A DNA stretch of 40,475 bases from a virus. Its lineage: Duplodnaviria > Heunggongvirae > Uroviricota > Caudoviricetes. Shown here piece after piece: positions 1 to 40,475 of the stretch (the first letter of the stretch is position 1; every line of letters starts with the position of its first letter). A program made the translations under genes and the position numbers. The notes under the pieces are model-generated. The model had not been told where the DNA came from. It made no database searches and worked only from the letters and a program-made list of their open reading frames with translations. The DNA is taken from IMG/VR virus record IMGVR_UViG_2660237933_000004; one strand, 5' to 3'.

Positions 1-3
1 GGA

Positions 4-501
4 ATGATGCCATTTGCTCGTTATTTCTGCATTTTCATAAACGTTGGTTTGGGAGAAGGTGCTCCAACTATTGGCGTTCCGTTCTTCTGGCCCTCCGCGG
101 CAATGCCAAATACTGTAATCGACAGCTGGTCCGGTATGGTGTTTTTGAAGTTCAACGGGGCGAAATTTTCTGCCTCTGATTACCCTGTGCTGGCGAAAGT
201 GTTTCCTTCGCTGGTATTACCTGAAGCCCGCGGTGATTTCATTCGTATCTGGGATGACGGGCGAGGTGCAGATGGTGGTCGCGAATTATTAAGCTGGCAG
301 GAAGCTACAAACTTTTCTCAGTTTGCCGGGAATATAGGCGGAGGTGCGGGACACGCAATTAGCTTTCATGATGGCATCGCCGGAAATCAGCCAGGATTTT
401 CACGATTTAATTTCACCAGTAACTCTGTGGGTGATGGTGTGAATTTTGTTGCTGTCAGACCGCGAAATATTGCATTTAACTTTCTGGTGAGGGCTAAATA
501 A
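4..501 (+). CDS. Alternative tail-fibre C-terminal variable domain (Sv'-like), silent orientation; 5' part is the crossover site
   Basis: ORF running out of the left crossover site; encodes GLGEGA at the site exactly as the expressed fibre does at the right site; followed by its own tail-fibre assembly gene. Confidence 0.5.
   Translation: MMPFARYFCIFINVGLGEGAPTIGVPFFWPSAAMPNTVIDSWSGMVFLKFNGAKFSASDYPVLAKVFPSLVLPEARGDFIRIWDDGRGADGGRELLSWQEATNFSQFAGNIGGGAGHAISFHDGIAGNQPGFSRFNFTSNSVGDGVNFVAVRPRNIAFNFLVRAK
32..57. repeat. DNA-invertase crossover site, left (hix/gix-like)
   Basis: TTTTCATAAACGTTGGTTTGGGAGAA has the AAAC-nn-GGTTT core of Hin/Gin/Cin/Pin sites; an inverted copy lies at 1778-1803 (21 of 26 identical, distal 12 bp identical). 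Confidence 0.55.
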
Positions 502-1094
502 TGAAACCTGTTTTTGATGAAAATGGGCTGGCTACAGTGCCGGGCGATATGCGTTGTTTTTATTATGATGCTGAAACATCTGAGTATACGGGCTGGTCTG
601 ATGAATATATTAATACTGGCGTAAGTATGCCCGCCTGTTCAACTGGTATTGACCCGGGCGAAAACATTCTGGGAAGAGTGGCAGTATTTACAGGTAAGGG
701 ATGGAGCCATGAGGAAGACCATCGCAATGAGACTGTTTACTCAATCGAAAATGGTGCAGCTGTTACAGTGGATTATATCGGTGCCATCAAAGACGGTTAT
801 GTCACGCTTTCACCGTTAACGCCATACGATAAATGGGATGGTGAGAAATGGGTGACAGACACTGAGGCACAACACAGTGCCGCAGTAGACGCGGCAGAAG
901 CACAGCGCCAGTCACTGATTGATGCAGCAATGGCTTCCATTAGTCTGATTCAGCTGAAATTACAGGCCGGACGGAAACTGACTCAGGCAGAAACAACCCG
1001 ACTTAACGCCGTGCTGGATTACATTGACGCGGTGACGGCAACAGATACCAGCACCGCGCCGGATGTCATCTGGCCTGAACTGCCGGAGGCGTAG
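501..1094 (+). CDS. Tail fibre assembly protein (Tfa', alternative orientation)
   Basis: C-terminal motif DTSTAPDVIWPELPE typical of Tfa chaperones; convergent with the second tfa gene as in Mu G / P1 C segments. Confidence 0.7.
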   Translation: MKPVFDENGLATVPGDMRCFYYDAETSEYTGWSDEYINTGVSMPACSTGIDPGENILGRVAVFTGKGWSHEEDHRNETVYSIENGAAVTVDYIGAIKDGYVTLSPLTPYDKWDGEKWVTDTEAQHSAAVDAAEAQRQSLIDAAMASISLIQLKLQAGRKLTQAETTRLNAVLDYIDAVTATDTSTAPDVIWPELPEA

Positions 1095-1494
1095 GCCATT
1101 CAATATCGGGTGCTGTTGACGTATCAACACGCATCAGCAGCACACGGTATTTCTTCCATTGGGTGAGAGTTGTAGCTTCTTCATCAGTTGCGATATCAGC
1201 ATCAACAGCATCCTGACGCCAGGATATTTCACTGTCAGCTTTTTCCCGTAATTGGGATTTTTTAACTTCAGCAATAGCTATTAATTCCTTTTTGGTCGGC
1301 TGAGGAATATCTATCATTGCTGGTTTTCCATTCAGTGTTCCAATCTGTTTTCCTGGTGGAATATCCATAAATAACTTTTTATGTTCTTCCTCACTGACTA
1401 TTACACCATCATCAGGCCACAGACCTGATGCCTCAAATTTTTCTTTCTCCGATATGGGGAAAAAGCCATTTGCTTTAGCGCTCCATACGTACAT
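1066..1494 (-). CDS. Tail fibre assembly protein (Tfa)
   Basis: 142 aa; C-terminal KKYRVLLMRVDTSTAPDIEWPTPP motif; directly downstream of the tail fibre gene. Confidence 0.75.
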   Translation of the reverse strand: MYVWSAKANGFFPISEKEKFEASGLWPDDGVIVSEEEHKKLFMDIPPGKQIGTLNGKPAMIDIPQPTKKELIAIAEVKKSQLREKADSEISWRQDAVDADIATDEEATTLTQWKKYRVLLMRVDTSTAPDIEWPTPPAVQAR

Positions 1495-1495
1495 A

Positions 1496-2080
1496 TCAAT
1501 ACCCCACCGCTATAATGTCCACATTAAATCCCCCGGGACCTGCCTGCCAGATGCTGGCCCCTGTTAATGATTTTGTTTGATGAACAACCGCCACATTTGC
1601 TGGCGATTGTGTTTCAGTTGTTACAGTACCGATATCATTCCAGTTAATTGAGATGGAATAGTTCGTTGTTGTAAACGACCGGGGGAAAGTTATGTGTCTT
1701 ACATTGGTGCCAACAGGAAATCCAAGATAAACACGCTGAATTATCATTCCTCCAGGTAACATAACCCAGTTAGCACCTTCTCCCAAACCAAGGTTTTCGA
1801 GAGCCGTTTTCACCGTGCCATCCGATTTGATATCACCAAACGGATTCTTGCGGCTTAACAGCAGCGCACGAAGCGCGGTAAGCAACTGGTCGTGCCGCTC
1901 CTTCTCCAGGCTGGCACCGGAGGCCTCCACCACGCTGCAGAGTTCTTCCTGCAACATGTCAAAGTAGTCATCATCCAGATCGGTGGCAGGCGTGCCTGTC
2001 TGGGGGTTACCACGGGTAAAACCGTTCTTACCCGCGCCGAACTTATCCTTCTGCGCGGTTTTCGTGTCTATACGATGCAT
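1496..2080 (-). CDS. Tail fibre protein (constant N-terminus plus currently expressed variable C-terminus)
   Basis: 194 aa; its N-terminal sequence looked like a conserved tail-fibre N-terminus from memory; right crossover site lies inside the gene at the GLGEGA codons. Confidence 0.7.
1778..1803. repeat. DNA-invertase crossover site, right (hix/gix-like)
   Basis: TTCTCCCAAACCAAGGTTTTCGAGAG; reverse complement CTCTCGAAAACCTTGGTTTGGGAGAA closely resembles hix (CAAAAACC TT GGTTTT) and matches the left site. Confidence 0.55.
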
Positions 2081-2083
2081 GGA

Positions 2084-2668
2084 TTACTCCGGATATTTAA
2101 AAATTACGTAGGTATGCGACGGGCAGAGTTTGTTAAGCACACATTCGACGACGGTGTCGCCCCAGACACGCAGCGCGGAATCACAGGGATCGCCACATGT
2201 CATCCAGGTGGTGTTGGTGGCGGCTGGCATGTTGACCTGCCAGTAATACCGCCATTCCGGCGCATTCACCGCGTCAGTACAGGCAGATGAGCAGGTGAAA
2301 GTGCTTTTATCGTATCGCGTGATGGTGGCATCTGGTCTGCCCAGGGCAGCAAGCTGTGCAAGGTAAAAATCCTCATTGATGCCGCCCGCCAGATTAACCT
2401 TCGCATCCAGCCGTTGCTGACGCTGGCGAAGGGTCTGCGTTCCCGCCGGAATACATTCATCCGGCAGGCCGCACAGACGCTCCCAGCGGTTTATCAGTTC
2501 AGTGGTGGTGCGCGGATCCAGCTCCCGCATCAGGGCATCCGCACGCTGATGAACGCGGGTTAATGACGGTGCCGCACCGGCAATCGCCGGATCGCTGGCT
2601 GACCACGCCGGACCGGGGGGCAACAGTGCCGACAACAGACGGATGTAATCATCGTTTGTCACGTCCAT
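2084..2668 (-). CDS. Tail/baseplate protein (Mu gp48-like)
   Basis: 194 aa ORF between baseplate J-like gene and tail fibre; position and size as in Mu-like tail modules. Confidence 0.45.
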
Positions 2669-3717
2669 GAAATCGTCCCCAGTACCGCCAGTTCATTTTT
2701 TGCAATGGAGATATTGTCTGCCGGTGCAAGCAACTGATGGCTGTATTCCCCGTTCGCACCGGAAATCGCTTCACTGATACGCGACACCTTCAGTTCTCCC
2801 TGCGGATAACCATCACGCAGCAGGAACGAACGCAACTCGGCGGTGATGGCAGCCCGTATTTCTGGTGTATCCGGCGTCACACGGATATGAAAATCCACCG
2901 TATGCGCCACCGGCCTGAACACATACAAATCAGAGCCTGCCACCGGGGCCAGTGGCTCGATATGCAGCCTTGCCGCCGTTTCCGTTGATTCTTCCGGAAT
3001 GGGATTAATCAGGTCGCTGCTGGCAATCATCACACCGACAGTCCCCGTTCCCATCCAGTGTCGGTATGTCCATGCGCGGGTAATGCCGGGAACTTCTTTA
3101 GCCCAGACGACATAGTCCCCGTCAGCCCCGCCCTGAGGCGTCCAGTAATACCGCTCAATGACGCGGGCGCGCCACGTTTCCAGCTCTTCAGTATCAAATC
3201 CACCTGTCAGTGTATCTGCCACGCCGGAAGACGGCAGACCATTCACCGGCGTGACCAGGATTAATGACGTACCGTCGTCAGCGTTACCGACCGCGCCTGC
3301 ACTTGAGCAGGCGATCGGCACGCGCAGGACACCACCGGAGCTGGTTGCATCGGCAGTTGCCGTGTACTGCACCAGGTCATCGCGCTGAATAACACTCCCG
3401 GCGGTCACCTTCAGGCCATCGCTGACACCTTCCCAGCGCATATACCCGCTGGCAGCCGTGGCCCCCTTGCGCGGACATCGTTTCATCGCAGCATGTCGCG
3501 CCAGCCAGGACTCATCGCACAAGTCAGGCAGCATGTTCATTGCCAGATAATCGATGTACCCGTAAACCGTATGCAGCGCCGCCGCATACACCTTTGCCCG
3601 CACGTCTTCATCCATGCGCCGGAGCGTGTCGCTGACGTCCAGCCAGGCGAATAAATCGTTACGGAGCATACTGATATTTTCTGCCAGCGTCGGGCGCTGA
3701 AATTCACTGTCCGCCAT
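2659..3717 (-). CDS. Baseplate J-like protein (Mu gp47-like)
   Basis: 352 aa; position in contractile-tail baseplate cluster; size typical of the baseplate J family. Confidence 0.6.
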
Positions 3718-4132
3718 GCGTTATCGCACTCCACAGATCATCAAAAGAAATCATTACCGGTCCGTCACGACGCCAGAGAGTGATACTGTTACCCAGTTCA
3801 TTAATCCCGGTGCGGCGGATATCCAGATCAATACGGGACACCACGCCATCATCAATCATCCATTGCAGGCATTCGCGGATATACCCCCTTACCGTCTGCA
3901 CCAGCTGATTGGTCAGTTTGCTGCGCTGAAGCAGCCACAGTCGGGAGCCGTAACGGTCATTCTGTACCGCAGGCCAGGTATCCCCCCACCATCCCATCGG
4001 GACGCCGGCGTTGTCATCAGGCTCCGCCCGCCGCCAGGTAAACAGGGAAATCACCACGGCGCGGGTCAGCGGATCCAGCGGTGCGCTGGCGCAGGTGCGT
4101 TTACCGTTCACCGTCAGCCACAGTTCCATCAT
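3704..4132 (-). CDS. Baseplate protein (GpW/gp25/Mu gp46-like)
   Basis: 142 aa ORF in baseplate cluster, overlapping its neighbours. Confidence 0.5.
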   Translation of the reverse strand: MMELWLTVNGKRTCASAPLDPLTRAVVISLFTWRRAEPDDNAGVPMGWWGDTWPAVQNDRYGSRLWLLQRSKLTNQLVQTVRGYIRECLQWMIDDGVVSRIDLDIRRTGINELGNSITLWRRDGPVMISFDDLWSAITHGGQ

Positions 4133-4677
4133 GCCTCCATCGCTTTATCAGGTTTGTCGGTGTTACTGCCCTGACCGTTCTCTCTGTGACGATGCCCGTT
4201 ATAGGCAAGCCGCATCGCTGACATGGTGGTGCCGCTGGAGTCGCACAGGTCTTTCACCTGTCCTGTCACTTCCAGGTCCATTTCAAAACGTGCCTTAGGC
4301 GCATTGCGAAACGTGATCGTTTTACCTGCACCGTCCACCACGATCCCCTCCCGGGTCAGCGTCACGGACTGCCCCTGATCGTCATAGACAGCCACCTCCC
4401 CAGTCTGCAGCCCTTTCAGGCGGTAGCGACGGTCCGACACCGTAACAACCACCGCATGAGAACGGTCTCCATCCGGAAACAACACCACCGCTTCCGCACC
4501 GCTGTTTGCCCTTGCGGTAAAACCGTAGGGTTCAAGATGTTCAACCCCGGCTTTGGGTTCACCGGCAATCAGGGACACATCCACGGTCTGACATTTCGTG
4601 GCGGCACTGATGCTTTTCACCACGGCACGCCCAATCAGGCCGAGGAGTTGTCGCTGCATGGCTTCAATCGTCCTCAT
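4129..4677 (-). CDS. Baseplate assembly/spike protein (gpV/Mu gp45-like)
   Basis: 182 aa; position between gpP-like and gpW-like genes. Confidence 0.5.
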   Translation of the reverse strand: MRTIEAMQRQLLGLIGRAVVKSISAATKCQTVDVSLIAGEPKAGVEHLEPYGFTARANSGAEAVVLFPDGDRSHAVVVTVSDRRYRLKGLQTGEVAVYDDQGQSVTLTREGIVVDGAGKTITFRNAPKARFEMDLEVTGQVKDLCDSSGTTMSAMRLAYNGHRHRENGQGSNTDKPDKAMEA

Positions 4678-5756
4678 CAGAACGGGTCCTCCTGTACTCT
4701 GGCTTTTTTCTTTTTCCGCGCGCCGGGGGCTTCGGGTTCAGGCAGATAAGCATCAGGCGGGCCGACACGGATTTCCGTCAGGGTGCCGTTCTGGTCCTGA
4801 GTAAACGTGACTTCCGAAACAAGCAGTTCGGTATTGTCGAAACCACAGACCGGATCAAAGACAATCACCCGCTGGTTGGGCTGCCACAGCGTACCGTTAC
4901 CCTGTCGCCAGCCCTGCACCACATAGGTGGTTTCATCCGTCCGCGCCGCCCGTTGTCGGGCTTCAAAGTCCGCACGGGCAATACAGCCTGCCCCCGTAGC
5001 CTGCCCTGTCTGCCTGATATACATCGGACGGTAACGGGCAATAAATGCGTCCTCTGTGCGGGCCCGCAGCGCGGTGGTGGTGGCCTCACCGAAATCATCG
5101 TCGTTTCCGGCACGCTGCCCCGCCACCTGGTAAACTGAAAACCGCTCCCGGATACTCTTCTCCGTATCACAGGAAAGGATGTTTTCCCCAAGTACCAGCG
5201 CGGTATGTGCCCGCGTTGAGCCAATACCACCAATCACCAGCCTGCCGTGCGGGTCGTCATAAGCCAGCGCCTGCTGCTGACCGAGTATTTTGTTGATCAC
5301 CTCGATCACCGTTTCACCGTGATCAGGCTGGACATCCGGAATAACACCCGACGGCGCATCGCTGTTCACCACCTCAATGCCGAAAGGCGCAGCAAGCGCC
5401 TGCGCAATCTGTACCAGCGATCGTCCGTTAAACTGTGTCGGTTCGGCTGCACAGTCAATCAGGTCAGCAGTCAGACTACGTCCGGCAATACCGGTGCTGA
5501 CCGAACGGGCATCGTAACGAACGGGGGTCGCCTCCACCCAGCCGGTGATCACCAGCTCATCACCAATCAGCACTTCCACTTTTGAACCATTTTTAATGCG
5601 CGGCTGAAGCGTGGTGATACCCTCATCTCCCGGCCACTGGCGGGTGATCTCCACGCTGAAATCCCGCGCCAGCCGTTCAATACCGGCACCGATGCGCACC
5701 GATGTCCAGCCATTCCACTCCCGGCCATTTACCCGTAGCGTGACGTTATCGTTCAT
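4677..5756 (-). CDS. Tail protein (Mu gpP / late control D-like)
   Basis: 359 aa; position downstream of the DNA circularization-like gene in a Mu-type tail module. Confidence 0.5.
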   Translation of the reverse strand: MNDNVTLRVNGREWNGWTSVRIGAGIERLARDFSVEITRQWPGDEGITTLQPRIKNGSKVEVLIGDELVITGWVEATPVRYDARSVSTGIAGRSLTADLIDCAAEPTQFNGRSLVQIAQALAAPFGIEVVNSDAPSGVIPDVQPDHGETVIEVINKILGQQQALAYDDPHGRLVIGGIGSTRAHTALVLGENILSCDTEKSIRERFSVYQVAGQRAGNDDDFGEATTTALRARTEDAFIARYRPMYIRQTGQATGAGCIARADFEARQRAARTDETTYVVQGWRQGNGTLWQPNQRVIVFDPVCGFDNTELLVSEVTFTQDQNGTLTEIRVGPPDAYLPEPEAPGARKKKKARVQEDPF

Positions 5757-7087
5757 TGCACTGGCACCTTCAGAGGGATCACCGGCACAAAGCCGGGATG
5801 CGTAATGGCATTACGCCGGATAATGTCCGCGTCACGCGCCGCGTTATCAAACCAGGTCGCCGCCAGCACCAGCGCGGGTAAGACCTCATCCGGCGTGCGC
5901 CGAATGATCCGTGCAGACTGTTCAAGGCGCGTGTTGATATCCGCATTCAGATCTGCTTTCACCCGGCGCAGTGCCAGAAACAGCGCATCACTGGTTGTAC
6001 GGGACAACTCCTTATCAATTGCCGTATTCAGTGTGTCGCGAATGTCAGTCAGCTCTTCCCACGTTGGCAGGTCAACCGTGTTTTTCACCGCCGGTGCATT
6101 GTTCAGTGCCGGATGCGTGACAGAAGGCCAGCCAGTGCTCTGCGCGGGTGTTGTTGCCTGCCCCACTGCGGAATTCTGCATCACCTCGGAAGTTGTTGGC
6201 GCAGGCAATCGGGTGACGGCATACGCCGCTTCGCTGATTGCGGTCGTACGAAGGGTGCTGGCAACCACGTTACGCTGCTGCGTCGCCGTGGCGGTGGTTT
6301 TACTGTCCGTTTTCCAGACGCCGCGCGGTTGCAGATCGCTGCCGAGGCTGACACCGGAAAGCGTTTTGATCATGGTGACCAGGTCGCTGGCGTTACCATA
6401 AAGGCGTTTCCCGGTACGCCACATTTTCTGCACCTGCTCAACGAAATTTTTGCCTGACGATGGCGGCGGCAGAAGTACCGAGATATCCCCCTGCAACAGC
6501 CTGGCGGCATCCGATACGGCAGAATCCACCACTTTCATCGCATCAGAAACATACCCCAGCATTATGCTGGCATTATCGATAACGTCGTTCTGCACGAAAT
6601 CCGCCACACCATCGATACTGAAACCGCTGAAGCTGTCACTGATGCAGTCATCCAGTGCAGAACAGGATGACATCAGCGTCTGCGCCGTCGCCGCACCTGA
6701 TGTGGGGTAAGAGAGTTCTCCTGCTTCGACAAACTTCAGGTCAAAGCGGACAATACGCCCTTCACTTTTCGATGTGCTGACCCGAACTTCCCCGTCAACA
6801 CAGACTTTCAGCTCACCATATGTCGGGTGGACAAGCGTGCCGGGACCGGGTTTATTCAGCGCTTCAATCAGGCGATCGCGCTGGTCAAAGCAGTCATCTC
6901 CCACCACATAAGCTGTGATGGACGGGCGGAAAGTGACTTTTCCCAGATCTTCGGTATAGGGCTTGTCGCGGTTCGGGTATTCATGTGTTTCCACACGGCG
7001 ACCGGTTCCCGCACTTTCTTCTTCAACCTTAAACGGCACACCTCGAAATGACGCATCCTGAAGCCTGTCTTTCCACGTCATATACAC
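5753..7087 (-). CDS. Tail protein (Mu gpN DNA circularization protein-like)
   Basis: 444 aa; N-terminal region looked Mu N-like from memory; downstream of tape measure. Confidence 0.5.
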   Translation of the reverse strand: MYMTWKDRLQDASFRGVPFKVEEESAGTGRRVETHEYPNRDKPYTEDLGKVTFRPSITAYVVGDDCFDQRDRLIEALNKPGPGTLVHPTYGELKVCVDGEVRVSTSKSEGRIVRFDLKFVEAGELSYPTSGAATAQTLMSSCSALDDCISDSFSGFSIDGVADFVQNDVIDNASIMLGYVSDAMKVVDSAVSDAARLLQGDISVLLPPPSSGKNFVEQVQKMWRTGKRLYGNASDLVTMIKTLSGVSLGSDLQPRGVWKTDSKTTATATQQRNVVASTLRTTAISEAAYAVTRLPAPTTSEVMQNSAVGQATTPAQSTGWPSVTHPALNNAPAVKNTVDLPTWEELTDIRDTLNTAIDKELSRTTSDALFLALRRVKADLNADINTRLEQSARIIRRTPDEVLPALVLAATWFDNAARDADIIRRNAITHPGFVPVIPLKVPVQ

Positions 7088-7090
7088 TCC

Positions 7091-7125
7091 GAAAATAAAA
7101 AAGCCACCTATTAGAAGGTGGCCTT
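7091..7125 (-). terminator. Intrinsic terminator after the moron gene
   Basis: Minus-strand hairpin (GCCACC / GGTGGC stem, 8-nt loop) followed by TTTTTTATTTT, 20 bp after the stop of the 7143-7673 gene. Confidence 0.5.
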
Positions 7126-7142
7126 GTAATGAATTTTATTAA

Positions 7143-7673
7143 TTAGCGAGTCAGAAACAACGAATCTTTATACTTTTGCTGTTGTTCATTTAAATACTTA
7201 GCTGTTTCATCGCTGGCAAATGGAAATATTACCGTATTTTTAGGCATGGTAATTTCTTTTTTGTCCAGCGTCAGAGTAAACATAGGAACATACTGAGCAG
7301 AGTAACGCACCGCAGAAACGAGCTCTAGTTTAGACTCTTCAATAACACTTAAATTATCCAGGCTAACTTTCTCTTCATCTTTTTTCTTTGACGCATTTAA
7401 AGTTTTTATTACTTTATTTAATTTCTCCTGAAAATCCTCCTTAAAGTTTTCAGGATTGCCGTCGACAACAAGAATCTGTTCACCCTGATTATCTGGAAAA
7501 ATAATCTTTGCACTTATCAATTTATTTTCTTTATAAACATCACCAAGTTTTATGGCTCCTCCAGATAACTGAATAATATGTTCATCTTTAAAGGAGATGT
7601 TGCCAGAGATTATGAGAGATGAAAAAATAGCCGCTGCTCCAAGAATTACACTTGCTGTGATATAGCCTTTCAT
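7143..7673 (-). CDS. Hypothetical membrane-anchored moron protein
   Basis: 176 aa; N-terminal hydrophobic helix (VILGAAAIFSSLIIS) then Lys/Glu-rich soluble domain; markedly AT-rich versus flanking tail genes; own promoter-like sequence and terminator. Confidence 0.6.
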   Translation of the reverse strand: MKGYITASVILGAAAIFSSLIISGNISFKDEHIIQLSGGAIKLGDVYKENKLISAKIIFPDNQGEQILVVDGNPENFKEDFQEKLNKVIKTLNASKKKDEEKVSLDNLSVIEESKLELVSAVRYSAQYVPMFTLTLDKKEITMPKNTVIFPFASDETAKYLNEQQQKYKDSLFLTR

Positions 7674-7764
7674 TTTTCGCCTATTAACATTTTTCTAAAT
7701 GTGCATTAATTCTATCACTCTATTTATGACTTACAACCAGCAATACATGTGAGGGGAATCCTGG

Positions 7765-9597
7765 CTACCAAAATCGGGTATAGCCAACATCGTGATTTAT
7801 ATCAATGCCACTGGAGCGTGTTTCCGTAACCCGCATACCTGGTGGCATATTTATAAATGATACCTTGATCTCACCATCAACTTTTGGCGCGGTAGCTTTA
7901 TTAATCATGAAGGGATTCGGGCCTGTGGCATCGGAGGCGTTGTTTGCCTGAGCCGGATCCACCGCCGGATAAGGAGTGTATCCCCGTGCCGGTATTCCCG
8001 TCCCATAAGCATCATAAGCACCCGCGCCCCACTGCGCAGAGTTAATGGCATCGACCGTGTCACCGGAACTGTCGGTAAACCACTCAATAATTGGCTTCAG
8101 CTTGTCCCACATATCCTGAAACCACTTAACAACCGGCCCCCAGTTATTGATCACCATCCCCAGCGGCGACCAGGCAAAAACTTTCTTAAGGAGTTCCCGG
8201 CCAGCCTCAAAATAAGGACCAATGGTTTCCCAGAGCTTCTTGAAATAAGGTCCGACAACATCCCAGTTAGTGATAATTAATCCCGCAGCCAGGGCTATCG
8301 CCGTCGCAATCATGCCAATCGGCGTCATCGACATGATCCTGCTGACAATGCTGATGGCACTGCCCACGCCCATCAATCCCAGTTTCAGAATCGCAAGACC
8401 GGCAGCAAGCCCGACGACGCCGCGAATAACCCGGGGATTTTCATCCGCAAACTTCGTGAATTTTTCCCCTAACTCCCCCAGCCATTGCGTGATATTTTTG
8501 GCGTCACCAGAAAATGCGCCGCCAATAGCCGCAAGGCCGTTAGTTGCGGTCCCCGTCATTGCCTCCCACAGGTTGGACAGCGTACCAAGCTGGGCCTGAA
8601 CACGTTTATTCAGGCTGGCCTGTTTATTCATCTTCTGCTGGATCTGATCGTAGCCATCCTTTCCTTTATCGATTAGTGCATTGACCACCTGAAGGGTTTC
8701 GGCATCATCACCAAATATTGCCTTAAGTACACCTGTTCGCTTAACGTCGGTCAGTTTTCGCAGCTTTGCCAGTTGCCTGAACATGTTATCAAGACCGCCA
8801 AAACTCCCTTTGCCGTCAGTAAAATCGAGCTTTACTCCGAGTTTCTGGCGGGCCATGATTTTATTGACGTCCCTGATTTTCTTAACGCTTAATCCGGACT
8901 GGATAACTTTTCGCAGGGCATTACCTGCCGACTCCCCGTTCATCCCCATCTGATCCATCATGACGCTGATGGGGGCAAGGCTCTGTGCAGCCTGAAGACC
9001 GTCCTTGTTCACCATCTTCAGAACAGAACTGGTTTTAGTGAAAAAGGACAACATGTTGGTATCGTCAACGCCCAGATAAAACGCCTTCTGGATAGTGTCG
9101 AACAGCCCCATCATGTCTTCTGACGCCGTTCCGGTAGCATCCTGCATCTTTGCGGCAAACTCGGCAGCCGCTTCCGGTGTTTTTTTCAGTTGTACCGCAA
9201 GATAAGCTGTCGCTTTACCCACACCGCCCAGAATGTTTTCTGCCGGGATCCCCTGACGCACCAGCATCTGCATCATGTTCTGGAAATCAGCCGTTGTACC
9301 GGGTAGCTGGTTACCCAGACCAATAGCCAGTTTATTGATGTCCTGAAAGCGCTTTCCGACCTCACCGTTCGCATCCATCATGGCAACTTTCAGCCCGGTG
9401 GCGGCATTTTCCTGATCGGCATAAGATTTCAGGGAAAGCGTCAGACCCGCAGCCAGTCCGCCACCAAGCGCCAGCCCACCCTGTGACGCTTCTTCAGCCT
9501 GGCGTTTAAATCCCCGGATTTTCTTTTGCATTTTCGACAGCGCGGGAGAAAGCCTGTCGACACCGGTGATCAACGCCTTAAGCTCAAATTCAGCCAT
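7765..9597 (-). CDS. Tail tape measure protein
   Basis: 610 aa with Gly/Ala-rich and hydrophobic segments; follows the frameshifted chaperone pair. Confidence 0.8.
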   Translation of the reverse strand: MAEFELKALITGVDRLSPALSKMQKKIRGFKRQAEEASQGGLALGGGLAAGLTLSLKSYADQENAATGLKVAMMDANGEVGKRFQDINKLAIGLGNQLPGTTADFQNMMQMLVRQGIPAENILGGVGKATAYLAVQLKKTPEAAAEFAAKMQDATGTASEDMMGLFDTIQKAFYLGVDDTNMLSFFTKTSSVLKMVNKDGLQAAQSLAPISVMMDQMGMNGESAGNALRKVIQSGLSVKKIRDVNKIMARQKLGVKLDFTDGKGSFGGLDNMFRQLAKLRKLTDVKRTGVLKAIFGDDAETLQVVNALIDKGKDGYDQIQQKMNKQASLNKRVQAQLGTLSNLWEAMTGTATNGLAAIGGAFSGDAKNITQWLGELGEKFTKFADENPRVIRGVVGLAAGLAILKLGLMGVGSAISIVSRIMSMTPIGMIATAIALAAGLIITNWDVVGPYFKKLWETIGPYFEAGRELLKKVFAWSPLGMVINNWGPVVKWFQDMWDKLKPIIEWFTDSSGDTVDAINSAQWGAGAYDAYGTGIPARGYTPYPAVDPAQANNASDATGPNPFMINKATAPKVDGEIKVSFINMPPGMRVTETRSSGIDINHDVGYTRFW

Positions 9598-9772
9598 GTG
9601 TGCGTTTCTCCTGCTCTATCCTGTTTGCCTGACTGACCAGCAAGGGAATTTCACTGATCGGCATATTCAGCAATTCGAAGGGATTAATGCGCCAGTAGCT
9701 GGCGCAGTCAAAGAAGCGATCAGTGAGGTATTCAGCCGTCAGGCCTGGAGGAAAAAACCAGCCACAAGCCAC
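9590..9772 (-). CDS. Tail assembly chaperone, -1 frameshift extension (GT-like)
   Basis: ORF in the -1 frame overlapping the 3' end of the chaperone ORF; continuation PPGLTAEYL follows the slippery site. Confidence 0.5.
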   Translation of the reverse strand: MACGWFFPPGLTAEYLTDRFFDCASYWRINPFELLNMPISEIPLLVSQANRIEQEKRTHG

Positions 9773-10008
9773 GCCGCTGCATTCAGGTCTGCCGGAGACA
9801 TCTGGTCGACAGAGCTTTGCGGCACTTTCGCCAGCCGCACAATGTATTTCGACACCACATGCGCCAGAAGTCTGACGGACTCATCCTGATTCATCTGGTA
9901 GGGATACCCCAGCTCGCGGACATCCTTCCCGGTGGGTTCATCAAACTCCAGTACGGAGAGTGTCTCACCATGAGCGATAATCGGTTTCTTTAACTCAAGC
10001 TCTTTCAT
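9739..10008 (-). CDS. Tail assembly chaperone (G-like)
   Basis: 89 aa ORF between tail tube and tape measure, overlapped by a -1 frame ORF. Confidence 0.6.
   Translation of the reverse strand: MKELELKKPIIAHGETLSVLEFDEPTGKDVRELGYPYQMNQDESVRLLAHVVSKYIVRLAKVPQSSVDQMSPADLNAAAWLVAGFFLQA
9752..9758 (-). promoter_or_regulatory. Programmed -1 ribosomal frameshift slippery heptamer (T TTT TTC)
   Basis: Minus-strand GGT TTT TTC in the zero frame of the chaperone, just before its stop; classic X_XXY_YYZ arrangement. Confidence 0.5.
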
Positions 10009-10364
10009 TACTGGTAATCCCCTTCTTCACCGTGGAACTCAAGATCAACCGTGCCTTCTTCGGCATTATGGTTCGCTTCGCCGTGCAGCCAGGCGGACGA
10101 CAATACATAGACCTGACCGTTCGCCAGCTCGGCAGTGATGGTCATCTCATCAGACGAGGTGATTTTGCTCACCGGAAAATTCTTCGGCACCTTGAAGGTC
10201 CCTTTGACATAAGGCGCACGGTGAGTTTCCTTGCGGTCCACTGAACCGTCCAGGCCGATGATGTCATCATTGACCGTCCTGTTCATGGGCACCTCAATGC
10301 CGCCGGTCAGCGATAGCTGCTGACCGTCAATTTTGAAATAACAGGTTCCCCCGATACGGGCCAT
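10008..10364 (-). CDS. Tail tube protein
   Basis: 118 aa, directly downstream of the sheath gene with overlapping stop/start. Confidence 0.6.
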   Translation of the reverse strand: MARIGGTCYFKIDGQQLSLTGGIEVPMNRTVNDDIIGLDGSVDRKETHRAPYVKGTFKVPKNFPVSKITSSDEMTITAELANGQVYVLSSAWLHGEANHNAEEGTVDLEFHGEEGDYQ

Positions 10365-11860
10365 TATGCGGACTCCTCTGAATACTGAAGACGGAACTGG
10401 TTAACCACGGCAAAGACACGCAACTGGTTAACATAGTCAGGCGGGAACAGCGTGTTCAGGCGGTTCGGATCGCTGGCATCACGCTCCACAACCAGGTACT
10501 GCTTAAAAAGTTCGTAGTTTTCCACGATCCCCGCACGCTCAAGCTGACGGTAGGTTGCCAGCAGTTCCCCTTTGATCACCGCCGGGGTGACAATCGCCTG
10601 ACCGGGACCAAAGCGGGTACCGTCGCTGGCAAGCTTGTGACGCCCGTACTTACTGGTAATGACGGATTTCAGTTTGCGCAGTACATACGCACTGGTATGC
10701 AGCGTCTCGCTGTCGAGGTAGCTGTTATCCGCAACCCCGTAAGCGTTTTTCCTGTACGTGGTGACATCACGCTGAATGCGCAGTACCCCGCTTTCGACAT
10801 ACGCCGTTGCCACGCCATGAGACAGCAAGGTCTGTTGTTCGGTCATCGTGAACCGTTTCCCCTTCGGCGCAGGCTGCATACCCACCAGCTCACCGGTCTG
10901 CGTGGGACGTGCCGGATCGTTGCGGATAAACACCGCTGCGCGGGCGGTACGGCTTGCCGCCAGCTCGTCGGCAGGCGTCTGGGTGTCTTTTTCGTACCCC
11001 GCCAGGGTAATGTGCTGCTGGTTAAACTGGTCACCTGCGGTCACCAGTTCTGACAGCGTGCCGATCTTTGCCGTATACACATGACCATACAGCTGACGCG
11101 CATAGCTCCAGCGACCGCTGGTATCGTTCATCTCGGTCACCAGCGTGTTAACGGAGGCCGTGTCGTTGAACGGCAGGCCGATATAATCAAACGGCTCATC
11201 CGCCATTGCAGCCACCGCGCCGGTGAGAACCGGAGCACCCGTTCCGGCGGTACCCGTCGCCACGGCAATCTGTACGCCCGCTGGCAGCACTTCGCCCCCA
11301 CCAAAGCCGTAGTAATTGAGGCTGACAGGAATTTCATTCCCGCAAAGCCCCTTATGACGCGCGGTCAGTGTGACCACGCCTGCCGAAGATGAAGCCGTAA
11401 ACGGCAGGGTCGGAACGGCATTGATGGCATCCTGGATACTGCTGGCAATCATCGTGACGTTATCGCCGTTAGTCACCGGTGCCTGCACGCGGGTACGTCC
11501 CACATACACATTCACCGTGCCGGTTTCGGATGCCGCCCCGGTCACCGTCAGCGTAACCGTTGCCGCCGCGCCTGTGGATTCAGGAACGGCAATCACATAC
11601 AGCTCGCCAAACGGGTCAGTCTGGCGATAAGCCTCGACCATACGCGCCAGCTGACTTCCCGCACCACAAATCTGGCGTGCATAGTCTGCCGACGGCATCA
11701 GTACCAGACTGTTGGCAACAATCTCTGCACCGTTATTGGCATGACCAATCAGCAGCGATGCTCCGCTGTCCTGTGCAGTATTCGCCGCCTGGTTATCCAT
11801 TTCCGCATAAAACAACGGAACCAGCGTATTCGACGGAATGGTGTTAAAGCTTATCGTCAT
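10364..11860 (-). CDS. Contractile tail sheath protein
   Basis: 498 aa; size and position as in Mu gpL / P2 FI sheath family. Confidence 0.75.
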   Translation of the reverse strand: MTISFNTIPSNTLVPLFYAEMDNQAANTAQDSGASLLIGHANNGAEIVANSLVLMPSADYARQICGAGSQLARMVEAYRQTDPFGELYVIAVPESTGAAATVTLTVTGAASETGTVNVYVGRTRVQAPVTNGDNVTMIASSIQDAINAVPTLPFTASSSAGVVTLTARHKGLCGNEIPVSLNYYGFGGGEVLPAGVQIAVATGTAGTGAPVLTGAVAAMADEPFDYIGLPFNDTASVNTLVTEMNDTSGRWSYARQLYGHVYTAKIGTLSELVTAGDQFNQQHITLAGYEKDTQTPADELAASRTARAAVFIRNDPARPTQTGELVGMQPAPKGKRFTMTEQQTLLSHGVATAYVESGVLRIQRDVTTYRKNAYGVADNSYLDSETLHTSAYVLRKLKSVITSKYGRHKLASDGTRFGPGQAIVTPAVIKGELLATYRQLERAGIVENYELFKQYLVVERDASDPNRLNTLFPPDYVNQLRVFAVVNQFRLQYSEESA

Positions 11861-12014
11861 CGGTATTCACCTTTTTATTCACGCGCCGGATATCACCCGC
11901 TGCTTCACGGCGCAGCCAGTAGTTGTTCTCGTCAACATTTCGCCCTTCGGCGGGCAAAAGGTCGCCGCGGGCAGGGTCAGGAACTGACCGCCCTTTAACA
12001 GGTTTGACAAACAT
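11844..12014 (-). CDS. Hypothetical small protein (56 aa), translationally coupled to sheath gene
   Basis: ATG at 12014; stop overlaps the sheath start codon; found by manual translation, below the ORF-track size cutoff. Confidence 0.25.
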   Translation of the reverse strand: MFVKPVKGRSVPDPARGDLLPAEGRNVDENNYWLRREAAGDIRRVNKKVNTDDDKL

Positions 12015-12022
12015 GAGGATCC

Positions 12023-12583
12023 TCAGGAAGGAAGGGTTATTTCGGTGTGATGTTCGATGTCGCCGTCAGGCCCGTTACCGGGCTCGAGATAATCAACATC
12101 AATCGCCAGCGTTTGCAGTTCATCCAGACTGTTCAGATCATCCTGCTGGCGGGTATCGTCTTCAGTCAGCTCGCTGATGACCGAAAAATCGAACTGATAA
12201 ATCAGCTCATGACGATTCAGATCCAGCAGCGTGCCGCCGTCATAGGTAATCGGGTTACCGCACGCCTCCGGGTTCCAGCCCAGCAGAGCCTTAAAGAGCA
12301 TCTGCCGGACATCGTCCACCACATCATACGAGGCAAACTGACCGCGCTCATCACGCCCGTTACTCAGTATGACAACCACGGAGAAACCCTCTTTCAGCTC
12401 CTGCCAGTAGTCGGTCTGGCTTTTGTTTTCTCCCGGAGAATCATCACCCGGTACAACATATGCCGCCGGGAGTCTCAGCTTTCCGACCTCCGGCAGATTT
12501 TTGAACTGGGCCGCGCCTGCAACCCGGTTTTCAAAATACGGACAGCGGGCACGCAGTGCAGCAATAACAGGCGTCAGTTTCAT
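12023..12583 (-). CDS. Virion structural protein (tail completion/Gp37-like)
   Basis: 186 aa ORF between head-tail joining genes and sheath. Confidence 0.4.
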   Translation of the reverse strand: MKLTPVIAALRARCPYFENRVAGAAQFKNLPEVGKLRLPAAYVVPGDDSPGENKSQTDYWQELKEGFSVVVILSNGRDERGQFASYDVVDDVRQMLFKALLGWNPEACGNPITYDGGTLLDLNRHELIYQFDFSVISELTEDDTRQQDDLNSLDELQTLAIDVDYLEPGNGPDGDIEHHTEITLPS

Positions 12584-13086
12584 CTGTGTCGTCGCTCCGG
12601 CTTCAGTGATTTACGCAATTCCCGCGCCAGAAAATAGCGTGTCCAGCTGCGGTTCTTTTCAAGCGTTTCCACCATGAAGTTATTACGTGGAGCCAGTCGC
12701 CAGCCGCTGCCACCGGATGCACCACGATGATGGCTGCGACGACGCTTTGCCCCTCGCCTCACGCCATAGAACAAAAAAGCCGGATAAAAATCACCGGTGA
12801 TACGGCGGTTTCCCTCTCCATTACGCTGGTTAGGGGCTATACGTGCCATAAAACCAGGGCGATGTTTACTGGCTCTGGGTACCATGTAACCAATCGAACG
12901 AGCCAGGCGTCCGGTCTGATAACCGGGGTTTTCACCCGGTGCCGACCGCGCACGGCGCATCACCAGCCGACGGGCATCACGCATATGACGCTGACCAATC
13001 GTGACAAACGCCCGCCGGACACGGGCGCGGTTAAAGCGCATCTCCGCGGGCTGCTGAAAATCAACGTGCAAAAAGGAAGTCGTCAT
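12580..13086 (-). CDS. HK97 gp10-like virion morphogenesis protein
   Basis: 168 aa, Arg-rich; position after head-tail adaptor. Confidence 0.4.
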   Translation of the reverse strand: MTTSFLHVDFQQPAEMRFNRARVRRAFVTIGQRHMRDARRLVMRRARSAPGENPGYQTGRLARSIGYMVPRASKHRPGFMARIAPNQRNGEGNRRITGDFYPAFLFYGVRRGAKRRRSHHRGASGGSGWRLAPRNNFMVETLEKNRSWTRYFLARELRKSLKPERRHR

Positions 13087-13471
13087 TGTTGCCTCCGTGA
13101 CTCTGCCTACATTCGCCCAGCTCCGTACACTCCAGCAGCAGAAAGCGCCGCGCCCCGTTCAGATCGCGCTGACGTTTCACCCGGTACACACTGTCACCGC
13201 AGACCACCTCATAATCAGCGGTGATCCCCCGGCGGTAACGAATGGTGATGTAATGGGTGATGGCGTCCCCGGTCTGCGCGGTTTCCTGCCAGGTGGTGGC
13301 ACTGGTCTGGATAACCTTCGCCCATGTCCGGAACGTAACCGGGTATTGAGGCTCCACGCCAAAGTTATCCGCGGGCATATCCACCCGCAGGCGGATCAGG
13401 ACGCGTTTATTCAGTTCACCGGGGTCCGGCAGAATGTAGGTTGCGCTGGTCTGCGCCTGACGAATTTTCAT
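13061..13471 (-). CDS. Head-tail adaptor / head closure protein
   Basis: 136 aa; position after connector gene. Confidence 0.45.
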   Translation of the reverse strand: MKIRQAQTSATYILPDPGELNKRVLIRLRVDMPADNFGVEPQYPVTFRTWAKVIQTSATTWQETAQTGDAITHYITIRYRRGITADYEVVCGDSVYRVKRQRDLNGARRFLLLECTELGECRQSHGGNNDDFLFAR

Positions 13472-13791
13472 TGCGGAAAGTACCTGTACGGGCCGACAAG
13501 CCAGCCAAAACTCTGCGGCATGTCGAGTTTCTCCACTTCCGTAACCGACGAGCGGTTTTCGTAAAAATGGCTGATAAGCATCAGCATCCCCAGACGAATA
13601 TCATCCGGCAGGTGCAGCCCGTCCGGATCGCTGTCCGGAATGGTTTCATCCGGTGCATAGAGCTTCCGGTTCAGATACGTTTCCGTCCGCTTTTGCGCCG
13701 CACAGGCCAGCAGTTGCAGATGGCGGTCATCAGCATCAAAATCCTCATCCAGCCGGAGTTGGGCTTTAATCTCTTCCATTGTCAGAAGCAT
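13468..13791 (-). CDS. Head-tail connector protein (gp6-like)
   Basis: 107 aa acidic protein immediately after capsid region. Confidence 0.5.
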   Translation of the reverse strand: MLLTMEEIKAQLRLDEDFDADDRHLQLLACAAQKRTETYLNRKLYAPDETIPDSDPDGLHLPDDIRLGMLMLISHFYENRSSVTEVEKLDMPQSFGWLVGPYRYFPQ

Positions 13792-13793
13792 AC

Positions 13794-13994
13794 TCAGCCC
13801 TCTTTACTGGTCGTGGCTTTTTTCTCTTTTGTCGCTTTACTGCTTTTTGCACTGGTTCCGCGCTCTGCTAACCCGGCCTGAAGTGCAATCTCCTGCACCC
13901 GGGCAGGAAGCGCCCCGTCGTCATACTCACCGGCCCGAATGACCTCAACACGCATACCGTCCGGTGACCATTTCAGATCTTGTTTCAGGATCAT
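13794..13994 (-). CDS. Hypothetical protein (66 aa)
   Basis: Small ORF between major capsid and connector genes, Lys/Ser-rich C-terminus. Confidence 0.3.
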   Translation of the reverse strand: MILKQDLKWSPDGMRVEVIRAGEYDDGALPARVQEIALQAGLAERGTSAKSSKATKEKKATTSKEG

Positions 13995-14043
13995 GATTCT
14001 TCACCCGTCAGAACAGGGGGCGCGGTTCCGCGCCCCTGAGTGA

Positions 14044-15249
14044 TTACGCCGCTGCAATCTTCAGCAGTTTGATGGCCTGCGAATCGACCAGCATCCCGCC
14101 GGTGCGCTTGGTGGTATAAAAACCGACAAACGGTTTATTGGTGTACGGGTCACGCAGAATGCGGGTGCCGATACGGTCAACGATGGTGTAACCCCGTTTG
14201 AAGTTACCAAATGCAATGGCTTTCGCATCAGCGGCGATATCCGGCATCTGTTCGTTTTCAGCGATACCGTAACCCGCCAGAGAGGACGGCTGCCCCAGTT
14301 CCAGCCCCGGACGCCACAGATAGTTACCCTCGCTGTCTTTCAGCAGACGGATGGCAAACAGGCTGTTGTTGTTCATCATGAATTTCGCGCCAGTGCGGTG
14401 TGCCTTACGCAGCGTGTAAATCAGTTTGATAATGGCGTCTGCGGTCACCGCCGTCGCTTCGCCGGATACAATATGCTGAAGTTTGCCGAACGCCCGGACC
14501 TTATCGGTTTCATCGGTGGATTCATACGCCAGGAACCCTTTTGGCTTCTTGGTGCCATCGCCGGAGGTAAAGGCAATTTCTTCCTGTTCGGCAAATTCGG
14601 TTGCCAGCTCGCTGTTGATCCAGGCCTCCACGTTGAAAAAGGCATCGTCCAGCATTTTCTGGGTGGCCTGCGGGTTACCGTAGATTTCCCCCATGAGAGG
14701 TTCAATCAGCTCCAGTCTGGAGGTGGCAGTCTGGGATCGCGTATCCGTTTCCCCCACCCATCCGGAAGCCGTACCGCCCAGATTCACCAGTTTTTTGTAG
14801 TCGGAACCGCCAACGGTGATCACCGTGGCTTCCTGACGCATCACCACTTCATCTTTCAGCAGGTTGAGAATGTTGCGATCCAGTTCTTCCGGCACGGCGT
14901 AGCCACCGTCTTCATCGGTGCCCACCTGCAATGCCTTACGCTCCAGATCGCGCAGACCGTCTTCACGGCCTTTACGCAGAAAACCCACAAACGCCTCTTT
15001 ATGCTCGGTGGCCAGTTTATTTTGCGCACCACCTGCCGGACGTTTCAGCTCAAGCAGCTCTTTTTCAAGGTCGCTTTTGAGATTTTCCAGCTCGCTGAGT
15101 TTTCCGTTCAGGGTTTCCACCTGCCCGGCAAGTTTGCCTTTTTCCTGCTCAATCGCCTCCACGCGCTTATCGTTCTTTGCTTTGAAGTCGTCAAACTTCT
15201 GCTGCAGCTCCTGCGCGACCTGTTCGACATCTTTAATATCTACCGCCAT
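14044..15249 (-). CDS. Major capsid protein, HK97-fold with N-terminal delta (scaffold) domain
   Basis: 401 aa; N-terminal approx 100 aa coiled-coil-like (KLSELENLKSDLEKELLELK); follows the prohead protease gene. Confidence 0.85.
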   Translation of the reverse strand: MAVDIKDVEQVAQELQQKFDDFKAKNDKRVEAIEQEKGKLAGQVETLNGKLSELENLKSDLEKELLELKRPAGGAQNKLATEHKEAFVGFLRKGREDGLRDLERKALQVGTDEDGGYAVPEELDRNILNLLKDEVVMRQEATVITVGGSDYKKLVNLGGTASGWVGETDTRSQTATSRLELIEPLMGEIYGNPQATQKMLDDAFFNVEAWINSELATEFAEQEEIAFTSGDGTKKPKGFLAYESTDETDKVRAFGKLQHIVSGEATAVTADAIIKLIYTLRKAHRTGAKFMMNNNSLFAIRLLKDSEGNYLWRPGLELGQPSSLAGYGIAENEQMPDIAADAKAIAFGNFKRGYTIVDRIGTRILRDPYTNKPFVGFYTTKRTGGMLVDSQAIKLLKIAAA

Positions 15250-15263
15250 CGTATTTCTCCTGA

Positions 15264-15950
15264 TTAGAAGTTCAGATTTTTCAGTGCATTCAGTGCAGAG
15301 CTCACATCCTCAGCGTCGCGCAGGGACAGTGCGCTATAGCCCCCGGCCATGAATGCTTTGGCCTGGGTACGGGAGAGTCCGACATCACGCAGGACTCTTT
15401 CGATTTTTTTCTGTTCGGGGATTTCCCCGCGGGCCAGCGCGTTCTTGACGTCGCTGATCCGTGCCTCGTCGTTAGACGGGAACGTCACCAGACTGACTTC
15501 CCAGAGGTCGATTTCTTTTAGCAGAAAGGCTTCTTTCGTCCGGTCGTATTCCCAGTCTTTCAGGACGTACCCAATAGAAAGGCCGGTTAACGAACCGGCC
15601 TTCATGTGTGCATGTGCGCGTTTTGCCAGGGGATCATCATCAATGAGCAACCGCCCCCTGACGTAAAGCCCGACATCGTCTTCCTTCATTTCGGTGTAAA
15701 CACCGATGGGCTCATCCATGCGGTGCTGCCAGAGCAGCGCAGGTAACGCTTTTCTGTCACTCCACGCCCGCAGGGAGGCGGCAAATGCCCCGGACATCAC
15801 CACATCATCGTGGCTGTCCTTTACACCAAAGACGGAGCCATACCCTTCAAACTCACCGGAGTCACTGACAGACTTCAGACTCAGCGGTACATCAAGACGT
15901 TGTTTCGTCTGCATTGGCGTTATCCTTCTGCTTACCGGCTTTACTGCCAT
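15264..15950 (-). CDS. Prohead protease (HK97 family); true start may be the internal Met at 15914
   Basis: 228 aa between portal and major capsid genes. Confidence 0.7.
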   Translation of the reverse strand: MAVKPVSRRITPMQTKQRLDVPLSLKSVSDSGEFEGYGSVFGVKDSHDDVVMSGAFAASLRAWSDRKALPALLWQHRMDEPIGVYTEMKEDDVGLYVRGRLLIDDDPLAKRAHAHMKAGSLTGLSIGYVLKDWEYDRTKEAFLLKEIDLWEVSLVTFPSNDEARISDVKNALARGEIPEQKKIERVLRDVGLSRTQAKAFMAGGYSALSLRDAEDVSSALNALKNLNF

Positions 15951-17133
15951 CGGAGGGTTTCGTGGTCATGTTCATCGGTGTGAGATAGACATCACCACCG
16001 GGACGCGGATTCATATCTTCCAGATCGCGGCAGTCATTGGGAGAGTAAATTCCCCAGTTGATCCCGGTGGCGTAGGCTTCAAAACGGGACTTCATATCCC
16101 CGCGCAGTAACGCCCCGGCGTTAAATTTGGCGTAATAAACGCCCTGCTTACTTTTTCGTACCAGTCCGGTGTTGATCCGCTGTTCGATGCGGGTCAGATA
16201 CGGCACCAGTGAATAGTTGATAAATCCCAGCCCCAGCTCTTCGATATTGTTGAAGGTGGCGCGATCGGTGTTCTGCACCATGTGCAACGGCACCCGGAAC
16301 AGACGACAGATTTCTTCAAGCTGAAACTTGCGGGTTTCCAGGAACTGGCTGTCCTCGGCGTTCAGCGCCATCGACTTCCAGTCCAGCCCCATCTCAAGGA
16401 TCATCGGGCGGTGAGCATTACCAAGCCCGGTGTGACGCTCCTCAAAATCTTTCTTCAGGCGCTCGTAAGCCTGATCCGACAGCGTCTGTTCTGTACGCAA
16501 CACACCCGACGTCACCGCGCCATTGCTGAACAGTCTGGCCCCGTGCTCTTCGGTCGCAGCTGCCAGCGATATTGCCTCACGGGCATAGGCGATGGGATTC
16601 AGTCCCACCAGACCGTCCAGCGTCAGCGTGCGCACATGCCAGATATCCTCCTGGCTCAGTACATCCGTGGAGCCATCCGGGAATGTGACCTGATAGACCG
16701 GCTCCCAGCTACTGTTAAGCTTCGGTACCACACAGCCGGGATCGACGGGCAGCAGTTCAGCCACTTCGCCAAATGCTTTCACTTTGTAGGCGTAAAAGTT
16801 TCCCCGCAGGCACAGACAGGTGACCACCAGCTCCCAGAACTCCTGCGGCGTCATATAGCCATTGGGATGCGTGGAGATCAGCTTATGCAGACGTTCGCCA
16901 GTGGCTCTCTGCTTCAGGCTGCCGTTCAGGTGATACAGGTTGCAGGGCAACATCCCGACCGACTCCGCCAGCACCCTGACACAGGAAAAAACCGCCGTCA
17001 GTCGCATGGCCCGCTGGCTGCTGATCTGCTTTCCGGTATAGGTGTCGTAGGACAACCCGATGGCATCCGCCAGCTCTGCTGGCGTGGTCACCGGTGCGTC
17101 ACTTTTTCGTTGAAATAATCCCGAAAAGAACAC
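15892..17133 (-). CDS. Portal protein (HK97 family)
   Basis: 413 aa; downstream of large terminase. Confidence 0.85.
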   Translation of the reverse strand: MFFSGLFQRKSDAPVTTPAELADAIGLSYDTYTGKQISSQRAMRLTAVFSCVRVLAESVGMLPCNLYHLNGSLKQRATGERLHKLISTHPNGYMTPQEFWELVVTCLCLRGNFYAYKVKAFGEVAELLPVDPGCVVPKLNSSWEPVYQVTFPDGSTDVLSQEDIWHVRTLTLDGLVGLNPIAYAREAISLAAATEEHGARLFSNGAVTSGVLRTEQTLSDQAYERLKKDFEERHTGLGNAHRPMILEMGLDWKSMALNAEDSQFLETRKFQLEEICRLFRVPLHMVQNTDRATFNNIEELGLGFINYSLVPYLTRIEQRINTGLVRKSKQGVYYAKFNAGALLRGDMKSRFEAYATGINWGIYSPNDCRDLEDMNPRPGGDVYLTPMNMTTKPSDGSKAGKQKDNANADETTS

Positions 17134-17315
17134 TATTTACCTCCGCCGACAGACAGCTGTGTACGATCGAGATATCGCGCCACCAGCCACGACCAGAACA
17201 GGCACAGCGCCCCGGCAACAACAAAACCCGCCGGGGGATAAATCAGCCAGGCACCATATGCCAGCAAAAGCGCACCCAGCACGCCCACCAGAGGCGCGAG
17301 AATCAGCATGATCAT
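17133..17315 (-). CDS. Hypothetical small membrane protein (60 aa)
   Basis: Two hydrophobic helices; sits between terminase and portal with stop overlapping the portal start. Confidence 0.3.
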
Positions 17316-17326
17316 AATTACCTCAG

Positions 17327-19060
17327 TTAAAGCGAGCGGATCCCGTAGGACTCAATGTGGTCAGACAGCGTGTCTTCTTTCTCGTACAGCATGGCTCTGC
17401 CAACCGCCATAATCAGCGCAACTGCACCATCGATTTTGTTTTCCGCCTGCTCTTTGACGGGTTTCACCACATCATCGTTACCCGGAATGGTTTTGCCGAC
17501 CACGTTGCCGATACACCAGGTCATGATGGGATTGCCGTCATGATGAAAGCGCCCCGATTCAATTGCCGCTTCCAGCTCTTTCATCGGGTCGGACATGTTG
17601 GTGTAGTTCTGAATGATAGTGATGGGGTTCAGGTCTTCATCAGCAAGGTCATGTGACAACCCGGTCGCCCCGAAGGGGTCGATGGGTGACTCACTGACCG
17701 GGCTGATTTTGTTCGCCGCTTTGGCCTCCTCGAGGATGTAGCGATAATCCACCTCCGCACCATCGGTAACGGTCAGAACGCCCATTTCCACCCATTTCTG
17801 AAAGCGTTCGGCTGTCCGTCGATCTTCATTTTTCTCGACGCTGTACACCGTGTCATACGGTACCCAGAAACGCGGGGCCACACTGTAGTAATGCGTTTTA
17901 CCGTCAATCTCGCGGGTATAAAGTCGCGCCATGCTGTTCATATCCAGCTTACGCGCCAGGTCAAAGGCCAGAATGCACGGCTGCCCCTCGAACTGCTCAA
18001 GAGTCAGTGATTTATCCTCGCATCTCTGCCAGCTCACCAGGTTGAAATACGCCGAACGCGCCGACACCCAGATATTGAGGTGTTTTGTTTTAAAGACGTT
18101 TGCCAGACGGGCGTTATTTTTCGCACGTTGCTGCTGGCTTAACAAAAACTCGCGATAAACCGACACACCGATATTCGGGTTAGCTTTTTCAAGTACCTGC
18201 GGGTCGGTCCAGTCGTCGCCTTCGTCAACGGTATAGATGATCCCGAACAGTTCATCGTTGGGCACCGAGCCGTTGAGCATCTCGATGACTTCCCGCCGTT
18301 TGTCGTAGCACGGCCCCTCAATGTTGTACCCGGCGGTGGTAATGGCCCACATCAGTGGCTGGCGTCGCGCCCCCATCCCGGTAAGCATCGTGGTGTAAAG
18401 CGCATCTGTGGCGTGCTCGTGATATTCATCCACCACCGCACAGTGGGGTGATGAACCATCACCGGGGTTACCGATCAGCGGTTCAAACCGCGCACCATCC
18501 TCCGGACGGTTCATGTTTGAGGCGTTAACCTCAATCCCGAACGCTTCCGTCAGCATGGGTGTGCGTTTACACATCAGTCGTGCCGGACGAAAGACTTCCC
18601 ATGCCTGTTTCTCCGTCGTGGCACCGGAATACACTTCCGCGCCGAACTCGTTATCACAGGCAAAACAATACAGGGCGACACCGGCAGAGATTGCCGATTT
18701 GCCGTTCTTACGGGGGATTTCGGTATACACCTCACGGAAGCGGCGCAGCCGGGAGCCTTTATTGACCCAGCCAAACGCGCAGCAGATCACAAAGAGCTGC
18801 CACGGCTCCAGCGTGATGGGCATCCTCTTAAATGCCCACTCACCCTTGGTGTGCGGCAACAGCTGAATAAATTTCGCGGCCCGTTCAGCCAGGTCCTTGT
18901 CGAAGCGGTAACGAAACGACTTACTTTTTTCCTCCATCAGGTCATCAAGATGGCGCTGGCAGGCCTGAATCACAAACTGGCAGGCCACAATCTTTCCGTG
19001 CACGACATCACGGGCATACTGATTGGCAGCATTTACGTTGGGGTAAGATTTCCGGCTCAT
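17327..19060 (-). CDS. Terminase large subunit
   Basis: 577 aa; overlaps the small subunit gene by 4 nt; size and position typical of HK97-type terminase. Confidence 0.9.
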
Positions 19061-19560
19061 GATTCGATGATTTTCAGAAACGGGTTAGTGGCTTTCTTCT
19101 GCCCCGCCAGGCCAATCAGACGCTGGCGGCTGCTGGGGTCGAGTCCGAGCATTGCCCCCGTACTGCTCATCTCGGACTCCTGTTCTTTTTTGGCGGTCAG
19201 CTCCGGATTTTTGACCATACCGCCCATTGCACCGGTGATGGTGTTGCCCTGTCTGGCAATATTTTTCACGGCACGTCGCCAGAACTCGTAGGCCACGCAC
19301 CACCGCTCAAGCACCGCGAGGTCAGTCACGCACAGCAGGCCCTGACCGCAGAGTTCTTTAGTTGTCAGTTGCCACATGATCGTGGCGAGAGGGAGATCTT
19401 CTTCAGCGAACCACTCCGGTGGCTCAACACCTTTGATGGGCGTAAAAACAGGTTCATCTTTATTCAGGGCTCGCTTGCCGGGGTTTCCGGCCAGCGCCTT
19501 GCGCGCCGTTGGCTTGGGGCGACGCCCGGAACGCCCCGCCGTTCCAGCCATATGCGGCAC
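19057..19560 (-). CDS. Terminase small subunit
   Basis: 167 aa, basic N-terminus; immediately upstream of large terminase and downstream of HNH gene. Confidence 0.65.
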
Positions 19561-19594
19561 TCCTGGTTAAATTTCATTTTTCGCGGGTATAAAA

Positions 19595-19660
19595 AAACGA
19601 TGGGGCGGGCAGTCCGGAAGACGTCAGGCCGCAGGGATTTGACCCGCCCCTCCCCTCAGG
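19595..19660. other. Candidate cos site region
   Basis: GC-rich inverted repeat GGGGCGGG ... CCCGCCCC between the HNH endonuclease and small terminase genes; resembles the GGGCGG start of lambda cosN. Confidence 0.3.
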
Positions 19661-19676
19661 CAGTTGAGAATCATTA

Positions 19677-20027
19677 TCACTTCAACCGTTCACGGGCCGT
19701 CTTCGCCTTATGACACGGCCAGCACAGACTCTGCAGATTACAGTCGGCATCAGTGCCGCCATGCGCTTTAGGGATGATGTGGTCAACAGTTTTCGCCTCA
19801 CGCACCACACCAGCACGCAGACATAGCTGACACAGGACTTTGTCACGCTTCAGGACACGCACGCGGATAACATCCCACTTCGAACCATAACCGCGCTGAT
19901 GACGAGATTGTCCTGGCTTGTATTGCTTCCAGCCTTCGCTTTTATGGCTTTCACAATAGCCTGACGGGTCAGTAGTGGTATTGCGGCAACCGCGAACGCG
20001 GCAGGCTTTTGGTGTTCGTGGCGGCAT
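19677..20027 (-). CDS. HNH endonuclease (terminase-associated)
   Basis: 116 aa; Cys-rich N-terminus and HNH-type motif TVDHIIPKAHGG...N; located just upstream of terminase as in HK97-like phages. Confidence 0.8.
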   Translation of the reverse strand: MPPRTPKACRVRGCRNTTTDPSGYCESHKSEGWKQYKPGQSRHQRGYGSKWDVIRVRVLKRDKVLCQLCLRAGVVREAKTVDHIIPKAHGGTDADCNLQSLCWPCHKAKTARERLK

Positions 20028-20079
20028 ATCTACTCCAATGAAAAAGCCACCGGTTGATAACCGATGGCTTTGATTGTTC

Positions 20080-20451
20080 TTACCTGTTTTGAAGAATCTC
20101 CCGCTTTCTTACAATACATTCCGTCGTTTCTCTATAGCTGCACACGTGCTCCCGTGAACATTGGTATGTGTGCAATTCGCCGATGGCATCACCGATACCA
20201 GTCAGCACATCTTTTTCATGCAGAATGGTCACCTGCAGACGGTTGGTTGGGCAGATAATGTTTGAATAGTTCATTTTGGTGTCTCCTTTGCTTTCGAGAC
20301 ACCAAAATCCCATCACGACACGTTTACCGCCACAAACATTATTGCAGGCACCCATTGAATACCTGCGGGACTGATAAACACAGCCTCCTCCATACGTAGT
20401 GAAACCATTTTCATATCTCCAGTAATGAATTCTTTGAAGAGTCGCAATCAA
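20080..20451 (-). CDS. Hypothetical protein
   Basis: 123 aa ORF; start uncertain (internal Met candidates); no recognisable motif. Confidence 0.3.
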   Translation of the reverse strand: MIATLQRIHYWRYENGFTTYGGGCVYQSRRYSMGACNNVCGGKRVVMGFWCLESKGDTKMNYSNIICPTNRLQVTILHEKDVLTGIGDAIGELHTYQCSREHVCSYRETTECIVRKREILQNR

Positions 20452-20470
20452 TACGACTCACTAATGGGGA
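20448..20470 (+). promoter_or_regulatory. T7 promoter-like sequence
   Basis: ATACGACTCACTA identical to T7 consensus -15..-3, then AT GGGG (consensus TA GGGA). Confidence 0.3.
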
Positions 20471-20505
20471 GGCATGTCCAACGCGTTGGACGAGTTGCCT
20501 ACTTG

Positions 20506-20528
20506 ATTTAGGTGACACTTTAGAAGGA
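20506..20528 (+). promoter_or_regulatory. SP6 promoter-like sequence
   Basis: ATTTAGGTGACACTTTAGAAGGA versus SP6 consensus ATTTAGGTGACACTATAGAAGAG (20 of 23). Confidence 0.3.
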
Positions 20529-20574
20529 CAGAATGCCTTCCTCACTCAAATAACATCAATTAAGGAGGTTCAAC

Positions 20575-20697
20575 ATGCTTCGTTCCAAAAGTCAGTTGAC
20601 TGTAATTATTACTACGTCACCTTATGCCGAAGACCTTTTCCGCTTCACTTTGAGCCTGATTCACTTCTACCTGACCGGCTCGCCTCTATCTTTTTAA
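20575..20697 (+). CDS. Hypothetical 40-aa ORF with consensus Shine-Dalgarno
   Basis: TAAGGAGGT 5 nt upstream of ATG; ORF MLRSKSQLTVIITTSPYAEDLFRFTLSLIHFYLTGSPLSF; below ORF-track cutoff. Confidence 0.2.
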   Translation: MLRSKSQLTVIITTSPYAEDLFRFTLSLIHFYLTGSPLSF

Positions 20698-20877
20698 TCC
20701 CCGCTTTATCCAAATTGCATTGCCAGAATGCCGACAACAGACTGACATTCAAATCCTGACTACCTCCAATAGTCTGACCGTACACCTATATAGTTTTAAA
20801 TTTCATCAATCCATTTAACTATCGTTTAATTGTTGTCACATAGGATTCTGCCGTTTTTAACAATGCAGGATAATAAG

Positions 20878-21171
20878 ATGAAAAAAATGTTGTTTTCTGC
20901 CGCTCTGGCAATGCTTATTACAGGATGTGCTCAACAGACGTTTACTGTTGGAAACAAACCGACAGCAGTAACACCAAAGGAAACCATCACCCATCATTTC
21001 TTCGTTTCGGGAATTGGACAGGAGAAAACTGTTGATGCAGCCAAAATTTGTGGCGGCGCAGAAAATGTTGTTAAAACAGAAACCCAGCAAACATTCGTAA
21101 ATGGATTGCTCGGTTTTATTACTTTAGGCATTTATACTCCGCTGGAAGCGCGTGTGTATTGCTCACAATAA
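20878..21171 (+). CDS. bor: Bor lipoprotein (serum resistance, lysogenic conversion)
   Basis: Near-identical to lambda Bor from memory, including lipobox LITGC; opposite strand to the lysis genes as in lambda. Confidence 0.85.
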   Translation: MKKMLFSAALAMLITGCAQQTFTVGNKPTAVTPKETITHHFFVSGIGQEKTVDAAKICGGAENVVKTETQQTFVNGLLGFITLGIYTPLEARVYCSQ

Positions 21172-21202
21172 TTGCATGAGTTGCCCATCGATATGGGCAG
21201 CT

Positions 21203-21664
21203 CTATCTGCACTGCTCATTAATATACTTCTGGGTTCCTTCCAGTTGTTTTTGCATAGTGATCAGCCTCTCTCTGAGGGTGAAATAATCCCGTTCAGCGG
21301 TGTCTGCCAGTCGGGGGGAGGCTGCATTATCCACGCCGGAGGCGGTGGTGGCTTCACGCACTGACTGACAGACTGCTTTGATGTGCAACCGACGACGACC
21401 AGCGGCAACATCATCACGCAGAGCATCATTTTCAGCTTTCGCATCAGCTAACTCCTTCGTGTATTTTGCATCGAGCGCAGCAACATCACGCTGGCGCACC
21501 TGCATGTCAGTAATTGTCGAGTTCGCCAGCTTCAGTTCTCTGGCATTTTTGTCGCGCTGGGCTTTGTAGGTAATGGCGTTATCGCGGTAATGATTAACAG
21601 CCCATGACAGGCAGACGATGATGCAGATAACCAGAGCGGAGATAATCGCGGTTACTCTGCTCAT
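21203..21664 (-). CDS. Rz: Rz i-spanin
   Basis: 153 aa with N-terminal TM helix; follows endolysin; contains embedded Rz1 ORF. Confidence 0.8.
21262..21444 (-). CDS. Rz1: Rz1 o-spanin lipoprotein
   Basis: 60 aa embedded in Rz in the +1 frame; lipobox VVGC and proline-rich [13 protein letters not shown] as in lambda Rz1. Confidence 0.8.
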
Positions 21665-22137
21665 ACCTCAATCTCTCTGACCGTTCCGCCTGCTTCTTTG
21701 AATTTTGCAATCAGGCTGTCAGCCTTATGCTCGAACTGACCATAACCAGCACCCGGCAGTGAAGCCCAGATATTGCTGCAACGGTCAATTGCCTGACGAA
21801 TATCACCGCGATCAATCATCGGTAAAGCGCCACGCTCCTTAATCTGCTGCAATGCCACAGCGTCCTGGCTTTTCGGAGAGAAGTCTTTCAGAGCAAGCTG
21901 CTTACGGTAAGCATCCCACCAGCGTGAAAGAAGCTGATAACGTCCGGCGGCTGTTGATTTAAGTTTCGGGTTTAGCGTGACAAGTTTGCGAGGATGATCG
22001 GAGTAATCAGTAAACAGTTCACCACCAACAATAACATCATAACCGTGGTTACGTGTCGGTTGTCGCCCGTTATCCGTTCCTTCTGACCACGCCAACATAT
22101 CGAGGAAAGCTTTACGCTGAGGATTAAGATTTTGCAT
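21661..22137 (-). CDS. R: Endolysin (lambda R-type lytic transglycosylase)
   Basis: 158 aa, near-identical to lambda R from residue 6 onward. Confidence 0.9.
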
Positions 22138-22441
22138 TTTTCACCCCTGTCAGTCGTTCCCAGAAGTACGTCAGTGCAACCGAACCCATCGCACCACTAA
22201 TCCCCGCTGTCGCGAGAATCATGTAAATACTGAATCCACTTTCGATACTGATCAGGCCACCAATAACACCGGTGAATCCCGATACCACTATCTGAGCCAG
22301 AGCATTTATCCAACTCCACGTTGCTTTACTCTGCTTCACATCTATCAGGTAGCGGACCAGACCGCCCCAACCTGCGATGATCAGCAAAACGAGCCAGAAC
22401 GCTCCGGCAAGGCTCTCTTTTTCGTGCATATGAATAGCCAA
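22124..22441 (-). CDS. Holin
   Basis: 105 aa with about three hydrophobic helices and charged C-terminus; overlaps the endolysin start. Confidence 0.55.
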   Translation of the reverse strand: MAIHMHEKESLAGAFWLVLLIIAGWGGLVRYLIDVKQSKATWSWINALAQIVVSGFTGVIGGLISIESGFSIYMILATAGISGAMGSVALTYFWERLTGVKNAKS

Positions 22442-22657
22442 TGTTTCGCCGCCGACGAAAGGCCGGGACGCTAATGATTAAAAACTTACATGGGAAATAT
22501 TGTTATAAACAGTCAATTCAAAATAACTAAAAAATCTTATAACCAAGCGAATGGCCTTCAAAAACCAATATATGCAACTTGTATAAAACGATCTTTATCA
22601 ATGAGTTACATGTATGGTTAAATACTATGCTTTAAGGACTAAGAGTATTACCAGCAG

Positions 22658-23461
22658 ATGACAGAAAAAGATAACATTGGTAAGTTAATTTGGCATATTG
22701 CTTGCGATGAATCTGGCATTGATGGACAACGTTTCTACGGCTTTGGCAGTCTGTGGATGAAGTACCAACGCCGTGGGGATTTCTGTCAACTAATCAGAGA
22801 ACTACGCGGAAAACATGGTTTTTTTGAAGAAATAAAATGGCAAAAAGCCCATTCAAAAAGATACTCTGAATTTTATCTTGAGCTGATCGACTTATTCTTT
22901 AGAGTTCCTTGGCTAGCTTTTCATTGTATCGTGGTTGAAAAATCAATAGTAAATAAGGCATTTCATAATGGAGATTATGACCTGGCAAGGAGAAAGCACT
23001 TCACAAATCTCATTACCACAAAAATTAGCTCTGTAATTTCTGCACACCCTGAAAGAGACAGTTACTTCAGGATTGAAGTTGATCCTATCGCATCTCGTTA
23101 TAAAAAGGCTGATGAAGAACTAAATGTTATTGCCAATAACATATTGAATAGAAAATTTGGTCGTAAAGGGATAATCAGCAGTGTAGTGACAAAAGACTCT
23201 AAAGCATCTGAAAACATTCAGCTAGCCGATTTTTTCTTAGGTGCGGTTATGTGCGCATATCAAGGAAAAGCTTCATCTGAAGCCAAAATAAGAGTATCAA
23301 ACTATGTTGCTTCATATTTAGGCTGGGATCACTTGCAATATGATACATGGCACACTGAGAGAAAATTTAATATCTGGTATTTTTATGATAAAACTCGAGG
23401 GCCACGAGATATAGAAACTCAAAATGTTAGCTTGAAGTATCCACTTCCCAAAAAGAAATAG
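22658..23461 (+). CDS. DUF3800-like protein (function unknown), opposite-strand moron between Q and holin
   Basis: 267 aa; N-terminal DESG and C-terminal QLAD motifs as I recall for DUF3800; AT-rich; AT-rich upstream region. Confidence 0.6.
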   Translation: MTEKDNIGKLIWHIACDESGIDGQRFYGFGSLWMKYQRRGDFCQLIRELRGKHGFFEEIKWQKAHSKRYSEFYLELIDLFFRVPWLAFHCIVVEKSIVNKAFHNGDYDLARRKHFTNLITTKISSVISAHPERDSYFRIEVDPIASRYKKADEELNVIANNILNRKFGRKGIISSVVTKDSKASENIQLADFFLGAVMCAYQGKASSEAKIRVSNYVASYLGWDHLQYDTWHTERKFNIWYFYDKTRGPRDIETQNVSLKYPLPKKK

Positions 23462-23682
23462 ACGTCGACCTCTCAGCCGACACGGTTGGAGTCCCAGACC
23501 AATTATCGAGTCGAAGTTACCAACTTGGCGGTTATCTTTTGGGAGCCGCCCCTTCATTCCCAAAACCTTTATTGCAGAAAAATCTATATCCTAGAAATTG
23601 GATAGTCAACCCTTACTACATCTACGAACAGTTGCACATACAACATTGGCAGAATATCAGATTTACATAAAATATATGCTTT

Positions 23683-24372
23683 TTAATCCAGTTTTGCAAT
23701 ACTTTGCTGTGAAAATGTGGTCTTTTGTTTTGAACGTGTTCTCGTTACAAGCAATAAAGCTTCGCTATCAAGCTGTAGAAAAATGTGCTTCATTGCAACC
23801 CAGCGTTCAGTGAATGTCTCAGACCAGTTTTTTGATGTCACTCCCACCAGTGATGCCAGTTCCCGGTATTCATAAGTCTCACGCCCAGCCAGCTCGCTCT
23901 TCACATCCTGTGCTGCCAGCCAGATCAACTTCTTTAAGCGTTCCAGTGTCTTACTGGCAATTTTTCTTGTACCTAACAGAGCCTTAAACTCGTTCCATGC
24001 CCACTGCGTTATGGCAACCTGATGCTCCCAGCGAACACTTTCGCTGTAACTCCACAGCAACCACGCTTTCTGATGTTCATCGAGAGACAGAACCGCGCGG
24101 CGCCATGACGAGGTTGAGAACTCAACCTGGCTGACCAGTGCAATGGATGAACCTTTTGCGTACGACTGCTTACCGGAAATCGGCGGATTATCCAGCGTAA
24201 TCATCCTGCCAGTTACCTCATCCAGAATGCGCGGCTTCTTTCGTTTGTATGTACCAGTATCAAATTGTGCATGCTCCAGACAGGCTTCAAGCTGGCCTTT
24301 CGTTGCTCCGCTCAAATCAGCGGTAGCCACAATGAGTTGCTCGCGGACATACTGTAAATATTGGGTATTCAT
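23683..24372 (-). CDS. Putative late-gene antiterminator (Q-like), by position
   Basis: 229 aa ORF immediately after rusA/ylcG and before the lysis cassette; not lambda Q-like in sequence. Confidence 0.4.
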   Translation of the reverse strand: MNTQYLQYVREQLIVATADLSGATKGQLEACLEHAQFDTGTYKRKKPRILDEVTGRMITLDNPPISGKQSYAKGSSIALVSQVEFSTSSWRRAVLSLDEHQKAWLLWSYSESVRWEHQVAITQWAWNEFKALLGTRKIASKTLERLKKLIWLAAQDVKSELAGRETYEYRELASLVGVTSKNWSETFTERWVAMKHIFLQLDSEALLLVTRTRSKQKTTFSQQSIAKLD

Positions 24373-24509
24373 GCGGCAGCTCCTTTCAGTGTTTTGGCGT
24401 AATTCTTCAGTATTCGGTAATCGGTCAAAACAGAACCGGGGAAACGATATAAGCGCAGACGCCCCCAGCGGTGGCGAAGAAGTTCTGCCATATTAAACTC
24501 AAACATCAT
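24369..24509 (-). CDS. ylcG: YlcG-like small protein
   Basis: 46 aa ([46 protein letters not shown]) by manual translation; matches DLP12 YlcG from memory. Confidence 0.6.
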
Positions 24510-24868
24510 TCATTCCCCATTTCGGTGATGGTCAGTTCCAGCCTCCCACCTTTGGTAACAGGCATCTTCACAACGCGGTAATCAACGACCTGAGCATCAT
24601 CCAGCCAGAAACCTGCTTTAGTGAGTGCGTCAAAAGCGGCTTTTTGCAGATTATCCAGGTCACGGCGACGGCGATCCGGCATGTGGCACTCAATGCGGAT
24701 TTTCACAGGCATAGCCAGGCCGATATCCAGCATTGCGTTTTTAATGATTCGGGCGACGTTATCGCGGTATGCCTGCCCCTCTGCGCTGATGTGCGTGCGC
24801 CCGCGATTATGGCGGTAATAGCGATTATTGCTCGGAGGCCAGGGTAATGTGATGCTGTAGGTATTCAC
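24506..24868 (-). CDS. rusA: Holliday junction resolvase RusA
   Basis: 120 aa, matches RusA from memory; overlapping start/stop with neighbours. Confidence 0.85.
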
Positions 24869-25155
24869 GCCTTAATAACCCCCTCTTTCAGCCAGATAAC
24901 CTGTGTTCTCGCCATACCTTCCAGCGCGCATTCTTTTGCATATCCAGCGTCAACAAAATGCGTGCGACGGTCGATCTCATCGTGACAGGCAGAACATGCA
25001 ATGGTGGCAATCAGGTCTGGCGGTTTGGTACCGGTGCCACACAATCCAGCCAGCCGGATATGTGCCAGTACAGACGTTTCAGAATTGCCATTACATACGC
25101 CAGGGATTCTTACCTGGCATTCCCGACCACGCGCTGCTTTTCTCAAATCAGCCAT
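24865..25155 (-). CDS. ybcO: YbcO-like protein (DUF1364, putative nuclease)
   Basis: 96 aa from [14 protein letters not shown]; Cys-rich (C..C...C..C); ORF-track start is further upstream. Confidence 0.6.
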
Positions 25156-25318
25156 GATTCCTCCTTGCTGCCAGTCGCAACCATTTTTTATCAACCAGGC
25201 TGGCGGTATATCCGAGCAGAGTTGGTATTTCGGATGGCTTCAGCTCAGGTTTACGCTTACGACGATTTGGTACTTTGTAGATGTGTCCGTTCATGACACG
25301 AATAAGCGGTGTAGCCAT
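25148..25318 (-). CDS. ninE: NinE
   Basis: 56 aa ([56 protein letters not shown]) by manual translation. Confidence 0.7.
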   Translation of the reverse strand: MATPLIRVMNGHIYKVPNRRKRKPELKPSEIPTLLGYTASLVDKKWLRLAARRNHG

Positions 25319-25773
25319 TACGCCTCCTGCTTGTCGCGCAGCAGCTGGAACTCGCAGCTCTGCGGAATAGTCAGGTGGCAGCCAATATTCATCGCCCAGG
25401 CTTCAACCTTACACAGGAAGACATACATCTCTCCGGTATCGAGATCGGAGGTATGACGTAATGACTGAATGGTGGTGATTTCACCGGTTACGACATCAAC
25501 CAGTTCTTTGGTTTCATAACCGAGATAAGTGTGTTTGAGAGCATCTTTTACCCAATCTGGAGTGGCGAACGTTTTACCCCTGCTGATGAGGTATTCACTG
25601 ATTTCGCTGTACCACATGTGGCTGAGTGCATTCTGGGAAAGACTGCGTCTCTCGCGCCACGGTTTAAGCACCATGCGAAAGCATTTGCCGTCTTCCAGAT
25701 AAGTCTGGATCTGCTGACCGACAGCGGTGAAGTTACCGCGATGTAATTTGATGCCATCTTGTGGGAGGTTCAC
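25318..25773 (-). CDS. ybcN: YbcN-like protein
   Basis: 151 aa; matches DLP12 YbcN from memory. Confidence 0.65.
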
Positions 25774-26274
25774 GCTTCACCTCCGCAGAGATCAAACGCT
25801 GGATGCAAGACATCGCAGGTGCATTTCTGCATCTGTGACAAGGTAAGGAGTTCAGATTGTGGTCGCATTTAAGTCCCCTTAAATGCGCAGAAGTCACCGG
25901 AGTTGTTCAAGCTCCGGTGACATTATTATGGAAGGTTGATACTAAAAAATCAAAAATTGAATATCATTGGCGATAGTCTAGCTTGTGATATCCACAAGCT
26001 ACTTCAATGAAGCGACGAGTAACATTTTGTGTCATCCATGTTTTTTCAGTTAAGTGCCACACCCAGTTCAAAATTTGCTGATGGGTTGAACATGTACTAA
26101 GCGGGATGTTGTATTCATAAGCAACATTGATTCCGCAAAATCGGTGTCGTGTCATGACCGATTCACGTTGACCTGCGCCCTGTTGAGTGCCTGGGGATAT
26201 TCTTGCTCGATAGTTAATATCATAGTAGTTACTTTACTTTCATACCATAGCACGGTTGAAAAAGTGATTATTAC

Positions 26275-27801
26275 TCAAAAATAAACCTCACCATCAACCA
26301 TATATTTGAGAGTACTTATCGCCTGCTGGGCGGATATTGTTTTCATTAAAGGATAGTGTTTAAAAACAATGCCATTCATAAAATAGATATCACAGGTTTT
26401 ATTATCTGTATTGATTATGATTTTTTCGAATGTTTTATAGGCAAGTGTACGACATAGCTCTCGCCCATTTTTACTGGTTAAGTCAATAGCATGAAAATCA
26501 CCAAGTGAACTCACCGCTTTACTCTTCAAAGTTTTTAATGATACAGAAGCCCTTCGTAATTCCTTATCTAATACTCTGATTTTTTCTGCTATAGCGGTAA
26601 CTTCAGGCGCAACAGATAATGCAGCAATTAAATTATTAATTTTCATCTGGAGCTCAATAATTTTCAACTCTAAAGTTTCATTAGCATCTTTCTTGTTTTC
26701 AACTGGTTGGATTTTACTACAATTAAAAAGCAACTCATTAATGATATTATAATCAACCAAATCTCTCTTTATTGATGGCCTGTCACATCGATGCAGTCTT
26801 CTCATCGGACAAACATAATAGCCATGCAAACTTCCAGATACCGCATGAACAATCATGGTATTACCACAAGCCTCGCACTTCATAACTGTTCGAAGTAGAT
26901 TTATCAACATAGGATTTTTGCTACTATTGCTAATACCAAAAGGTGCCAACCGAATTTCCTGCACAGCGTAAAACAAATCATCTGATATGACTCTGGGATA
27001 ATAGCCAGCGATTTCACTTATTCCTTTACCTCTTGCACGATATGAAGGTACGCATATACCTATCAGAGCTTTATTCGCTAATAATTTTTCAATTACAGAA
27101 GGCCCCCATGCACTTTCTTTGCCTGAGAAATTTTTTACAGCATGATCATTTAAATACTTGGCTATTGCATTCAATGATCGCCTTTCCATCCTGAGTTTAA
27201 AAATTAGCTCAATCGTTTTCACCCTGTCGGGGTCTGGAATAAAAGCTGTTCTTTTGTCATCCAATGAGAGCCATCTCGGACAAGACGCCGTCATAATCGT
27301 GCCTGACTCCAGTGCATCCTGCCGTTTTTTCTTCCATGATAATTTAACCCGACTTGACTTTATCTCGCTTTCTTCATTTGCCCTTTGTGCTATAAGTATG
27401 GCTTTTATTAATGAATATGGATCATTCAAAGAGTCAATATTATAGACTGTATTATCGCAAAGAGTTATAACATCAATACCGTGATTCAAAATCAATTTCA
27501 GACGCTCAATCGCTTCACCGACTTTTTCTCTTGAAAGTCTGTCCAAACTTTCAACTAACAATGTAGTTCCTGGCAATATATAACCATGCTCTATAGCATC
27601 TAAAAATTCCGAAAAAGCTCCTGATTGTGCATGCTTTCCTTTGAATGCACTTAATCCTAAATCTTCATATGTTATGGTATCAAGATAATAATCACTATTT
27701 ACCTTTAACCATTCAGCAATAAGTCTTCTCTGTCGGTTTAATGAGTCGCCAGACATCTGACCTGGTGATGAAAATCGCATATATGCTATGGCTTTTTTCA
27801 T
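26275..27801 (-). CDS. ybcK: Large serine recombinase (YbcK-like)
   Basis: 508 aa; N-terminal resolvase motif YMRFSSPGQ...SLNRQ, Cys-rich zinc-ribbon region (CEACG...CPMRRLHRC); AT-rich. Confidence 0.8.
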   Translation of the reverse strand: MKKAIAYMRFSSPGQMSGDSLNRQRRLIAEWLKVNSDYYLDTITYEDLGLSAFKGKHAQSGAFSEFLDAIEHGYILPGTTLLVESLDRLSREKVGEAIERLKLILNHGIDVITLCDNTVYNIDSLNDPYSLIKAILIAQRANEESEIKSSRVKLSWKKKRQDALESGTIMTASCPRWLSLDDKRTAFIPDPDRVKTIELIFKLRMERRSLNAIAKYLNDHAVKNFSGKESAWGPSVIEKLLANKALIGICVPSYRARGKGISEIAGYYPRVISDDLFYAVQEIRLAPFGISNSSKNPMLINLLRTVMKCEACGNTMIVHAVSGSLHGYYVCPMRRLHRCDRPSIKRDLVDYNIINELLFNCSKIQPVENKKDANETLELKIIELQMKINNLIAALSVAPEVTAIAEKIRVLDKELRRASVSLKTLKSKAVSSLGDFHAIDLTSKNGRELCRTLAYKTFEKIIINTDNKTCDIYFMNGIVFKHYPLMKTISAQQAISTLKYMVDGEVYF

Positions 27802-28057
27802 GGTGACACCTGCTAACGTATGCTTTTATAAACCTTAGTGGTGAGATATAATTTTTGTTTAATTTTTATTTAAAAAGACAATTAAGGTCACATTATCTTG
27901 AATATACAACAATAATCGTATTGCAATTTTCTTACGCCATAATCTTGAAAGCACAAAAGAATACATAAAAAAATAAAGACATTAACAAAAAGCATAAAAC
28001 GAGGCTCATATAAATATAAGAGCCTCCATATTTTAGTCGTTTAGAAACAAATTATTT

Positions 28058-28390
28058 TTAATGTGGTGTGCTTCGTGACAATAAATTAATAACCAACACT
28101 CCGGCACAAATCAACATCATGCCTATAATGGCTGGCATGTCCAGCCGTTGGCCGAAAAATCCCCATGACAGTAAGCTAATCAGGACAATACCGACTCCTG
28201 ACCAGATAGCATAAGCAATCCCTGTAGGAATATAAGCCAGCGTCTGCGCTAATAACCAGAATGATGCACAATAACAAATAATTGTACCAACAGATGGCCA
28301 TAACCGTGTAAAACCTTCTGAAAACTTCATTAAGGTTGTACCAATGACCTCTGCAAGTATTGCACCACCAAGATAAATATAAGGGTTCAT
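28058..28390 (-). CDS. emrE: Small multidrug resistance efflux protein EmrE
   Basis: 110 aa from MNPYIYLGGAILAEVIGTTLMKFSEGF; four TM helices; matches E. coli EmrE from memory. Confidence 0.85.
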   Translation of the reverse strand: MNPYIYLGGAILAEVIGTTLMKFSEGFTRLWPSVGTIICYCASFWLLAQTLAYIPTGIAYAIWSGVGIVLISLLSWGFFGQRLDMPAIIGMMLICAGVLVINLLSRSTPH

Positions 28391-28457
28391 AGCATATTCT
28401 TTCCTGTTCAAACTGGAGAGAATTGTACTACAGTTTGAACTCAACTCACCTGTTTCA

Positions 28458-28760
28458 TCATTGTGTACCCATTGATGTTCTTTTATATACCCTCAATACC
28501 CGTTTCATCGCGGCACTCTGGCGACACTCCTTAAAAATCAGATTCGTGCTCACCTTTCCTTCCCGTTCTTCTCTGGTAGCGAACCGGTAATACACCGTTC
28601 GCCAGACCTTACCATCAACGACCAGGATTCCTGCCCGCGCCATTTTAGCCGCAGCCTGATTTATGCTGGTTACGGTTGCGCCTGTTACCGCGGCAACGTC
28701 CTGCGCACAGAAGTTCTTATGAGTCCCCAGGTAATGAATAATTGCCTCTTTGCCTGTCAT
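28458..28760 (-). CDS. ren: Ren
   Basis: 100 aa, near-identical to lambda Ren through the first ~90 residues. Confidence 0.75.
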   Translation of the reverse strand: MTGKEAIIHYLGTHKNFCAQDVAAVTGATVTSINQAAAKMARAGILVVDGKVWRTVYYRFATREEREGKVSTNLIFKECRQSAAMKRVLRVYKRTSMGTQ

Positions 28761-29458
28761 ACACTTGCTCCTTTCAGTCCGAACTTAGCTTTAATTTCTG
28801 CGATCTTCGCCAGAGCCTGTGCACGATTTAGAGGTCTACCGCCCATAACAGGAAGTTGTTTTACTGGTTCAGGTATCGTCTCACCACGGTTAATTCGCGC
28901 TGTCATACAGGTCAGTTCATCGGCAGCCTTGCGCCGTAATTCCGCGTCAGTCAGCGCATTGGCCCGCATGTTCTGGTACAAGTTGGTAACCAACCAGTAA
29001 TGCGCGTTCGATTTCCACGGATAAGACTCTGCATCCGGATACAGGCCACGCTTCCGGCAATACTCGTAAACCATATCAACCAGCTCGCTGGCGTTTGGCA
29101 GTCCGGCAATAACGGATGCTTCTTCACGGCACCATGCAACAAACTGCCCGGGTGATGGCAGAAATGGTCGATTCTGCCGACGGGCTACGCGCATTCCTGC
29201 GTTAACCTGTTCCATTGTGGTGATCCCGTTTTCCCGGAAAGCCAGCACCCACTGGCGGCGGATTTCGTTCAGTTCGTTCTGGTCCCGGTTAGCCAGGCTC
29301 GCCGGGAAAGTTGCCAGTAACTGGCTGAACACACCATTGATGATCTGCGCTACCTGTTGTACCTGCGGCTTTTCGTCGTACTGTTCCGGCATGTTGTTGG
29401 CGATCCGACGCATCTGCTCACGGTCAAAGTTAACCATCTGTGCGGCGATGTTTTTCAT
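28757..29458 (-). CDS. P: Replication protein P (DnaB helicase loader)
   Basis: 233 aa, near-identical to lambda P. Confidence 0.9.
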   Translation of the reverse strand: MKNIAAQMVNFDREQMRRIANNMPEQYDEKPQVQQVAQIINGVFSQLLATFPASLANRDQNELNEIRRQWVLAFRENGITTMEQVNAGMRVARRQNRPFLPSPGQFVAWCREEASVIAGLPNASELVDMVYEYCRKRGLYPDAESYPWKSNAHYWLVTNLYQNMRANALTDAELRRKAADELTCMTARINRGETIPEPVKQLPVMGGRPLNRAQALAKIAEIKAKFGLKGASV

Positions 29459-30384
29459 AAATCCACCCCGTAAATCCAGTCAGTGTTTGTCAGGTCGAGT
29501 TTTGGTTTGCTGGCTGTCACGCCTGCCTGTTGCTTGTTACGGTTGATTTCGAGCTGGGTCCACTTGTCGCGGAGTTTGGCCGGACTCAGCACGTTACCGG
29601 ACCAGAAGTTGTCCTGGCATGCCCAGCGGAACAGCACGCACATGTCGCGGTGGTTACGTCCGTCACGTTCACGCATCAGGCGGATATCGTTAGCCCACCC
29701 TGCAAAATTCGGTTTTCTGGCTGATGGCGCGATGGTCTTCACCATGTCAAACATCCACTCTGCGGCGGTCAGGTCTTCTGCTGTCCCCCACTTGCTGCCG
29801 CTCTGAATTGCAGCATCTGGTTTCACCACAGGAAGATCGTTTTCTGGTTGGTCAGAGGATTCGCCAGAATTCTCGGACGAAAAAGGTTTTATATTGTCTT
29901 TTGTTAGTTTGTCTTTTGTGTTTACCTGATTCGGGTAAACGCCTTTACCTGATTTGGGTAAACTTTTCTTACCTGATTCAGGTAAATTTACCTCTTTCAG
30001 GTAAACTTTATTTTTCTTACCTGATTCGGGTAATGTTGACCATTCACTGACCACATTATTAATACCGATATTCCGCCCGCTCTGAATCAAAATCCCACGC
30101 TTTACCAGAACACTTTTTGCAGCAGAACACTTGTGCGGCAATATCCCGGTCAACTCGGAAAGTTGCTCGTTGCTCACCCAATCCAGTTTTTTATTAAAGC
30201 CATATGTTTTGCGCATGACAGCCAGGAAGACCAGAAGCTGGTGCTGTGTTAATCCGGCCAGCATCACAGCTTCCAGCAACTCATTTGCAATGCGCGTATA
30301 ACCATCATCGAGATCTGCCACGCGCGGCTCCTTTTGTGCCGCATCCGGCACTGGAAAATTGAATATCTCAGCAGTGTTTGCCAT
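29455..30384 (-). CDS. O: Replication initiator O
   Basis: Lambda O-like N-terminus (VADLDDGY), iterons inside the gene, and O C-terminus; start chosen at MANTAEIF with GGGAGGA RBS, upstream of which the ORF track extends. Confidence 0.85.
   Translation of the reverse strand: MANTAEIFNFPVPDAAQKEPRVADLDDGYTRIANELLEAVMLAGLTQHQLLVFLAVMRKTYGFNKKLDWVSNEQLSELTGILPHKCSAAKSVLVKRGILIQSGRNIGINNVVSEWSTLPESGKKNKVYLKEVNLPESGKKSLPKSGKGVYPNQVNTKDKLTKDNIKPFSSENSGESSDQPENDLPVVKPDAAIQSGSKWGTAEDLTAAEWMFDMVKTIAPSARKPNFAGWANDIRLMRERDGRNHRDMCVLFRWACQDNFWSGNVLSPAKLRDKWTQLEINRNKQQAGVTASKPKLDLTNTDWIYGVDL
29923..30033. repeat. Replication origin iterons (O-binding sites), five 18-bp direct repeats
   Basis: TACCTGATTCGGGTAAAC-like units at 29923, 29946, 29969, 29987, 30016 within the O coding region. 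Confidence 0.7.
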
Positions 30385-30470
30385 AATTCCTCCCGCAATG
30401 AGTGTGTTACGATTTGCACCTGAAAGTCGGTTCTGTTCCCGCAGACCGACTTTCGCCATTTTTGAACCTG

Positions 30471-31010
30471 TCATATTGCCCCCAGCATGGTGGTGACCAT
30501 CGCCATCAATGGACCAGCCAGATCCGGGTCCACTCGAAACATCGACACAATGCCTTCACTCATCTCCTTCAGTTTCTGGTGGCGTGGTGCGTTGAGAATG
30601 ACAGCCTGTTTTGCCTCACTGAGTTCCTTTTCCATTTCAGCCAACCTAGCCATAAAGCTATCCTGCTCAACCAGGTAACCGCGATATTCCAGCGGTAGTA
30701 CCGCCAGAATTGCCGGGGTCAGTTCACGCACGTTATTTCGGTATTTTTCAGAATCGAATTTGTTATCGAGGAAGCGGAACAGCTTCTGGCGTGCACGGCT
30801 GACATCATCAGGGAAATCGATGGTGCCGCCGCCCTGCTCCCGATACTCATTCACAATGAGTGCGGCAACAACATCCTGATTATCTGCAGCCGACCAGGCG
30901 CGGACGGCATCACGGATTTTTTCGTGGCCTGGAGCTTGTTTTGTTTGAGAACGATTTATCACCGCAGTCGGGCTAAATCCGCTAGTCTGTTGGTATGTAA
31001 GTGGTTGCAT
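30471..31010 (-). CDS. YdaT-like protein in cII position
   Basis: 179 aa; EYREQGGG and TPAILAVLP segments resemble Rac YdaT from memory; follows a Cro/YdaS-type regulator. Confidence 0.45.
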   Translation of the reverse strand: MQPLTYQQTSGFSPTAVINRSQTKQAPGHEKIRDAVRAWSAADNQDVVAALIVNEYREQGGGTIDFPDDVSRARQKLFRFLDNKFDSEKYRNNVRELTPAILAVLPLEYRGYLVEQDSFMARLAEMEKELSEAKQAVILNAPRHQKLKEMSEGIVSMFRVDPDLAGPLMAMVTTMLGAI

Positions 31011-31079
31011 AATTGACTCCTTTAGTTTGAATTGACTGTTAAGTTGATTGCTTATTGTTAAAGAGCGTGAAATGGAAAT

Positions 31080-31310
31080 TTAAGCTGCGTTCTTTTCGGT
31101 GTGTGGAAACAACTTCGGAAGATCCGGGCGAATCTGGTATGCCTTCACTACTCCACCAGTAGCCGTAACAATGCTGCCGACATGTTCAGGGGATACCTTT
31201 GCTTTGTTGTGAAGCCACTTATAGACGGCCTGCTGTGAAACTTCGCAGGCAGCGCCCAGTTTCTTTTGTGAACCAACGATATTGATCGCTGTTTTGATAG
31301 CTGGGTTCAT
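31080..31310 (-). CDS. cro: Cro-like repressor (YdaS-type HTH)
   Basis: 76 aa; helix-turn-helix (QKKLGAACEVSQQAVYKW); divergent from cI across a 104-bp operator region. Confidence 0.65.
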   Translation of the reverse strand: MNPAIKTAINIVGSQKKLGAACEVSQQAVYKWLHNKAKVSPEHVGSIVTATGGVVKAYQIRPDLPKLFPHTEKNAA

Positions 31311-31350
31311 AACAACCTCCGTGGTTAATTTGAATCAAGATTAAAACTGT

Positions 31351-31371
31351 GGTTGTTTTTAGTCAACAACC
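31351..31371. promoter_or_regulatory. Candidate OR operator palindrome
   Basis: GGTTGTT-TTTAGTC-AACAACC perfect 7-bp inverted repeat between cro and cI; the same GTTGTT/AACAAC hexamers recur at the pL region. Confidence 0.35.
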
Positions 31372-31414
31372 ATTTTCGTTTGATGGAATAAAACCTTGGT
31401 TGTACATTTGGACT

Positions 31415-32104
31415 ATGAAAACAACACTCTCAGAAAGACTTAAAGAAGCCAGATTAGCGCGAGGCCTTACACAAAAGGCGCTTGGGGATTTGGTCGGGGT
31501 TAGCCAAGCTGCTATTCAGAAAATCGAAACAGGGAAAGCTAACCAAACAACTAAAATCGTGGAGATCGCGAACGCTTTGGGTGTGCGCGCAGAATGGTTA
31601 TCTTCTGGCGTTGGAAATATGTCAGACAGTACAGTGCAACCAATACCATCAACTGTCAGCCATTCCAAATACTTTAAGATTGACGTTCTTGATATAGAAG
31701 TGAGTGCCGGGCCGGGAGTCATCAACCGTGAGTTTGTAGAAGTTCTACGCTCGGTTGAGTACTCGTTTGACGATGCTCGTCACATGTTCGATGGTAGGAA
31801 GGCAGAAAATATCCGCATCATTAACGTACGCGGTGACAGCATGTCAGGAACGATCGAACCAGGTGATCTGCTGTTCGTTGATATCACGGTTAAATCTTTC
31901 GACGGTGATGGTATCTATGCGTTTCTGTATGACGACACCGCCCATGTAAAGCGCCTGCAAATGATGAAGGATAAGCTACTGGTTATCTCTGATAACAAGA
32001 GCTACTCGCCGTGGGACCCAATTGAGAAAGACGAGATGAACCGGGTATTCATCTTCGGTAAGGTTATTGGGAGCATGCCGCAGACATACAGGAAGCATGG
32101 GTAA
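31415..32104 (+). CDS. cI: CI-type prophage repressor (HTH plus S24 LexA-like autopeptidase domain)
   Basis: 229 aa from MKTTLSERLKEARLARGLTQKALGD; C-terminal GDSMSGTIEPGDLLFVD Ser nucleophile motif and a downstream Lys. Confidence 0.85.
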   Translation: MKTTLSERLKEARLARGLTQKALGDLVGVSQAAIQKIETGKANQTTKIVEIANALGVRAEWLSSGVGNMSDSTVQPIPSTVSHSKYFKIDVLDIEVSAGPGVINREFVEVLRSVEYSFDDARHMFDGRKAENIRIINVRGDSMSGTIEPGDLLFVDITVKSFDGDGIYAFLYDDTAHVKRLQMMKDKLLVISDNKSYSPWDPIEKDEMNRVFIFGKVIGSMPQTYRKHG

Positions 32105-32183
32105 CTACCGAATCGAATACTATAACTACGTAAAAAGACTATACATATCAACATTTTTTCTTTGATACATAGATGGAATAGCA

Positions 32184-33029
32184 ATGAAGCTTAACTTTTA
32201 TGCCGTATACATTCAAAATACTAGCTCTCTGAAAAAACAACCTATAGATTTATTGTCATTTCTGACAGAGCAGGTAATAAACGCTAAGAATCATGCTCAG
32301 CAGATTGAAGACTACTATGTTTTTGCACATCATATAATTAATGATAGTTTTATCCTGACAAAAACATTTGATTCAGAACTAGTTAAAAAAATCAATAGAA
32401 AAACACTTTCGGTTGATGAAATAAGAAATGCGCTTAGTTCAGATGAGTCATTAGGATTCCCATCATTTTTATTAATAAGAAAAAATATTATCGGATATGC
32501 AAATACATTATTCGGCCCAAAAACTCGTGATCTTGCAGCTTACCTAAAAGGAAAGGGAGCAATACCTGATGGATACTCACTATTCATAGAACCTTTGATG
32601 AGAGATATAACAAAGGATGATGCTTTAAGCATGCAGTTTATAGGAAGAACAACGGTAAGGGTTGAAAATGGGTCAAAACTTCTCAGCCCCCTACTTAGAG
32701 TGCTTGGTGCACAAGCAGTTGACGAAGAGCTCTTAGAAGGACTGGAAATAACCGTGAAGCCTAAACGTTTACGAAATATAAAATCTGTTGCCAAAGGGAT
32801 TATTAGCAATGTGGATGAACAACATGAGAGCATTCACCTGAAGGGTAAAGAACAAGCTGCAGATATTCTTACAGAATATTATCTTTCTGACAAAGGCCAC
32901 ATTGGAGCAAATATCTATAAATCATCGAATGAAGACATAGCATCCGAAATGTCAACTTGCTATCTCAGGATGAAATTGATTATAATGGAAAGTTATAATA
33001 GAACATTTGGAGATGAGTTACCACTATAA
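32184..33029 (+). CDS. rexA: RexA-like abortive-infection protein
   Basis: 281 aa directly downstream of cI; conserved segments ESLGFPSF, IEPLMR..TKDD, FIGRTTVRVE, ILTEYYLSDKGH match lambda RexA from memory; AT-rich. Confidence 0.7.
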   Translation: MKLNFYAVYIQNTSSLKKQPIDLLSFLTEQVINAKNHAQQIEDYYVFAHHIINDSFILTKTFDSELVKKINRKTLSVDEIRNALSSDESLGFPSFLLIRKNIIGYANTLFGPKTRDLAAYLKGKGAIPDGYSLFIEPLMRDITKDDALSMQFIGRTTVRVENGSKLLSPLLRVLGAQAVDEELLEGLEITVKPKRLRNIKSVAKGIISNVDEQHESIHLKGKEQAADILTEYYLSDKGHIGANIYKSSNEDIASEMSTCYLRMKLIIMESYNRTFGDELPL

Positions 33030-33031
33030 TA

Positions 33032-33487
33032 TTGGGGGGCTATATGAAGTCACGGCACAGGATAGCGCCAGCAATAATACTTTTTCTTTTGCCATTCCCA
33101 ATTATTATAAGTGCGTATTATCTAATCCGCCACATGTTTCCGGGTATGGCTTTTAGCGAGCACAGAGATGCGCTGGGTGGCGCTATTGCCGCTTATTCTG
33201 GTACTACAATTGCGATACTTATAGCCGCTTTAACATTTCTGATGGGGCTGGGAGGCAGGAATATTCGCAAATTGAAAACATATGGCTATATGACATCAAT
33301 CATAATCATGTATGGATTAACTTTTTGCGAGCTAGGAGTACTTTTCTTTAATGGCTTGTTTTTACTTGCAACAAGTAAAAATCCTATACTAATGCTACCA
33401 TCAATCGCTATTGGTTTATCAGGTACGTCACTAATCCATATTGGCATGCTCCTGATGCAATTACTTAATCTGTCAAAACATAAGTAA
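33032..33487 (+). CDS. rexB: RexB-like membrane protein
   Basis: 151 aa, four hydrophobic helices; FSEHRDALG...TIAILIAALTFL...YGYMTS closely matches lambda RexB from memory. Confidence 0.7.
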   Translation: MGGYMKSRHRIAPAIILFLLPFPIIISAYYLIRHMFPGMAFSEHRDALGGAIAAYSGTTIAILIAALTFLMGLGGRNIRKLKTYGYMTSIIIMYGLTFCELGVLFFNGLFLLATSKNPILMLPSIAIGLSGTSLIHIGMLLMQLLNLSKHK

Positions 33488-33512
33488 CCCGGCCTTGCCG
33501 GGTTTTCTTTTG
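33487..33512 (+). terminator. Intrinsic terminator after rexB
   Basis: ACCCGGC-CTTG-CCGGGT hairpin followed by TTTTCTTTT directly after the rexB stop codon. Confidence 0.6.
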
Positions 33513-33638
33513 CCTCCCCTCATCACACAAACCGTTCGAAAAACCACCATAACCCCCGCTTCAGTTATCGCTATGCGATGCAAGTCACAAAATAAATCCA
33601 TCCTAAATACAACCAGTTATATCTAAAACAACCAATAA

Positions 33639-33681
33639 AACAACTTTTGTTGTTGACGATAAAACAACTATAGTTTTAAAT
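33639..33681 (+). promoter_or_regulatory. Candidate pL promoter with overlapping operator
   Basis: 16-bp perfect palindrome AACAACTTTTGTTGTT (33639-33654) overlapping TTGACG (33653-33658), 17-bp spacer, TTAAAT (33676-33681). Confidence 0.4.
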
Positions 33682-33879
33682 GAATTCATCGCAACAACAC
33701 AACGATACGGCAATCACCTGATTCACCGTTGCGATGACCGCTTAGATCCGCAGCTTGAATTTCAGCAGGCTCCGGGGAGTGCGAGGGGTGAAGCGGACGC
33801 GTGAACGTCGGTGTGACCAGCTGAAATCAACCCAACTCAACACCTCATACCTCAGTCGCTTCAACGAGGCGGCTTAGTT

Positions 33880-34170
33880 ATGACAACCGGCGGCCATCCA
33901 CCGCCTGAATACGCGCAGAAGTCTCTATATGTTCAGCAGCCCAGCTTACGGGCAGGAGTTTTTATGGTTCATCAACATTACGGAACGCAGACCGTTAATC
34001 GAGGTGCGGTCATGCCAGGAATGCTGGTCAAACACAAAGATGGTACCTGGACTGCATCAGCTAATTTACGCGGACGGCTTTATCTGCATCGCGGCATCGA
34101 GCGCACTTATACCCGTGATTTGCTCGTAGAAGTTTTTCTCGACGGACGCGGTAACGGCCTGAATCACTAA
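33880..34170 (+). CDS. Hypothetical protein in the kil/cIII position (first ORF of the pL operon)
   Basis: 96 aa ORF upstream of gam; no arginine-rich N-type motif; start codon uncertain. Confidence 0.3.
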   Translation: MTTGGHPPPEYAQKSLYVQQPSLRAGVFMVHQHYGTQTVNRGAVMPGMLVKHKDGTWTASANLRGRLYLHRGIERTYTRDLLVEVFLDGRGNGLNH

Positions 34171-34246
34171 CCCCCCTTTCCTGTTTTCCTAATCAGCCTG
34201 GCATTTCGCGGGCGATATTTTCACAGCCATTTTCAGGAGTTCAGCC

Positions 34247-34543
34247 ATGAACGCTTATTACATTCAGGATCGTCTTGAGGCTCAGAGCTGGGCGCGTCAC
34301 TACCAGCAGATCGCCCGTGAAGAGAAAGAGGCAGAACTGGCAGACGACATGGAAAAAGGCCTGCCCCAGCACCTGTTTGAATCGCTATGCATCGATCATT
34401 TGCAACGCCACGGGGCCAGCAAAAAAGCCATTACCCGTGCGTTTGATGACGATGTTGAGTTTCAGGAGCGCATGGCAGAACACATCCGGTACATGGTTGA
34501 AACCATTGCTCACCACCAGGTTGATATTGATTCAGAGGTATAA
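34247..34543 (+). CDS. gam: Gam (RecBCD inhibitor), short form
   Basis: 98 aa, near-identical to the C-terminal 98 residues of lambda Gam; an in-frame stop at 34190 excludes the long form. Confidence 0.9.
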
Positions 34544-34548
34544 AACGG

Positions 34549-35334
34549 ATGAGTACAGCACTCGCAACGCTGGCAGGGAAGCTGGCTGAACGTGTCGGCA
34601 TGGATTCTGTCGACCCACAGGAACTGATCACCACTCTTCGCCAGACAGCATTTAAAGGCGATGCCAGCGATGCGCAGTTCATCGCATTGTTGATCGTCGC
34701 CAACCAGTACGGCCTTAATCCGTGGACGAAAGAAATTTACGCCTTCCCTGATAAGCAGAACGGCATTGTTCCGGTGGTGGGCGTTGATGGCTGGTCCCGC
34801 ATCATCAATGAAAACCAGCAGTTTGATGGCATGGACTTTGAGCAGGACAATGAATCCTGTACATGCCGGATTTACCGCAAGGACCGTAATCATCCGATCT
34901 GCGTTACCGAATGGATGGATGAATGCCGCCGCGAACCATTCAAAACCCGCGAAGGCAGAGAAATCACGGGGCCGTGGCAGTCGCATCCCAAACGGATGTT
35001 ACGGCATAAAGCCATGATTCAGTGTGCCCGTCTGGCCTTCGGATTTGCTGGTATCTATGACAAGGATGAAGCCGAGCGCATTGTCGAAAATACTGCATAC
35101 ACTGCAGAACGTCAGCCAGAACGCGACATCACTCCGGTTAACGATGAAACCATGCAGGAGATTAACACTCTGCTGATCGCCCTGGATAAAACATGGGATG
35201 AAGACTTATTGCCGCTCTGTTCCCAGATATTTCGCCGCGACATTCGCGCATCGTCAGAACTGACACAGGCCGAAGCAGTGAAAGCTCTTGGATTCCTGAA
35301 ACAGAAAGCCACTGAGCAGAAGGTGGCAGCATGA
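34549..35334 (+). CDS. bet: Bet (Red-beta single-strand annealing protein)
   Basis: 261 aa, near-identical to lambda Bet. Confidence 0.9.
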
Positions 35335-36011
35335 TACCGGACATTATCCTGCAGCGTACCGGGATCGACGTGAGAGCTGTCGAACAGGGGGATGATGCAT
35401 GGCACAAATTACGGCTCGGCGTCATCACCGCTTCAGAAGTTCACAACGTGATAGCAAAGCCCCGCTCAGGAAAGAAGTGGCCTGACATGAAAATGTCCTA
35501 CTTCCACACCCTGCTGGCTGAGGTTTGCACCGGTGTGGCTCCGGAAGTTAATGCTAAGGCGCTGGCCTGGGGAAAACAGTACGAGAACGACGCCAGAACC
35601 CTGTTTGAATTCACTTCCGGCGTGAATATTACTGAATCCCCGATCATCTATCGCGACGAAAGTATGCGCACCGCCTGCTCTCCCGATGGTTTATGCAGTG
35701 ACGGCAACGGCCTTGAACTGAAATGCCCGTTTACCTCCCGGGATTTCATGAAATTCCGGCTCGGTGGTTTCGAGGCAATAAAATCGGCTTACATGGCCCA
35801 GGTGCAGTACAGCATGTGGGTGACGCGAAAAGATGCCTGGTACTTTGCCAACTATGACCCGCGCATGAAGCGTGAAGGCCTGCATTATGTCGTGATTGAG
35901 CGGAATGAAAAGTACATGGCGAGTTTTGACGAGATGGTGCCGGAGTTCATCGAAAAAATGGACGAGGCACTGGCTGAAATTGGTTTTGTATTTGGGGAGC
36001 AATGGCGATGA
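35331..36011 (+). CDS. exo: Exo (Red-alpha 5'-3' exonuclease)
   Basis: 226 aa, near-identical to lambda exonuclease. Confidence 0.9.
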
Positions 36012-36166
36012 AGCATCCTCGCGATAATATCCGGGTAGGCGCGATCACTTACATCTACTCCGTTACAAAGCGAGGCTGGGTATTTCCCGGCCTTTCTGTT
36101 ATCAGAAATCCACTGAAAGCACAGCGGCTGGCTGAGGAGATAAATAATAAACGGGGGGCTGTATGA
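36008..36166 (+). CDS. Hypothetical small protein (52 aa), translationally coupled
   Basis: ATG overlaps exo stop (ATGA); stop overlaps the methyltransferase start; manual translation [19 protein letters not shown]... Confidence 0.3.
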
Positions 36167-36720
36167 CTGATTTCACCGGAAGCAATACTCCTGCCGAACA
36201 TCGCGACAGCTGGCGCACACCACCAGAGATTTTTGCTGCGCTTAATGCAGAGTTCGTTTTTCAACTTGATGCTGCAGCCAGCGAAAAAAACCGACTATGT
36301 CGGCTTTTTATCTCACAGGAGCAGAACACATTAACCACTTCATGGCCTGAAGCAATGGGATATGCCTCTGGTTATGTCTGGTTGAATCCACCATACAGCA
36401 ATATTTCCCCTTTTGTGAAAAAGGCAGCCACTGAAAACAAATTCAGTAGTGTGGGATGTGTAATGTTATTGCCTGCTGACACATCTGTCGGATGGTTTCA
36501 TGAAGCGATACAAACCGCCAGTGAGGTCAGATTCATCACGGCAGGACGACTGGCATTTATTAACCCACTCACCGGGAAACCCGTCAGTGGAAATAATAAA
36601 GGCTCGATGCTCATTATCTGGCACCCATACCCCCGTACACACTGCCACTTTACGACCGTTGATCGTGGAGAGTTGATGGCGTTCGGCTCAAGGATTCTTG
36701 CCCGTCGGGAGGCTGCATGA
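36163..36720 (+). CDS. Phage N6-adenine DNA methyltransferase (Dam-like, orphan)
   Basis: 185 aa; NPPY catalytic motif (WLNPPYSNISPF) and WRTPPEIFAALNAEF N-terminal region typical of the phage Dam family. Confidence 0.8.
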   Translation: MTDFTGSNTPAEHRDSWRTPPEIFAALNAEFVFQLDAAASEKNRLCRLFISQEQNTLTTSWPEAMGYASGYVWLNPPYSNISPFVKKAATENKFSSVGCVMLLPADTSVGWFHEAIQTASEVRFITAGRLAFINPLTGKPVSGNNKGSMLIIWHPYPRTHCHFTTVDRGELMAFGSRILARREAA

Positions 36721-36796
36721 CAACCACGGAATGCATTTTTCTGGCAGCGGGCTTCATATTCTGTGTGCTTATGCTTGCCGACATGGGACTTGTTCA

Positions 36797-37012
36797 ATGA
36801 CACCTCAGCAGGAAAACGCCCTTCGCAGCATAGCCCGTCAGGCTAATTCTGAAATCAAAAAAGCCAGACAGCAGTTTCCGGATAAAAACGTCGATGACAT
36901 TTGCCGTAGCGTACTAAAGAAGCACCGCGAAACGGTAACGCTGATGGGATTCACACCGACTCATTTAAGCCTGGCGATCGGCATGTTAAACGGCGTCTTT
37001 AAGGAACGGTGA
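36797..37012 (+). CDS. Hypothetical protein (71 aa)
   Basis: ORF from MTPQQENALRSIARQ; start chosen at internal ATG of a longer track ORF that overlaps the methyltransferase. Confidence 0.3.
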   Translation: MTPQQENALRSIARQANSEIKKARQQFPDKNVDDICRSVLKKHRETVTLMGFTPTHLSLAIGMLNGVFKER

Positions 37013-37110
37013 ACATGAAAAGCAAAATCATCAGGGAGCTACAGGCTCCTTTTTTATTGTTCGCATTCATCCTCAAGCGTATTAACCAACAATTCAGGGA
37101 TTAATGGAAG

Positions 37111-37329
37111 ATGGCAGACATCATTGATTCAGCATCAGAAATCGAAGAATTACAGCGCAATACAGCAATAAAAATGCGTCGTCTGAACCACCTGGCTATA
37201 TCTGCCACTCATTGTTGTAAGTGTGGCGATCCCATAGATGAACGAAGACGCCTGGCTGTTCAGGGTTGTCGGACTTGTGCAAGTTGCCAGGAGGAGATCG
37301 AACTTAAGAACAAACAATGGGGATTGTGA
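37111..37329 (+). CDS. TraR/DksA-family C4 zinc-finger protein
   Basis: 72 aa with CCKCG...CRTCASC four-Cys motif; common in the pL operon of lambdoid phages. Confidence 0.65.
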   Translation: MADIIDSASEIEELQRNTAIKMRRLNHLAISATHCCKCGDPIDERRRLAVQGCRTCASCQEEIELKNKQWGL

Positions 37330-37376
37330 TGGCCTCAAAGCAGCAAATTTCAACATCGTCCAACTGAGGTGTAAAA

Positions 37377-37655
37377 ATGTTCAGAATCATTTTTCCTAAC
37401 ACCTGGTACGTCGACCACCACGGCACTCCCTGCAAAATCCTGCGTTCTACCCACAACAAAGTTCACTACATCCGAAAAGGCAGAACATGTATCGCCAGCA
37501 TGTTCCGCTTTAATCATGACTTTGAACCTGTGAATAAAGCTGATGCAGATCGGATAGCAGAAGAGATCGAAACGGCAGAACACATTAAGAAGTTACGTGA
37601 CATGCGTTCAAAAAGCAGAGGTAACCATGGAATCATACAGCCTCACACTCGATGA
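37377..37655 (+). CDS. Hypothetical protein
   Basis: 92 aa ORF upstream of xis; 3' end overlaps xis start. Confidence 0.3.
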   Translation: MFRIIFPNTWYVDHHGTPCKILRSTHNKVHYIRKGRTCIASMFRFNHDFEPVNKADADRIAEEIETAEHIKKLRDMRSKSRGNHGIIQPHTR

Positions 37656-37977
37656 GGCCTGTCAGTTTCTCAAGATATCCAGACCTACCGCTACCAACTG
37701 GATACGAACAGGCCGCCTACAGGCAACACGCAAAGACCCCACTAAACTAAAATCTCCTTACCTCACAACACGACAAGCCTGCATTGCGGCGCTTCAGTCT
37801 CCGCTGCATACTGTCCAGGTGAGCGCGGGTGATGGCATAACAGAGGAAAGAAAATGTCACTCTTCCGCAGAGGTGAAATATGGTACGCCAGTTTCACATT
37901 GCCGAACGGTAAAAGATTTAAACAGTCTCTTGGAACAAAGGACAAAAGGCAGGCGACAGAGCTCCATGACAAGCTAA
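37627..37977 (+). CDS. xis: Excisionase (P22-type)
   Basis: 116 aa from [31 protein letters not shown] (AlpA/Xis-type HTH); immediately upstream of and overlapping int. Confidence 0.7.
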
Positions 37978-39017
37978 AGGCTGAAGCATGGCGGGTCAGC
38001 AAACTTGGTGAAATACCTGATATGACGTTCGAGGAGGCGTGTATCAGGTGGCTCGAAGAGAAAGCACATAAAAAATCACTGGACGATGACAAAAGCCGGA
38101 TCGGATTCTGGCTTCAACATTTCGCAGGGATGCAACTAAGAGACATCACTGAATCAAAAATTTATTCAGCAATGCAGAAAATGACGAACCGGCGTCATGA
38201 GGAAAACTGGAAACTCAGGGCAGAAGCATGCAGAAAAAAAGGGAAACCTGTTCCAGAATACACGCCAAAACCAGCGTCCGTTGCAACGAAGGCTACGCAT
38301 CTTTCATTTATAAAGGCCCTGCTAAGAGCCGCAGAGCGTGAATGGAAAATGCTGGATAAGGCACCAATTATTAAAGTGCCTCAACCAAAGAATAAACGGA
38401 TCCGCTGGCTGGAGCCCCATGAAGCACAAAGGCTGATTGATGAATGTCCGGAGCCATTAAAGTCTGTTGTTGAATTTGCACTGGCAACAGGCTTAAGACG
38501 CTCGAACATCATCAACCTTGAATGGCAACAAATAGATATGCAGCGCCGGGTGGCATGGATAAACCCGGAAGAGAGTAAATCAAACCGCGCAATTGGCGTT
38601 GCGCTGAATGATACTGCATGTCGCGTATTGAAAAAACAAATCGGGAATCATCACCGTTGGGTATTTGTGTACAAGGAAAGCTGTACCAAACCAGACGGAA
38701 CGAAAGCGCCAACAGTAAGGAAGATGCGGTATGACGCAAACACAGCCTGGAAAGCGGCGCTGAGACGGGCTGGTATTGATGATTTCAGATTTCACGACTT
38801 GAGACACACCTGGGCAAGTTGGCTGGTTCAAGCCGGAGTCCCGTTGTCAGTGTTACAGGAAATGGGAGGCTGGGAGTCTATCGAAATGGTTCGTCGATAT
38901 GCTCACCTTGCACCTAATCACCTTACCGAACACGCACGGCAAATAGACTCGATCCTGAACCCATCGGTCCCAAATTTGTCCCAGTCAAAAAATAAGGAAG
39001 GTACTAATGATGTGTAA
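37854..39017 (+). CDS. int: Tyrosine integrase (P22/SfV-type, thrW-specific)
   Basis: 387 aa; N-terminus [31 protein letters not shown] and catalytic region [10 protein letters not shown]...VRRYAHL; ends 14 bp from the tRNA-Thr 3' end. Confidence 0.9.
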
Positions 39018-39031
39018 CTTATTGATTTAAA

Positions 39032-39107
39032 TGGTGCCGATAATAGGAGTCGAACCTACGACCTTCGCATTACGAATGCGCTGCTCTACCAACTGAGCTA
39101 TATCGGC
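39032..39107 (-). tRNA. thrW: tRNA-Thr (anticodon CGU), thrW-type
   Basis: Minus-strand 76 nt GCCGATATAGCTCAGTTGGTAGAGCAGCGCATTCGTAATGCGAAGGTCGTAGGTTCGACTCCTATTATCGGCACCA; cloverleaf with CGT anticodon; 3' CCA. Confidence 0.9.
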
Positions 39108-39221
39108 CCTGAAAGGACATGTTCACGAACGTGAATCACGGTGGACAAGGTTAAAACTAACCGGGCGATGCGTCAATGGCCTTGTGAATCAAATGGCTAC
39201 TTTTGCATCACCCGGTTTTAT

Positions 39222-40475
39222 TTACGCACGAATGGTGTAATCACCAATGCCGATCCACTTGTAAGTGGTCAGTGCTTCCAGCCCCATTGGGCCACGCGCG
39301 TGGAGTTTTTGTGTGCTTACCGCCACTTCCGCACCCAGTCCAAACTGGCCGCCGTCGGTAAAACGCGTAGAGGCGTTAACGTAAACAGCGGACGAATCCA
39401 CTTCGTTAACAAAACGCTGGGCGTTGCGCATATCGCGGGTCAGGATCGCATCGGAGTGTTGTGTGCCGTGTTCACGAATATGGGCGATGGCATCGTCAAG
39501 ATCGCTGACGATTTTGACGTTCAAATCTAATGACAGAAACTCATCGTCATACTCTTCGGCTTTAACCGCCACCACCTTCGCGGGGCCTGCCTGCAACTGT
39601 GTCAGCGCAGCTGCATCTGCGTGTAATGTCACGCCGCTTTCCGCCATTTGTTTGCTTAATACGGGCAGGAAGCTATCGGCGATGTTTTTATTCACCAGCA
39701 ACGTTTCTACCGTATTACATGTGCTCGGACGCTGGGTTTTCGCGTTGACGATCACTTTTAATGCTTCAGCAATCTCTGCACTTTCATCAACGTAAATATG
39801 GCATACGCCTATACCACCAGTGATCACCGGGATCGTCGACTGTTCGCGGCACAGTTTATGCAAACCAGCCCCACCGCGCGGGATCAGCATGTCGATGTAT
39901 TTATCCATACGCAGCATTTCACTGACCAGCGCACGGTCAGGATTATCAATCGCCTGCACGGCACCCGCCGGTAAGCCACAGGATTTCAGGGCGTCCTGAA
40001 TCACCGCCACCGTTGCAGCGTTAGTGCGACAGGTTTCTTTGCCACCACGCAGGATCACCGCATTACCGGTTTTCAGGCACAGCGAAGCGACATCAACCGT
40101 CACGTTCGGGCGCGCTTCATAAATCACGCCAATCACCCCCAGCGGCACGCGACGACGCTCAAGACGCAGGCCGCTGTCCAGCACGCCGCCATCAATCACC
40201 TGCCCCACCGGATCGGCGAGGTTACACACCTGGCGCACATCATCGGCAATGCCTTTCAACCGTGCGGGCGTCAGTGCCAGACGGTCAAGCATCGCTTCGC
40301 TAAGGCCATTGGCACGCGCGTCAGCAACATCCTGGGCGTTAGCGTTGAGGATGATTTCGCTTTGTGCTTCCAGTTCATCGGCGATTTTTTCCAGCACGCG
40401 ATTTTTTTCGCGGCTGGAGAGTTGCGCTAATTTATACGAGGCTTGCTTCGCGGCAATGCCCATTTGTTCCAGCAT
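39222..40475 (-). CDS. proA: Gamma-glutamyl phosphate reductase ProA
   Basis: 417 aa, full-length match to E. coli ProA; start codon at the last base of the window. Confidence 0.95.

What the first reader, a model, noticed from the sequence alone, without database searches (positions are those of the whole stretch)
1..2080. Invertible tail-fibre host-range switch with both hix/gix-like crossover sites in view
Two 26-bp sites (32-57 and 1778-1803) are inverted copies of each other (21 of 26 identical) and resemble Hin/Gin crossover sites. Between them lie a tail-fibre C-terminus plus tfa on the minus strand and a second fibre C-terminus plus tfa on the plus strand, arranged convergently as in Mu G and P1 C segments. 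Both sites sit inside coding sequence and both encode GLGEGA, so inversion would swap the fibre C-terminal domain in frame. The invertase gene is not in the window; I predict a serine invertase of roughly 190 aa just left of position 1.
Basis: partly seen in the sequence, partly recalled or inferred. Interest (0 to 1): 0.6.

Follow-up and report, generated by a model that had tools for sequence, protein, structure and literature searches.

The report
Pin-type invertible phage tail-fibre switch

Summary
Window 1778-1803 and the reverse complement of 32-57 are each 26/26 identical to the published Pin crossover sites pixL and pixR of the E. coli K-12 e14 prophage. They are the only such sites in the 40 kb. 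They bracket two convergent cassettes, each a fibre C-terminus plus a Caudo_TAP chaperone. In-silico inversion fuses the constant 96-residue N-terminus in frame to the other C-terminus, changing the fibre from 194 aa to 248 aa.

Near-identical prophages occur in both orientations in complete E. coli genomes: 8 as here and 18 inverted. One strain pair differs only by inversion of 39-1796. Short-read assemblies often place 44-1791 on its own contig.

Position 1 is a contig end, so the invertase cannot be read in this assembly. In all 14 relatives inspected, a Pin gene or its 5' remnant starts 24-26 nt left of position 1 and points away from the segment. It is intact in 8 of them (183-187 aa; Resolvase and HTH_7 domains on record for three). 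The cassettes differ from those of K-12 e14.

Verdict: already known; low interest.

The parts
32..57 (.). Crossover site, identical to pixR when read on the - strand (TTCTCCCAAACC AA CGTTTATGAAAA). The central dinucleotide is at 44-45.
   Evidence: Identical to e14 L005 6606-6631 and to pixR in PMC3241671 Table 3.
1778..1803 (.). Crossover site, identical to pixL (TTCTCCCAAACC AA GGTTTTCGAGAG). The central dinucleotide is at 1790-1791.
   Evidence: Identical to e14 L005 4779-4804 and to pixL in PMC3241671 Table 3.
44..1791 (.). Invertible segment of 1748 nt, including the 20-nt perfect inverted-repeat arms 44-63 and 1772-1791.
   Evidence: L001 versus L004: the flanks are 99.96-99.98% identical and 39-1796 is inverted. 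L008 and L009 are inverted relative to the window. Stand-alone contigs of 1748 nt equal 44-1791 exactly.
1792..2080 (-). Constant N-terminal part of the tail fibre (about 96 codons), outside the segment. It is 96% identical in DNA to e14 ycfK/stfP.
1496..1771 (-). Variable fibre C-terminus currently joined to the constant part (Gp53-like_C domain). The full fibre is 194 aa (1496-2080).
   Evidence: Pfam PF21882, 25 bits against a cut-off of 24.9. Translation.
1066..1494 (-). Tail-fibre assembly chaperone of 142 aa, cognate to the currently expressed tip.
   Evidence: Pfam Caudo_TAP, E = 5e-33. 33% identical to e14 TfaP.
64..501 (+). Silent alternative fibre C-terminus. After inversion it gives a 248-aa fibre.
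   Evidence: In-frame fusion. Weak Collar match, below Pfam's cut-off. The 248-aa fibre is annotated in the inverted relatives L003, L004, L008 and L009.
501..1094 (+). Silent alternative tail-fibre assembly chaperone of 197 aa. It overlaps the other tfa tail-to-tail by 29 nt (1066-1094).
   Evidence: Pfam Caudo_TAP, E = 4e-27. 65% identical to e14 TfaE.
4..45 (+). Short leader with its own ATG (positions 4 and 7) that reads through pixR into whichever cassette lies next to pin. It corresponds to the start of e14 stfE.
   Evidence: ORF 4-501. 44% identical to e14 stfE. PGAP calls a 111-aa gp53-like ORF from this ATG in inverted relatives.
1..31 (.). Spacer between pixR and the invertase start codon. 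Position 1 is the end of the source contig. In relatives the pin ATG lies 24-26 nt further left, on the - strand.
   Evidence: L010 equals window 1-7094 and starts at contig position 1. L002 sequence.
2084..2668 (-). Context: YmfQ / Mu gp48-like baseplate wedge protein immediately upstream of the fibre gene in the late operon.
   Evidence: Pfam Phage_Mu_Gp48, E = 1e-26. 98% identical to e14 YmfQ.

Best explanation
Window 44-1791 is a Pin-type (Din-family: Hin/Gin/Cin/Pin) invertible segment. It is the P segment of an e14/SfV-like temperate myovirus integrated at thrW next to proA.

How it works. The late operon is read on the minus strand. It runs through the baseplate genes into a fibre gene whose first ~96 codons (2080-1792) lie outside the segment. 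The pixL site (1778-1803) sits in the coding sequence at the motif GLGEGA. In the present orientation the constant part continues into a Gp53-like C-terminal tip (194 aa in all), followed by its 142-aa chaperone.

A small serine invertase (Pin) is encoded just left of position 1 and transcribed away from the segment. Pin would pair pixL with pixR (32-57), cut at the central AA/TT dinucleotide and rotate the strands. That flips 1.75 kb. The constant part then continues in frame into the other tip (248 aa in all), followed by the 197-aa chaperone. The segment carries no promoter-like site, so only the cassette joined to the constant part is expressed with the late genes. Progeny phage therefore carry one of two receptor-binding tips.

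Shown here: the sites, their identity to pixL and pixR, the in-frame swap, natural isolates in both orientations with breakpoints in the repeat, and the invertase position in relatives.

Inferred: that Pin is present and active in this particular strain, the need for Fis and an enhancer, and that the two tips recognise different receptors.
For: - Site identity. Both sites are 26/26 identical to published pixL and pixR and to K-12 e14. They are the only two such sites in 40 kb, with 0 expected by chance.
- In-frame swap from 194 aa to 248 aa. Both cassettes pair a fibre tip with a Caudo_TAP chaperone.
- Same prophage, opposite orientation. Strains B1S11 and EC_J_9 carry the same prophage at the same locus. 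Their flanks are 99.96-99.98% identical and 39-1796 is inverted. L008 has flanks 100% identical to the window, an inverted segment and an intact 184-aa Resolvase+HTH_7 gene.
- Complete E. coli genomes. Eight carry the window's arrangement and 18 the in-silico inverted one, each full length in one piece.
- Assembly signature. Contigs of 1748 nt equal 44-1791 exactly in 16 samples, including a 100% identical one from the sister assembly GCA_000785775.1. That is the unitig expected when both orientations are present in the reads.
- Invertase. Pin from L002 is 176/184 identical to K-12 PinE and 144/184 identical to Mu Gin.
- No sigma-70-like promoter in 1-2800, against 3.2 expected.
- Experiments on the same sites in e14. 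Both orientations coexist in cultures (PMC4272514). PinE, PinQ and PinR invert the segment at TTGGTTTGGGAGAAGG, which is window 44-59 (PMC12529663).
- The isolated phage SKA5 has the same layout with an annotated DNA invertase.
Against: - The invertase gene is not in the window, and the source contig ends at position 1. Its presence in this genome is therefore unverified.
- In 6 of 10 complete E. coli relatives inspected only a 123-237-nt 5' remnant of pin is left. The switch could be locked here unless a paralogous Pin acts in trans.
- No read-level data for this strain were available.
- The window's own contig reads through both sites without a break.
- The Fis-dependent enhancer could not be confirmed (inconclusive).
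- The Pfam matches of the two tips are weak: Gp53-like_C is just at its cut-off and Collar is below it. Their receptors are unknown.
Confidence: 0.93

Rival explanations
1. Frozen relic. The architecture is a Pin-type switch, but in this genome the adjacent invertase is truncated or absent. The segment is then locked in the present orientation (Gp53-like tip) unless a Pin paralogue from another prophage acts in trans.
For: Six of 10 complete E. coli relatives carry only a 5' remnant of the recombinase. The window's contig runs through both sites in one orientation.
Against: The closest relatives all have an intact 184-aa invertase: L007 (99.87% identical over 7 kb), L008 (flanks 100% identical) and L009. 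The sister assembly splits off 44-1791 as a separate, 100% identical contig, which suggests mixed orientations in that culture. A contig break 24 nt from the pin start fits a multicopy pin gene lying there (inference). Strains with a truncated pin still occur in both orientations, and trans-acting PinQ/PinR are documented (PMC12529663).
Confidence: 0.2
2. No recombination. The two 26-mers are alike only because two paralogous fibre genes on opposite strands both encode the conserved peptide GLGEGA.
For: The best-conserved part of the repeat (46-63 and 1772-1789) is exactly the GLGEGA coding stretch.
Against: The sites are identical at every base to experimentally defined pixL and pixR, including the outer half-sites. 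Those outer half-sites encode unrelated residues (FINV versus ALENL) yet keep the TTxTCnnAAAC half-site pattern. Natural isolates differ by a clean inversion with breakpoints inside the repeat.
Confidence: 0.01
3. The inversion is catalysed by the serine recombinase encoded inside the window (26275-27801, 508 aa), not by an unseen Pin.
For: It has a Resolvase catalytic domain and is the only serine recombinase in the window.
Against: It is a large serine recombinase (Resolvase + Recombinase + Zn_ribbon_recom) of the YbcK type. It is common cargo next to emrE in the nin region of lambdoid phages that have no invertible segment. It shows no tblastn similarity to Pin or Gin. K-12 e14 inverts identical sites with PinE.
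Confidence: 0.01

Closest known systems
P segment / PinE system of the E. coli K-12 cryptic prophage e14 (Plasterk & van de Putte 1985, EMBO J 4:237, cited; GenBank X01805)
   Same: The pixL and pixR sites are identical, 26/26 each. The gene order is the same: ymfQ, fibre (constant part, then pixL), tfa, then tfa', fibre' and pixR on the opposite strand, then pin. The constant region and ymfQ are 96% identical in DNA. The two tfa genes overlap tail-to-tail by 29 nt in both. Pin in relatives is 176/184 identical to PinE.
   Different: The cassettes are different alleles. The fibre is 56% identical overall to StfP, and the variable parts showed no DNA match at E <= 1e-5. Tfa142 is 33% identical to TfaP, Tfa197 is 65% identical to TfaE, and the silent tip is 44% identical to stfE. 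The segment is 1748 nt against 1797 bp. The host element here is an apparently complete SfV/SfII-like prophage at thrW-proA rather than the 15-kb cryptic e14 at icd.
G segment / Gin of phage Mu
   Same: There are two 26-bp sites in inverted orientation inside the fibre gene. The fibre has a constant N-terminus outside the segment. Two convergent tip-plus-chaperone cassettes lie inside it. The invertase is adjacent and transcribed away from the segment. Gin is 144/184 identical to the relatives' Pin. Baseplate genes gp44-gp48 are homologous.
   Different: The gix sites match the window sites at only 17-18 of 26 positions, and the core is GA rather than AA. The G segment is 3 kb. The Mu fibre is much longer (504 aa), with a constant part of about 170 codons. 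No blastp match was found between the fibre tips.
C segment / Cin of phage P1, and the Min multiple-inversion region of plasmid p15B
   Same: The same Din family of sites, with an AA core. The half-site TTCTC(T/C)(T/C)AAACC of cix and mix is very close to the window's TTCTCCCAAACC. The function is fibre-tip switching (established knowledge).
   Different: Min has six sites and many cassettes. The window has only two sites. The cassettes were not compared directly.
Escherichia phage SKA5 (OR670062.1) and Shigella phages SfII/SfI/SfIV/SfV
   Same: The structural module is about 97% identical over roughly 17-20 kb. SKA5 has the same layout of invertase, silent tip, tfa, tfa and fibre.
   Different: In SfIV an IS element replaces the distal cassette and the invertase. 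SfV, SfI and SfII match only from the constant part onwards, from position 1770-1777.

Membership tests
Din-family (Hin/Gin/Cin/Pin) site-specific DNA inversion system | Two 26-bp crossover sites in inverted orientation. Each is an imperfect palindrome of 12-bp half-sites around a 2-bp core, and the cores are identical in the recombining alignment. | tested here: met
   [quoted passage not shown] The chance expectation is 0.00.
Din-family (Hin/Gin/Cin/Pin) site-specific DNA inversion system | A small serine invertase (about 180-195 aa; Resolvase catalytic domain plus C-terminal HTH_7) encoded next to one site. | tested here: inconclusive
   It is absent from the window, and the contig ends at position 1. 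In all 14 relatives inspected, pin or its 5' remnant starts 24-26 nt left of position 1. It is intact (183-187 aa) in 8 of them, and PF00239 + PF02796 are on record for the three copies.
Din-family (Hin/Gin/Cin/Pin) site-specific DNA inversion system | A Fis-dependent recombinational enhancer in cis, inside the 5' part of the invertase gene. | tested here: inconclusive
   It lies outside the window. A scan of relatives' pin, K-12 pinE and Mu gin found one conserved Fis-consensus 15-mer centred at nt 78 in all four genes. No clean pair 48 bp apart was found.
Din-family (Hin/Gin/Cin/Pin) site-specific DNA inversion system | The segment is actually found in both orientations, with breakpoints in the sites. 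| tested here: met
   L001 versus L004. L008 and L009 versus the window. Eight complete genomes as the window against 18 inverted. Not tested on reads of this strain.
e14-type P segment (Pin) | pixL and pixR sequences. | tested here: met
   26/26 identity for both sites to K-12 e14 and to the published table.
e14-type P segment (Pin) | A short fibre with a constant N-terminus homologous to StfP/YcfK, preceded by ymfQ. The segment holds two tip-plus-Tfa cassettes. | tested here: met
   96% DNA identity over 1770-3000 to e14. YmfQ is 98% identical. Both chaperones match Caudo_TAP.
Phage tail-fibre host-range switch (functional claim) | The two orientations give virions with different receptor specificity. 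| not testable with these tools
   Inferred from the Mu and P1 precedent (established knowledge) and from the unrelated C-terminal domains.

The most novel reading that the evidence does not exclude
The switch may do double duty. A short ORF starts at its own ATG (window 4 or 7) next to pin and reads through pixR into whichever tip is not joined to the fibre N-terminus. In the present orientation it encodes a 165-aa Collar-like protein. After inversion it would encode a 111-aa Gp53-like protein. In K-12 e14 the analogous chimera, StfE2, was reported to block adsorption of phage T2 (PMC12529663). Here an intact prophage could toggle both its virion host range and a receptor-masking defence protein for the lysogen. 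Pin paralogues from other prophages might drive the toggle.
Probability: 0.12. Interest if true: 0.45.

Novelty: already known. Interest (0 to 1): 0.1.

Why it matters
It matters little beyond correct annotation.

- **Known biology.** It confirms that a complete SfV/e14-like prophage at thrW carries a textbook Pin inversion switch with a particular pair of receptor-binding cassettes.
- **Assembly.** Assemblies of such strains tend to break at this locus. The window starts at such a break, and the segment is often a stand-alone contig of about 1.7 kb.
- **Annotation.** The alternative 248-aa fibre is mislabelled 'integrase' in RefSeq.
- **Host range.** Host-range predictions for this phage should consider both tips.

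Tried and rejected
- **Fis enhancer.** I scanned pin of L007 and L002, K-12 pinE and Mu gin for two Fis sites 48 bp apart. One conserved consensus site was found and no clean pair, so the result is inconclusive.
- **Promoters.** A sigma-70 scan around the pin-pixR junction and across the segment found none. That fits a promoterless segment, but it does not locate the pin promoter or a promoter for the 4-501 ORF.
- **Closest complete genome.** I tried to fetch the annotation of CP057262. It is not in the E. coli collection.
- **Provenance.** A search for the assembly accession JRQA00000000 in papers gave no hit.
- **Original papers.** Plasterk & van de Putte 1985 (PMC554175) and Mehta et al. 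2004 (PMC331406) are not held. They are cited only through other papers' reference lists.
- **Large serine recombinase at 26275-27801.** I considered it as the invertase and rejected it.
- **Extra crossover sites.** I looked for additional sites that would indicate a Min-like multiple-inversion system. There are none in the window.
- **Not used.** The large protein searches and structure prediction were not run, because the DNA-level identities settle the question.
Full report
**1. The observation**

- Window 32-57 reads TTTTCATAAACGTTGGTTTGGGAGAA. Window 1778-1803 reads TTCTCCCAAACCAAGGTTTTCGAGAG.
- The reverse complement of the second site matches the first at 21 of 26 positions.
- An unbiased repeat search ranks this pair first among inverted repeats in the first 4 kb: 39-63 against 1772-1796, 25 nt at 96%. 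The perfect arms are 44-63 and 1772-1791.
- A Din-type consensus with up to three mismatches finds these two sites and nothing else in 40,475 bases. The expectation from 100 dinucleotide-preserving shuffles is 0.00.
  - On the minus strand lie a 194-aa fibre (1496-2080) and a 142-aa chaperone (1066-1494).
  - On the plus strand lie an ORF at 4-501 that reads through the left site, and a 197-aa chaperone (501-1094).
- Both chaperones are strong Caudo_TAP matches. The current fibre tip matches Gp53-like_C just at Pfam's cut-off. The silent tip has a Collar match below the cut-off.
- GLGEGA is encoded at 46-63 (+) and at 1789-1772 (-).

**2. What it is**

- Both 26-mers are identical, base for base, to the two sites that flank the P segment of the E. 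coli K-12 cryptic prophage e14. One lies in ycfK/stfP and the other in stfE next to pinE.
- They are also identical to pixL (TTCTCCCAAACC AA GGTTTTCGAGAG) and pixR (TTCTCCCAAACC AA CGTTTATGAAAA) as tabulated for the Din family in PMC3241671 Table 3.
- The Mu gix sites were located at the annotated G-segment boundaries. They match the window sites at 17-18 of 26 positions.
- Gene order is the same as in e14: ymfQ, fibre, tfa, then tfa', fibre' and pinE.
- The constant region plus ymfQ and the baseplate J remnant are 96% identical in DNA to e14.
- The cassettes are different alleles:

| Window protein | e14 counterpart | Identity |
|---|---|---|
| Fibre, 194 aa | StfP | 56% overall |
| Tfa, 142 aa | TfaP | 33% |
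| Tfa, 197 aa | TfaE | 65% |
| Silent tip ORF, 165 aa | stfE | 44% |

**3. The in-frame swap**

- I modelled exchange at the central dinucleotides (44/45 and 1790/1791). The constant 96 codons at 2080-1792 then run in frame into GLGEGA-PTIGVPFFWPS..., giving a 248-aa fibre followed directly by the 197-aa chaperone.
- Exactly this 747-nt gene followed by the 594-nt tfa is annotated in relatives that carry the opposite orientation.

**4. Evidence that inversion really happens**

- *Same prophage, opposite orientation.* Strains B1S11 (L001) and EC_J_9 (L004) carry the same prophage at the same chromosomal place and share protein accessions. Their flanks are 99.96-99.98% identical. The stretch equivalent to window 39-1796 is inverted, so the breakpoints fall inside the 25-nt repeat.
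- *Closest relative.* L008 has flanks 100% identical to the window over 5.5 kb, an inverted segment with 3 mismatches, and an intact invertase.
- *Complete genomes.* Eight complete E. coli genomes hold the window's arrangement full length in one piece. Eighteen hold the in-silico inverted arrangement.
- *Stand-alone contigs.* In short-read assemblies that encode the identical 197-aa Tfa, the segment is often a separate contig. Contigs of 1748 nt equal window 44-1791 exactly, in 12 + 2 + 2 samples. Contigs of 1706 nt equal 65-1770.
  - A unitig bounded exactly by the outer ends of a 20-nt inverted repeat is what a de Bruijn graph gives when reads from both orientations are present (inference).
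  - A repeat shorter than the k-mer would not break the graph on its own. Sharing the flanks with another prophage would leave k-1 bases of flank on the contig.
  - One such contig, from the sister assembly GCA_000785775.1, is 100% identical to the window.
- *Published experiments on the same sites in e14.*
  - Both orientations coexist in clonal cultures, by paired-end mapping and PCR (PMC4272514).
  - PinE, PinQ and PinR invert the segment at TTGGTTTGGGAGAAGG / CCTTCTCCCAAACCAA, which are window 44-59 and 1776-1791 (PMC12529663).

**5. The invertase**

- tblastn with PinE, a relative's Pin and Mu Gin finds nothing in the window.
- The window is the first 40,475 nt of contig JRQA01000047.1 (60,576 nt, GCA_000785795.1). 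L010 is identical to window 1-7094 and starts at contig position 1. What lies to the left therefore cannot be read in this assembly.
- In every relative inspected, a recombinase gene or its 5' remnant starts 24-26 nt left of the equivalent of position 1, on the minus strand, and so points away from the segment.
  - It is intact (183-187 aa) in L002, L007, L008, L009, L020, L021, L024 and phage SKA5. Resolvase and HTH_7 are on record for L007, L008 and L009.
  - It is reduced to 123-237 nt in L001, L003, L004, L019, L022 and L023.
- The L002 protein is 176/184 identical to K-12 PinE and 144/184 identical to Mu Gin. It keeps the N-terminal YxRVSTxDQ motif; that this motif holds the catalytic serine rests on established knowledge.
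I put about 0.8 on an intact pin in this strain, because the three closest relatives have one.

**6. Mechanism**

- This is standard Din-family inversion, as set out under best explanation.
- The segment has no sigma-70-like site (0 found, 3.2 expected). That fits expression by read-through from the late operon, so only the cassette fused to the constant part is made.
- Dependence on Fis and an enhancer is assumed from the family. My scan for the enhancer in pin was inconclusive.

**7. Context**

- The window holds proA (39222-40475), tRNA-Thr(CGT) at 39032-39107 and a tyrosine integrase at 37854-39017.
- Next comes a lambdoid early region: a CI-like repressor, RexA/RexB, RecT/YqaJ, Dam, O/P, NinB, RusA and Q.
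- This is followed by lysis genes and a morphogenesis module about 97% identical to Shigella phages SfII, SfI, SfIV and SfV.
- Unlike K-12 e14, the prophage looks complete, so the switch could affect real virions.
- The 508-aa serine recombinase at 26275-27801 is a YbcK-type large serine recombinase next to emrE. This pair is common nin-region cargo in lambdoid phages and is unrelated to the inversion.

**8. Verdict**

- Observation: confirmed.
- Interpretation: supported.
- Novelty: already known. This is a Pin/e14-type P segment with a known alternative pair of cassettes, and near-identical copies occur in many sequenced genomes.
- Interest: low.
- The only mildly open point is whether the pin-proximal ORF, the analogue of stfE/StfE2, has a function of its own in an intact prophage.

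Noticed in passing
window 1 (left end): Position 1 is the end of the source contig JRQA01000047.1. It lies 63 nt before the inner edge of the pixR repeat arm. In sister and other assemblies the segment 44-1791 is a stand-alone contig. The locus is an assembly breakpoint, either because pin is multicopy or because both orientations are present.
   Followed up: partly
window 26275-28444: A 508-aa large serine recombinase (Resolvase + Recombinase + Zn_ribbon_recom, YbcK-like) lies next to an SMR/EmrE-type transporter, between replication gene P and ninB. The same pair is found at about 95% identity in many lambdoid phages.
   Followed up: partly
window 31349-33487: A CI-like repressor (HTH_3 + Peptidase_S24) is followed by RexA and RexB homologues. 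This is a lambda-type immunity and exclusion cassette in a phage with a Mu/SfV-like tail.
   Followed up: no
window 22658-23461 (+): A DUF3800 ORF sits on the strand opposite to its neighbours, between the antiterminator Q gene and the lysis genes. It looks like a moron.
   Followed up: no
window 1066-1094: The two tfa genes overlap tail-to-tail by 29 nt. Both strands encode the conserved C-terminal ...TSTAPD..WP..P motif. K-12 e14 tfaP/tfaE show the same 29-nt overlap.
   Followed up: partly
L003 3844-4590; L022, L023 and L024 2834-3580: RefSeq/PGAP names the 248-aa alternative tail fibre (for example WP_136697486.1) 'integrase'. It is the fibre constant part fused to the other tip, so this is a misannotation.
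   Followed up: no
L001, L003, L004, L019, L022, L023 (left of the segment): In 6 of 10 complete E. coli relatives pin is cut down to its first 123-237 nt, with different cargo beyond it (DUF262 protein, DinI-like). Both orientations still occur among these strains. This points to inversion before the loss of pin, or to trans-acting Pin paralogues.
   Followed up: partly
window 34-41 onward (hits H31-H36 and H44-H49): Similarity to the fibre genes of unrelated phages (500465-2, vB_EcoM-606R2, siphoviruses mEp213 and mEp043) starts right inside the pixR site and runs through the tip and into the tfa gene. The crossover/GLGEGA region thus also marks a boundary of horizontal exchange of fibre tips.
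   Followed up: no
window 7143-7673 (-): A 176-aa ORF between the tape-measure and DNA-circulation genes has no Pfam match. In relatives the corresponding gene is annotated as a PH-domain (bPH) protein, and in L001 it is disrupted by IS1.
   Followed up: no

What the first reader, a model, noticed from the sequence alone, without database searches (positions are those of the whole stretch)
7091..7764. AT-rich membrane-anchored moron with its own promoter and terminator inside the tail operon
A 176-aa ORF sits between the tape measure and the next tail gene. It has one N-terminal hydrophobic helix and a charged soluble domain, and is much more AT-rich than its neighbours. A promoter-like sequence lies upstream on the minus strand (TTGTAA, TG-extended TAGAAT) and a hairpin plus T-run terminator lies downstream at 7091-7125. 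The protein is unlike any tail component, so this looks like an independently transcribed cargo unit, possibly superinfection exclusion or another lysogenic-conversion function.
Basis: partly seen in the sequence, partly recalled or inferred. Interest (0 to 1): 0.6.

Follow-up and report, generated by a model that had tools for sequence, protein, structure and literature searches.

The report
Swappable membrane-protein moron in tail operon
A small AT-rich gene for a membrane-anchored periplasmic protein of unknown function sits as an optional, exchangeable cassette between two tail genes of an E. coli prophage; it is a typical phage "moron", most plausibly one that helps the lysogen keep out other phages, but that function is untested.

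Summary
A 176-aa ORF (7143..7673, minus strand) lies between the tape-measure gene and the Mu gpN-like gene. Its GC is 0.34, against 0.52-0.56 in the flanks. A TG-extended sigma-70-like promoter lies upstream and a strong hairpin plus T-run downstream.

Comparison shows that the TMP-gpN junction of SfV-like prophages is an exchangeable slot. It is empty (57 bp) in SfV, SfI and SfII. Elsewhere it holds one of four unrelated AT-rich cassettes. One of them matches a PHROG family annotated "superinfection exclusion Sie-like".

The protein belongs to PHROG 5485, of unknown function. It has no Pfam, NCBIfam or PADLOC match. A confident AlphaFold model (pLDDT 91.5) has no solved structural relative. 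It is predicted to be anchored N-in, with a periplasmic alpha/beta domain, and it is under purifying selection (dN/dS about 0.08).

Relatives down to 28-30% identity occupy the same slot in other Enterobacterales. Others sit among the hub and spike genes of unrelated E217-like myovirus prophages, again AT-rich, and in most loci checked followed by a terminator.

The gene is therefore accessory cargo and not a virion part. Independent transcription and function remain unproven. Envelope-level phage exclusion is my best guess (about 0.4). A hairpin terminator also sits in the empty slot, so a terminator at this junction is not unique to this cassette.

The parts
7709..7736 (-). Sigma-70-like promoter candidate: -35 TTGTAA (7736-7731), 16-nt spacer, TG (7717-7716), -10 TAGAAT (7714-7709). 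The predicted transcription start is near 7702.
   Evidence: 9/12 match, TG-extended; chance 13% for any match and 0.8% with TG in shuffles of the 91-nt spacer; both hexamers are invariant in 76 E. coli copies. Function was not tested.
7678..7682 (-). Weak Shine-Dalgarno-like AGGCG, 5-9 nt upstream of the ATG at 7673.
   Evidence: Read directly from the sequence.
7143..7673 (-). 176-aa ORF (WP_000679479.1), a member of PHROG 5485 (unknown function). GC 0.34.
   Evidence: Purifying selection.
7605..7670 (-). Codons for residues 2-23, the single N-terminal transmembrane helix. It is predicted to act as a signal-anchor, with the N-terminus in the cytoplasm and the C-terminal domain in the periplasm.
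   Evidence: Hydropathy. AlphaFold helix 2-23. Charge bias indicates N-in in 52 of 56 family members. Two family members have 50-118 aa of charged sequence before the helix.
7161..7577 (-). Codons for residues 33-171, the predicted periplasmic alpha/beta domain: a beta-hairpin followed by beta-beta-alpha-beta-beta-alpha. It carries the family motif G39..L43-G44..Y47.E49, plus N93, Y124 and L134.
7092..7125 (-). Intrinsic terminator: stem AAGGCCACCT / AGGTGGCTT(T) (7125-7116 / 7109-7100), 6-nt loop, T-run 7102-7092. It abuts the gpN ribosome-binding site GGAG (7090-7087).
   Evidence: -15.6 kcal/mol, z -4.47. Equivalent hairpins with different stems are present in the empty slot and the other co-oriented cassettes.
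7765..9597 (-). Upstream backbone gene: tail tape-measure protein. Its last few codons are the left recombination boundary of the cassette.
   Evidence: PF10145 and tape-measure PHROG families. The TMP C-termini differ between slot variants.
5753..7081 (-). Downstream backbone gene: Mu gpN-like DNA-circularisation / baseplate hub protein. The start is most likely the ATG at 7081, 5 nt after GGAG.
   Evidence: PF07157 and phrog_184. RefSeq uses the same start.
23683..24372 (-). Lambda-type Q antiterminator of the same prophage. It is the likely reason late transcription can read through the cassette's terminator into gpN and the baseplate genes.
   Evidence: PF06323, E 1.4e-94. Read-through itself is inferred from the established lambda Q mechanism and was not tested.

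Best explanation
This is a horizontally acquired, exchangeable moron cassette of about 677 bp. It consists of an AT-rich gene plus its own intrinsic terminator, possibly with its own sigma-70 promoter. It sits in a recombination slot between the tape-measure gene and the gpN-like gene of an SfV-like (HK97-type head, Mu-type tail) lambdoid prophage.

The gene encodes a type II inner-membrane protein. One N-terminal transmembrane helix keeps the N-terminus in the cytoplasm and displays a compact alpha/beta domain of about 150 aa in the periplasm.

Most likely mechanism (inferred):
1. In the lysogen the cassette is transcribed on its own.
2. Transcription stops at the hairpin directly before the gpN ribosome-binding site, so tail genes stay silent.
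3. The periplasmic domain interferes with genome delivery by incoming phages at the periplasm or inner-membrane step. That is superinfection exclusion, comparable in logic to HK97 gp15.
4. During lytic growth, Q-antiterminated late transcription reads through the hairpin, so the cassette does not disturb tail gene expression.

Shown here: the anatomy, the cargo status, the slot variability, the predicted membrane topology and purifying selection.
Inferred: promoter activity, expression in the lysogen and the exclusion function.
For: Cargo and not structural:
- The slot is a 57-bp spacer in SfV, SfI and SfII.
- Among 75 IMG/VR loci with gpN at least 98% identical, 19 are empty, 25 carry this gene, 22 carry a signal-peptide protein, 8 carry a TM+OB-fold protein on the opposite strand and 1 carries a bPH_1 protein. 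Every cassette has GC 0.32-0.37.
- 175 of the 1076 E. coli genomes that match the query region carry this cassette.

Mobility: relatives at 28-30% identity sit among the hub and spike genes of unrelated E217/PhiTE-like myovirus prophages, at more than one position. All three are AT-rich, and two of the three (L193, L197) are followed by a clear hairpin plus T-run terminator. Distant relatives lie in small integrative elements with no tail genes.

Real, constrained protein:
- dN/dS is 0.08 for L007 against L015.
- E. coli alleles show 14 synonymous and 10 nonsynonymous variants, and 1 of 76 copies is disrupted.
- 78 cluster representatives have the same length and architecture.

Envelope location: one transmembrane helix, N-in charge bias in 52 of 56 members, and members with long charged N-terminal tails.

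Hints of exclusion:
- The allelic TM+OB-fold cassette matches phrog_8545 'superinfection exclusion Sie-like' at E 1.5e-49.
- Three of the four cassettes encode envelope-targeted proteins.
- The protein diverges about twice as fast as its structural neighbours: 53-55% identity against 68-88%.
- The only significant structural hit is a phage lipoprotein.
- Precedent: the HK97 gp15 moron, next to the tape-measure gene, is an inner-membrane exclusion protein (PMC3594210).

The prophage has a Q antiterminator and carries other lysogen-expressed cargo, Bor and RexAB.
Against: - The promoter is only a consensus match, with a 13% chance rate without the TG criterion.
- My scan found no comparable promoter-like site for the L007 and L012 orthologous cassettes. 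The L015 spacer did have a 9/12 site.
- L192 has a 34-nt spacer and in L193 the start overlaps the upstream stop, so some family members may be expressed only as part of the late tail operon.
- In all tail-embedded cases the gene is co-oriented with the tail operon.
- It has stayed in the same slot down to 30% identity. This would also fit a function tied to the phage's own tail.
- ETEC H10407 carries the cassette and has a second match to this tail region (places_in_record = 2). If that is a second SfV-like prophage, it is weakly at odds with exclusion of self-like phages.
- No isolated phage in INPHARED carries the gene, so there is no experimental system on record.
Confidence: 0.4

Rival explanations
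1. Lysogenic-conversion or host-fitness factor unrelated to phage defence. The prophage-expressed periplasmic protein would modify an envelope property of the host, such as stress tolerance, serum or bile resistance, colonisation or a transport process, in the way lambda Bor and Lom do.
Confidence: 0.25
2. Late-expressed accessory protein that serves the phage's own lytic cycle. It would be transcribed with the tail operon and act from the inner membrane or periplasm. Possible roles include protecting the infected cell from secondary injection late in infection, or modulating the envelope before lysis. It would not be a virion component.
For: The gene is always co-oriented with the tail operon. 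In L193 the start codon overlaps the stop of the upstream gene, and L192 has only a 34-nt spacer. It has been retained in the same TMP-gpN slot across E. coli, Leclercia, Lelliottia, Edwardsiella and a more distant module, down to 30% identity. Q-dependent read-through would express it late (inference).
Against: It is dispensable: SfV, SfI and SfII are viable with an empty slot. Unrelated cassettes replace it, one of them on the opposite strand. Relatives occur in integrative elements that have no tail genes. The persistent AT-richness and the terminator carried with the cassette in most loci are hallmarks of morons and not of operon-integral genes.
Confidence: 0.2
3. Functionless hitch-hiking ORF: an AT-rich insertion that survives because it is neutral.
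For: No known domain matches and no experimental data exist.
Against: Purifying selection is strong (dN/dS 0.08). Length, architecture and motifs are conserved across 78 cluster representatives. The AlphaFold model is confident and compact. Only 1 of 76 E. coli copies is disrupted.
Confidence: 0.05

Closest known systems
HK97 gene 15 moron (gp15, YebO-like inner-membrane superinfection-exclusion protein; Cumby et al. 2012, summarised in PMC3594210)
   Same: A small gene inserted in a tail operon next to the tape-measure gene. It differs in base composition from its neighbours, has promoter and terminator signals, and is absent from otherwise collinear relatives. Its product is anchored in the inner membrane (for gp15; for this gene).
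   Different: There is no sequence relationship. This protein matches only PHROG 5485, with no Pfam family. It is larger and has a folded periplasmic domain of about 150 aa. It lies downstream of the tape-measure gene in a contractile-tail module, whereas gp15 lies upstream in a siphovirus. Exclusion activity is shown for gp15 and untested here.
Other phage-encoded entry blockers at the envelope (P22 SieA, T4 Imm/Sp, T5 Llp, Cor of phi80/N15)
   Same: Small phage-encoded envelope proteins that protect the carrier cell and are often linked to tail or receptor-binding genes. This rests on my own knowledge plus PMC3594210 and PMC10883804.
   Different: No homology was detected in PHROG, Pfam or PADLOC. 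The topology also differs: a single N-terminal anchor with a periplasmic alpha/beta domain, against the polytopic SieA and Imm or the lipoproteins Llp and Cor.
Membrane-anchored OB-fold anti-phage proteins (lactococcal AbiP, S. aureus prophage PdpSau) and PHROG 8545 'Sie-like'
   Same: These resemble the alternative cassette that occupies the same slot in other prophages: an N-terminal transmembrane helix plus a tRNA_anti-like OB fold (PF12869), matching phrog_8545 at E 1.5e-49 (PMC10127798). This suggests the slot is used for phage-resistance cargo.
   Different: That cassette encodes a different protein on the opposite strand. The 176-aa protein has no OB fold.
Lambda Bor and Lom morons
   Same: Lysogen-expressed envelope proteins carried as add-ons within or next to late operons. 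A Bor homologue lies in this same window at 20830-21171.
   Different: Bor and Lom are outer-membrane proteins that act on host-animal interactions. There is no homology with this protein.
Lipoprotein of Pseudomonas phage ventosus (UniProt A0A2H4P829, predicted structure in BFVD)
   Same: This is the only significant fold match: Foldseek E 4.4e-6, TM-score 0.55 normalised to the query and 0.65 to the target. It is also a small phage-encoded protein tethered to the envelope.
   Different: Sequence identity is 13%. It has a lipid anchor and not a transmembrane helix. Its function is unknown too, so the match gives no mechanism.

Membership tests
Moron (Juhala/Hendrix definition) | Extra DNA that is present in some genomes and absent from otherwise collinear relatives | tested here: met
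   The slot is empty (57 bp) in SfV, SfI, SfII and 19 of 75 close IMG/VR loci. This cassette is present in 25 of the 75.
Moron (Juhala/Hendrix definition) | Base composition different from the surrounding genes | tested here: met
   GC 0.34 and GC3 0.30, against 0.52-0.56 and 0.57-0.60 in the flanks. The same contrast holds in orthologous and E217-like loci.
Moron (Juhala/Hendrix definition) | Own terminator | tested here: met
   Hairpin plus T-run, -15.6 kcal/mol, z -4.47. Caveat: the empty slot and the other co-oriented cassettes have an equivalent hairpin, so the junction carries a terminator in those states as well.
Moron (Juhala/Hendrix definition) | Own promoter | tested here: inconclusive
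   A TG-extended 9/12 consensus match lies in the 91-nt spacer. Chance is 13% without the TG criterion and 0.8% with it. My scan found no comparable site for the L007 and L012 orthologues, although L015 had one. Distant relatives have little or no room for a promoter.
Moron (Juhala/Hendrix definition) | Expression from the repressed prophage | not testable with these tools
   This needs RNA-seq or transcription-start mapping, or a reporter fusion, in a lysogen.
PHROG 5485 (unknown function) | Full-length match to the family profile | tested here: met
   E 3.8e-108 over residues 1-176 of a 176-position profile. Distant relatives P0033, P0054 and P0073 match the same PHROG.
Known superinfection-exclusion or defence protein families | Sequence or profile homology to a characterised Sie or defence protein | tested here: not met
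   No PADLOC hit at E up to 10. No Sie-annotated PHROG, Pfam or NCBIfam hit. No PDB relative.
Known superinfection-exclusion or defence protein families | Envelope (inner-membrane or periplasmic) location | tested here: met
   Prediction only: one transmembrane helix, N-in charge bias in 52 of 56 members, and N-terminally extended members.
Known superinfection-exclusion or defence protein families | Blocks infection or genome entry by incoming phage | not testable with these tools
   This needs plating-efficiency, adsorption and DNA-entry assays.
Virion / tail structural component of SfV- or Mu-like tails | Conserved in all phages that share the tail module, or homologous to a known tail protein | tested here: not met
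   Absent from SfV, SfI and SfII. Replaced by unrelated genes in other prophages. No tail PHROG or Pfam match. Also found in elements with no tail genes.

The most novel reading that the evidence does not exclude
PHROG 5485 may be the founding example of an uncharacterised family of inner-membrane-anchored periplasmic proteins that block genome delivery by contractile-tailed phages. On this reading the family spreads as an AT-rich gene-plus-terminator cassette, landing specifically in the tape-measure/hub/spike region of temperate myovirus tail clusters. The TMP-gpN junction of SfV-like prophages would then be a previously undescribed allelic hotspot for exclusion or defence cargo, with at least four interchangeable cassettes. 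The predicted fold has no solved relative.
Probability: 0.3. Interest if true: 0.65.

Novelty: new member of a known kind. Interest (0 to 1): 0.42.

Why it matters
If the protein is an exclusion factor, it would add a new fold and family to the few known envelope-level blocks to phage genome entry. The mechanism of almost all of these remains unknown. It would also be one directed at, or at least carried by, contractile-tailed temperate phages that are common in E. coli, Shigella and related pathogens.

Separately from the function, the TMP-gpN junction is a well-defined slot with four alternative cassettes and an empty state in hundreds of genomes. That makes it a convenient natural experiment. 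Isogenic prophages that differ only in the cassette could be compared directly, and the other cassettes (bPH_1, TM+OB-fold, signal-peptide protein) become candidates too.

About 3% of complete E. coli genomes (175 of 5426) carry this cassette, so it may contribute to phage-resistance patterns that matter for phage therapy.

If none of this holds, it is one more ordinary moron of unknown function.

Tried and rejected
- Domain and family searches of the 176-aa protein gave nothing beyond PHROG 5485 and 34391: Pfam, PADLOC at E up to 10, NCBIfam. Pfam scans of all 56 family members gave only scattered chance hits. The weak phrog_15137 'endonuclease' hit (E 0.014) was disregarded because nothing else supports it.
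- A PDB sequence-profile search gave 0 hits at E up to 10.
- The afdb50 fold library was unavailable.
Viral-contig scans with P0037, P0063 and P0031 found nothing.
- The genome-contig scan found only one Edwardsiella locus.
- A degenerate-motif scan of metagenome contigs gave two true same-slot loci and two false positives.
- tblastn against 50,697 isolated phage genomes found no copy.
- A 35-kb 'plasmid' record that carries the cassette turned out to be a rearranged prophage fragment with IS26. It is not evidence for an active phage.
- I first assumed the window was identical to NZ_CP098211 throughout. Only the tail module is identical. The early region matches a different, DLP12-like lambdoid prophage at thrW/proA.
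- A literature search for the protein accession returned nothing. The SfII and SfIV genome papers, the only two I searched, contain no discussion of a moron at this junction.
- I considered a cleaved signal peptide in place of a membrane anchor. I rejected it because the hydrophobic stretch is about 20 residues long and two relatives carry long cytoplasmic-type N-terminal extensions before it.

Full report
**1. The observation.** The 176-aa ORF is real. It runs from 7143 to 7673 on the minus strand, starts with ATG, and is the only long ORF in the gap. RefSeq annotates the identical protein as hypothetical protein WP_000679479.1 in many E. coli genomes, including ETEC H10407.
- Upstream lies the tail tape-measure gene (7765..9597, PF10145).
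- Downstream lies the Mu gpN-like 'DNA circularisation' / baseplate hub gene (5753..7081, PF07157, phrog_184).
- The 677-bp interval has GC 0.34 and the ORF has GC3 0.30. The neighbours have GC 0.52-0.56 and GC3 0.57-0.60.
- The protein has one hydrophobic segment at its N-terminus and a mixed-charge remainder with pI about 5.6.

**2. Promoter and terminator.**
- Its statistical weight is moderate. Shuffles of the 91-nt spacer give a 9/12 match in 13% of cases and a TG-extended one in 0.8%.
- Over the surrounding 5.5 kb, promoter-like hits are no more frequent than in shuffles.
- Both hexamers are invariant in 76 E. coli copies, but overall variation is so low that this says little.
- The terminator is convincing: stem 7125-7116 / 7109-7100 and T-run 7102-7092, at -15.6 kcal/mol, z = -4.47, with 0 of 200 shuffles folding as well.
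- The terminator ends one base before the gpN ribosome-binding site (GGAG 7090-7087, ATG 7081).

**3. The junction is an exchangeable slot.**
- In the isolated phages SfV, SfI and SfII the two flanks lie next to each other.
- The SfII spacer is 57 bp. It consists of an AT-rich stretch and a hairpin plus T-run, which its authors annotated as a putative rho-independent terminator.
- Of 5426 complete E. coli genomes, 1076 match the query region and 175 carry this cassette.
- I measured the distance from the TMP stop to the gpN start in 75 IMG/VR loci whose gpN is at least 98% identical. This gave five states:

| State of the slot | Loci (n = 75) |
|---|---|
| Empty (57 bp) | 19 |
| This gene | 25 |
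| 163/170-aa protein with a cleavable signal peptide | 22 |
| 148-aa protein with an N-terminal transmembrane helix and a tRNA_anti-like OB fold (PF12869), on the opposite strand | 8 |
| 125-aa bacterial PH-domain protein (PF08000) | 1 |

- All four cassettes are AT-rich (GC 0.32-0.37).
- The signal-peptide cassette occurs in an isolated phage, SKA5.
- The TM+OB-fold cassette matches phrog_8545, annotated 'superinfection exclusion Sie-like', at E 1.5e-49. It has the architecture of the membrane-anchored OB-fold anti-phage proteins AbiP and PdpSau (PMC10127798).

**4. The terminator belongs to the slot as well as to the cassette.** Every variant whose gene is co-oriented with the tail operon, and the empty slot too, has a G+C-rich hairpin and T-run directly before the gpN ribosome-binding site.
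- The stem sequences differ: GGCCACCT here, GTCCCAC or GCCCAC in the empty and bPH variants, CCCGCC in Leclercia, and a long stem in the 163-aa cassette.
- Only the opposite-strand cassette lacks this hairpin. It has one between the TMP stop and its own 3' end instead.
- Late transcription must therefore always pass a terminator at this point. The prophage in the window encodes a lambda-type Q antiterminator (23683..24372, PF06323), which would allow read-through. That step is inferred from the known lambda Q mechanism.

**5. The protein family.** The protein is a full-length member of PHROG 5485, of unknown function. It has no Pfam, NCBIfam or PADLOC match.
- Close database relatives are E. 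coli copies at 94-99% identity and 173-174-aa proteins at 52-59% identity, the named ones from Leclercia and Lelliottia.
- A profile search of 1.84 billion cluster representatives found 78 relatives. Nearly all are 165-195 aa and have the same N-terminal hydrophobic helix.
- In a 56-sequence alignment G44 and Y124 are invariant, and G39, L43, E49, N93 and L134 are nearly so.
- Named hosts are all Gammaproteobacteria: Escherichia, Leclercia, Lelliottia, Edwardsiella, Citrobacter, Mangrovibacter, Serratia, Alkanindiges and a marine Pseudomonas.
- With the deep alignment AlphaFold gives a confident model (pLDDT 91.5, pTM 0.76). It has a transmembrane helix at residues 2-23, a short linker, a beta-hairpin and a beta-beta-alpha-beta-beta-alpha domain.
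- The only significant hit among predicted viral structures is an uncharacterised 'lipoprotein' of Pseudomonas phage ventosus (E 4.4e-6).
- The charge distribution around the helix indicates N-in / C-out in 52 of 56 members.
- Two members carry 50-118 residues of charged sequence before the helix. The helix is therefore a membrane anchor and not a cleaved signal peptide, and the folded domain should be periplasmic.

**6. Selection and history.** The one pair of orthologues whose synonymous sites are not saturated gives dN/dS = 0.08.
- E. coli alleles show 14 synonymous and 10 nonsynonymous variants. One of 76 copies is disrupted. The protein is therefore functional.
- Orthologues occupy exactly the same TMP-gpN slot in Leclercia, Lelliottia and Edwardsiella prophages and in metagenomic contigs.
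- A relative with only 30% identity occupies the same slot in a more distant Mu-type tail module.
- Within these loci the cassette protein is 53-55% identical to the window's (41% in Edwardsiella). The sheath, tube, gpN and gpP proteins are 68-88% identical. The gene has thus been resident for a long time but evolves about twice as fast as the structural genes.
- Its divergence does not track the tape-measure protein. That protein is 35% identical in one locus and 75-77% in the other two, while the cassette protein is about the same in all three.

**7. The cassette also moves.** Relatives at 28-30% identity lie inside the baseplate gene clusters of unrelated E217/PhiTE-like temperate myoviruses.
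- They sit either before or after the central spike gene. One lies next to further cargo (KilA-N/P63C, DUF551).
- There too the gene is much more AT-rich than its neighbours: 0.29-0.38 against 0.50-0.58.
- L193 and L197 have a strong terminator directly downstream. In L195 the predicted downstream fold has no clear T-run.
- More distant relatives (about 23% identity) lie in small integrative elements of marine Gammaproteobacteria. Their neighbours are a resolvase, an Mrr-type nuclease, a DUF5906 primase-like gene and an integrase. These elements have no tail genes, and the gene shows no compositional contrast there.

**8. Interpretation.** The evidence firmly supports an accessory moron cassette and excludes an obligatory virion component. 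What the protein does is not known.
- I commit to envelope-level exclusion of incoming phages as the most likely function, at about 0.4. The reasons are:
  - the periplasm-facing membrane anchor;
  - the moron anatomy;
  - the recurrent placement beside genes for the tail parts that cross the envelope;
  - the faster evolution compared with structural neighbours;
  - the allelic cassette annotated Sie-like;
  - the precedent of the HK97 gp15 moron, which lies next to the tape-measure gene and encodes an inner-membrane exclusion protein (PMC3594210).
- The points against are real:
  - there is no homology to any known exclusion or defence protein;
  - the promoter is unproven;
  - some relatives have no room for a promoter of their own;
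  - the deep retention in one slot and the constant co-orientation would also fit a late-expressed function for the phage itself.
- A host-fitness role of the Bor/Lom kind cannot be excluded either.

**9. Novelty and interest.** In kind this is a classical moron, so a specialist would not be surprised by its existence. Several things do not appear in the papers I could search:
- the definition of the TMP-gpN junction as a five-state exchangeable slot;
- the terminator present in every state of the slot (before the gpN ribosome-binding site in the empty and co-oriented variants, after the TMP stop in the opposite-strand one);
- the breadth and conserved architecture of PHROG 5485;
- its independent insertion into two unrelated contractile-tail clusters;
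- a confidently predicted fold with no solved relative.

Together these make the gene a reasonable candidate for experimental testing as a new exclusion family. I rate the interest as moderate (0.42) and the novelty as a new member of a known kind.

Noticed in passing
window 7092-7125; L005 1592-1630; L002 about 1590-1625; L004 about 1590-1650; L012 about 6545-6570; L007 about 6545-6570: A hairpin plus T-run sits directly before the gpN ribosome-binding site in the empty slot and in all co-oriented cassettes. The stem sequences differ but the structure is kept. The late tail operon therefore always has to read through an intrinsic terminator at this junction. The 57-bp empty spacer resembles the 3' end of the bPH cassette, which suggests a deletion remnant or an ancestral terminator.
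   Followed up: partly
L002 1646-2023(-); L003 1693-2139(+); L004 1673-2164(-); L006 1673-2185(-): Three other AT-rich cassettes occupy the same TMP-gpN slot in other E. coli prophages: a bacterial PH-domain protein (PF08000), a TM+OB-fold protein (PF12869, phrog_8545 'Sie-like') on the opposite strand, and a 163/170-aa signal-peptide protein (phrog_8976) that is also present in the isolated phage SKA5. None has a PADLOC match.
   Followed up: partly
window 32184-33029(+) and 33032-33487(+), downstream of the cI-like repressor at 31349-32104(+): RexA (PF15969) and RexB (PF15968) homologues follow the repressor gene, as in lambda. This prophage therefore already carries a classical lysogen-expressed abortive-infection pair.
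   Followed up: no
window 20830-21171(+) and 22658-23461(+): Two more opposite-strand add-ons flank the lysis cassette. One is a Bor/Iss lipoprotein homologue (PF06291). The other is a DUF3800 protein between the Q antiterminator (23683-24372) and the holin region.
   Followed up: no
[not shown]
   Followed up: partly
L195 7001-9097; L193 7001-7513; L197 7001-7531: In E217/PhiTE-like temperate myovirus clusters, the PHROG 5485 relative sits at varying positions around the central spike gene. In L195 it lies next to further cargo (an 81-aa ORF, DUF551 and KilA-N/P63C). This points to a second cargo hotspot in a different tail type. A small secreted 102-112-aa protein precedes it in L195 and L197.
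   Followed up: partly
L007 4147-5931 compared with window 7765-9597: The tape-measure protein of one Leclercia prophage is only 35% identical to the window's, while all neighbouring tail proteins are 68-86% identical. The tape-measure gene itself has been exchanged by recombination within an otherwise collinear module.
   Followed up: no
L098/L099 2173-13541; L102 5935-14462; L187: Distant PHROG 5485 relatives in marine Gammaproteobacteria lie in integrative elements of about 11 kb. One element is inserted in an FKBP gene. These elements carry a large serine recombinase or tyrosine integrase, a small resolvase, an Mrr-type nuclease and a DUF5906 primase-like gene. The family gene is always preceded by a small membrane or secreted protein.
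   Followed up: no
NC_017633.1 (ETEC H10407), hit H15: ETEC H10407 carries the cassette (ETEC_RS01640) and has a second match to this tail region elsewhere in the chromosome (places_in_record = 2). I did not examine the second locus or its slot state. The strain would be a convenient place to test whether the cassette excludes SfV-like phages.
   Followed up: no

Follow-up and report, generated by a model that had tools for sequence, protein, structure and literature searches.

A predicted −1 ribosomal frameshift on T_TTT_TTC in the gene for an SfV-type prophage's tail assembly chaperone

Does the short gene between the tail tube and tape measure genes of this prophage encode a single tail assembly chaperone or two chaperones with a common N-terminus, and if two, by what route is the second one made? 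We approached this question through a computational analysis of the 40,475-nucleotide stretch of viral DNA (the window). The window's prophage belongs to the SfV/SfII/SfI type, with 98.6–99.5% identity, and the prophage locus occurs in ~1,100 of the 5,426 E. coli genomes that are complete. Its tail genes lie on the minus strand in the order sheath, tube, chaperone, tape measure (Table 1), and the nearby sheath gene marks the predicted tail as contractile.

Table 1. Features of the chaperone locus and its flanking tail genes (window coordinates).
Feature	Coordinates	Strand	Length and remarks
Tail sheath protein gene	11860..10364	(-)	498 aa; PF04984, PF17482, PF17481
Tail tube protein gene	10364..10008	(-)	118 aa; PF10618, 2.4e-33
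Tail assembly chaperone ORF1 (G / P2 gpE equivalent)	10008..9739	(-)	89 aa; ORF list, translation, PF10109
GTG, mechanically listed start of the −1 ORF	9772..9770	(-)	60-aa ORF 9772..9590; no SD
Slippery heptamer T_TTT_TTC	9757..9751	(-)	zero-frame GGT TTT TTC; 3 codons before ORF1 stop
−1 extension (T / P2 E' equivalent)	9751..9590	(-)	53 codons PPGLTAEYLTDRFFDCASYWRINPFELLNMPISEIPLLVSQANRIEQEKRTHG + TGA 9592..9590
Predicted fusion CDS	join(10008..9751, 9751..9590)	(-)	139 aa, GT-like; spans 9590..10008
Tape measure protein gene	9597..7765	(-)	610 aa; PF10145, 4.8e-27

The zero-frame product, ORF1, matches PF10109 (Phage_TAC_7; residues 4–86 on profile positions 2–78/79, scoring 56.7 bits where the cutoff is 25) and no other Pfam family, and its PHROGs match is phrog_166, a tail protein. 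The gene lies directly downstream of the tube gene, whose stop overlaps the ORF1 start (TAATG), and it has a strong Shine-Dalgarno (SD) sequence (−7.9 kcal/mol). The top matches of an AlphaFold model of the 89-aa part (pLDDT 78.7) were predicted viral tape measure / tail assembly chaperone proteins. A Foldseek search of the PDB with this model gave no match (E>2), an HMM search of the PDB gave a single chance match (E=0.028), and no NCBIfam model matched ORF1.

ORF1 ends in GCT GGT TTT TTC CTC CAG GCC TGA (protein end ...LVAGFFLQA*), which agrees, in translation and in codons on the minus strand, with a preliminary description that had placed GGT TTT TTC shortly before the stop. The stretch GGTTTTTTC spans 9759..9751 (-) and contains the heptamer T_TTT_TTC, of the canonical form X_XXY_YYZ. 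A second ORF does overlap and extend the first, as had been proposed: it lies in the −1 frame, whose codons begin one base 5' of those of ORF1 and which has no stop between 9880 and the TGA at 9592..9590. The predicted fusion would have its 86 N-terminal residues in common with the 89-aa product and a junction peptide ...AGFFPPGLTAEYLTDR, also VPQSSVDQMSPADLNAAAWLVAGFFPPGLTAEYLTDR; from the ORF1 start through the fusion stop it occupies exactly the interval 9590-10008 of the preliminary description. The tape measure ATG (9597..9595) overlaps the fusion stop by 8 nt at the junction ATGGCTGA, an overlap shared with P2 and with 18 of the 25 relatives, and the tape measure SD AGGAG (9612..9608, pairing −7.4 kcal/mol) lies inside the −1 extension.

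In-frame slippery heptamers are common, with 43 in the ~11,780 codons of the window (~1 per 274), but no other one combines a nearby stop with a −1 frame reaching the start of the next gene. Just one other case continues past its stop; it sits in a plus-strand ORF that runs antisense to one of the tail genes, and this case is probably spurious. Among relatives the arrangement is retained far more often than chance would allow. We compared the site across 25 related loci, from Enterobacteriaceae through a Burkholderia phage and Derxia, which comprise 19 genome loci together with SfIV, ST64B, phiP27, F1055, AH07 and BgVeeders33. An in-frame T_TTT_TTY stands at the homologous position in every one (25/25; chaperone identity 38–100%), and all 19 genome loci carry TTTTTTC/T in frame at the ...GFF position. 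The conservation extends to the nucleotides themselves: NNT TTT TTY is invariant in 24/24 distinct related sequences, while the Ala codon ahead of the heptamer takes all four synonymous forms, and the first T of the heptamer persists in sequences that encode Arg (CGT) or Asn (AAT) there. Elsewhere in these genes GGT accounts for 24% of Gly codons and TTT for 48% of Phe codons, giving an expectation of ~0.115 per independent lineage, compared to the 24 of 24 observed for NNT TTT. Among relatives the zero-frame stop follows the heptamer at differing distances (3, 8, 9, 10, 14 and 21 codons), whereas the position of the heptamer is constant. Across the IMG/VR loci the heptamer is unchanged in 80/80 (25 haplotypes); the chaperone protein is identical in all of these relatives, so they demonstrate invariance of the heptamer and allow no divergence analysis. 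In E. coli, U_UU.U_UU.C is a validated shift-prone heptamer; like U_UU.U_UU.U, it shifts at >0.1% with no stimulator present, and H_HH.U_UU.Y is among the best shift motifs (PMC4066793).

The −1 frame is retained together with the heptamer. It measures 41–57 codons and reaches the tape measure start in the 25 related loci; in the 19 genome loci it stays open for 41-49 codons past the zero-frame stop and ends at −13..+2 nt relative to the tape measure start. Purifying selection acts on the predicted extension, as judged from a dN/dS of 0.04-0.47 in the −1 frame, similar to that of the G part, and from a pN of 0.035-0.49 versus a pS of 0.49-0.89. The motif (F/Y)(D/N)xAx(Y/F)W(R/K)xxP...A.RI is kept in 14 diverse extensions, and the fused products of the 19 loci align end to end. 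When the fusion was used as a tblastn query, each of the 23 phage records covering at least 80% of it matched in two pieces that lie in two different frames. The extension matched phrog_32181 ('unknown function', E=4e-40) in PHROGs and no Pfam or NCBIfam model.

Taken from sequence evidence, these observations make it highly likely that the tail chaperone is made as two products, of 89 and 139 aa, by a −1 ribosomal slip on T_TTT_TTC. The sequence-level features of the G/GT type (Xu et al. 2004) are all present: the position of the gene, a −1 overlap without a start of its own, a slippery site in register, and conservation. The G/GT arrangement upstream of the tape measure gene, as first suggested for this locus, is likewise supported by the PF10109 match, by the location between tube and tape measure, and by conservation in 25 loci. 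We infer that the slip occurs on the ribosome, as we do its efficiency and the roles of both products; the fusion protein itself is a prediction.

The 139-aa protein could also arise by transcriptional slippage, in which RNA polymerase adds one U on the T6 run and the resulting U7 mRNAs are translated normally. Because the product is identical by either route (GGU UUU UUU CCU...), the conservation data do not separate ribosomal from transcriptional slippage, and the site, a homopolymeric run of T6 or T7 in 25/25 loci, would suit the polymerase as well. We nevertheless consider the transcriptional route improbable. The run is just six T in most loci, whereas efficient slippage by bacterial RNA polymerase reportedly needs ~9 or more A/T (Baranov et al. 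2005, as cited in PMC4066793). Furthermore, the run always stands in the X_XXY_YYZ register with respect to the zero frame, and register matters to the ribosome, not to the polymerase. UUUUUUU is noted as under-represented in every frame of E. coli genes, for which transcriptional slippage is a possible cause (PMC4066793), but the homologous P2 site, TTTTTTG, is regarded as one of ribosomal frameshifting (PMC5009743, PMC3091744).

Two separate genes would account for the overlap if the −1 ORF were translated from its own GTG into a free small protein. One GenBank record does call this ORF a 'hypothetical protein', and phrog_32181 is a family of stand-alone ORFs. However, the best anti-SD pairing upstream of the GTG is −2.8 kcal/mol, versus −7.4 to −8.6 kcal/mol for the tube, chaperone and tape measure genes; starts inside the ORF reach no more than −1.5 kcal/mol; and in 11 of 19 relatives the −1 frame upstream of the heptamer lacks any ATG, GTG or TTG. 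By these comparisons the GTG is not a credible initiation site, and the independent start with a ribosome-binding site that the preliminary description named as evidence against a frameshift is absent. Separate genes would also leave the fixation of the heptamer at the nucleotide level unexplained, and we give this explanation very little weight.

The arrangement might instead have no function, if the frame were open by chance, if a decaying prophage had acquired a frameshift mutation, or if the sequence contained an error. The abundance of in-frame heptamers could be cited for this view, as could database proteins in which a single ORF covers both parts, but it is effectively refuted, at the level of sequence comparison, and merits almost no credence, given the identical arrangement in the isolated viable phages SfV, SfII, SfI, SfIV, ST64B and phiP27, its occurrence in the E. 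coli genomes counted above and in relatives down to 38% identity, and the purifying selection on the extension. Six database proteins cross the ORF1 stop, three of which span the whole fusion. We rejected them as natural hard-wired fusions: their frame changes lie away from the slip site and their contigs are error-prone or of low coverage (e.g. 2.4x), which identifies the single-ORF versions as artefacts.

The remaining question for a ribosomal slip is whether the heptamer acts with the help of other RNA elements. The preliminary description had suggested looking for a downstream stimulatory structure, and here its suggestion led to no conserved form: neither folding nor RNAalifold, in models without pseudoknots, found a conserved structure downstream of the heptamer. 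In the SfV type the first 50 nt after the heptamer gave a folding z of +0.71 (50-nt folds were run in 12 relatives), and RNAalifold on 18 sequences gave a consensus of −4.45 kcal/mol with 6 pairs and no real covariation. A 108-nt downstream fold did reach z=−4.25; its stronger helices start 24 nt downstream, and a relative with 93% identity does not keep them. Only the Derxia and MAG relatives have strong hairpins close behind the heptamer, at 1-2 nt. We therefore rejected a downstream structure as a general part of the signal, as nothing beside the heptamer is conserved or covarying. Inspection of the alignment by eye for an upstream SD-like stimulator revealed GGAGG/GGGAG in two divergent loci only, not in the SfV type. 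Sites of the dnaX, IS911 and IS3 type are characterized by a conserved hairpin or pseudoknot 5-9 nt downstream, an upstream SD-like element, or both; here the pseudoknot-free folds gave no such conserved structure, and the SfV type showed no such element. Lacking a conserved downstream stimulator, the slip may be of low efficiency; its frequency is probably a few per cent, reached with no stimulator.

The closest known system is gpE/gpE+E' of P2, which likewise has a contractile tail and carries the gene between tube and tape measure. P2 gpE belongs to the same family, PF10109 (47.8 bits, profile positions 2-78/79), and since the match ends at 78/79 in both proteins, the slip site falls exactly at the end of the domain. 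The slip cores, GGT TTT TTG in P2 and GGT TTT TTC here, align at ...V(A/V)GF(F/L), and the product sizes are nearly the same: P2 RefSeq gives E as 91 aa and the joined E+E' as 142 aa, versus 89 and 139 aa. As here, the P2 fusion stop overlaps the next gene, T, by 8 nt. The two differ in the zero-frame tail after the site (6 codons in P2, 3 here) and in the final base of the heptamer (G versus C/T). The P2 E/E+E' −1 shift is described as occurring in the FETUD operon at TTTTTTG with no hairpin (Christie et al. 2002, as related in PMC3091744). Alignment of the fusion to P2 E+E' by hhalign gave E=8.4e-5 over 118 columns, whereas the extensions against P2 E' alone gave E=0.013 at a probability of 3%, and pairwise comparison of the extension to P2 E' was insignificant (BLAST E=0.65). 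PF06528 (Phage_P2_GpE) matched neither the window's extension (E<=10) nor the 14 diverse extensions (E<=1). Remote homology of the extension to P2 E' is possible in view of the full-length alignment. The flanking tail genes resemble those of Mu, not those of P2: L (sheath), M (tube), gp42 (tape measure) and gp43 (DNA circulation).

Lambda gpG/gpGT follows the same logic, with a common N-terminus and a low-level −1 slip near the gene end upstream of the tape measure gene, and with a ratio fixed by slip frequency that needs no stimulatory structure, as here. Unlike this prophage, lambda has a non-contractile tail, and its heptamer is G_GGA_AAG, read by tRNA-Gly and tRNA-Lys. The lambda work (Levin et al. 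1993; Xu et al. 2004, 2013, 2014), in the summary given by PMC5009743, puts G:GT at 30:1; the shift is conserved in long-tailed phages and is 2-3-fold higher in P2 (PMC5009743). No similarity to lambda gpG appeared among the database matches of our searches. Mu gp41 (144 aa, family PF23746) has a weak PF10109 match (24.7 bits), and the Mu extension shows weak profile similarity to the one here (E=3.7e-4, probability 36%, motif P-E-x-L..P(I/L)S...Q(A/Q)A). The Mu extension lies in the +1/−2 frame, with no T_TTT_TTY at the site, and a −2 shift has been proposed for Mu by Xu et al., as cited in PMC2628397. ORF1 has no PF23746 match and its extension is in the −1 frame, which sets the locus apart from the Mu gp41 family.

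We propose the following course for the ribosomal slip. Most ribosomes would read ...GGU UUU UUC CUC CAG GCC UGA and release the 89-aa chaperone. A minority, with two tRNA-Phe in the P and A sites on U_UUU_UUC, would slip one base back, both tRNAs re-pairing with UUU UUU in the −1 frame. These ribosomes would continue with CCU CCA GGC... through 53 further codons to the UGA overlapping the tape measure start, yielding a 139-aa protein in which the common N-terminal residues lead into a C-terminal module of another kind. As analogy with lambda gpG/gpGT and P2 gpE/gpE+E' suggests, the N-terminal part common to both products may bind the tape measure protein and the extension recruit the tail tube protein; bridging the two in this way, the chaperone would lead the tube to polymerise around the tape measure. 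A fixed slip frequency would set the ratio of the two chaperones, neither of which would be in the virion.

A broader and more doubtful idea is that the extension represents one ancient, uncurated module common to SfV-type, P2 and Mu tails, with recoding that differs (the SfV type and P2 shifting by −1 on T_TTT_TTY, Mu by −2) and with lineage-specific stimulators gained or lost, and that the widespread ATGnnTGA overlap could couple some tape measure initiation to frameshifted ribosomes. We regard it as unlikely, though not far-fetched; if it were true, the ATGnnTGA coupling would help to set the stoichiometry of GT to tape measure.

A G/GT pair is to be expected here, since almost every long-tailed phage, to our knowledge, produces one. 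The T_TTT_TTC slip is a genuine, strongly conserved case of this known tailed-phage chaperone trick and is ordinary biology; the value added lies in the annotation gap alone. The joined CDS is absent from the related public records inspected (SfV, SfI, SfII, SfIV, ST64B, phiP27 and a PGAP-annotated E. coli prophage), which leave ~140 nt uncalled or call a separate 'hypothetical protein', and full-text searches, the scope of which excluded Xu et al. 2004, Christie et al. 2002 and Allison et al. 2002, returned no explicit description for SfV-type phages. Recognition of the join would give phrog_32181 a function. The locus would provide a clean natural case in which U_UUU_UUC slippage could be measured with no stimulator, and it is relevant to the engineering of serotype-converting phages or related tailocins: if the slip site is needed, replacing GGT TTT TTC by synonymous codons should abolish tail assembly.

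The tail genes run along the minus strand in the order sheath, tube, ORF1 and tape measure. ORF1, the tail assembly chaperone gene, ends with GCT GGT TTT TTC CTC CAG GCC TGA, and a canonical X_XXY_YYZ heptamer, T_TTT_TTC (9757..9751), lies within the zero-frame GGT TTT TTC, three codons upstream of the stop. An overlapping ORF, which begins at GTG 9772 in a mechanical ORF list, has codons offset by one base 5′ relative to those of ORF1 and is therefore in the −1 frame; this frame contains no stop from 9880 to the TGA at 9592..9590. A slip on the heptamer would yield a 139-aa product (...AAWLVAGFF followed by PPGLTAEYLTDRFFDCASYWRINPFELLNMPISEIPLLVSQANRIEQEKRTHG), with an 8-nt overlap between its stop and the tape-measure ATG (ATGGCTGA). 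As the frames, heptamer and stops read as described, our inspection of the sequence bears out the preliminary description, coordinates included, of GGT TTT TTC near the ORF1 stop with an overlapping −1-frame ORF. ORF1 matches Pfam PF10109 (Phage_TAC_7, 'E, or 41 or 14') at 56.7 bits (cutoff 25) over profile positions 2–78 of 79; P2 gpE covers the same range, so that in both proteins the chaperone domain ends precisely where the slip site lies. A structure search with an AlphaFold model of ORF1 (pLDDT 78.7, pTM 0.70) found no solved structural relative; in predicted viral structures the highest-ranking hits bear the name tape measure chaperone or tail assembly chaperone (TM 0.5–0.7).

Coordinates of the tail module and of other prophage features discussed in the text
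Feature	Coordinates	Strand	Match or remark
Tail sheath, 498 aa	11860..10364	-	PF04984, PF17482, PF17481
Tail tube, 118 aa	10364..10008	-	PF10618
ORF1, 89 aa	10008..9739	-	PF10109
Extension, 53 codons	9751..9590	-	
Tape measure gene, 610 aa	9597..7765	-	PF10145
176-aa ORF	7143..7673	-	phrog_5485, function unknown
Inverted repeat, 25 nt	39-63, 1772-1796		96% complementary
Tail-fibre-assembly gene	501..1094	+	PF02413
Tail-fibre-assembly gene	1066..1494	-	PF02413
DUF3800 protein	22658..23461	+	PADLOC PDC-M04A (1.4e-34)
Large serine recombinase, 508 aa	26275..27801	-	35% GC region of early genes
CI-like repressor	31349..32104	+	36% GC stretch
RexA homologue	32184..33029	+	36% GC stretch; PF15969 (3.8e-59), PADLOC RexA (3.5e-115)
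151-aa ORF	33032..33487	+	36% GC stretch
Tyrosine integrase	37854..39017	+	adjoins tRNA-Thr(CGT)
tRNA-Thr(CGT)	39032..39107	-	prophage end
Aldehyde-dehydrogenase-family (proA-like) host gene	39222..40475	-	beside prophage end

In-frame X_XXY_YYZ heptamers are common (43 in the ∼11,780 codons of the window), and no other lies near a stop with a −1 frame running to the start of the next gene. The sole other one whose −1 frame passes its own stop is GGGAAAT at 4045; the ORF that holds it (3716..4174, +) lies opposite minus-strand tail genes (3704..4132, 4129..4677) and is unlikely to be a real gene. Of the 20 loci found by searching a species-dereplicated genome collection, we analysed 19; they span Shigella, Edwardsiella, Citrobacter, Erwinia, Pantoea and Kosakonia, through to the betaproteobacterium Derxia gummosa, with chaperones 38–100% identical to that of the window. 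Where ...GFF aligns, every one of the 19 has an in-frame TTTTTTC or, in two cases, TTTTTTT, and in each the −1 frame continues for 41–49 open codons beyond the zero-frame stop; its own stop lies −13 to +2 nt from where the tape-measure gene starts. The distance from heptamer to zero-frame stop varies (3, 8, 9, 10, 14 or 21 codons), while the position of the heptamer is constant. The same arrangement is present in SfIV, ST64B, phiP27, F1055, AH07 and Burkholderia phage BgVeeders33, and the ATGnnTGA overlap with the tape-measure start is kept in 18 of 25 loci. The heptamer is likewise invariant in 80/80 IMG/VR loci (25 haplotypes). Five of these 80 near-identical viral contigs (L004–L083) carry a change of the fusion stop from TGA to GGA at its first base (window 9592). 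In the tape-measure frame this change is silent (GCT to GCG), and the fusion runs on for two more codons before it meets another TGA.

Synonymous sites between loci are largely saturated (pS 0.49–0.89), and GCC, GCG, GCA and GCT are all used for the Ala codon preceding the slip site; that codon is followed by GGT TTT TTY in 18 of 18 distinct genome sequences. In the SfIV/ST64B/phiP27 group, Arg (CGT) or Asn (AAT) precedes the two Phe, and the third-base T is retained. At other positions in the same genes, Gly is encoded by GGT in 24% of cases and Phe by TTT in 48%; NNT TTT would arise by chance with a probability of ∼0.115 per lineage, and of <1e-7 over eight independent lineages. We regard this comparative evidence, drawn from sequence, as decisive that the arrangement exceeds chance. 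Transcriptional slippage on the T run would give a protein identical to that made by a ribosomal slip, but the run is just six T in most loci and sits in the ribosomal X_XXY_YYZ register in every case, making it a quite improbable origin of the fusion.

The preliminary description had set against a frameshift the possibility that the second ORF has its own start and ribosome-binding site. Such independent translation is contradicted by the weak anti-SD pairing upstream of GTG 9772 (−2.8 kcal/mol at best; tube −8.6, chaperone −7.9, tape measure −7.4) and by the 11 of 19 relatives in which the −1 frame, from its upstream stop as far as the heptamer, has no ATG, GTG or TTG. Other starts inside the −1 frame pair at −1.5 kcal/mol or weaker.

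The fused products of the 19 loci can be aligned end to end. In pairwise comparisons with the Shigella sequence, dN/dS of the non-overlapping extension is 0.04–0.47 for the pairs that allowed an estimate of dS, many others being saturated; these values are comparable to those of the chaperone body. Fourteen diverse extensions share the motif (F/Y)(D/N)xAx(Y/F)W(R/K)xxP...A.RI, with A17, W20, P24, A42, R44 and I45 invariant. Judged from these alignments, the extension is coding in the −1 frame. Selection on the extension and conservation of the arrangement in viable phages and distant relatives exclude mutation, error or chance as the source of the open frame. A few database proteins that read through the ORF1 stop as a single ORF were set aside as assembly artefacts.

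A downstream stimulatory RNA structure, which the preliminary description had proposed looking for, is not conserved. In the SfV type, the 50 nt that directly follow the heptamer are no more stably folded than shuffled controls (−6.5 kcal/mol, z = +0.71), and the RNAalifold consensus of 18 sequences (−4.45 kcal/mol) has six pairs without covariation of note. Starting at the heptamer, a 108-nt stretch (9650..9757, −) folds with z = −4.25; it forms a stem between distant segments (9726..9717 with 9660..9651) and, inside it, a GCGCCAG/CUGGCGC hairpin (9706..9699 with 9695..9688). Each helix begins 24 nt or more downstream of the slip site; the stem is broken in a 93%-identical relative, and the inner hairpin overlaps the conserved CASYWR codons. 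Strong hairpins 1–2 nt after the site occur only in the two most divergent lineages, an uncultured proteobacterium MAG and Derxia gummosa (−21 and −22 kcal/mol, z = −2.8 and −2.3; loci L098:2750-2799, with L099 the same sequence, and L103:2750-2799); they are absent from SfV-type sequences and may be lineage-specific stimulators. Lack of a stimulator need not prevent function: in E. coli, U_UU.U_UU.C and U_UU.U_UU.U belong to the heptamers whose unstimulated shifting exceeds 0.1%, and H_HH.U_UU.Y motifs rank among the most efficient (PMC4066793). In P2 a stimulator is likewise reported absent (PMC3091744).

The P2 RefSeq record annotates E (91 aa), the joined E+E′ CDS and the slip position. 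The P2 site reads GTC GGT TTT TTG (...VGFL); the resulting 142-aa fusion has a stop that shares 8 nt with gene T, the same overlap as here. An hhalign comparison of the fused alignment with P2 E+E′ extended through both parts for 118 columns and lined up the VAGF/VVGF sites (E = 8.4e-5, probability 60%); the extension alone is weakly similar to P2 E′ (E = 0.013) and gave no match to Pfam PF06528, the P2 E′ model. Phage Mu has neighbouring genes resembling those here, and its gp41 (144 aa, PF23746) has an extension in the +1/−2 frame, as opposed to −1 here; a −2 shift was proposed for Mu by Xu et al., as cited in PMC2628397. The Mu extension (L107, 3950-4115) has 55 open codons, ends 16 nt before the gp42 start and contains a P-E-W-x-L-S-L-P-L-S...QQAK motif resembling the extension here; profile similarity between the two is weak (E = 3.7e-4, probability 36%). 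It appears that, in related tail modules, different shifts lead to a similar extension. The functional model for the chaperone pair comes from lambda gpG/gpGT, where the G:GT ratio is ∼30:1, the G part binds the tape measure, the T part binds the tail tube subunit, and neither protein is in virions; the G/GT arrangement is conserved in long-tailed phages, with P2 2–3-fold more efficient (PMC5009743).

The region is 98.6–99.5% identical to the Shigella/E. coli phages SfV, SfI, SfII and vB_EcoM-689R6, and similar DNA is present in 1,099 of 5,426 complete E. coli genomes. The prophage end, marked by the tRNA gene adjoining the integrase and the host gene, is at thrW; with the serine recombinase besides the tyrosine integrase, there are thus two recombinases in one prophage. 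The inverted repeat (AAACCAAGGTTT core) flanks the two opposed tail-fibre-assembly genes in an arrangement like that of the host-range segments that invert in Mu (G), P1 (C) and e14 (P); the window showed no small invertase gene. The 176-aa ORF (hydrophobic N-terminus, weak SD, no Pfam or PADLOC match), with the tape measure gene on one side and the DNA-circulation gene on the other, occupies a 39% GC stretch with ∼55% GC flanks and looks like a moron inserted in the tail operon. The RexA homologue lies directly downstream of the CI-like S24 repressor; the following 151-aa ORF may be RexB, and the pair would be a lambda-like abortive-infection module. The DUF3800 protein, of low GC, matches a candidate defence family.

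None of the related records inspected joins the two ORFs. A gap is left at the extension in SfV, SfIV, ST64B, phiP27, AH07, F1055 and a PGAP-annotated E. coli record; vB_EcoM-689R6 has the extension ORF as a separate hypothetical protein, and BgVeeders33 names the chaperone itself 'hypothetical protein'. In PHROGs the extension is phrog_32181, of unknown function; there is no NCBIfam model for it. None of the papers covered by our literature search describes the frameshift in SfV-type phages, although SfV may already be listed in Xu et al. 2004, Christie et al. 2002 or Allison et al. 2002. The locus is strongly supported as a real instance of a textbook mechanism. The kind of frameshift is known and this member is new, or at least unannotated; the value of the finding is mainly the correction of annotation.

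Follow-up and report, generated by a model that had tools for sequence, protein, structure and literature searches.

What is the short stretch of DNA that separates the gene of an HNH endonuclease from that of the small terminase (terS) in this prophage, and which of its parts would matter for DNA packaging? An earlier note had proposed a cos site here and had read a GC-rich inverted repeat within the gap as the mark of a cosN of the GGGCGG type found in lambdoid phages. In the window, by which we mean the whole 40,475-nt stretch of viral DNA that was analysed, the gap is very probably where an SfV-like cos phage of the HK97 type, integrated at thrW, has its cos site. The inverted repeat is real but incidental, a by-product of one G-rich and one C-rich element lying on the same strand.

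Genomic context of the HNH-terS gap

The window holds a complete SfV-like prophage, from int through the tail fibres, with the late genes on the minus strand. At positions 1-20764 the window shares 97% identity with a prophage that E. coli 90-9281 carries at thrW, in the half with the tail, head and terminase genes, and the integrase, tRNA-Thr and proA are located at 37627-39550. The late operon reads Q, holin, lysozyme, Rz, HNH, cos and terS on the minus strand, the same arrangement as in lambda and HK97. The genes flanking the gap are those named in the earlier note, both on the minus strand: the HNH endonuclease gene (19677..20027; PF01844, E = 5e-15), a homologue of HK97 gp74, and the gene of a 164 aa small terminase of the P27 family (19057..19551; PF05119). 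They are accompanied by the gene of an HK97-type large terminase (TerL; 17327..19060, minus strand; PF03354 and PF20441) and, downstream of it, by the portal gene (15892-17133, minus strand). The window itself shows the order HNH, cos, terS, terL, portal, and the 97%-identical prophage encodes a prohead protease and a major capsid protein of the HK97 family; the gene order is that of the HK97 type, which runs from HNH and cos through the terminase and portal genes to those of the prohead protease and the major capsid protein.

The longest open reading frame of terS would start with a GTG at 19560. In SfV, SfI and the RefSeq homologues the gene starts with the ATG at 19551, which is preceded at a distance of 8 nt by a Shine-Dalgarno sequence, AGGAG (19560..19564, minus strand), and this ATG is most likely the start codon. 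The non-coding gap described earlier thus exists, but it extends from 19552 to 19676 and is 125 nt long rather than 116.

Some features of the surrounding late operon deserve mention in their own right. A strong 13-bp hairpin with a U-run behind it (dG = -20.5 kcal/mol, z = -4.7) is located at 20043-20071 (minus strand), where it directly precedes the ribosome-binding site of HNH; it was not flagged by a simple terminator scan and looks like an intrinsic terminator within the Q-antiterminated operon. Two genes on the plus strand (20830-21171 and 22658-23461) run against the late operon. One of them encodes a lipoprotein of the lambda Bor family (PF06291, E = 1e-30) and the other a DUF3800 protein, located between Q and holin; the same slot is occupied by a 3.1-kb metallophosphoesterase gene in E. 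coli 90-9281, and both opposed genes are probably morons.

Position and sequence of the cohesive end

The position of the cut can be taken from phage SfI. With outward-facing primers in HNH and terS, Sun et al. obtained run-off reads of SfI virion DNA that lacked, at both ends, precisely 5'-TGCCCGCCCC-3' with respect to the prophage, from which they deduced a cos mode of packaging for SfI (PMC3636060). In the window, TGCCCGCCCC has a single exact match, at 19611-19602 on the minus strand. The proposed location of cos between HNH and TerS, as in HK97, was therefore right, and the identity with SfI identifies, at the level of sequence, the cohesive end (cosN core, 19602..19611, minus strand) with a predicted 10-nt 3' overhang. 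It is followed on the minus strand by ATCGTTTTTTT, and the SfI record ends with TGCCCGCCCC and restarts with GTCGTTTTTTT. Directly 5' of the cohesive end lies the triplet GAC (19612..19614, minus strand), which is also present in SfI, phiE125 and HK97; GAC was found in 45 of 65 relatives and NAC in 59 of them. The mapped cuts of SfI, phiE125 and HK97 fall in the same alignment columns, and for the window we predict a top-strand nick between 19602 and 19601 and a bottom-strand nick between 19611 and 19612.

The length and position of the ends in the window follow from SfI, and their 3' polarity is stated for phiE125/phi644-2 and HK97. For the lineage of SfI and the window we infer the same polarity, as ten nucleotides absent from both run-off reads are what recessed 5' ends would leave.

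The SfV record (U82619.2) is linearised at the position corresponding to 19619/19618 in the window (...GACGTCT / TCCGGACTGCCCGCCCC...), 7 nt upstream of the end mapped in SfI. The SfV cos was only "postulated" by Sun et al. (PMC3636060), and the deposited "ends" of SfV are probably not physical termini. Another arrangement was noticed in three Phytopseudomonas/Pseudomonas prophages, in which GACCGCCCGAAC lies ~10 nt further from the TerS box (see below) than the GAC-led cohesive end of the others and is followed by an extra GACGGGGGGAGCC segment, ~40 nt upstream of that box. This looks like an insertion or a rearrangement beside the cut site.

Conserved blocks across the relatives

Relatives were gathered by TerS similarity, from a phage database by tblastn and from genomes with one per species, and HK97, phiE125 and lambda were fetched directly. 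This replaced an initial scan of viral contigs, which had returned only relatives that were at least 99% identical and of no use for conservation. The resulting comparison set consists of 65 sequences, mutually <85% identical over the aligned 140-nt cos region and with a TerS 48-99% identical to that of the window, from the Enterobacterales, Pseudomonas, Burkholderia, Comamonas, Gilliamella and Moraxella. The alignment is ungapped and anchored on CCGCGAAA, such that the conservation of the anchor columns is in part built in; the columns on either side are free of this constraint.

Throughout the 65 relatives we observed one layout, fixed and free of gaps, consisting of the G-box, a variable spacer, the GAC with the 10-nt end, a T-tract and ACCCGCGAAAAATGAAATTT, with three conserved blocks and variable spacers between them. 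Far upstream, at 19657-19686, the mean information is 0.05 bits. It rises to 1.09 bits in the conserved upstream subsite that we named the G-box (GGGGAGGGGCGGGTCAAATC, 19636..19655, minus strand) and amounts to 0.45 bits in the spacer between the G-box and the cut site (19615..19635, minus strand), of which the length is kept and the sequence is not. The GAC (19614-19612) reaches 1.26 bits and the cohesive end (19611-19602) 0.93 bits, both on the minus strand. Inside the left genome end, at +5 to +11, follows a T7 tract (19591..19597, minus strand) that lies outside the anchor columns and has a mean information of 1.63 bits (alignment columns 91-96, corresponding to 19596-19591; the T7 run itself spans 19597-19591). 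The block next to it, ACCCGCGAAAAATGAAATTTAAC at +14 to +36 (19566..19588, minus strand), which we call the TerS box and which is probably a cosB-like site for TerS, has 1.53 bits (alignment columns 97-120, corresponding to 19590-19567), and the positions behind it, with the Shine-Dalgarno sequence and the start of terS (19566-19547, minus strand), 0.27 bits. The motifs of the G-box, the cohesive end and the TerS box each occur only once in the window.

A full-text search with the motif strings returned no paper describing these cos blocks; the matches were unrelated primers or att sites. A different junction was seen in Vibrio phage H2 (KY658673, 335-1174), with a P27-family TerS that is 49% identical. 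Here, HNH and terS are only 6 nt apart and none of the cos blocks is present at the junction, and therefore cos should lie elsewhere in that lineage.

The TerS box and the terminase proteins

A core of the CCGCGAAA type was found in 85 of 87 TerS-upstream regions, from many genera. Its wider form in the window, ACCCGCGAAAAATGAAATTT (19588-19567), is probably the binding site of TerS, because the TerS site of HK97 has the same position and the same make-up of a CCCG and an A/T tract. The HK97 site extends from +15 to +29 (CTAACCCGATTTTTT), combines a CCCG core with an A/T tract, and depends on the C:G pair at position 21 and on the A-tract, which are essential (PMC11331095). The numbering of that site agrees with the HK97 GenBank record.

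One could instead take the ACCCGCGAAAAATGAAATTT block for an element controlling the transcription or translation of terS, as in the window it occupies the 2-24 nt before the Shine-Dalgarno sequence. We consider this unlikely, since the distance of the block to the cut is fixed and that to the terS start varies from ~20 to >100 nt (for example in Xenorhabdus, Photorhabdus and Caballeronia), and since an experimentally defined TerS site has the same position and make-up in HK97.

The proteins that would act on the gap have their counterparts by sequence in HK97, with the exception of TerS. TerL is a homologue of HK97 gp2 (E = 1e-29, with 26% identity in 522 aa), with 6Z6D as its single match among PDB sequences, and the HNH protein is one of HK97 gp74 (45% identity over 42 aa, E = 2e-10), a protein that stimulates cos cleavage in vitro (PMC9410871). 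Between the P27 TerS and HK97 gp1 we found no sequence similarity by BLASTP, Pfam, hhalign or a profile search of PDB sequences. The P27 TerS family conserves a basic N-terminal arm (GRxGRKPKP) and a motif at the start of the C-terminal helix, which may correspond to DNA-contacting elements of HK97 TerS to judge by their resemblance.

The G-box and an upstream Fur-like palindrome

We propose that the G-box could be a binding or termination signal for TerL/HNH, comparable to the cosQ of lambda, an upstream element that is needed for termination. A comparison with the HK97 cos region was among the checks that the earlier note had suggested. The G-box of HK97 is GGGCAGGGGGGGGGATCAAATC, and in both HK97 and the window the G-box plus TCAAATC ends exactly 34 nt before the top-strand cut; the alignment of the two cos regions has z = 4.2, with the G-box and a GAC followed by a C-rich 10-mer common to both.

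Upstream of the G-box, a 15-bp palindrome, TGATAATGATTCTCA (19665..19679, minus strand), matches the Fur-type 7-1-7 box in 13 of 14 positions. It stretches from the HNH stop codon to 9 nt short of the G-box. Fur-like boxes with at least 10 of 14 matches were present in 32 of 67 cos regions, compared with 13 of 325 control windows, and lie 3-10 nt before the G-box. In HK97, such a box is located 3 nt upstream of the G-box, and lambda (NC_001416, 48452-48466) has a perfect TGATAATCATTATCA 6 nt before cosQ; members from Burkholderia, Comamonas and Xenorhabdus are without the palindrome. A literature search found no paper tying Fur to cosQ, cosN or cosB.

A model for the use of the site

Taken together, the blocks suggest the following course of events. 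The ring of the P27 TerS would most likely bind ACCCGCGAAAAATGAAATTT (19588-19567) on the concatemer, 14-36 bp inside the future left end, the bound element being the ACCCGCG plus A-tract box. The HK97-type TerL, aided by the adjacent HNH protein, would then make two nicks 10 bp apart, at 19602/19601 on the minus strand and at 19611/19612 on the plus strand, giving 10-nt 3' overhangs, 5'-TGCCCGCCCC-3' and its complement. Packaging would proceed from terS towards the tail genes up to the next cos, where the motor should meet the G-box (19655-19636) first, ~25-45 bp before the cut. There, the G-box probably helps to position or trigger the cleavage complex, perhaps in a cosQ-like role or as a docking site for TerL/HNH.

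This model also takes it that the prophage can probably be induced. The site might also be a cos by descent only, within a defective or cryptic prophage, and never be cut in the present host; many E. coli prophages of the SfV-like kind are degraded, and the related prophage of strain 90-9281 carries an IS3 insertion and several pseudogenes. This appears quite improbable for the window, which spans int to tail fibres and in which the HNH, TerS, TerL and portal reading frames are intact and 97-100% identical to those of plaque-forming phages, with all cos blocks intact as well.

The inverted repeat and the RNA-structure reading

What, then, of the inverted repeat from which the assignment had started? 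Its arms on the plus strand, GGGGCGGG at 19602-19609 and CCCGCCCC at 19643-19650, are indeed complementary at 8 of 8 positions, with 33 nt between them. The first arm lies inside the cohesive end and the second inside the G-box, a separate conserved element. Perfect inverted repeats of at least 8 nt arose in 463 and 511 of 5000 dinucleotide-preserving shuffles of the gap (9-10%) and 60 of the 696 116-nt tiles of the window contained one. Nor is the repeat conserved or co-varying. In the 65 relatives, the longest complementarity between the two regions averaged 4.98 within a sequence and 5.03 between unrelated sequences, the eight pairs were formed in 53% of cells at the true register and in 55-57% with one arm slid by 1-4 nt, and 8/8 pairing was confined to the window's own group. 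Furthermore, its centre (~19626) lies roughly 20 bp upstream of the mapped cuts. The repeat was accordingly rejected as a functional element on the basis of the shuffles, the own-versus-cross complementarity and the register slide, and it does not serve as a signature of cosN.

The repeat might alternatively form, together with the T-run, an RNA hairpin that lies between the transcripts of HNH and terS, be it as an intrinsic terminator or with a regulatory role. In its favour, TTTTTTT comes 4 nt after GGGGCGGG...CCCGCCCC on the sense strand, and the minimum-free-energy fold pairs both arms. Yet a terminator scan found nothing, the region is no more stably folded than its shuffles (z = -0.30; 67 of 200 did equally well), the loop of 33 nt and the 4 nt between stem and T-run speak against it, Rfam returned no matching family, and the arms lack the co-variation described above (4.98 versus 5.03; 53% versus 55-57%). 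A terminator or RNA structure was rejected on the terminator scan, the fold z-score, Rfam and the pairing slide, and we regard it as very improbable.

A lambda-type cosN, namely a rotationally symmetric GC-rich site with 5' overhangs in which the repeat forms two terminase half-sites, would fit the GGGCGG at 19603-19608 on the plus strand, identical to the first bases of the lambda cohesive end, and the lambdoid layout of lysis and regulatory genes, but it is scarcely credible given a non-significant local alignment to lambda cos, a G-rich strand that is antisense to terS in the window and sense to nu1 in lambda, a repeat at chance level and unconserved with its centre off the cuts, a P27 TerS and HK97-type TerL in place of Nu1/gpA, and 10-nt 3' ends in the mapped relatives.

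A possible modular cos design and its relevance

The type of site described here, that of SfI/SfV and HK97-like phages, is already known, and it resides in a very common E. coli prophage; a 241-nt core was found in 1121 of 5426 complete E. coli genomes (~20%). Its organization leads us to a broader and more tentative idea, possible rather than probable in our view, that phages with an HK97-type TerL and an HNH protein share one modular cos design whatever the family of their TerS. Its parts might be an optional Fur-like palindrome, a G-rich box at a fixed distance (25-45 bp) upstream of the cut, a GAC plus 10-nt 3' end, and, 15-35 bp downstream, a box particular to the TerS family in question; TerL/HNH would then read the G-box as a hitherto undescribed subsite similar to cosQ, and the palindrome would be a site for a host factor. 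The blocks shared with HK97 (G-box and cut site) track the shared TerL and HNH, and the divergent block tracks the divergent TerS, which supports such a division of labour without proving it.

For annotation, the position of cos and the predicted virion ends are hereby fixed for a module present in about one-fifth of the complete E. coli genomes, which may be of use for the prediction of phage termini, for the mobilisation of cos plasmids or satellites and for the correct linearisation of SfV-like genomes. The gap-free block architecture, extending from E. coli to Burkholderia and shared with HK97, also offers concrete DNA targets for the P27 TerS and for the TerL/HNH complex.

Comparison with known cos systems

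The ends of lambda are 12-nt 5' overhangs. Lambda cos follows the same general logic as the site in the window, with a nicking site that has an element for termination upstream of it and a TerS site downstream, located between lysis and head genes, and lambda too has a palindrome, TGATAATCATTATCA, and a GGGTC (within cosQ) upstream of the cut. In contrast, lambda has a Nu1/gpA terminase and no HNH protein, and its 120-bp cosB contains R sites and an IHF site. Of the lambda overhang, GGGCGGCGACCT, only the GGGCGG hexamer is common to the window, where it lies on the opposite strand relative to terS. The likeness pointed out earlier is therefore superficial; in the same orientation, the two cos regions gave no significant local alignment (z = 0.58), and homology of the site was rejected on this ground. 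The polarity and length of the overhang and the TerS family differ as well. No alignment was obtained between the window and lambda cosB. The site thus has neither the Nu1/gpA terminase with cosB R and IHF sites nor the 12-nt 5' overhang of lambda with its partial two-fold symmetry around the nicks, and it shares the logic of lambda cos but stands outside the lambda family.

Two local resemblances to lambda were noticed besides. The GGGTC of lambda cosQ resembles the end of the G-box in the window, and at +13 to +42 lambda has CGCGGGTTTT and ATGAAAATTTTCC (the I2 segment), to be compared with CCCGCGAAAAA and ATGAAATTTAACC, which lie about as far from the cut in the window (19588-19565); these likenesses may be a coincidence, as the overall alignment is not significant.

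The Burkholderia phages phiE125, phi1026b and phi644-2 come closer. They possess a P27 TerS (52% identity), the ungapped block layout with a 10-base 3' extension in the same columns, and a nearly identical CCCGCGAAA box. For phiE125, 10-base 3' extensions of the sequence 5'-CGCCCGCTTC-3' are reported (PMC2920897); in its record, GGGAC CGCCCGCTTC forms the end and GTCGAATTTTCACGCCCGCGAAATT / GTCGAATTTTCACGCCCGCGAAATTAAAAATTCAGGAG the beginning, and terS lies at position 46. These phages differ from the window in the overhang (CGCCCGCTTC), in the lack of a Fur-like palindrome and in a spacer with its own small hairpin.

In HK97, cos likewise follows the HNH gene and directly precedes terS, in an intergenic region of 368 nt compared with 125 nt in the window. 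HK97 has a 10-nt 3' overhang (PMC11331095; PMC9410871), and its cohesive end, CGCCGCCAAA versus TGCCCGCCCC in the window, is again a C-rich 10-mer behind GAC; ~15-30 bp in from the left end, HK97 too has a box made up of CCCG and an A/T tract. The two have homologous TerL and HNH proteins; the sequence family of TerS differs, as does the sequence of the TerS box, which is offset by 4 nt.

The closest relatives belong to the SfV group. When the stretch of HNH, gap and TerS (19057-20027, 971 nt) was compared, three E. coli phages matched at 95-97% over the full length, and SfV, SfI, SfII and SfIV were 97-99% identical over the gap and terS part (56-64% of the query), located at the starts of their records, with 98-99.5% for terS and the downstream part of the gap. 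The four phages differ from the window by several bases in the upstream part of the gap and in their early region and morons, the host of the window being E. coli, and the first base after the cut is A in the window and SfV and G in SfI. They share with it the thrW integration site, the HNH, TerS, TerL and portal genes, with a TerS amino-acid identity of 99-100% to the SfV/SfI-type phages, and an identical G-box and cohesive end, TGCCCGCCCC. Judged by this cohesive end and by the near-identical packaging genes (TerS and TerL), the site in the window is a cos of the SfV/SfI type.

What the first reader, a model, noticed from the sequence alone, without database searches (positions are those of the whole stretch)
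20440..20700. Tandem T7-like and SP6-like promoter sequences flanking a 14-bp palindrome, followed by a consensus RBS and a 40-codon ORF
Within 80 bp there is a 13-nt exact match to the T7 promoter core, a perfect palindrome TCCAACGCGTTGGA containing an MluI site, and a 20 of 23 match to the SP6 promoter, both promoters pointing the same way. A near-consensus Shine-Dalgarno TAAGGAGGT and a 40-aa ORF follow. Neighbouring promoters for two different single-subunit phage RNA polymerases are unexpected in a lambdoid prophage, and the arrangement is reminiscent of cloning-vector polylinkers. It could be a natural chance resemblance, a vector-derived or engineered insertion, or an assembly contaminant.
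Basis: seen in the sequence. Interest (0 to 1): 0.55.

Follow-up and report, generated by a model that had tools for sequence, protein, structure and literature searches.

The report
Prophage cassette carrying T7/SP6-type promoters
A natural lambdoid prophage carries, next to its lysis genes, two near-perfect promoters for the RNA polymerases of virulent T7-like and SP6-like phages, aimed at a tiny conserved gene. It is probably a trap switched on by an invading phage's own polymerase, and it is not vector contamination.

Summary
The vector, construct and chance readings are wrong.

**Promoter E1 (20449-20471)**
- It matches a promoter of Berlinvirus phages (T7 relatives) at 27 of 28 bases.
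- It scores 37.6 bits on a PhiV-1 promoter matrix; the phage's own promoters score 21.7-41.7.

**Promoter E2 (20506-20528)**
- It matches a Zindervirus (SP6-like) promoter at 31 of 32 bases.

**Natural distribution**
- The segment is in 631 of 5426 complete E. coli genomes and in phage SfIV. In the four loci whose annotation I read it lies between the lysis genes and the HNH/terminase genes.
- The commonest E. coli variant carries the K1E/K1-5 promoter in place of the SP6 type.
- Klebsiella temperate phages carry Klebsiella podophage promoters in the same slot.

**Cassette anatomy**
- Each promoter is followed by a hairpin that starts at +1. The "MluI palindrome" is the tip of the first hairpin, which shows compensatory changes.
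- A consensus ribosome-binding site and a 37-40-codon ORF follow, and both are always intact.

**Best reading (inferred, not tested):** the cassette is silent until an infecting podophage's polymerase transcribes the small peptide, which aborts or excludes the infection.

**Prior art:** Chen and Schneider (2006) reported tandem T7-like promoters in enterobacterial prophage-like islands. The kind is therefore known, but I found no test of its function.

The parts
20449..20471 (+). E1: promoter of the T7-group (Berlinvirus) type, positions -17 to +6, with predicted start at G20466.
   Evidence: It matches the promoters of BP12A, S523, PhiV-1 and CarlSpitteler at 27/28 bases, with 9-11 such sites per phage genome. 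The Berlinvirus consensus TAATACGACTCACTAATGGGAGA was derived. E1 scores 37.6 bits on the PhiV-1 matrix (the phage's own promoters score 21.7-41.7, median 36.0) and 29.9 bits on the T7 matrix.
20466..20504 (+). Hairpin 1: a stem-loop that begins at +1 of the E1 transcript. The 14-bp palindrome TCCAACGCGTTGGA (20477-20490) is its tip.
   Evidence: The fold energy is -15.1 kcal/mol here and -18.3 kcal/mol (z = -4.1) in the commonest variant. Across 13 distinct variants, 95.4% of cells are paired, two pairs change on both sides (C-G to U-A and A-U to C-G), and 0 of 500 shuffles reach this. Pairing is 95.4% on the + strand RNA and 82.1% on the - strand RNA. The same GTCCAAC..GTTGGAC stem occurs in the Klebsiella cassettes.
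20506..20528 (+). E2: promoter of the SP6-group (Zindervirus) type, positions -17 to +6, with predicted start at G20523.
   Evidence: It is a 20/21 match to the SP6 consensus. It matches a promoter of UAB_Phi78 at 31/32 bases, and that phage has 4 such sites per genome. It scores 30.7 bits on the UAB_Phi78 matrix, whose own promoters score 17.6-38.3. The commonest allele of this element instead equals the K1E/K1-5 promoter: 35.9 bits on the K1E matrix, whose own promoters score 34-42.
20523..20540 (+). Hairpin 2: GAAGG-ACAGAATG-CCTTC, at the 5' end of the E2 transcript.
   Evidence: It is present in the predicted fold as 5 bp, and the ribosome-binding site is left unpaired. The sequence is nearly invariant in relatives, but part of it was the search anchor. 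This part is weak on its own (z about 0).
20561..20569 (+). Shine-Dalgarno sequence TAAGGAGGT, 5 nt upstream of the ATG.
   Evidence: AAGGAGG or AAGGAAG followed by ATG is kept in all 46 variants, which were collected with an anchor that does not include it. Equivalent sites are present in the Klebsiella cassettes.
20575..20697 (+). Small ORF of 40 codons: MLRSKSQLTVIITTSPYAEDLFRFTLSLIHFYLTGSPLSF.
   Evidence: It is intact and exactly 40 codons in all 46 variants. Codons 24-40 show 8 synonymous against 3 non-synonymous variant codons in this frame, compared with 2:9 and 3:9 in the other two frames. Codons 1-23 show 2 synonymous against 28 non-synonymous. The Klebsiella versions encode different hydrophobic peptides of 37-38 aa that end in PLSF. 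No known family matches.
20645..20785 (-). Remnant of the 3' end of a LysC/Rz1-like o-spanin gene, antisense to the end of the small ORF.
   Evidence: In relatives without bor, an intact lysC ends at the equivalent of window position 20645. This window has a separate functional Rz/Rz1 at 21203-21664.
20878..21171 (+). bor/iss lipoprotein gene, the next gene downstream on the same strand as the promoters. It is present only in some versions of the locus.
   Evidence: It matches Pfam Lambda_Bor with E = 6e-31. The iss gene follows the cassette in the commonest E. coli type. It is absent from SfIV, L001 and the Klebsiella versions.

Best explanation
The segment is a natural expression cassette that only a foreign polymerase can switch on.

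**Composition.** It consists of two genuine promoters for the single-subunit RNA polymerases of virulent podophages, one of T7/Berlinvirus type and one of SP6/Zindervirus type. Each is followed by a stabilising 5' hairpin. A consensus ribosome-binding site and a 40-codon gene follow.

**Steps, shown or inferred.**
1. The prophage has no such polymerase, and the region has no sigma-70 promoter-like site, so the cassette should be silent in a lysogen (inferred).
2. When a T7-like or SP6-like phage infects, its newly made polymerase recognises E1 or E2 and transcribes rightward from G20466 or G20523 (inferred from sequence).
3. The transcript is translated into the small peptide (the ORF is conserved; translation is inferred).
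4. The peptide harms the cell or the invader, so the infection aborts and neighbouring lysogens are protected (inferred, the least certain step).

**Evolution.** Alleles of the cassette carry promoters of whichever podophages infect that host. The array appears to evolve by swapping promoter specificity.
For: **Promoter identity**
- E1 and E2 score inside the range of the phages' own promoters. Nothing else in the window comes close, and neither does anything in 1.13 Mb of related prophage DNA apart from one site in L118, an unrelated contig fetched with a promoter pattern.

**Host matching**
- The commonest E. coli allele has the K1E/K1-5 promoter, which occurs at 6-9 sites per Vectrevirus genome.
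- The window/SfIV allele has the SP6/UAB_Phi78 type.
- Klebsiella temperate phages carry, in the same slot, ATTAGTGGCGAGTATAGAAGAGG. This matches the 11-copy promoter consensus of Klebsiella podophage FBKp16 at 37.5 bits (own range 31.4-39.8). One Klebsiella locus also carries a K11-like promoter at 28.6 bits, just under K11's own range of 31.0-42.6. All are on the same strand.
- Variation in E2 is concentrated at -12 to -10, the positions that differ between the Vectrevirus and Zindervirus promoter sets.

**Strand and design**
- Hairpin 1 starts at +1, covaries, and pairs better on the + strand RNA.
- As I recall, the 5' stem-loop of T7 late mRNAs has the same design.

**Small gene**
- The ribosome-binding site, the ATG and the ORF length are kept in all 46 variants. 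The C-terminal half shows a synonymous excess in this frame only.
- The ORF's third codon positions fall on second positions of the antisense lysC frame (my own arithmetic from the coordinates, not a tool result), so lysC cannot explain that pattern.

**Silence without a phage**
- There is no sigma-70-like promoter in 20000-21300.
- No ORF in the window is large enough to be a T7-type polymerase.
Against: - There is no experimental evidence for transcription, translation, toxicity or protection.
- The E. coli peptides are only moderately hydrophobic (GRAVY 0.45-0.67; best 19-residue window 0.9-1.4), so a membrane-toxin role is not obvious.
- The N-terminal half shows 28 non-synonymous against 2 synonymous variant codons. 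This could mean diversifying selection, or that this half is not under coding constraint.
- Two minor E2 alleles (ATTTAATGGACAC.., ATTTACTTGACAC..) match no repeated promoter in IMG/VR.
- The window's E2 has a T at -3 where the consensus has A.
- A single chromosomal copy must act before the invader degrades host DNA.
- Variant counts are per site, not per independent evolutionary event.
Confidence: 0.55

Rival explanations
1. Hijack for the element's own benefit (satellite-like). The promoters let the prophage borrow the invader's polymerase to express its own genes, not to kill the cell. Candidates are bor/iss or the candidate defence gene further downstream on the same strand.
For: The promoters look real and point rightward. 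In the commonest E. coli type, and in this window, bor/iss is the next gene on the same strand. A DUF3800 gene matching PADLOC candidate PDC-M04A lies 2 kb further on the same strand. As I recall, the islands of Chen and Schneider (2006) were discussed as depending on a T7-like phage's polymerase. I could not read the text.
Against: bor is absent from SfIV, L001 and all the Klebsiella versions, whereas the small ORF is always present. Transcription runs away from the packaging and structural genes and is antisense to the lysis genes. This would not help the prophage escape a cell that a T7-like phage takes over within minutes.
Confidence: 0.15
2. Inert relic. The promoters were copied from podophage DNA by past recombination and persist without any function.
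For: Homology to podophage genomes stops at about -21 to +10 of the promoter. No function has been shown. Two minor alleles match no known phage.
Against: The promoter cores are among the most conserved columns, while the sequence between the ribosome-binding site and the C-terminal half varies freely. At least four promoter classes occupy the same slot, always on the same strand, and they match the host genus. The hairpin shows compensatory changes. The ribosome-binding site and ORF are intact in all variants.
Confidence: 0.1
3. A cis-acting RNA element of the prophage's own late mRNA (minus strand). It would control, for example, processing or translation of the downstream HNH/terminase genes, and the promoter likeness would be incidental.
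For: The segment lies inside the late operon, between the lysis genes and HNH. The upper stem of hairpin 1 also forms on the minus strand, with 82% of cells paired. On the late mRNA, the complement of the E1 start region (GCCUCCCCAU) could pair with the HNH-type ribosome-binding sequence at 20383-20393. That is read directly from the sequence.
Against: It does not explain matches of 27/28 and 31/32 bases to real promoters, or the swapping of promoter classes with host. Three G-U pairs of the lower stem become A-C mismatches on the minus strand. Rfam has no match.
Confidence: 0.07
4. A cloning-vector remnant, an engineered insert or an assembly contaminant.
For: The combination of T7 and SP6 promoters with CCAACGCGTTGGA recalls the pGEM polylinker (from memory).
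Against: The segment is in 631 of 5426 complete genomes from chicken, baboon, deer, swan, human and wastewater, at 80-100% identity. It is in SfIV and five other phage records. Both promoters point the same way. The palindrome covaries and also occurs in Klebsiella phages. E1 follows the Berlinvirus consensus, not the T7 consensus used in vectors.
Confidence: 0.01

Closest known systems
Tandem T7-like promoter-bearing regions or islands of enterobacterial genomes (Chen and Schneider, Nucleic Acids Res 2006, 34:1133)
   Same: Both have two or more T7-group promoters in tandem, in prophage-like DNA of enterobacteria that encodes no matching polymerase. This window fits the title's description. 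From memory of the abstract, those clusters hold 2-3 promoters within a few hundred bases in islands of 4-13 kb.
   Different: I saw only the title, in reference lists. The text is not held, so I cannot say whether this exact locus is among their clusters. A review links their islands to the sit locus, and no sit locus was seen here. The following may or may not be in that paper: the matches to the present-day genera Berlinvirus, Vectrevirus and Zindervirus and to Klebsiella Molineuxvirinae; the 5' hairpins with covariation; and the conserved small ORF.
Genuine promoters of Autographiviridae: Berlinvirus PhiV-1/BP12A phi17-type; Zindervirus SP6/UAB_Phi78; Vectrevirus K1E/K1-5
   Same: The sequence from about -20 to +10 is nearly identical, with scores inside the phages' own range. 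The start is at G, and a 5' hairpin and a strong ribosome-binding site follow.
   Different: The element is a single copy in a temperate siphovirus or myovirus-type prophage, not one of 10-17 copies in a podophage. Two polymerase specificities sit side by side, which no single podophage needs. There is no homology beyond the promoter.
Engineered phage-triggered suicide cassettes and T7 expression systems (a phage-inducible promoter driving a lethal gene in Lactococcus; pET vectors induced by T7 polymerase). Cited from memory.
   Same: The proposed logic is the same: a gene that is silent until the invader's transcription machinery arrives, with a T7-style promoter, 5' hairpin and Shine-Dalgarno design.
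   Different: Those are man-made. This element is natural, widespread and diversified, and the toxicity of its product is unproven.
pGEM-type T7/SP6 dual-promoter polylinker
   Same: It shares the T7-like core, the SP6-like core and the 13-mer CCAACGCGTTGGA.
   Different: The promoters are co-oriented, not convergent. E1 follows the Berlinvirus consensus. There are natural alleles and covariation, and no vector backbone.
Morons of lambdoid phages (for example bor) and small type I toxin-like peptides
   Same: It is an independent small transcription unit inserted between late genes, in the usual moron slot next to bor. Its product is a short, partly hydrophobic peptide.
   Different: It has no sigma-70 promoter or intrinsic terminator and no antitoxin RNA has been identified. 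The peptide belongs to no known toxin family.

Membership tests
Promoter for a T7-group single-subunit RNA polymerase | A match of about 23 bp (-17 to +6) to a phage's own promoter set, scored on that set's matrix. | tested here: met
   E1 scores 37.6 bits on PhiV-1 (own range 21.7-41.7). E2 scores 30.7 bits on UAB_Phi78 (own range 17.6-38.3). Alleles in relatives score 28-39 bits and 22-36 bits respectively.
Promoter for a T7-group single-subunit RNA polymerase | Specificity: such sites do not occur by chance in unrelated DNA. | tested here: met
   The next best site in the window is below 15 bits. All hits of 22 bits or more in 1.13 Mb of prophage loci fall in the cassette, apart from one site in L118, a contig fetched with a promoter pattern.
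Promoter for a T7-group single-subunit RNA polymerase | The cognate polymerase initiates transcription at +1. | not testable with these tools
   This needs in vitro transcription, or 5'-end mapping after infection.
Tandem T7-like promoter-bearing region (Chen and Schneider 2006) | Two or more T7-group promoters in tandem and co-oriented within a few hundred bases. | tested here: met
   The predicted starts at 20466 and 20523 are 57 nt apart on the same strand. The Klebsiella versions have two PWM-supported promoters, plus further promoter-like repeats that I could not match to any known phage.
Tandem T7-like promoter-bearing region (Chen and Schneider 2006) | Prophage-like context with no cognate RNA polymerase gene. 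| tested here: met
   The late region is lambdoid. The largest ORFs in the window are 610 and 577 aa, and none is of T7-polymerase size.
Tandem T7-like promoter-bearing region (Chen and Schneider 2006) | Identity or homology with the islands actually described in that paper. | not tested
   The paper's text is not held. The one CFT073 prophage region I fetched had no such promoters.
Cloning-vector polylinker (pGEM-type) | Convergent T7 and SP6 consensus promoters flanking restriction sites, with a vector backbone, and absent from wild genomes. | tested here: not met
   The promoters are co-oriented. The segment is in 631 natural genomes with 80-100% identity variants. The flanks are phage genes.
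Abortive-infection or type I toxin-like small membrane peptide | A short ORF with a hydrophobic, membrane-spanning segment. | tested here: inconclusive
   The best 19-residue hydropathy is 0.90 (window) and 1.40 (commonest E. coli allele). The two Klebsiella peptides scored reach 1.83 and 1.41.
Abortive-infection or type I toxin-like small membrane peptide | Toxicity on expression and protection of the population from phage. | not testable with these tools
   This requires induction and infection experiments.
Intrinsic (rho-independent) terminator | A G+C-rich hairpin followed by a run of T. | tested here: not met
   The scan of 20000-21300 reports no terminator at 20466-20504 or 20523-20540.
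Known RNA family (Rfam) | A covariance-model match at or near the gathering score. | tested here: not met
   The only hits have E-values of 0.3-8, far below the gathering scores, and none lies on the element.

The most novel reading that the evidence does not exclude
Temperate phages of enterobacteria maintain a fast-evolving array of decoy promoters for the RNA polymerases of the virulent T7/SP6-like phages that prey on their host. The invader's own polymerase then becomes the trigger that expresses a small toxic peptide. This would be a natural booby-trap defence that needs no sensor protein and is immune to host transcription shut-off. Promoter specificity would track the local podophage population, and the peptide's N-terminus would be under diversifying selection.
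Probability: 0.4. Interest if true: 0.85.

Novelty: new member of a known kind. Interest (0 to 1): 0.62.

Why it matters
**If the cassette works as proposed**
- It is a defence whose sensor is simply a DNA sequence read by the enemy's polymerase.
- T7-like phages shut off host transcription (textbook knowledge). A trap driven by their own polymerase would escape that shut-off.
- Its specificity can be re-aimed by a few base changes, and the alleles show exactly that pattern.
- It would also mean that about one in nine sequenced E. coli strains carries a predictor of sensitivity to T7-, K1E- or SP6-like therapeutic phages.

**If it does not work that way**
- The finding still explains why perfect T7/SP6 promoter look-alikes turn up in wild E. 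coli assemblies and should not be flagged as vector contamination.

**Testing**
- The idea can be tested directly with standard phages and purified polymerases.
- The phenomenon was noted bioinformatically in 2006. In the literature I could search, no one has followed it up experimentally.

Tried and rejected
- **Full T7 consensus:** the 23-nt consensus with up to 3 mismatches gave no hit. This was explained later by the Berlinvirus consensus.
- **Rfam:** the scan of 19500-21500 at E up to 10 gave only chance-level hits elsewhere.
- **Sigma-70 promoters and terminators:** the scan found no promoter and no terminator at the element.
- **Reference genomes:** two scans of one genome per species returned nothing, using GGACAGAATGCCTTCNTCACTC and a lysC 3'-end pattern. 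I therefore have no species distribution beyond E. coli/Shigella and Klebsiella.
- **Minor E2 alleles:** ATTTAATGGACAC.. and ATTTACTTGACAC.. were scanned against IMG/VR. Only the prophage cassettes themselves and isolated single hits in three other contigs came back, with no podophage repeated-promoter match.
- **Peptide searches:** the 5.8-billion-protein set returned only close, unnamed E. coli relatives. PHROGs and PADLOC returned nothing meaningful.
- **Podophage origin of the ORF:** tblastn against phages found no podophage homologue.
- **Literature:** several searches for a natural polymerase-triggered defence found no description of one. Chen and Schneider (2006) was found only as a citation and could not be read.
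- **CFT073:** I tried to tie the element to CFT073, a strain I recalled as carrying sit. The 50-kb region I fetched holds a lambda-type prophage with iss but no such promoters and no sit genes.
- **Rejected ideas:**
  - A T7 replication-origin or packaging mimic, because no terminal-repeat or AT-rich origin features were seen and two different specificities would be pointless.
  - Polymerase titration, because there is only a single copy.
Full report
**1. What is in the sequence**

- The T7 core AATACGACTCACTA is exact at 20450-20463.
- ATTTAGGTGACACTtTAGAAG at 20506-20526 is a 20/21 match to the SP6 promoter.
- The palindrome TCCAACGCGTTGGA lies at 20477-20490.
- TAAGGAGGT lies at 20561-20569.
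- A 40-codon ORF lies at 20575-20697.

Both promoter-like elements are on the + strand.

The surroundings are the late region of a lambdoid prophage transcribed on the minus strand:

| Gene | Coordinates |
|---|---|
| Q antiterminator | 23683-24372 |
| holin | 22124-22441 |
| lysin | 21661-22137 |
| Rz, with Rz1 embedded | 21203-21664 |
| small phrog_31491 ORF | 20080-20274 |
| HNH endonuclease | 19677-20027 |
| P27-type small terminase | 19057-19560 |
| large terminase | 17327-19060 |

bor (20878-21171) lies on the + strand.

**2. It is natural, not a construct**

- The 321-bp segment occurs in 631 of 5426 complete E. coli genomes at 80-100% identity. Nine are identical to the window.
- The hosts include chicken, baboon, deer, swan, human and wastewater.
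- It also occurs in Shigella phage SfIV (96.5% identity) and in five E. coli phage records.
- In the four loci whose annotation I read, it lies between the end of the lysis cassette (or bor/iss) and the HNH-terminase genes.

**3. The promoter matches are better than reported, and they are to real phages**

*E1.*
- BLAST of short windows against 50,697 phage records found E1 at 27/28 bases in T7-like phages BP12A, S523, PhiV-1 and CarlSpitteler. These have 9-11 such sites per genome.
- I extracted the promoters of PhiV-1 (genus Berlinvirus). Their consensus is TAATACGACTCACTAATGGGAGA.
- The two "mismatches" to T7 at -2 and -1 are therefore the Berlinvirus consensus.

*E2.*
- E2 matches a promoter of Zindervirus UAB_Phi78 at 31/32 bases.
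- The similarity ends at about -21 and +10.

*Matrix scores.*

| Element | Matrix | Score (bits) | Phage's own promoters (bits) |
|---|---|---|---|
| E1 | PhiV-1 | 37.6 | 21.7-41.7, median 36.0 |
| E2 | UAB_Phi78 | 30.7 | 17.6-38.3 |

*Background.*
- The next best site anywhere in the window is below 15 bits.
- Across 122 fetched prophage loci (1.13 Mb, both strands), every hit of 22 bits or more falls in this cassette, apart from one site in L118, a contig that had itself been fetched with a promoter pattern.

**4. Alleles track the podophages of the host**

I collected 46 distinct variants from IMG/VR with an anchor outside the promoter cores.
- The commonest E2 allele is GATTTACTGGACACTATAGAAGGA.
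- This is the promoter of the E. coli SP6-like phages K1E and K1-5 (Vectrevirus), at 96% identity over 28-29 nt with 6-9 sites per phage genome.
- It scores 35.9 bits on a K1E matrix, whose own promoters score 34-42.
- Variation in E2 is concentrated at -12 to -10, the positions that differ between the Vectrevirus and Zindervirus promoter sets.

A tblastn search with the peptide led to Klebsiella temperate phages. In the same slot they carry different promoters:
- ATTAGTGGCGAGTATAGAAGAGG matches the 11-copy promoter consensus AATAGTGGCGAGTATAGAAGAGG of Klebsiella podophage FBKp16 (Autographiviridae, Molineuxvirinae). It scores 37.5 bits against an own range of 31.4-39.8.
- A first position in the array varies between T7-like, K11-like (28.6 bits on a K11 matrix, just under K11's own 31.0-42.6) and other versions.
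- All of these are on one strand.

Two minor E. coli alleles match no repeated promoter in IMG/VR.

**5. Anatomy downstream of the promoters**

*Hairpin 1.*
- The E1 transcript would begin with a hairpin that starts at +1. The energy is -15.1 kcal/mol here and -18.3 kcal/mol (z = -4.1) in the commonest allele.
- The "MluI palindrome" is its tip.
- Across 13 distinct variants, 95.4% of cells are paired. Two adjacent pairs change on both sides. None of 500 shuffles and no slid register comes close.
- Three G-U pairs make the stem better on the + strand RNA (95.4% paired) than on the minus strand (82.1%).
- The same stem is present in the Klebsiella cassettes.

*Hairpin 2 and the ribosome-binding site.*
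- The E2 transcript begins with a weaker 5-bp hairpin, and the Shine-Dalgarno sequence stays unpaired.
- In Klebsiella phage Kp4856-1 the promoter is followed by a perfect 8-bp hairpin from +1, then AAAGGAGG and ATG.
- From memory, this promoter, 5' stem-loop and strong ribosome-binding site layout is that of T7 late genes.

**6. The small ORF**

- The Shine-Dalgarno sequence, the ATG and a reading frame of exactly 40 codons are kept in all 46 variants.
- In the C-terminal half (codons 24-40), variant codons are 8 synonymous to 3 non-synonymous in this frame. The other two frames give 2:9 and 3:9.
- By coordinate arithmetic, the ORF's third codon positions coincide with second positions of the antisense lysC frame. 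The antisense gene therefore cannot explain that pattern. In this window lysC is only a remnant.
- The N-terminal half is the opposite, with 2 synonymous to 28 non-synonymous variant codons and two very different haplotypes.
- The Klebsiella versions encode unrelated, more hydrophobic peptides of 37-38 aa with the same C-terminal PLSF.
- No homologue outside these elements and no family assignment was found.

**7. Interpretation**

- There is no sigma-70-like promoter in 20000-21300.
- The window has no ORF of polymerase size.
- The simplest reading is a cassette that only a T7-group polymerase can switch on, and such a polymerase reaches the cell only with an infecting podophage.
- Shown here: promoter identity, host-matched alleles, the conserved + strand hairpin, and the conserved ribosome-binding site and ORF.
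- Inferred: initiation by the invader's polymerase, translation, and a harmful or exclusionary effect of the peptide.
- In this window, transcripts would also enter bor and then run antisense through the lysis genes towards a DUF3800 gene matching PADLOC candidate PDC-M04A on the same strand.
- bor is missing from many versions, so the small ORF is the common denominator.

The rivals are scored in the report sections: use of the borrowed polymerase for the prophage's own genes, an inert recombination relic, and a minus-strand RNA element of the late operon.

**8. Prior knowledge**

- Searches for a natural polymerase-triggered defence found nothing.
- The text is not in the library.
- From memory, they found clusters of two or three T7-like promoters in prophage-like islands that lack a polymerase gene.
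- The kind of element is therefore already described. I cannot tell whether this exact locus is among theirs.
- I found no experimental follow-up.

**9. Verdict**

- The vector, contaminant and chance readings are rejected.
- The element is a natural member of the class of tandem T7-group promoter regions in enterobacterial prophages.
- What this analysis adds, as far as I can tell: exact matches to current podophage genera, host-matched allele swapping across E. coli/Shigella and Klebsiella, a covarying 5' hairpin, and a conserved small gene.
- Its function is untested. The infection-triggered trap model is my best estimate at about 0.55.

Noticed in passing
window 22658-23461 (+): A 267-aa DUF3800 protein (Pfam E = 2e-10) matches the PADLOC candidate defence family PDC-M04A (E = 1.4e-34). 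It sits in the moron slot between Q and the holin, on the same strand as the cassette promoters and about 2 kb downstream of them. L001 has a KAP-family NTPase in the same slot.
   Followed up: partly
window 20080-20274 (-), hairpin 20278-20303: A 64-aa ORF (phrog_31491, unknown function) is inserted between the cassette and HNH, and is absent from SfIV. Its ribosome-binding site AAAGGAGACACC is buried in a perfect 8-bp hairpin (GGTGTCTC..GAGACACC), which suggests translational control.
   Followed up: no
window 20645-20785 (-): This is a remnant of the 3' end of a LysC/Rz1-like o-spanin gene, although the prophage has a complete Rz/Rz1 pair at 21203-21664. It looks like a recombination scar where bor and a different spanin module replaced the original lysis end.
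   Followed up: partly
window 20383-20393 versus 20465-20474: GCCTCCTCCAT and ATGGGGAGGC are inverted repeats. On the late (minus-strand) mRNA of relatives, the complement of the E1 start region could pair with the ribosome-binding site and start codon of HNH. This may be incidental, because T7-type start regions resemble Shine-Dalgarno sequences.
   Followed up: no
window 20578-20643 (codons 2-23 of the small ORF): This stretch shows a strong excess of non-synonymous variation (28 against 2 variant codons) and two deeply different haplotypes, next to an almost invariant C-terminal half. That suggests either diversifying selection or no coding constraint.
   Followed up: partly
L119, L122-L124, L126, L128 (Klebsiella-type cassettes), about 100-200 nt upstream of the small ORF: Between the identified promoters and the ribosome-binding site there are further conserved promoter-like repeats (TTTAATGTTACACGAGTAGGAACAG and AAGTTACACAATAGAAA). 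I could not match them to any known phage promoter class.
   Followed up: no
L118 position about 5196-5214 (IMG/VR contig 3300033434_000393, 53 kb): There is an isolated SP6/K1E-like promoter sequence (TCAAGCTTTACTTGACACTATAGAAGCG; 28.9 bits on the K1E matrix) in an unrelated viral contig, outside any recognised cassette.
   Followed up: no
whole window: The window length (40475) equals the record length of Escherichia phage vB_EcoS-813R8 (ON470619.1). That record is only 87.8% identical in this segment and carries it at a different coordinate (14565-14885). The identical matches are E. coli chicken isolates. I did not look into the coincidence.
   Followed up: no
window 20344-20366 (-): A terminator-like hairpin (10-bp stem followed by a T-rich tail) lies on the minus strand between the cassette and the 64-aa ORF.
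   Followed up: no

Follow-up and report, generated by a model that had tools for sequence, protein, structure and literature searches.

A DUF3800 gene and a convergent structured RNA related to the lambda 6S RNA core form a cassette between the Q and holin genes of a Q82-type phage

The 40,475-nucleotide stretch of phage DNA analyzed here (IMG/VR record IMGVR_UViG_2660237933_000004; hereafter the window) carries, between the start of its holin gene and the stop codon of its Q antiterminator gene, a gap running exactly from 22442 to 23682 according to the window annotation, and this gap holds a 1.16-kb two-gene cassette composed of a DUF3800 gene and a convergent structured-RNA gene (Table 1). 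A single long ORF, starting with ATG, is present in the gap, and late transcription, once past the cassette, meets the holin first among the lysis genes, with GH24 lysozyme, Rz, and Bor as further neighbors. The limits of the cassette are visible against PhiR47_2 (L242), a cargo-free sibling phage annotated with the same Q and holin as the window: blastn homology between the two is confined to 23900..23639 and 22474..22001, and homology with PhiR47_2, phage 434, and phage 82 stops at 23639-23654. The GC content is 0.35-0.39 over the DUF3800 ORF versus approximately 0.50 in Q, holin, and lysozyme. The cassette thus presents the features of a moron in the Hendrix/Juhala sense, namely extra DNA with respect to PhiR47_2, a deviant GC content (0.36), its own promoter, and a terminator-like hairpin (He), and its anatomy as described here is given with high confidence. 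The original prediction, which placed an AT-rich cargo gene in the Q-lysis junction, transcribed against the late operon and flanked by a Q-like antiterminator and a holin, is borne out in these respects, since the neighbors are a PF06323-type Q and a LydA-type holin, the gene has its own conserved promoter on the + strand, and only 232 bp occupy the junction in PhiR47_2; its description of a single gene, or lone moron, does not hold, as a structured RNA on the - strand shares the cassette. The DUF3800 gene and the RNA came in as a unit, into a Q82-type phage lacking the motif in its own leader. Around the cassette, terminal inverted repeats or transposon ends amounted to short matches at chance level, such as 11 nt at 22569/23630. 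Among 50,697 phage records, megablast gave no match to the interval, and its relatives were reached only by tblastn and distant blastn. A lysogen, E. coli SCU-485 (NZ_CP053245), shows 99.8% identity. A 43-aa ORF at 22490-22621 was set aside because its coding sequence is not kept in other loci, and two partial E. coli matches (H26 and H28) were rejected as alternative cargo, being IS1-mediated truncations.

Table 1. Position and basis of the features of the DUF3800/RNA cassette and its surroundings (window coordinates).
Feature	Position	Strand	Basis or remark
Holin, LydA-type	22124..22441	-	PF16083; phrog_785
DUF3800/RNA cassette	22475..23638		1,164 bp; 232 unrelated bp at the same place in PhiR47_2
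DUF3800 promoter block	22586..22623	+	79-92% identical across loci with saturated third codon positions
GATC in promoter block	22590-22593	+	read from sequence
-35-like TTATCA of DUF3800 gene	22595-22600	+	read from sequence; followed by 17-nt spacer
TGn and -10-like TTAAAT of DUF3800 gene	22615-22623	+	read from sequence
DUF3800 protein gene, 267 aa	22658..23461	+	predicted RNase HII-like fold
Structured RNA, lambda 6S RNA core homologue	23458..23570	-	covariance models R1 (111 bits) and R2 (96 bits)
Helix Ha	23565-23558 : 23544-23537	-	paired segments
Helix Hb (pseudoknot)	23550-23546 : 23531-23527	-	covaries in other lineages
Helix Hc	23524-23520 : 23489-23485	-	paired segments
Helix Hd	23512-23509 : 23500-23497	-	paired segments
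Helix He	23483-23475 : 23470-23462	-	GAGA loop 23474-23471
He hairpin and CUAUUUCUUUUU, intrinsic-terminator-like RNA end	23450..23483	-	terminator scan, sequence
RNA promoter-like site, sigma-70-like	23581..23609	-	promoter scan: TTGACT, 17 nt, TAGATT
Probable late promoter PR', Q82 type	23671..23699	-	promoter scan: TTGCAA, 17 nt, TATATT
Q antiterminator, phage 82 type	23683..24372	-	PF06323, E 1.4e-94; 95% nucleotide identity with phage 82 Q

The DUF3800 identity of the protein, originally proposed from its motifs, is established by the match to Pfam PF12686 (41.8 bits, E 2.3e-10, residues 16-197, with the curated gathering threshold of 21 as cut-off). The protein also matches phrog_3732 (E 6e-137) and both PADLOC PDC-M04A models (PDLC04353, E 1.4e-34; PDLC04354, E 1.3e-15), as its Mannheimia and Vibrio homologues likewise match the PDC-M04A models; PADLOC lists its family as a defense candidate, and no mention of PDC-M04 was found in the literature search. 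The DES(G) and QLAD motifs are present as predicted, with D17-E18-S19-G20 and I187-Q188-x-x-D191 unchanged across 30 homologues whose identity goes as low as 53%, and the D-E-S-G segment resembles the D-E-A-G motif of RNase HII. The fold search that the original prediction had proposed returned, from the predicted structure, an RNase H-like alpha/beta fold resembling RNase HII/H2/HIII at high model confidence, with approximately 70 additional C-terminal residues relative to RNase HII that carry invariant positions of their own. No alignment was obtained between the sequence profile of the protein and the PDB, or by hhalign with E. coli RnhB (an approximate query sequence). No protein partner was indicated by Pfam or PADLOC among the ORFs beside the DUF3800 gene, either the upstream ORFs in Salmonella or the ORFs of the window. 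The family is not the blank without assigned function that had been supposed, since the literature on DUF3800 includes an RNase H2-like fold, its use as an effector domain of type VII retrons, a variant associated with Cas12a2, and 11 RNA motifs (PMC7736814, PMC10910872, PMC5737381).

Promoter-like signals are present for both genes. In the block ahead of the DUF3800 gene, TATCAATGAGTTA at 22596-22608 fits the IHF consensus, WATCAANNNNTTR, and represents a predicted site. The -10 element of the RNA promoter ends 10 nt ahead of model position 1, and a -35/-10 pair is located in the same place in nearly all main-group loci, with the end of the -10 at 4-15 nt 5' of the motif and a different surrounding sequence. 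At its other end, the RNA has a U-tract complementary to the final DUF3800 codons (KKK-stop), and a U-rich tail is found in roughly half of the related loci. The site listed as PR' is probably the phage late promoter of Q82 type; it overlaps the end of Q and lies within the 44 nt past Q that are common to the cargo-free relatives.

The structured RNA, of approximately 113-120 nt, begins on the same strand as Q and the holin and runs up to the stop codon of DUF3800, which its last hairpin abuts. Its fold combines an H-type pseudoknot and a long-range helix with two hairpins, one of them variable and the other of GNRA type with a U-tail. In 45 distinct sequences, 92.6% of the cells assigned to pairs are paired, compared with 55% or less in slid controls, and compensatory changes occur in 20 of the 34 pairs, a number reached by none of 500 shuffles; covariation is present in the five helices, including the pseudoknot. 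Since G-U cells far outnumber A-C cells (173 versus 29), the strand of the RNA is fixed. Variability falls in helix Ha and in the Hd hairpin, both of which remain base-paired. Searches of Rfam 15, at gathering thresholds and at E <= 10, returned nothing relevant in the window (both strands), the 200-nt region, the lambda leader, or five other loci. A 10-nt identity, AAAAGAUAAC, between the 5' end of the mRNA and the RNA is of the same sense and not complementary, and was judged to be due to chance.

Model R2 also finds all five helices in phage lambda at 44609-44719 on the + strand (81.3 bits, E 1.5e-20), a segment that corresponds, by reading of the sequence, to nucleotides +22 to +132 of the 6S RNA, and the lambda promoter PR' and the tR' hairpin are visible in the sequence. 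These matches place the cassette RNA in one family with the core of the lambda 6S RNA (PR' leader). The 6S RNA is among the oldest known phage transcripts, with a history of approximately 50 years, and has been unexplained since 1971. According to papers from 2020 and 2024, it is made in lysogens and is without known function (10.1101/2024.10.31.621285, PMC7547250). Both RNAs lie downstream of Q in the same orientation; however, the lambda 6S RNA is the 194-nt PR'-tR' late-leader transcript, whereas the window RNA has its own promoter about 10 nt upstream, lacks the approximately 21-nt Q-loading leader of 6S, has its own last hairpin as its end in place of a separate tR', and, unlike the lambda RNA, is welded to a convergent protein gene. 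More generally, the motif follows Q on the same strand and precedes the lysis genes with Q proteins of the types PF06323, PF03589, PF06530/DUF1133, and unassigned types, and in many lambdoid phages it follows Q without DUF3800. The identification of the RNA with the put antiterminator RNA of HK022 or with the late leader of P22 was rejected, as neither model matches HK022 or P22.

The association with the protein gene is consistent in the DUF3800 clade. The RNA lies beside nearly every DUF3800 homologue with a readable flank, from 48 to 100% protein identity, and each of the loci found with model R1 (74 of 74) has a single motif that is in every case convergent and abuts the stop codon, so that over these loci, and with covariation, it is a conserved structured RNA consistently adjoining DUF3800 genes. 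The same geometry occurs in 10 further genomes and 32 viral contigs, as well as in the Mannheimia P2-like phage PHL101 (48% protein identity), and the phages with the pair, lambdoid as well as P2-like, belong to Enterobacterales and Pasteurellaceae hosts. In diverged pairs, the motif is 81% identical, versus 76% at codon positions 1+2 and 41% at third positions. The RNA occurs without DUF3800 in 14 of 24 genome matches and 48 of 80 viral loci, while the protein of this clade is found without the RNA only at two Vibrio-like loci and one Sorangium locus. This asymmetry, with the RNA often alone and the protein rarely without it, may by analogy be likened to that of antidote and toxin.

The reading tentatively preferred, although its probability is put at well short of even, is that protein and RNA work together, the RNA binding a putative nuclease and restraining or otherwise tuning it, as an antidote-like exclusion module. 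The RNA would hold or tune the DUF3800 nuclease in the fashion of a toxin and its antidote; in the lysogen, nuclease and RNA would each be produced from a promoter of their own, and basal PR' transcripts stopping at the He hairpin and U-tract would add to the RNA. If an incoming phage upset the complex or the supply of RNA, the nuclease would be freed, with exclusion or abortive infection as the outcome. Since the gene runs opposite to the late operon, it is necessarily crossed in antisense by late transcription, and upon prophage induction the Q-modified polymerase would cross the RNA gene in sense and DUF3800 in antisense, this read-through providing more antidote and silencing the nuclease, by which the resident phage would be spared. 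Expression of the DUF3800 gene in the lysogen and its silencing during lytic growth, as well as its role as a defense factor, both part of the original prediction, may be envisaged. Several observations count against a nuclease-antidote pair: the RNA family occurs mainly in late leaders without DUF3800 and therefore requires a function of its own, present or past; the motif is absent at the two Vibrio-like loci (L007 and L057), the Sorangium locus, and a fragment of an E. coli phage at 30% identity; the convergent, repeat-free architecture departs from that of known type III toxin-antitoxin systems; an L058-type subgroup has a terminator immediately 5' of the motif and no visible promoter; and the single-sequence folding energy of the RNA, in itself uninformative, is not unusual (z = 0.16). 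The free-standing 6S-like RNAs of lambda-like phages could in turn be antidotes to such nucleases. In its widest form, in which DUF3800 nucleases would have the lambda 6S family as their cognate RNA, the abundant, short, constitutive PR' transcript of lambdoid phages would be at least partly an antidote or decoy against the nucleases of resident prophages, and the window cassette a poison-plus-antidote exclusion module, this proposal is considered quite unlikely.

Co-inheritance of protein and RNA also fits with the RNA being a required cofactor, scaffold, or activator, which would make DUF3800 a ribonucleoprotein nuclease similar to TnpB/IscB with omega-RNAs or to guided Argonaute. The RNase H-like fold is common to PIWI and RuvC nucleases, and several RNA motifs of the 2017 survey are reported to have later turned out to be partner RNAs of nucleases. 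The RNA structures that have been linked with DUF3800 are, moreover, unrelated and at least 11 in number (PMC5737381). A cofactor role is nonetheless regarded as unlikely: the RNA has no obvious variable guide-like segment, the variable Ha and Hd remaining paired, and it is widespread without the protein. A low probability is likewise assigned to the absence of any functional coupling, in which a 6S-like late-leader or terminator element flanked the site where DUF3800 first inserted and has since been carried along as promoter/terminator insulator and recombination linker, with DUF3800 acting alone, as the original prediction assumed. The distribution of the motif, mainly a leader element downstream of Q in at least four Q families, is consistent with this origin, as is the L156 locus, where an A-type-like motif (106 bits) precedes a different gene, and the last hairpin and U-tract of the window RNA could terminate the late leader and shield DUF3800 from basal PR' transcription. 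For insulation, however, a simple hairpin would suffice, whereas the whole 107-nt fold with its pseudoknot is kept, through compensatory changes, beside DUF3800 in Q-less P2-like phages, in two bacterial orders, with synonymous sites saturated, and the junction at the stop codon does not drift in any locus.

The convergent, abutting arrangement of the genes, together with the lack of an intrinsic terminator on the + strand between the DUF3800 stop codon and the RNA motif in the terminator scan and the sequence, might also be taken as indicative of a cis-encoded antisense regulator as in the type I toxin-antitoxin pair txpA/RatA, where the 3' ends of the transcripts overlap; the DUF3800 mRNA would extend into the RNA gene, and the resulting mRNA-RNA duplex of approximately 110 nt would be degraded. 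Antisense action would need neither a conserved tertiary fold nor G-U pairs on one strand only, and in lambda-like phages, where the RNA stands alone, it has no DUF3800 mRNA as a pairing partner, so that this possibility appears distinctly improbable. Finally, the 6S-like RNA could be the target, DUF3800 cutting the late-leader RNA or R-loop of superinfecting lambdoid phages and blocking their late genes, in line with the RNase H-like fold and with the motif standing where the late transcript opens in lambda and many other lambdoid phages; but the own RNA of the resident cassette, also present in P2-like phages, would be a constant self-target unless protected, and this role is very improbable.

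The locus links a widespread protein family with the lambda 6S RNA and so opens both to testing, E. coli and lambda being the best-studied phage-host system. For the 6S core, a fold supported by covariation is obtained as well, made up of a pseudoknot and three helices and not in Rfam. If the coupling of protein and RNA is functional, the cassette would represent an exclusion module of a new protein-RNA type, perhaps along with RNA-based counter-defense; if it is not, the conserved structure of a late-leader RNA still wants explanation.

Among known systems, the DUF3800-I to XI, drum, and skipping-rope motifs are RNAs that adjoin DUF3800 on either strand and often end in a terminator (Weinberg et al. 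2017, PMC5737381), and the window pair is likewise a DUF3800 gene with a conserved structured RNA; the window RNA differs in matching no Rfam 15 family at E <= 10 and in being common without DUF3800. The proposed principle of an RNA-restrained nuclease, with look-alike RNAs for escape, would be analogous to that of type III toxin-antitoxin systems (ToxIN) and the pseudo-ToxI antidotes of phages. In those systems, however, tandem RNA repeats lie upstream on the same strand, whereas the window RNA is single-copy and convergent, no tandem repeats having been found in it, so that the cassette falls outside this type; the fold of ToxN also differs from the RNase H-like fold of DUF3800. In type VII retrons, similarly, a DUF3800 domain is tied to a structured non-coding RNA in a defense-type locus (Mestre et al. 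2020, PMC7736814), but these have a reverse transcriptase, whereas the window cassette contains only the DUF3800 ORF and the RNA and is therefore not a retron of this type; the retron-type DUF3800 also lacks the Q of QxxD that is present in the window protein. With RNase HII/H2/HIII, the predicted fold is alike, although a sequence relationship with the DUF3800 protein is undetectable. In the candidate system PDC-M04 of PADLOC, it is component A that is matched here, and the conserved partner at this locus is an RNA.

Between the Q antiterminator and holin genes (the latter followed by genes for a GH24 lysozyme, Rz and Bor), the DUF3800 gene has a GC content of 0.35-0.39, against approximately 0.50 on either side; the original prediction of a single gene in this gap holds for long open reading frames, but a structured RNA is a second gene there, on the minus strand. 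The protein matches Pfam DUF3800 (41.8 bits, cut-off 21), phrog_3732 (E 6e-137) and the PADLOC candidate model PDC-M04A (E 1.4e-34), and no NCBIfam model was found for it. The DES(G) and QLAD motifs noticed in the original prediction are real, since D17-E18-S19-G20, Q188 and D191, together with D142, D152-E153 and D180-S181, are invariant in an alignment of 30 homologues with at least 53% identity. The predicted fold is RNase HII-like, in accord with the RNase H2-like fold predicted in print for DUF3800 (PMC7736814, PMC10910872). Sequence-profile searches yielded neither a solved relative nor an alignment to E. coli RnhB (the RnhB query being an approximate sequence), and the putative catalytic residues are therefore assigned by analogy only, D-E-S-G being likened to the D-E-A-G motif of RNase HII. 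Among 5,426 complete E. coli genomes, 67 carry the gene, which is full-length in 44 and interrupted by IS1 or deletions in others; two of the 67 copies of the cassette are located on plasmid-labelled records, NZ_CP172337.1 (44.8 kb) and NZ_AP023208.1 (70 kb), which may be phage-plasmids or excised prophages.

Features of the window, and of phage lambda where stated
Feature	Position or sequence	Strand	Remarks
Holin, LydA-type	22124-22441	-	start borders gap
Q-holin gap	22442-23682		between holin start and Q stop
DUF3800 promoter block	22586-22623	+	AAACGATCTTTATCAA-N4-TTA ... TGnTTAAAT; nearly invariant in dozens of loci
DUF3800 ORF	22658-23461	+	sole long ORF in gap, 267 aa
RNA motif	23570->23458	-	from covariation; He ends at 23462, beside TAG 23459-23461
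Helix Ha	UUUUGGGA/UCCCAAAA	-	window sequence
Helix Hb	GGCGG/CCGCC	-
Helix Hc	GUUGG/CCAAC	-	long-range helix, Hd inside
Helix Hd		-	variable hairpin within Hc
Helix He		-	9-bp hairpin, GNRA loop
RNA promoter, sigma-70-like	23609-23581	-	TTGACT, 17 nt, TAGATT; ends 10 nt before motif
Putative PR' of 82 type	23699-23671	-	TTGCAA, 17 nt, TATATT
Q antiterminator, phage-82-type	23683-24372	-	PF06323, E 1e-94; stop borders gap
Large serine recombinase	26275-27801	-	in segment diverging from SCU-485 prophage
SMR-family transporter	28058-28444	-	in segment diverging from SCU-485 prophage
tRNA gene	39035-39107	-	71.8 bits; only Rfam gathering-level match in window
Lambda PR' hexamers	TTGACT 44553-44558, TAAATT 44576-44581	+	lambda sequence
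Lambda tR' hairpin and U-run	U-run ends near 44781	+	lambda sequence

In the 500-nt flanks of the DUF3800 gene, compared across 72 viral contigs found via the protein and a number of genome loci, a stretch of approximately 100 nt right after the stop codon shows 76-96% identity where the proteins are only 64-87% identical, and its alignment contains five helices, Ha to He; the 5' strand of Hb lies inside the Ha loop, and Ha and Hb therefore constitute an H-type pseudoknot. Across 45 distinct sequences, in an alignment fitted to the model, standard pairs occupy 92.6% of the pair cells versus at most 55% when partners are slid by 1-3 columns, and both sides change in 20 of the 34 pairs, values reached by none of 500 shuffles; when the main group is aligned with MAFFT, 93.9% of the cells are paired and nine pairs show compensatory changes. 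In other lineages Ha is wholly rewritten (GAGUUAGGG/CCCUAACUC, GAUAACAAG/CUUGUUAUC, UGGUGAG/CUCACCA or GAGAUG/CAUCUC), and variants occur in Hb (GGCAG/CUGCC or GGUAG/CUGCC) and Hc (GUUCG/CGAAC or GUGAG/CUCAC). The excess of G-U pairs (173) over A-C oppositions (29) indicates that the RNA is read from the minus strand, as Q and holin are, and converges on DUF3800. Its single-sequence minimum free energy is unremarkable (z = 0.16), and the case for a structure is that made by covariation. At the variable position of the GNRA loop (A, U or G; window 23473) the base tends to change together with an unpaired base 5' of the Hc 3' strand (window 23493, in CUGG[G]ACUCC; A2 and A4 motif alignments), which may reflect a tetraloop-receptor contact.

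The hairpin He, together with CUAUUUCUUUUU, looks like an intrinsic terminator because this tract, complementary to the terminal KKK-stop codons of DUF3800, comes directly after it. The -35/-10 pair of the RNA promoter occupies the same position in nearly all main-group loci, where the remaining DNA is unrelated, and in several of them a terminator lies just upstream. In the loci with approximately 65%-identical homologues (L058-L068, L076 and L077), a strong terminator hairpin with a U-run is located on the RNA strand, directly 5' of the motif, leaving no space for a promoter between the two. A promoter-like sequence within the 44 nt after Q that cargo-free relatives share is probably the late promoter PR' of the 82 type; late transcripts would then first cross the promoter of the RNA, go on in sense through the RNA gene to He and its U-tract, run antisense through DUF3800, and reach the holin gene last. 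The DUF3800 promoter block contains a GATC, the IHF-like WATCAANNNNTTR, presumably a perfect fit to the IHF consensus and a putative site, lies over the -35, and the -10 is extended; this arrangement hints at Dam/IHF-dependent control.

The covariance model R1 detects, in 74 loci, exactly one motif per locus, on the strand opposite to DUF3800 and always touching its stop codon; its misses within the clade are contigs ending at the gene end. The pair occurs in Q82-type lambdoid prophages of E. coli, in a phage whose Q is of lambda type (PF03589; L081), beside the portal gene in the P2-like phage Chuche, after int in P2-like Salmonella prophages, and in further contexts. A second model, R2, built from 73 diverse motif copies and run with filters off, places the motif (55.8 bits) at the end of a 48%-identical homologue downstream of tail gene D in the Mannheimia P2-like phage PHL101. 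Over 171 pairs of diverged loci, identity is 81% for the RNA, 76% for codon positions 1 and 2, 41% for the saturated third positions, and 30% for the DNA past the RNA promoter. DUF3800 and the RNA have been co-inherited over the long term and always in one arrangement, in different types of phage and in two orders of bacteria. The motif was not detected beside the homologues in two Vibrio-like loci (L007, L057) and in Sorangium, or beside the 30%-identical homologue in an E. coli phage fragment. In PHL101, what is annotated as a simple terminator, 3317-3345 (-), lies inside the motif (3262-3386), which overlaps the final 30 nt of the DUF3800 ORF; the motif-less homologue of Vibrio coralliilyticus (L007, 5135-5830) directly follows a TIR_2-domain gene in defence-island-like surroundings; and in a Salmonella locus (L004) the Rfam sRNAs STnc490 and isrN are located just past the pair (7368-7491 and 8304-8446), at a P2-like prophage edge beside an IS3-family transposase.

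The cargo-free sibling phage PhiR47_2 is 94% identical to the window in Q and 98% in holin, and homology stops at 23639 and restarts at 22474. Its 232-bp leader contains two ordinary terminators; the motif was not found in it, and the RNA is therefore foreign to the native leader of the window phage. Judged from these breakpoints, RNA and DUF3800 gene arrived together as one 1,164-bp unit, 22475-23638.

The RNA alone is widespread in late leaders. A 25-nt motif pattern scanned through 100,044 species genomes gave 33 matches, of which 24 pass the motif model, all in Enterobacterales, and only 10 of these have DUF3800; the other nine, from unrelated phyla and close to chance expectation, fail the model. 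Motifs without DUF3800 are found at a distance of 60-110 nt downstream of a gene for a Q-like antiterminator (PF06530/DUF1133, PF03589 or unassigned Q-like types), on its strand, a CI-like repressor gene preceding in some loci. Among 80 viral loci, DUF3800 is at the motif 3' end in 32 and absent from 48, most of the latter with a Q gene just upstream, and all helices are kept in the free-standing copies. R2 matches phage lambda at 44609-44719 (+; 81 bits, E 1.5e-20), between the PR' hexamers and the late-leader terminator tR', therefore at approximately nt +22 to +132 of the 6S RNA, which is 194 nt long; the motif forms the core of this lambda transcript, and the DUF3800 gene stands beside a covariation-supported member of the 6S family. 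According to two papers, lambda 6S RNA has no assigned function, is made in lysogens, and appears as species of approximately 194 and 121 nt (PMC7547250; 10.1101/2024.10.31.621285); it is not represented among the families of Rfam 15. The motif is absent from HK022 and P22, and is located between the antiterminator and holin genes in the P22-like phage SF6. The annotated lambda orf-64 (L239, 44621-44815) starts within the structured core, and is doubtful as a coding gene because conservation there follows a base-paired RNA pattern. In L156, a motif at 6284-6391 (+) resembles the DUF3800-linked type (106 bits), yet lacks DUF3800; a 477-aa ORF (6753-8186) with no Pfam or PADLOC match comes after it on the same strand, apparently a different cargo in this slot.

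A link between DUF3800 and structured RNAs has been on record since 2017 and is still unexplained (PMC5737381). Three points appear to be new: the lambda 6S RNA homologue as partner of the enterobacterial and Pasteurellaceae DUF3800 clade, the conserved pseudoknotted fold of this RNA type, absent from Rfam, and the movement of the pair as a cassette; a literature search covering few subscription journals found no paper on any of them, and a 6S RNA structure may have been described in older work. The reading favoured, tentatively, is a toxin/antidote-like module of nuclease and cognate RNA for exclusion or abortive infection. It is favoured because the RNA often occurs alone and the protein, among the loci inspected in Enterobacterales and Mannheimia, never without it, and because the protein belongs to a PADLOC defence candidate family that is found where phages are known to carry cargo, at the Q-lysis junction and, in P2, close to int or the portal gene. 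The layout points the same way, since late transcription of the resident phage would raise the RNA and run counter to the nuclease gene; in rival readings that may hold instead, the RNA is a required cofactor, an antisense regulator overlapping at the 3' end, the nuclease target, or a mere insulator or recombination linker.

Elsewhere in the window, a RexA/RexB pair (32184-33487, +; Pfam RexA E 4e-59, RexB E 8e-41; PADLOC RexA E 3.5e-115) lies beside a cI-like gene (31349-32104); the near-identical E. coli SCU-485 prophage has a HipA-family kinase and a DUF3037 gene in that position, which is therefore a second slot for exchangeable cargo or defence genes. The segment 25955-28731, very AT-rich around 26200-26800 (GC 0.32), also differs: in the SCU-485 prophage its place is taken by NADAR and phosphoribosyltransferase-like genes. 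The tRNA gene, beyond the integrase end of the prophage, could be a candidate attachment site.
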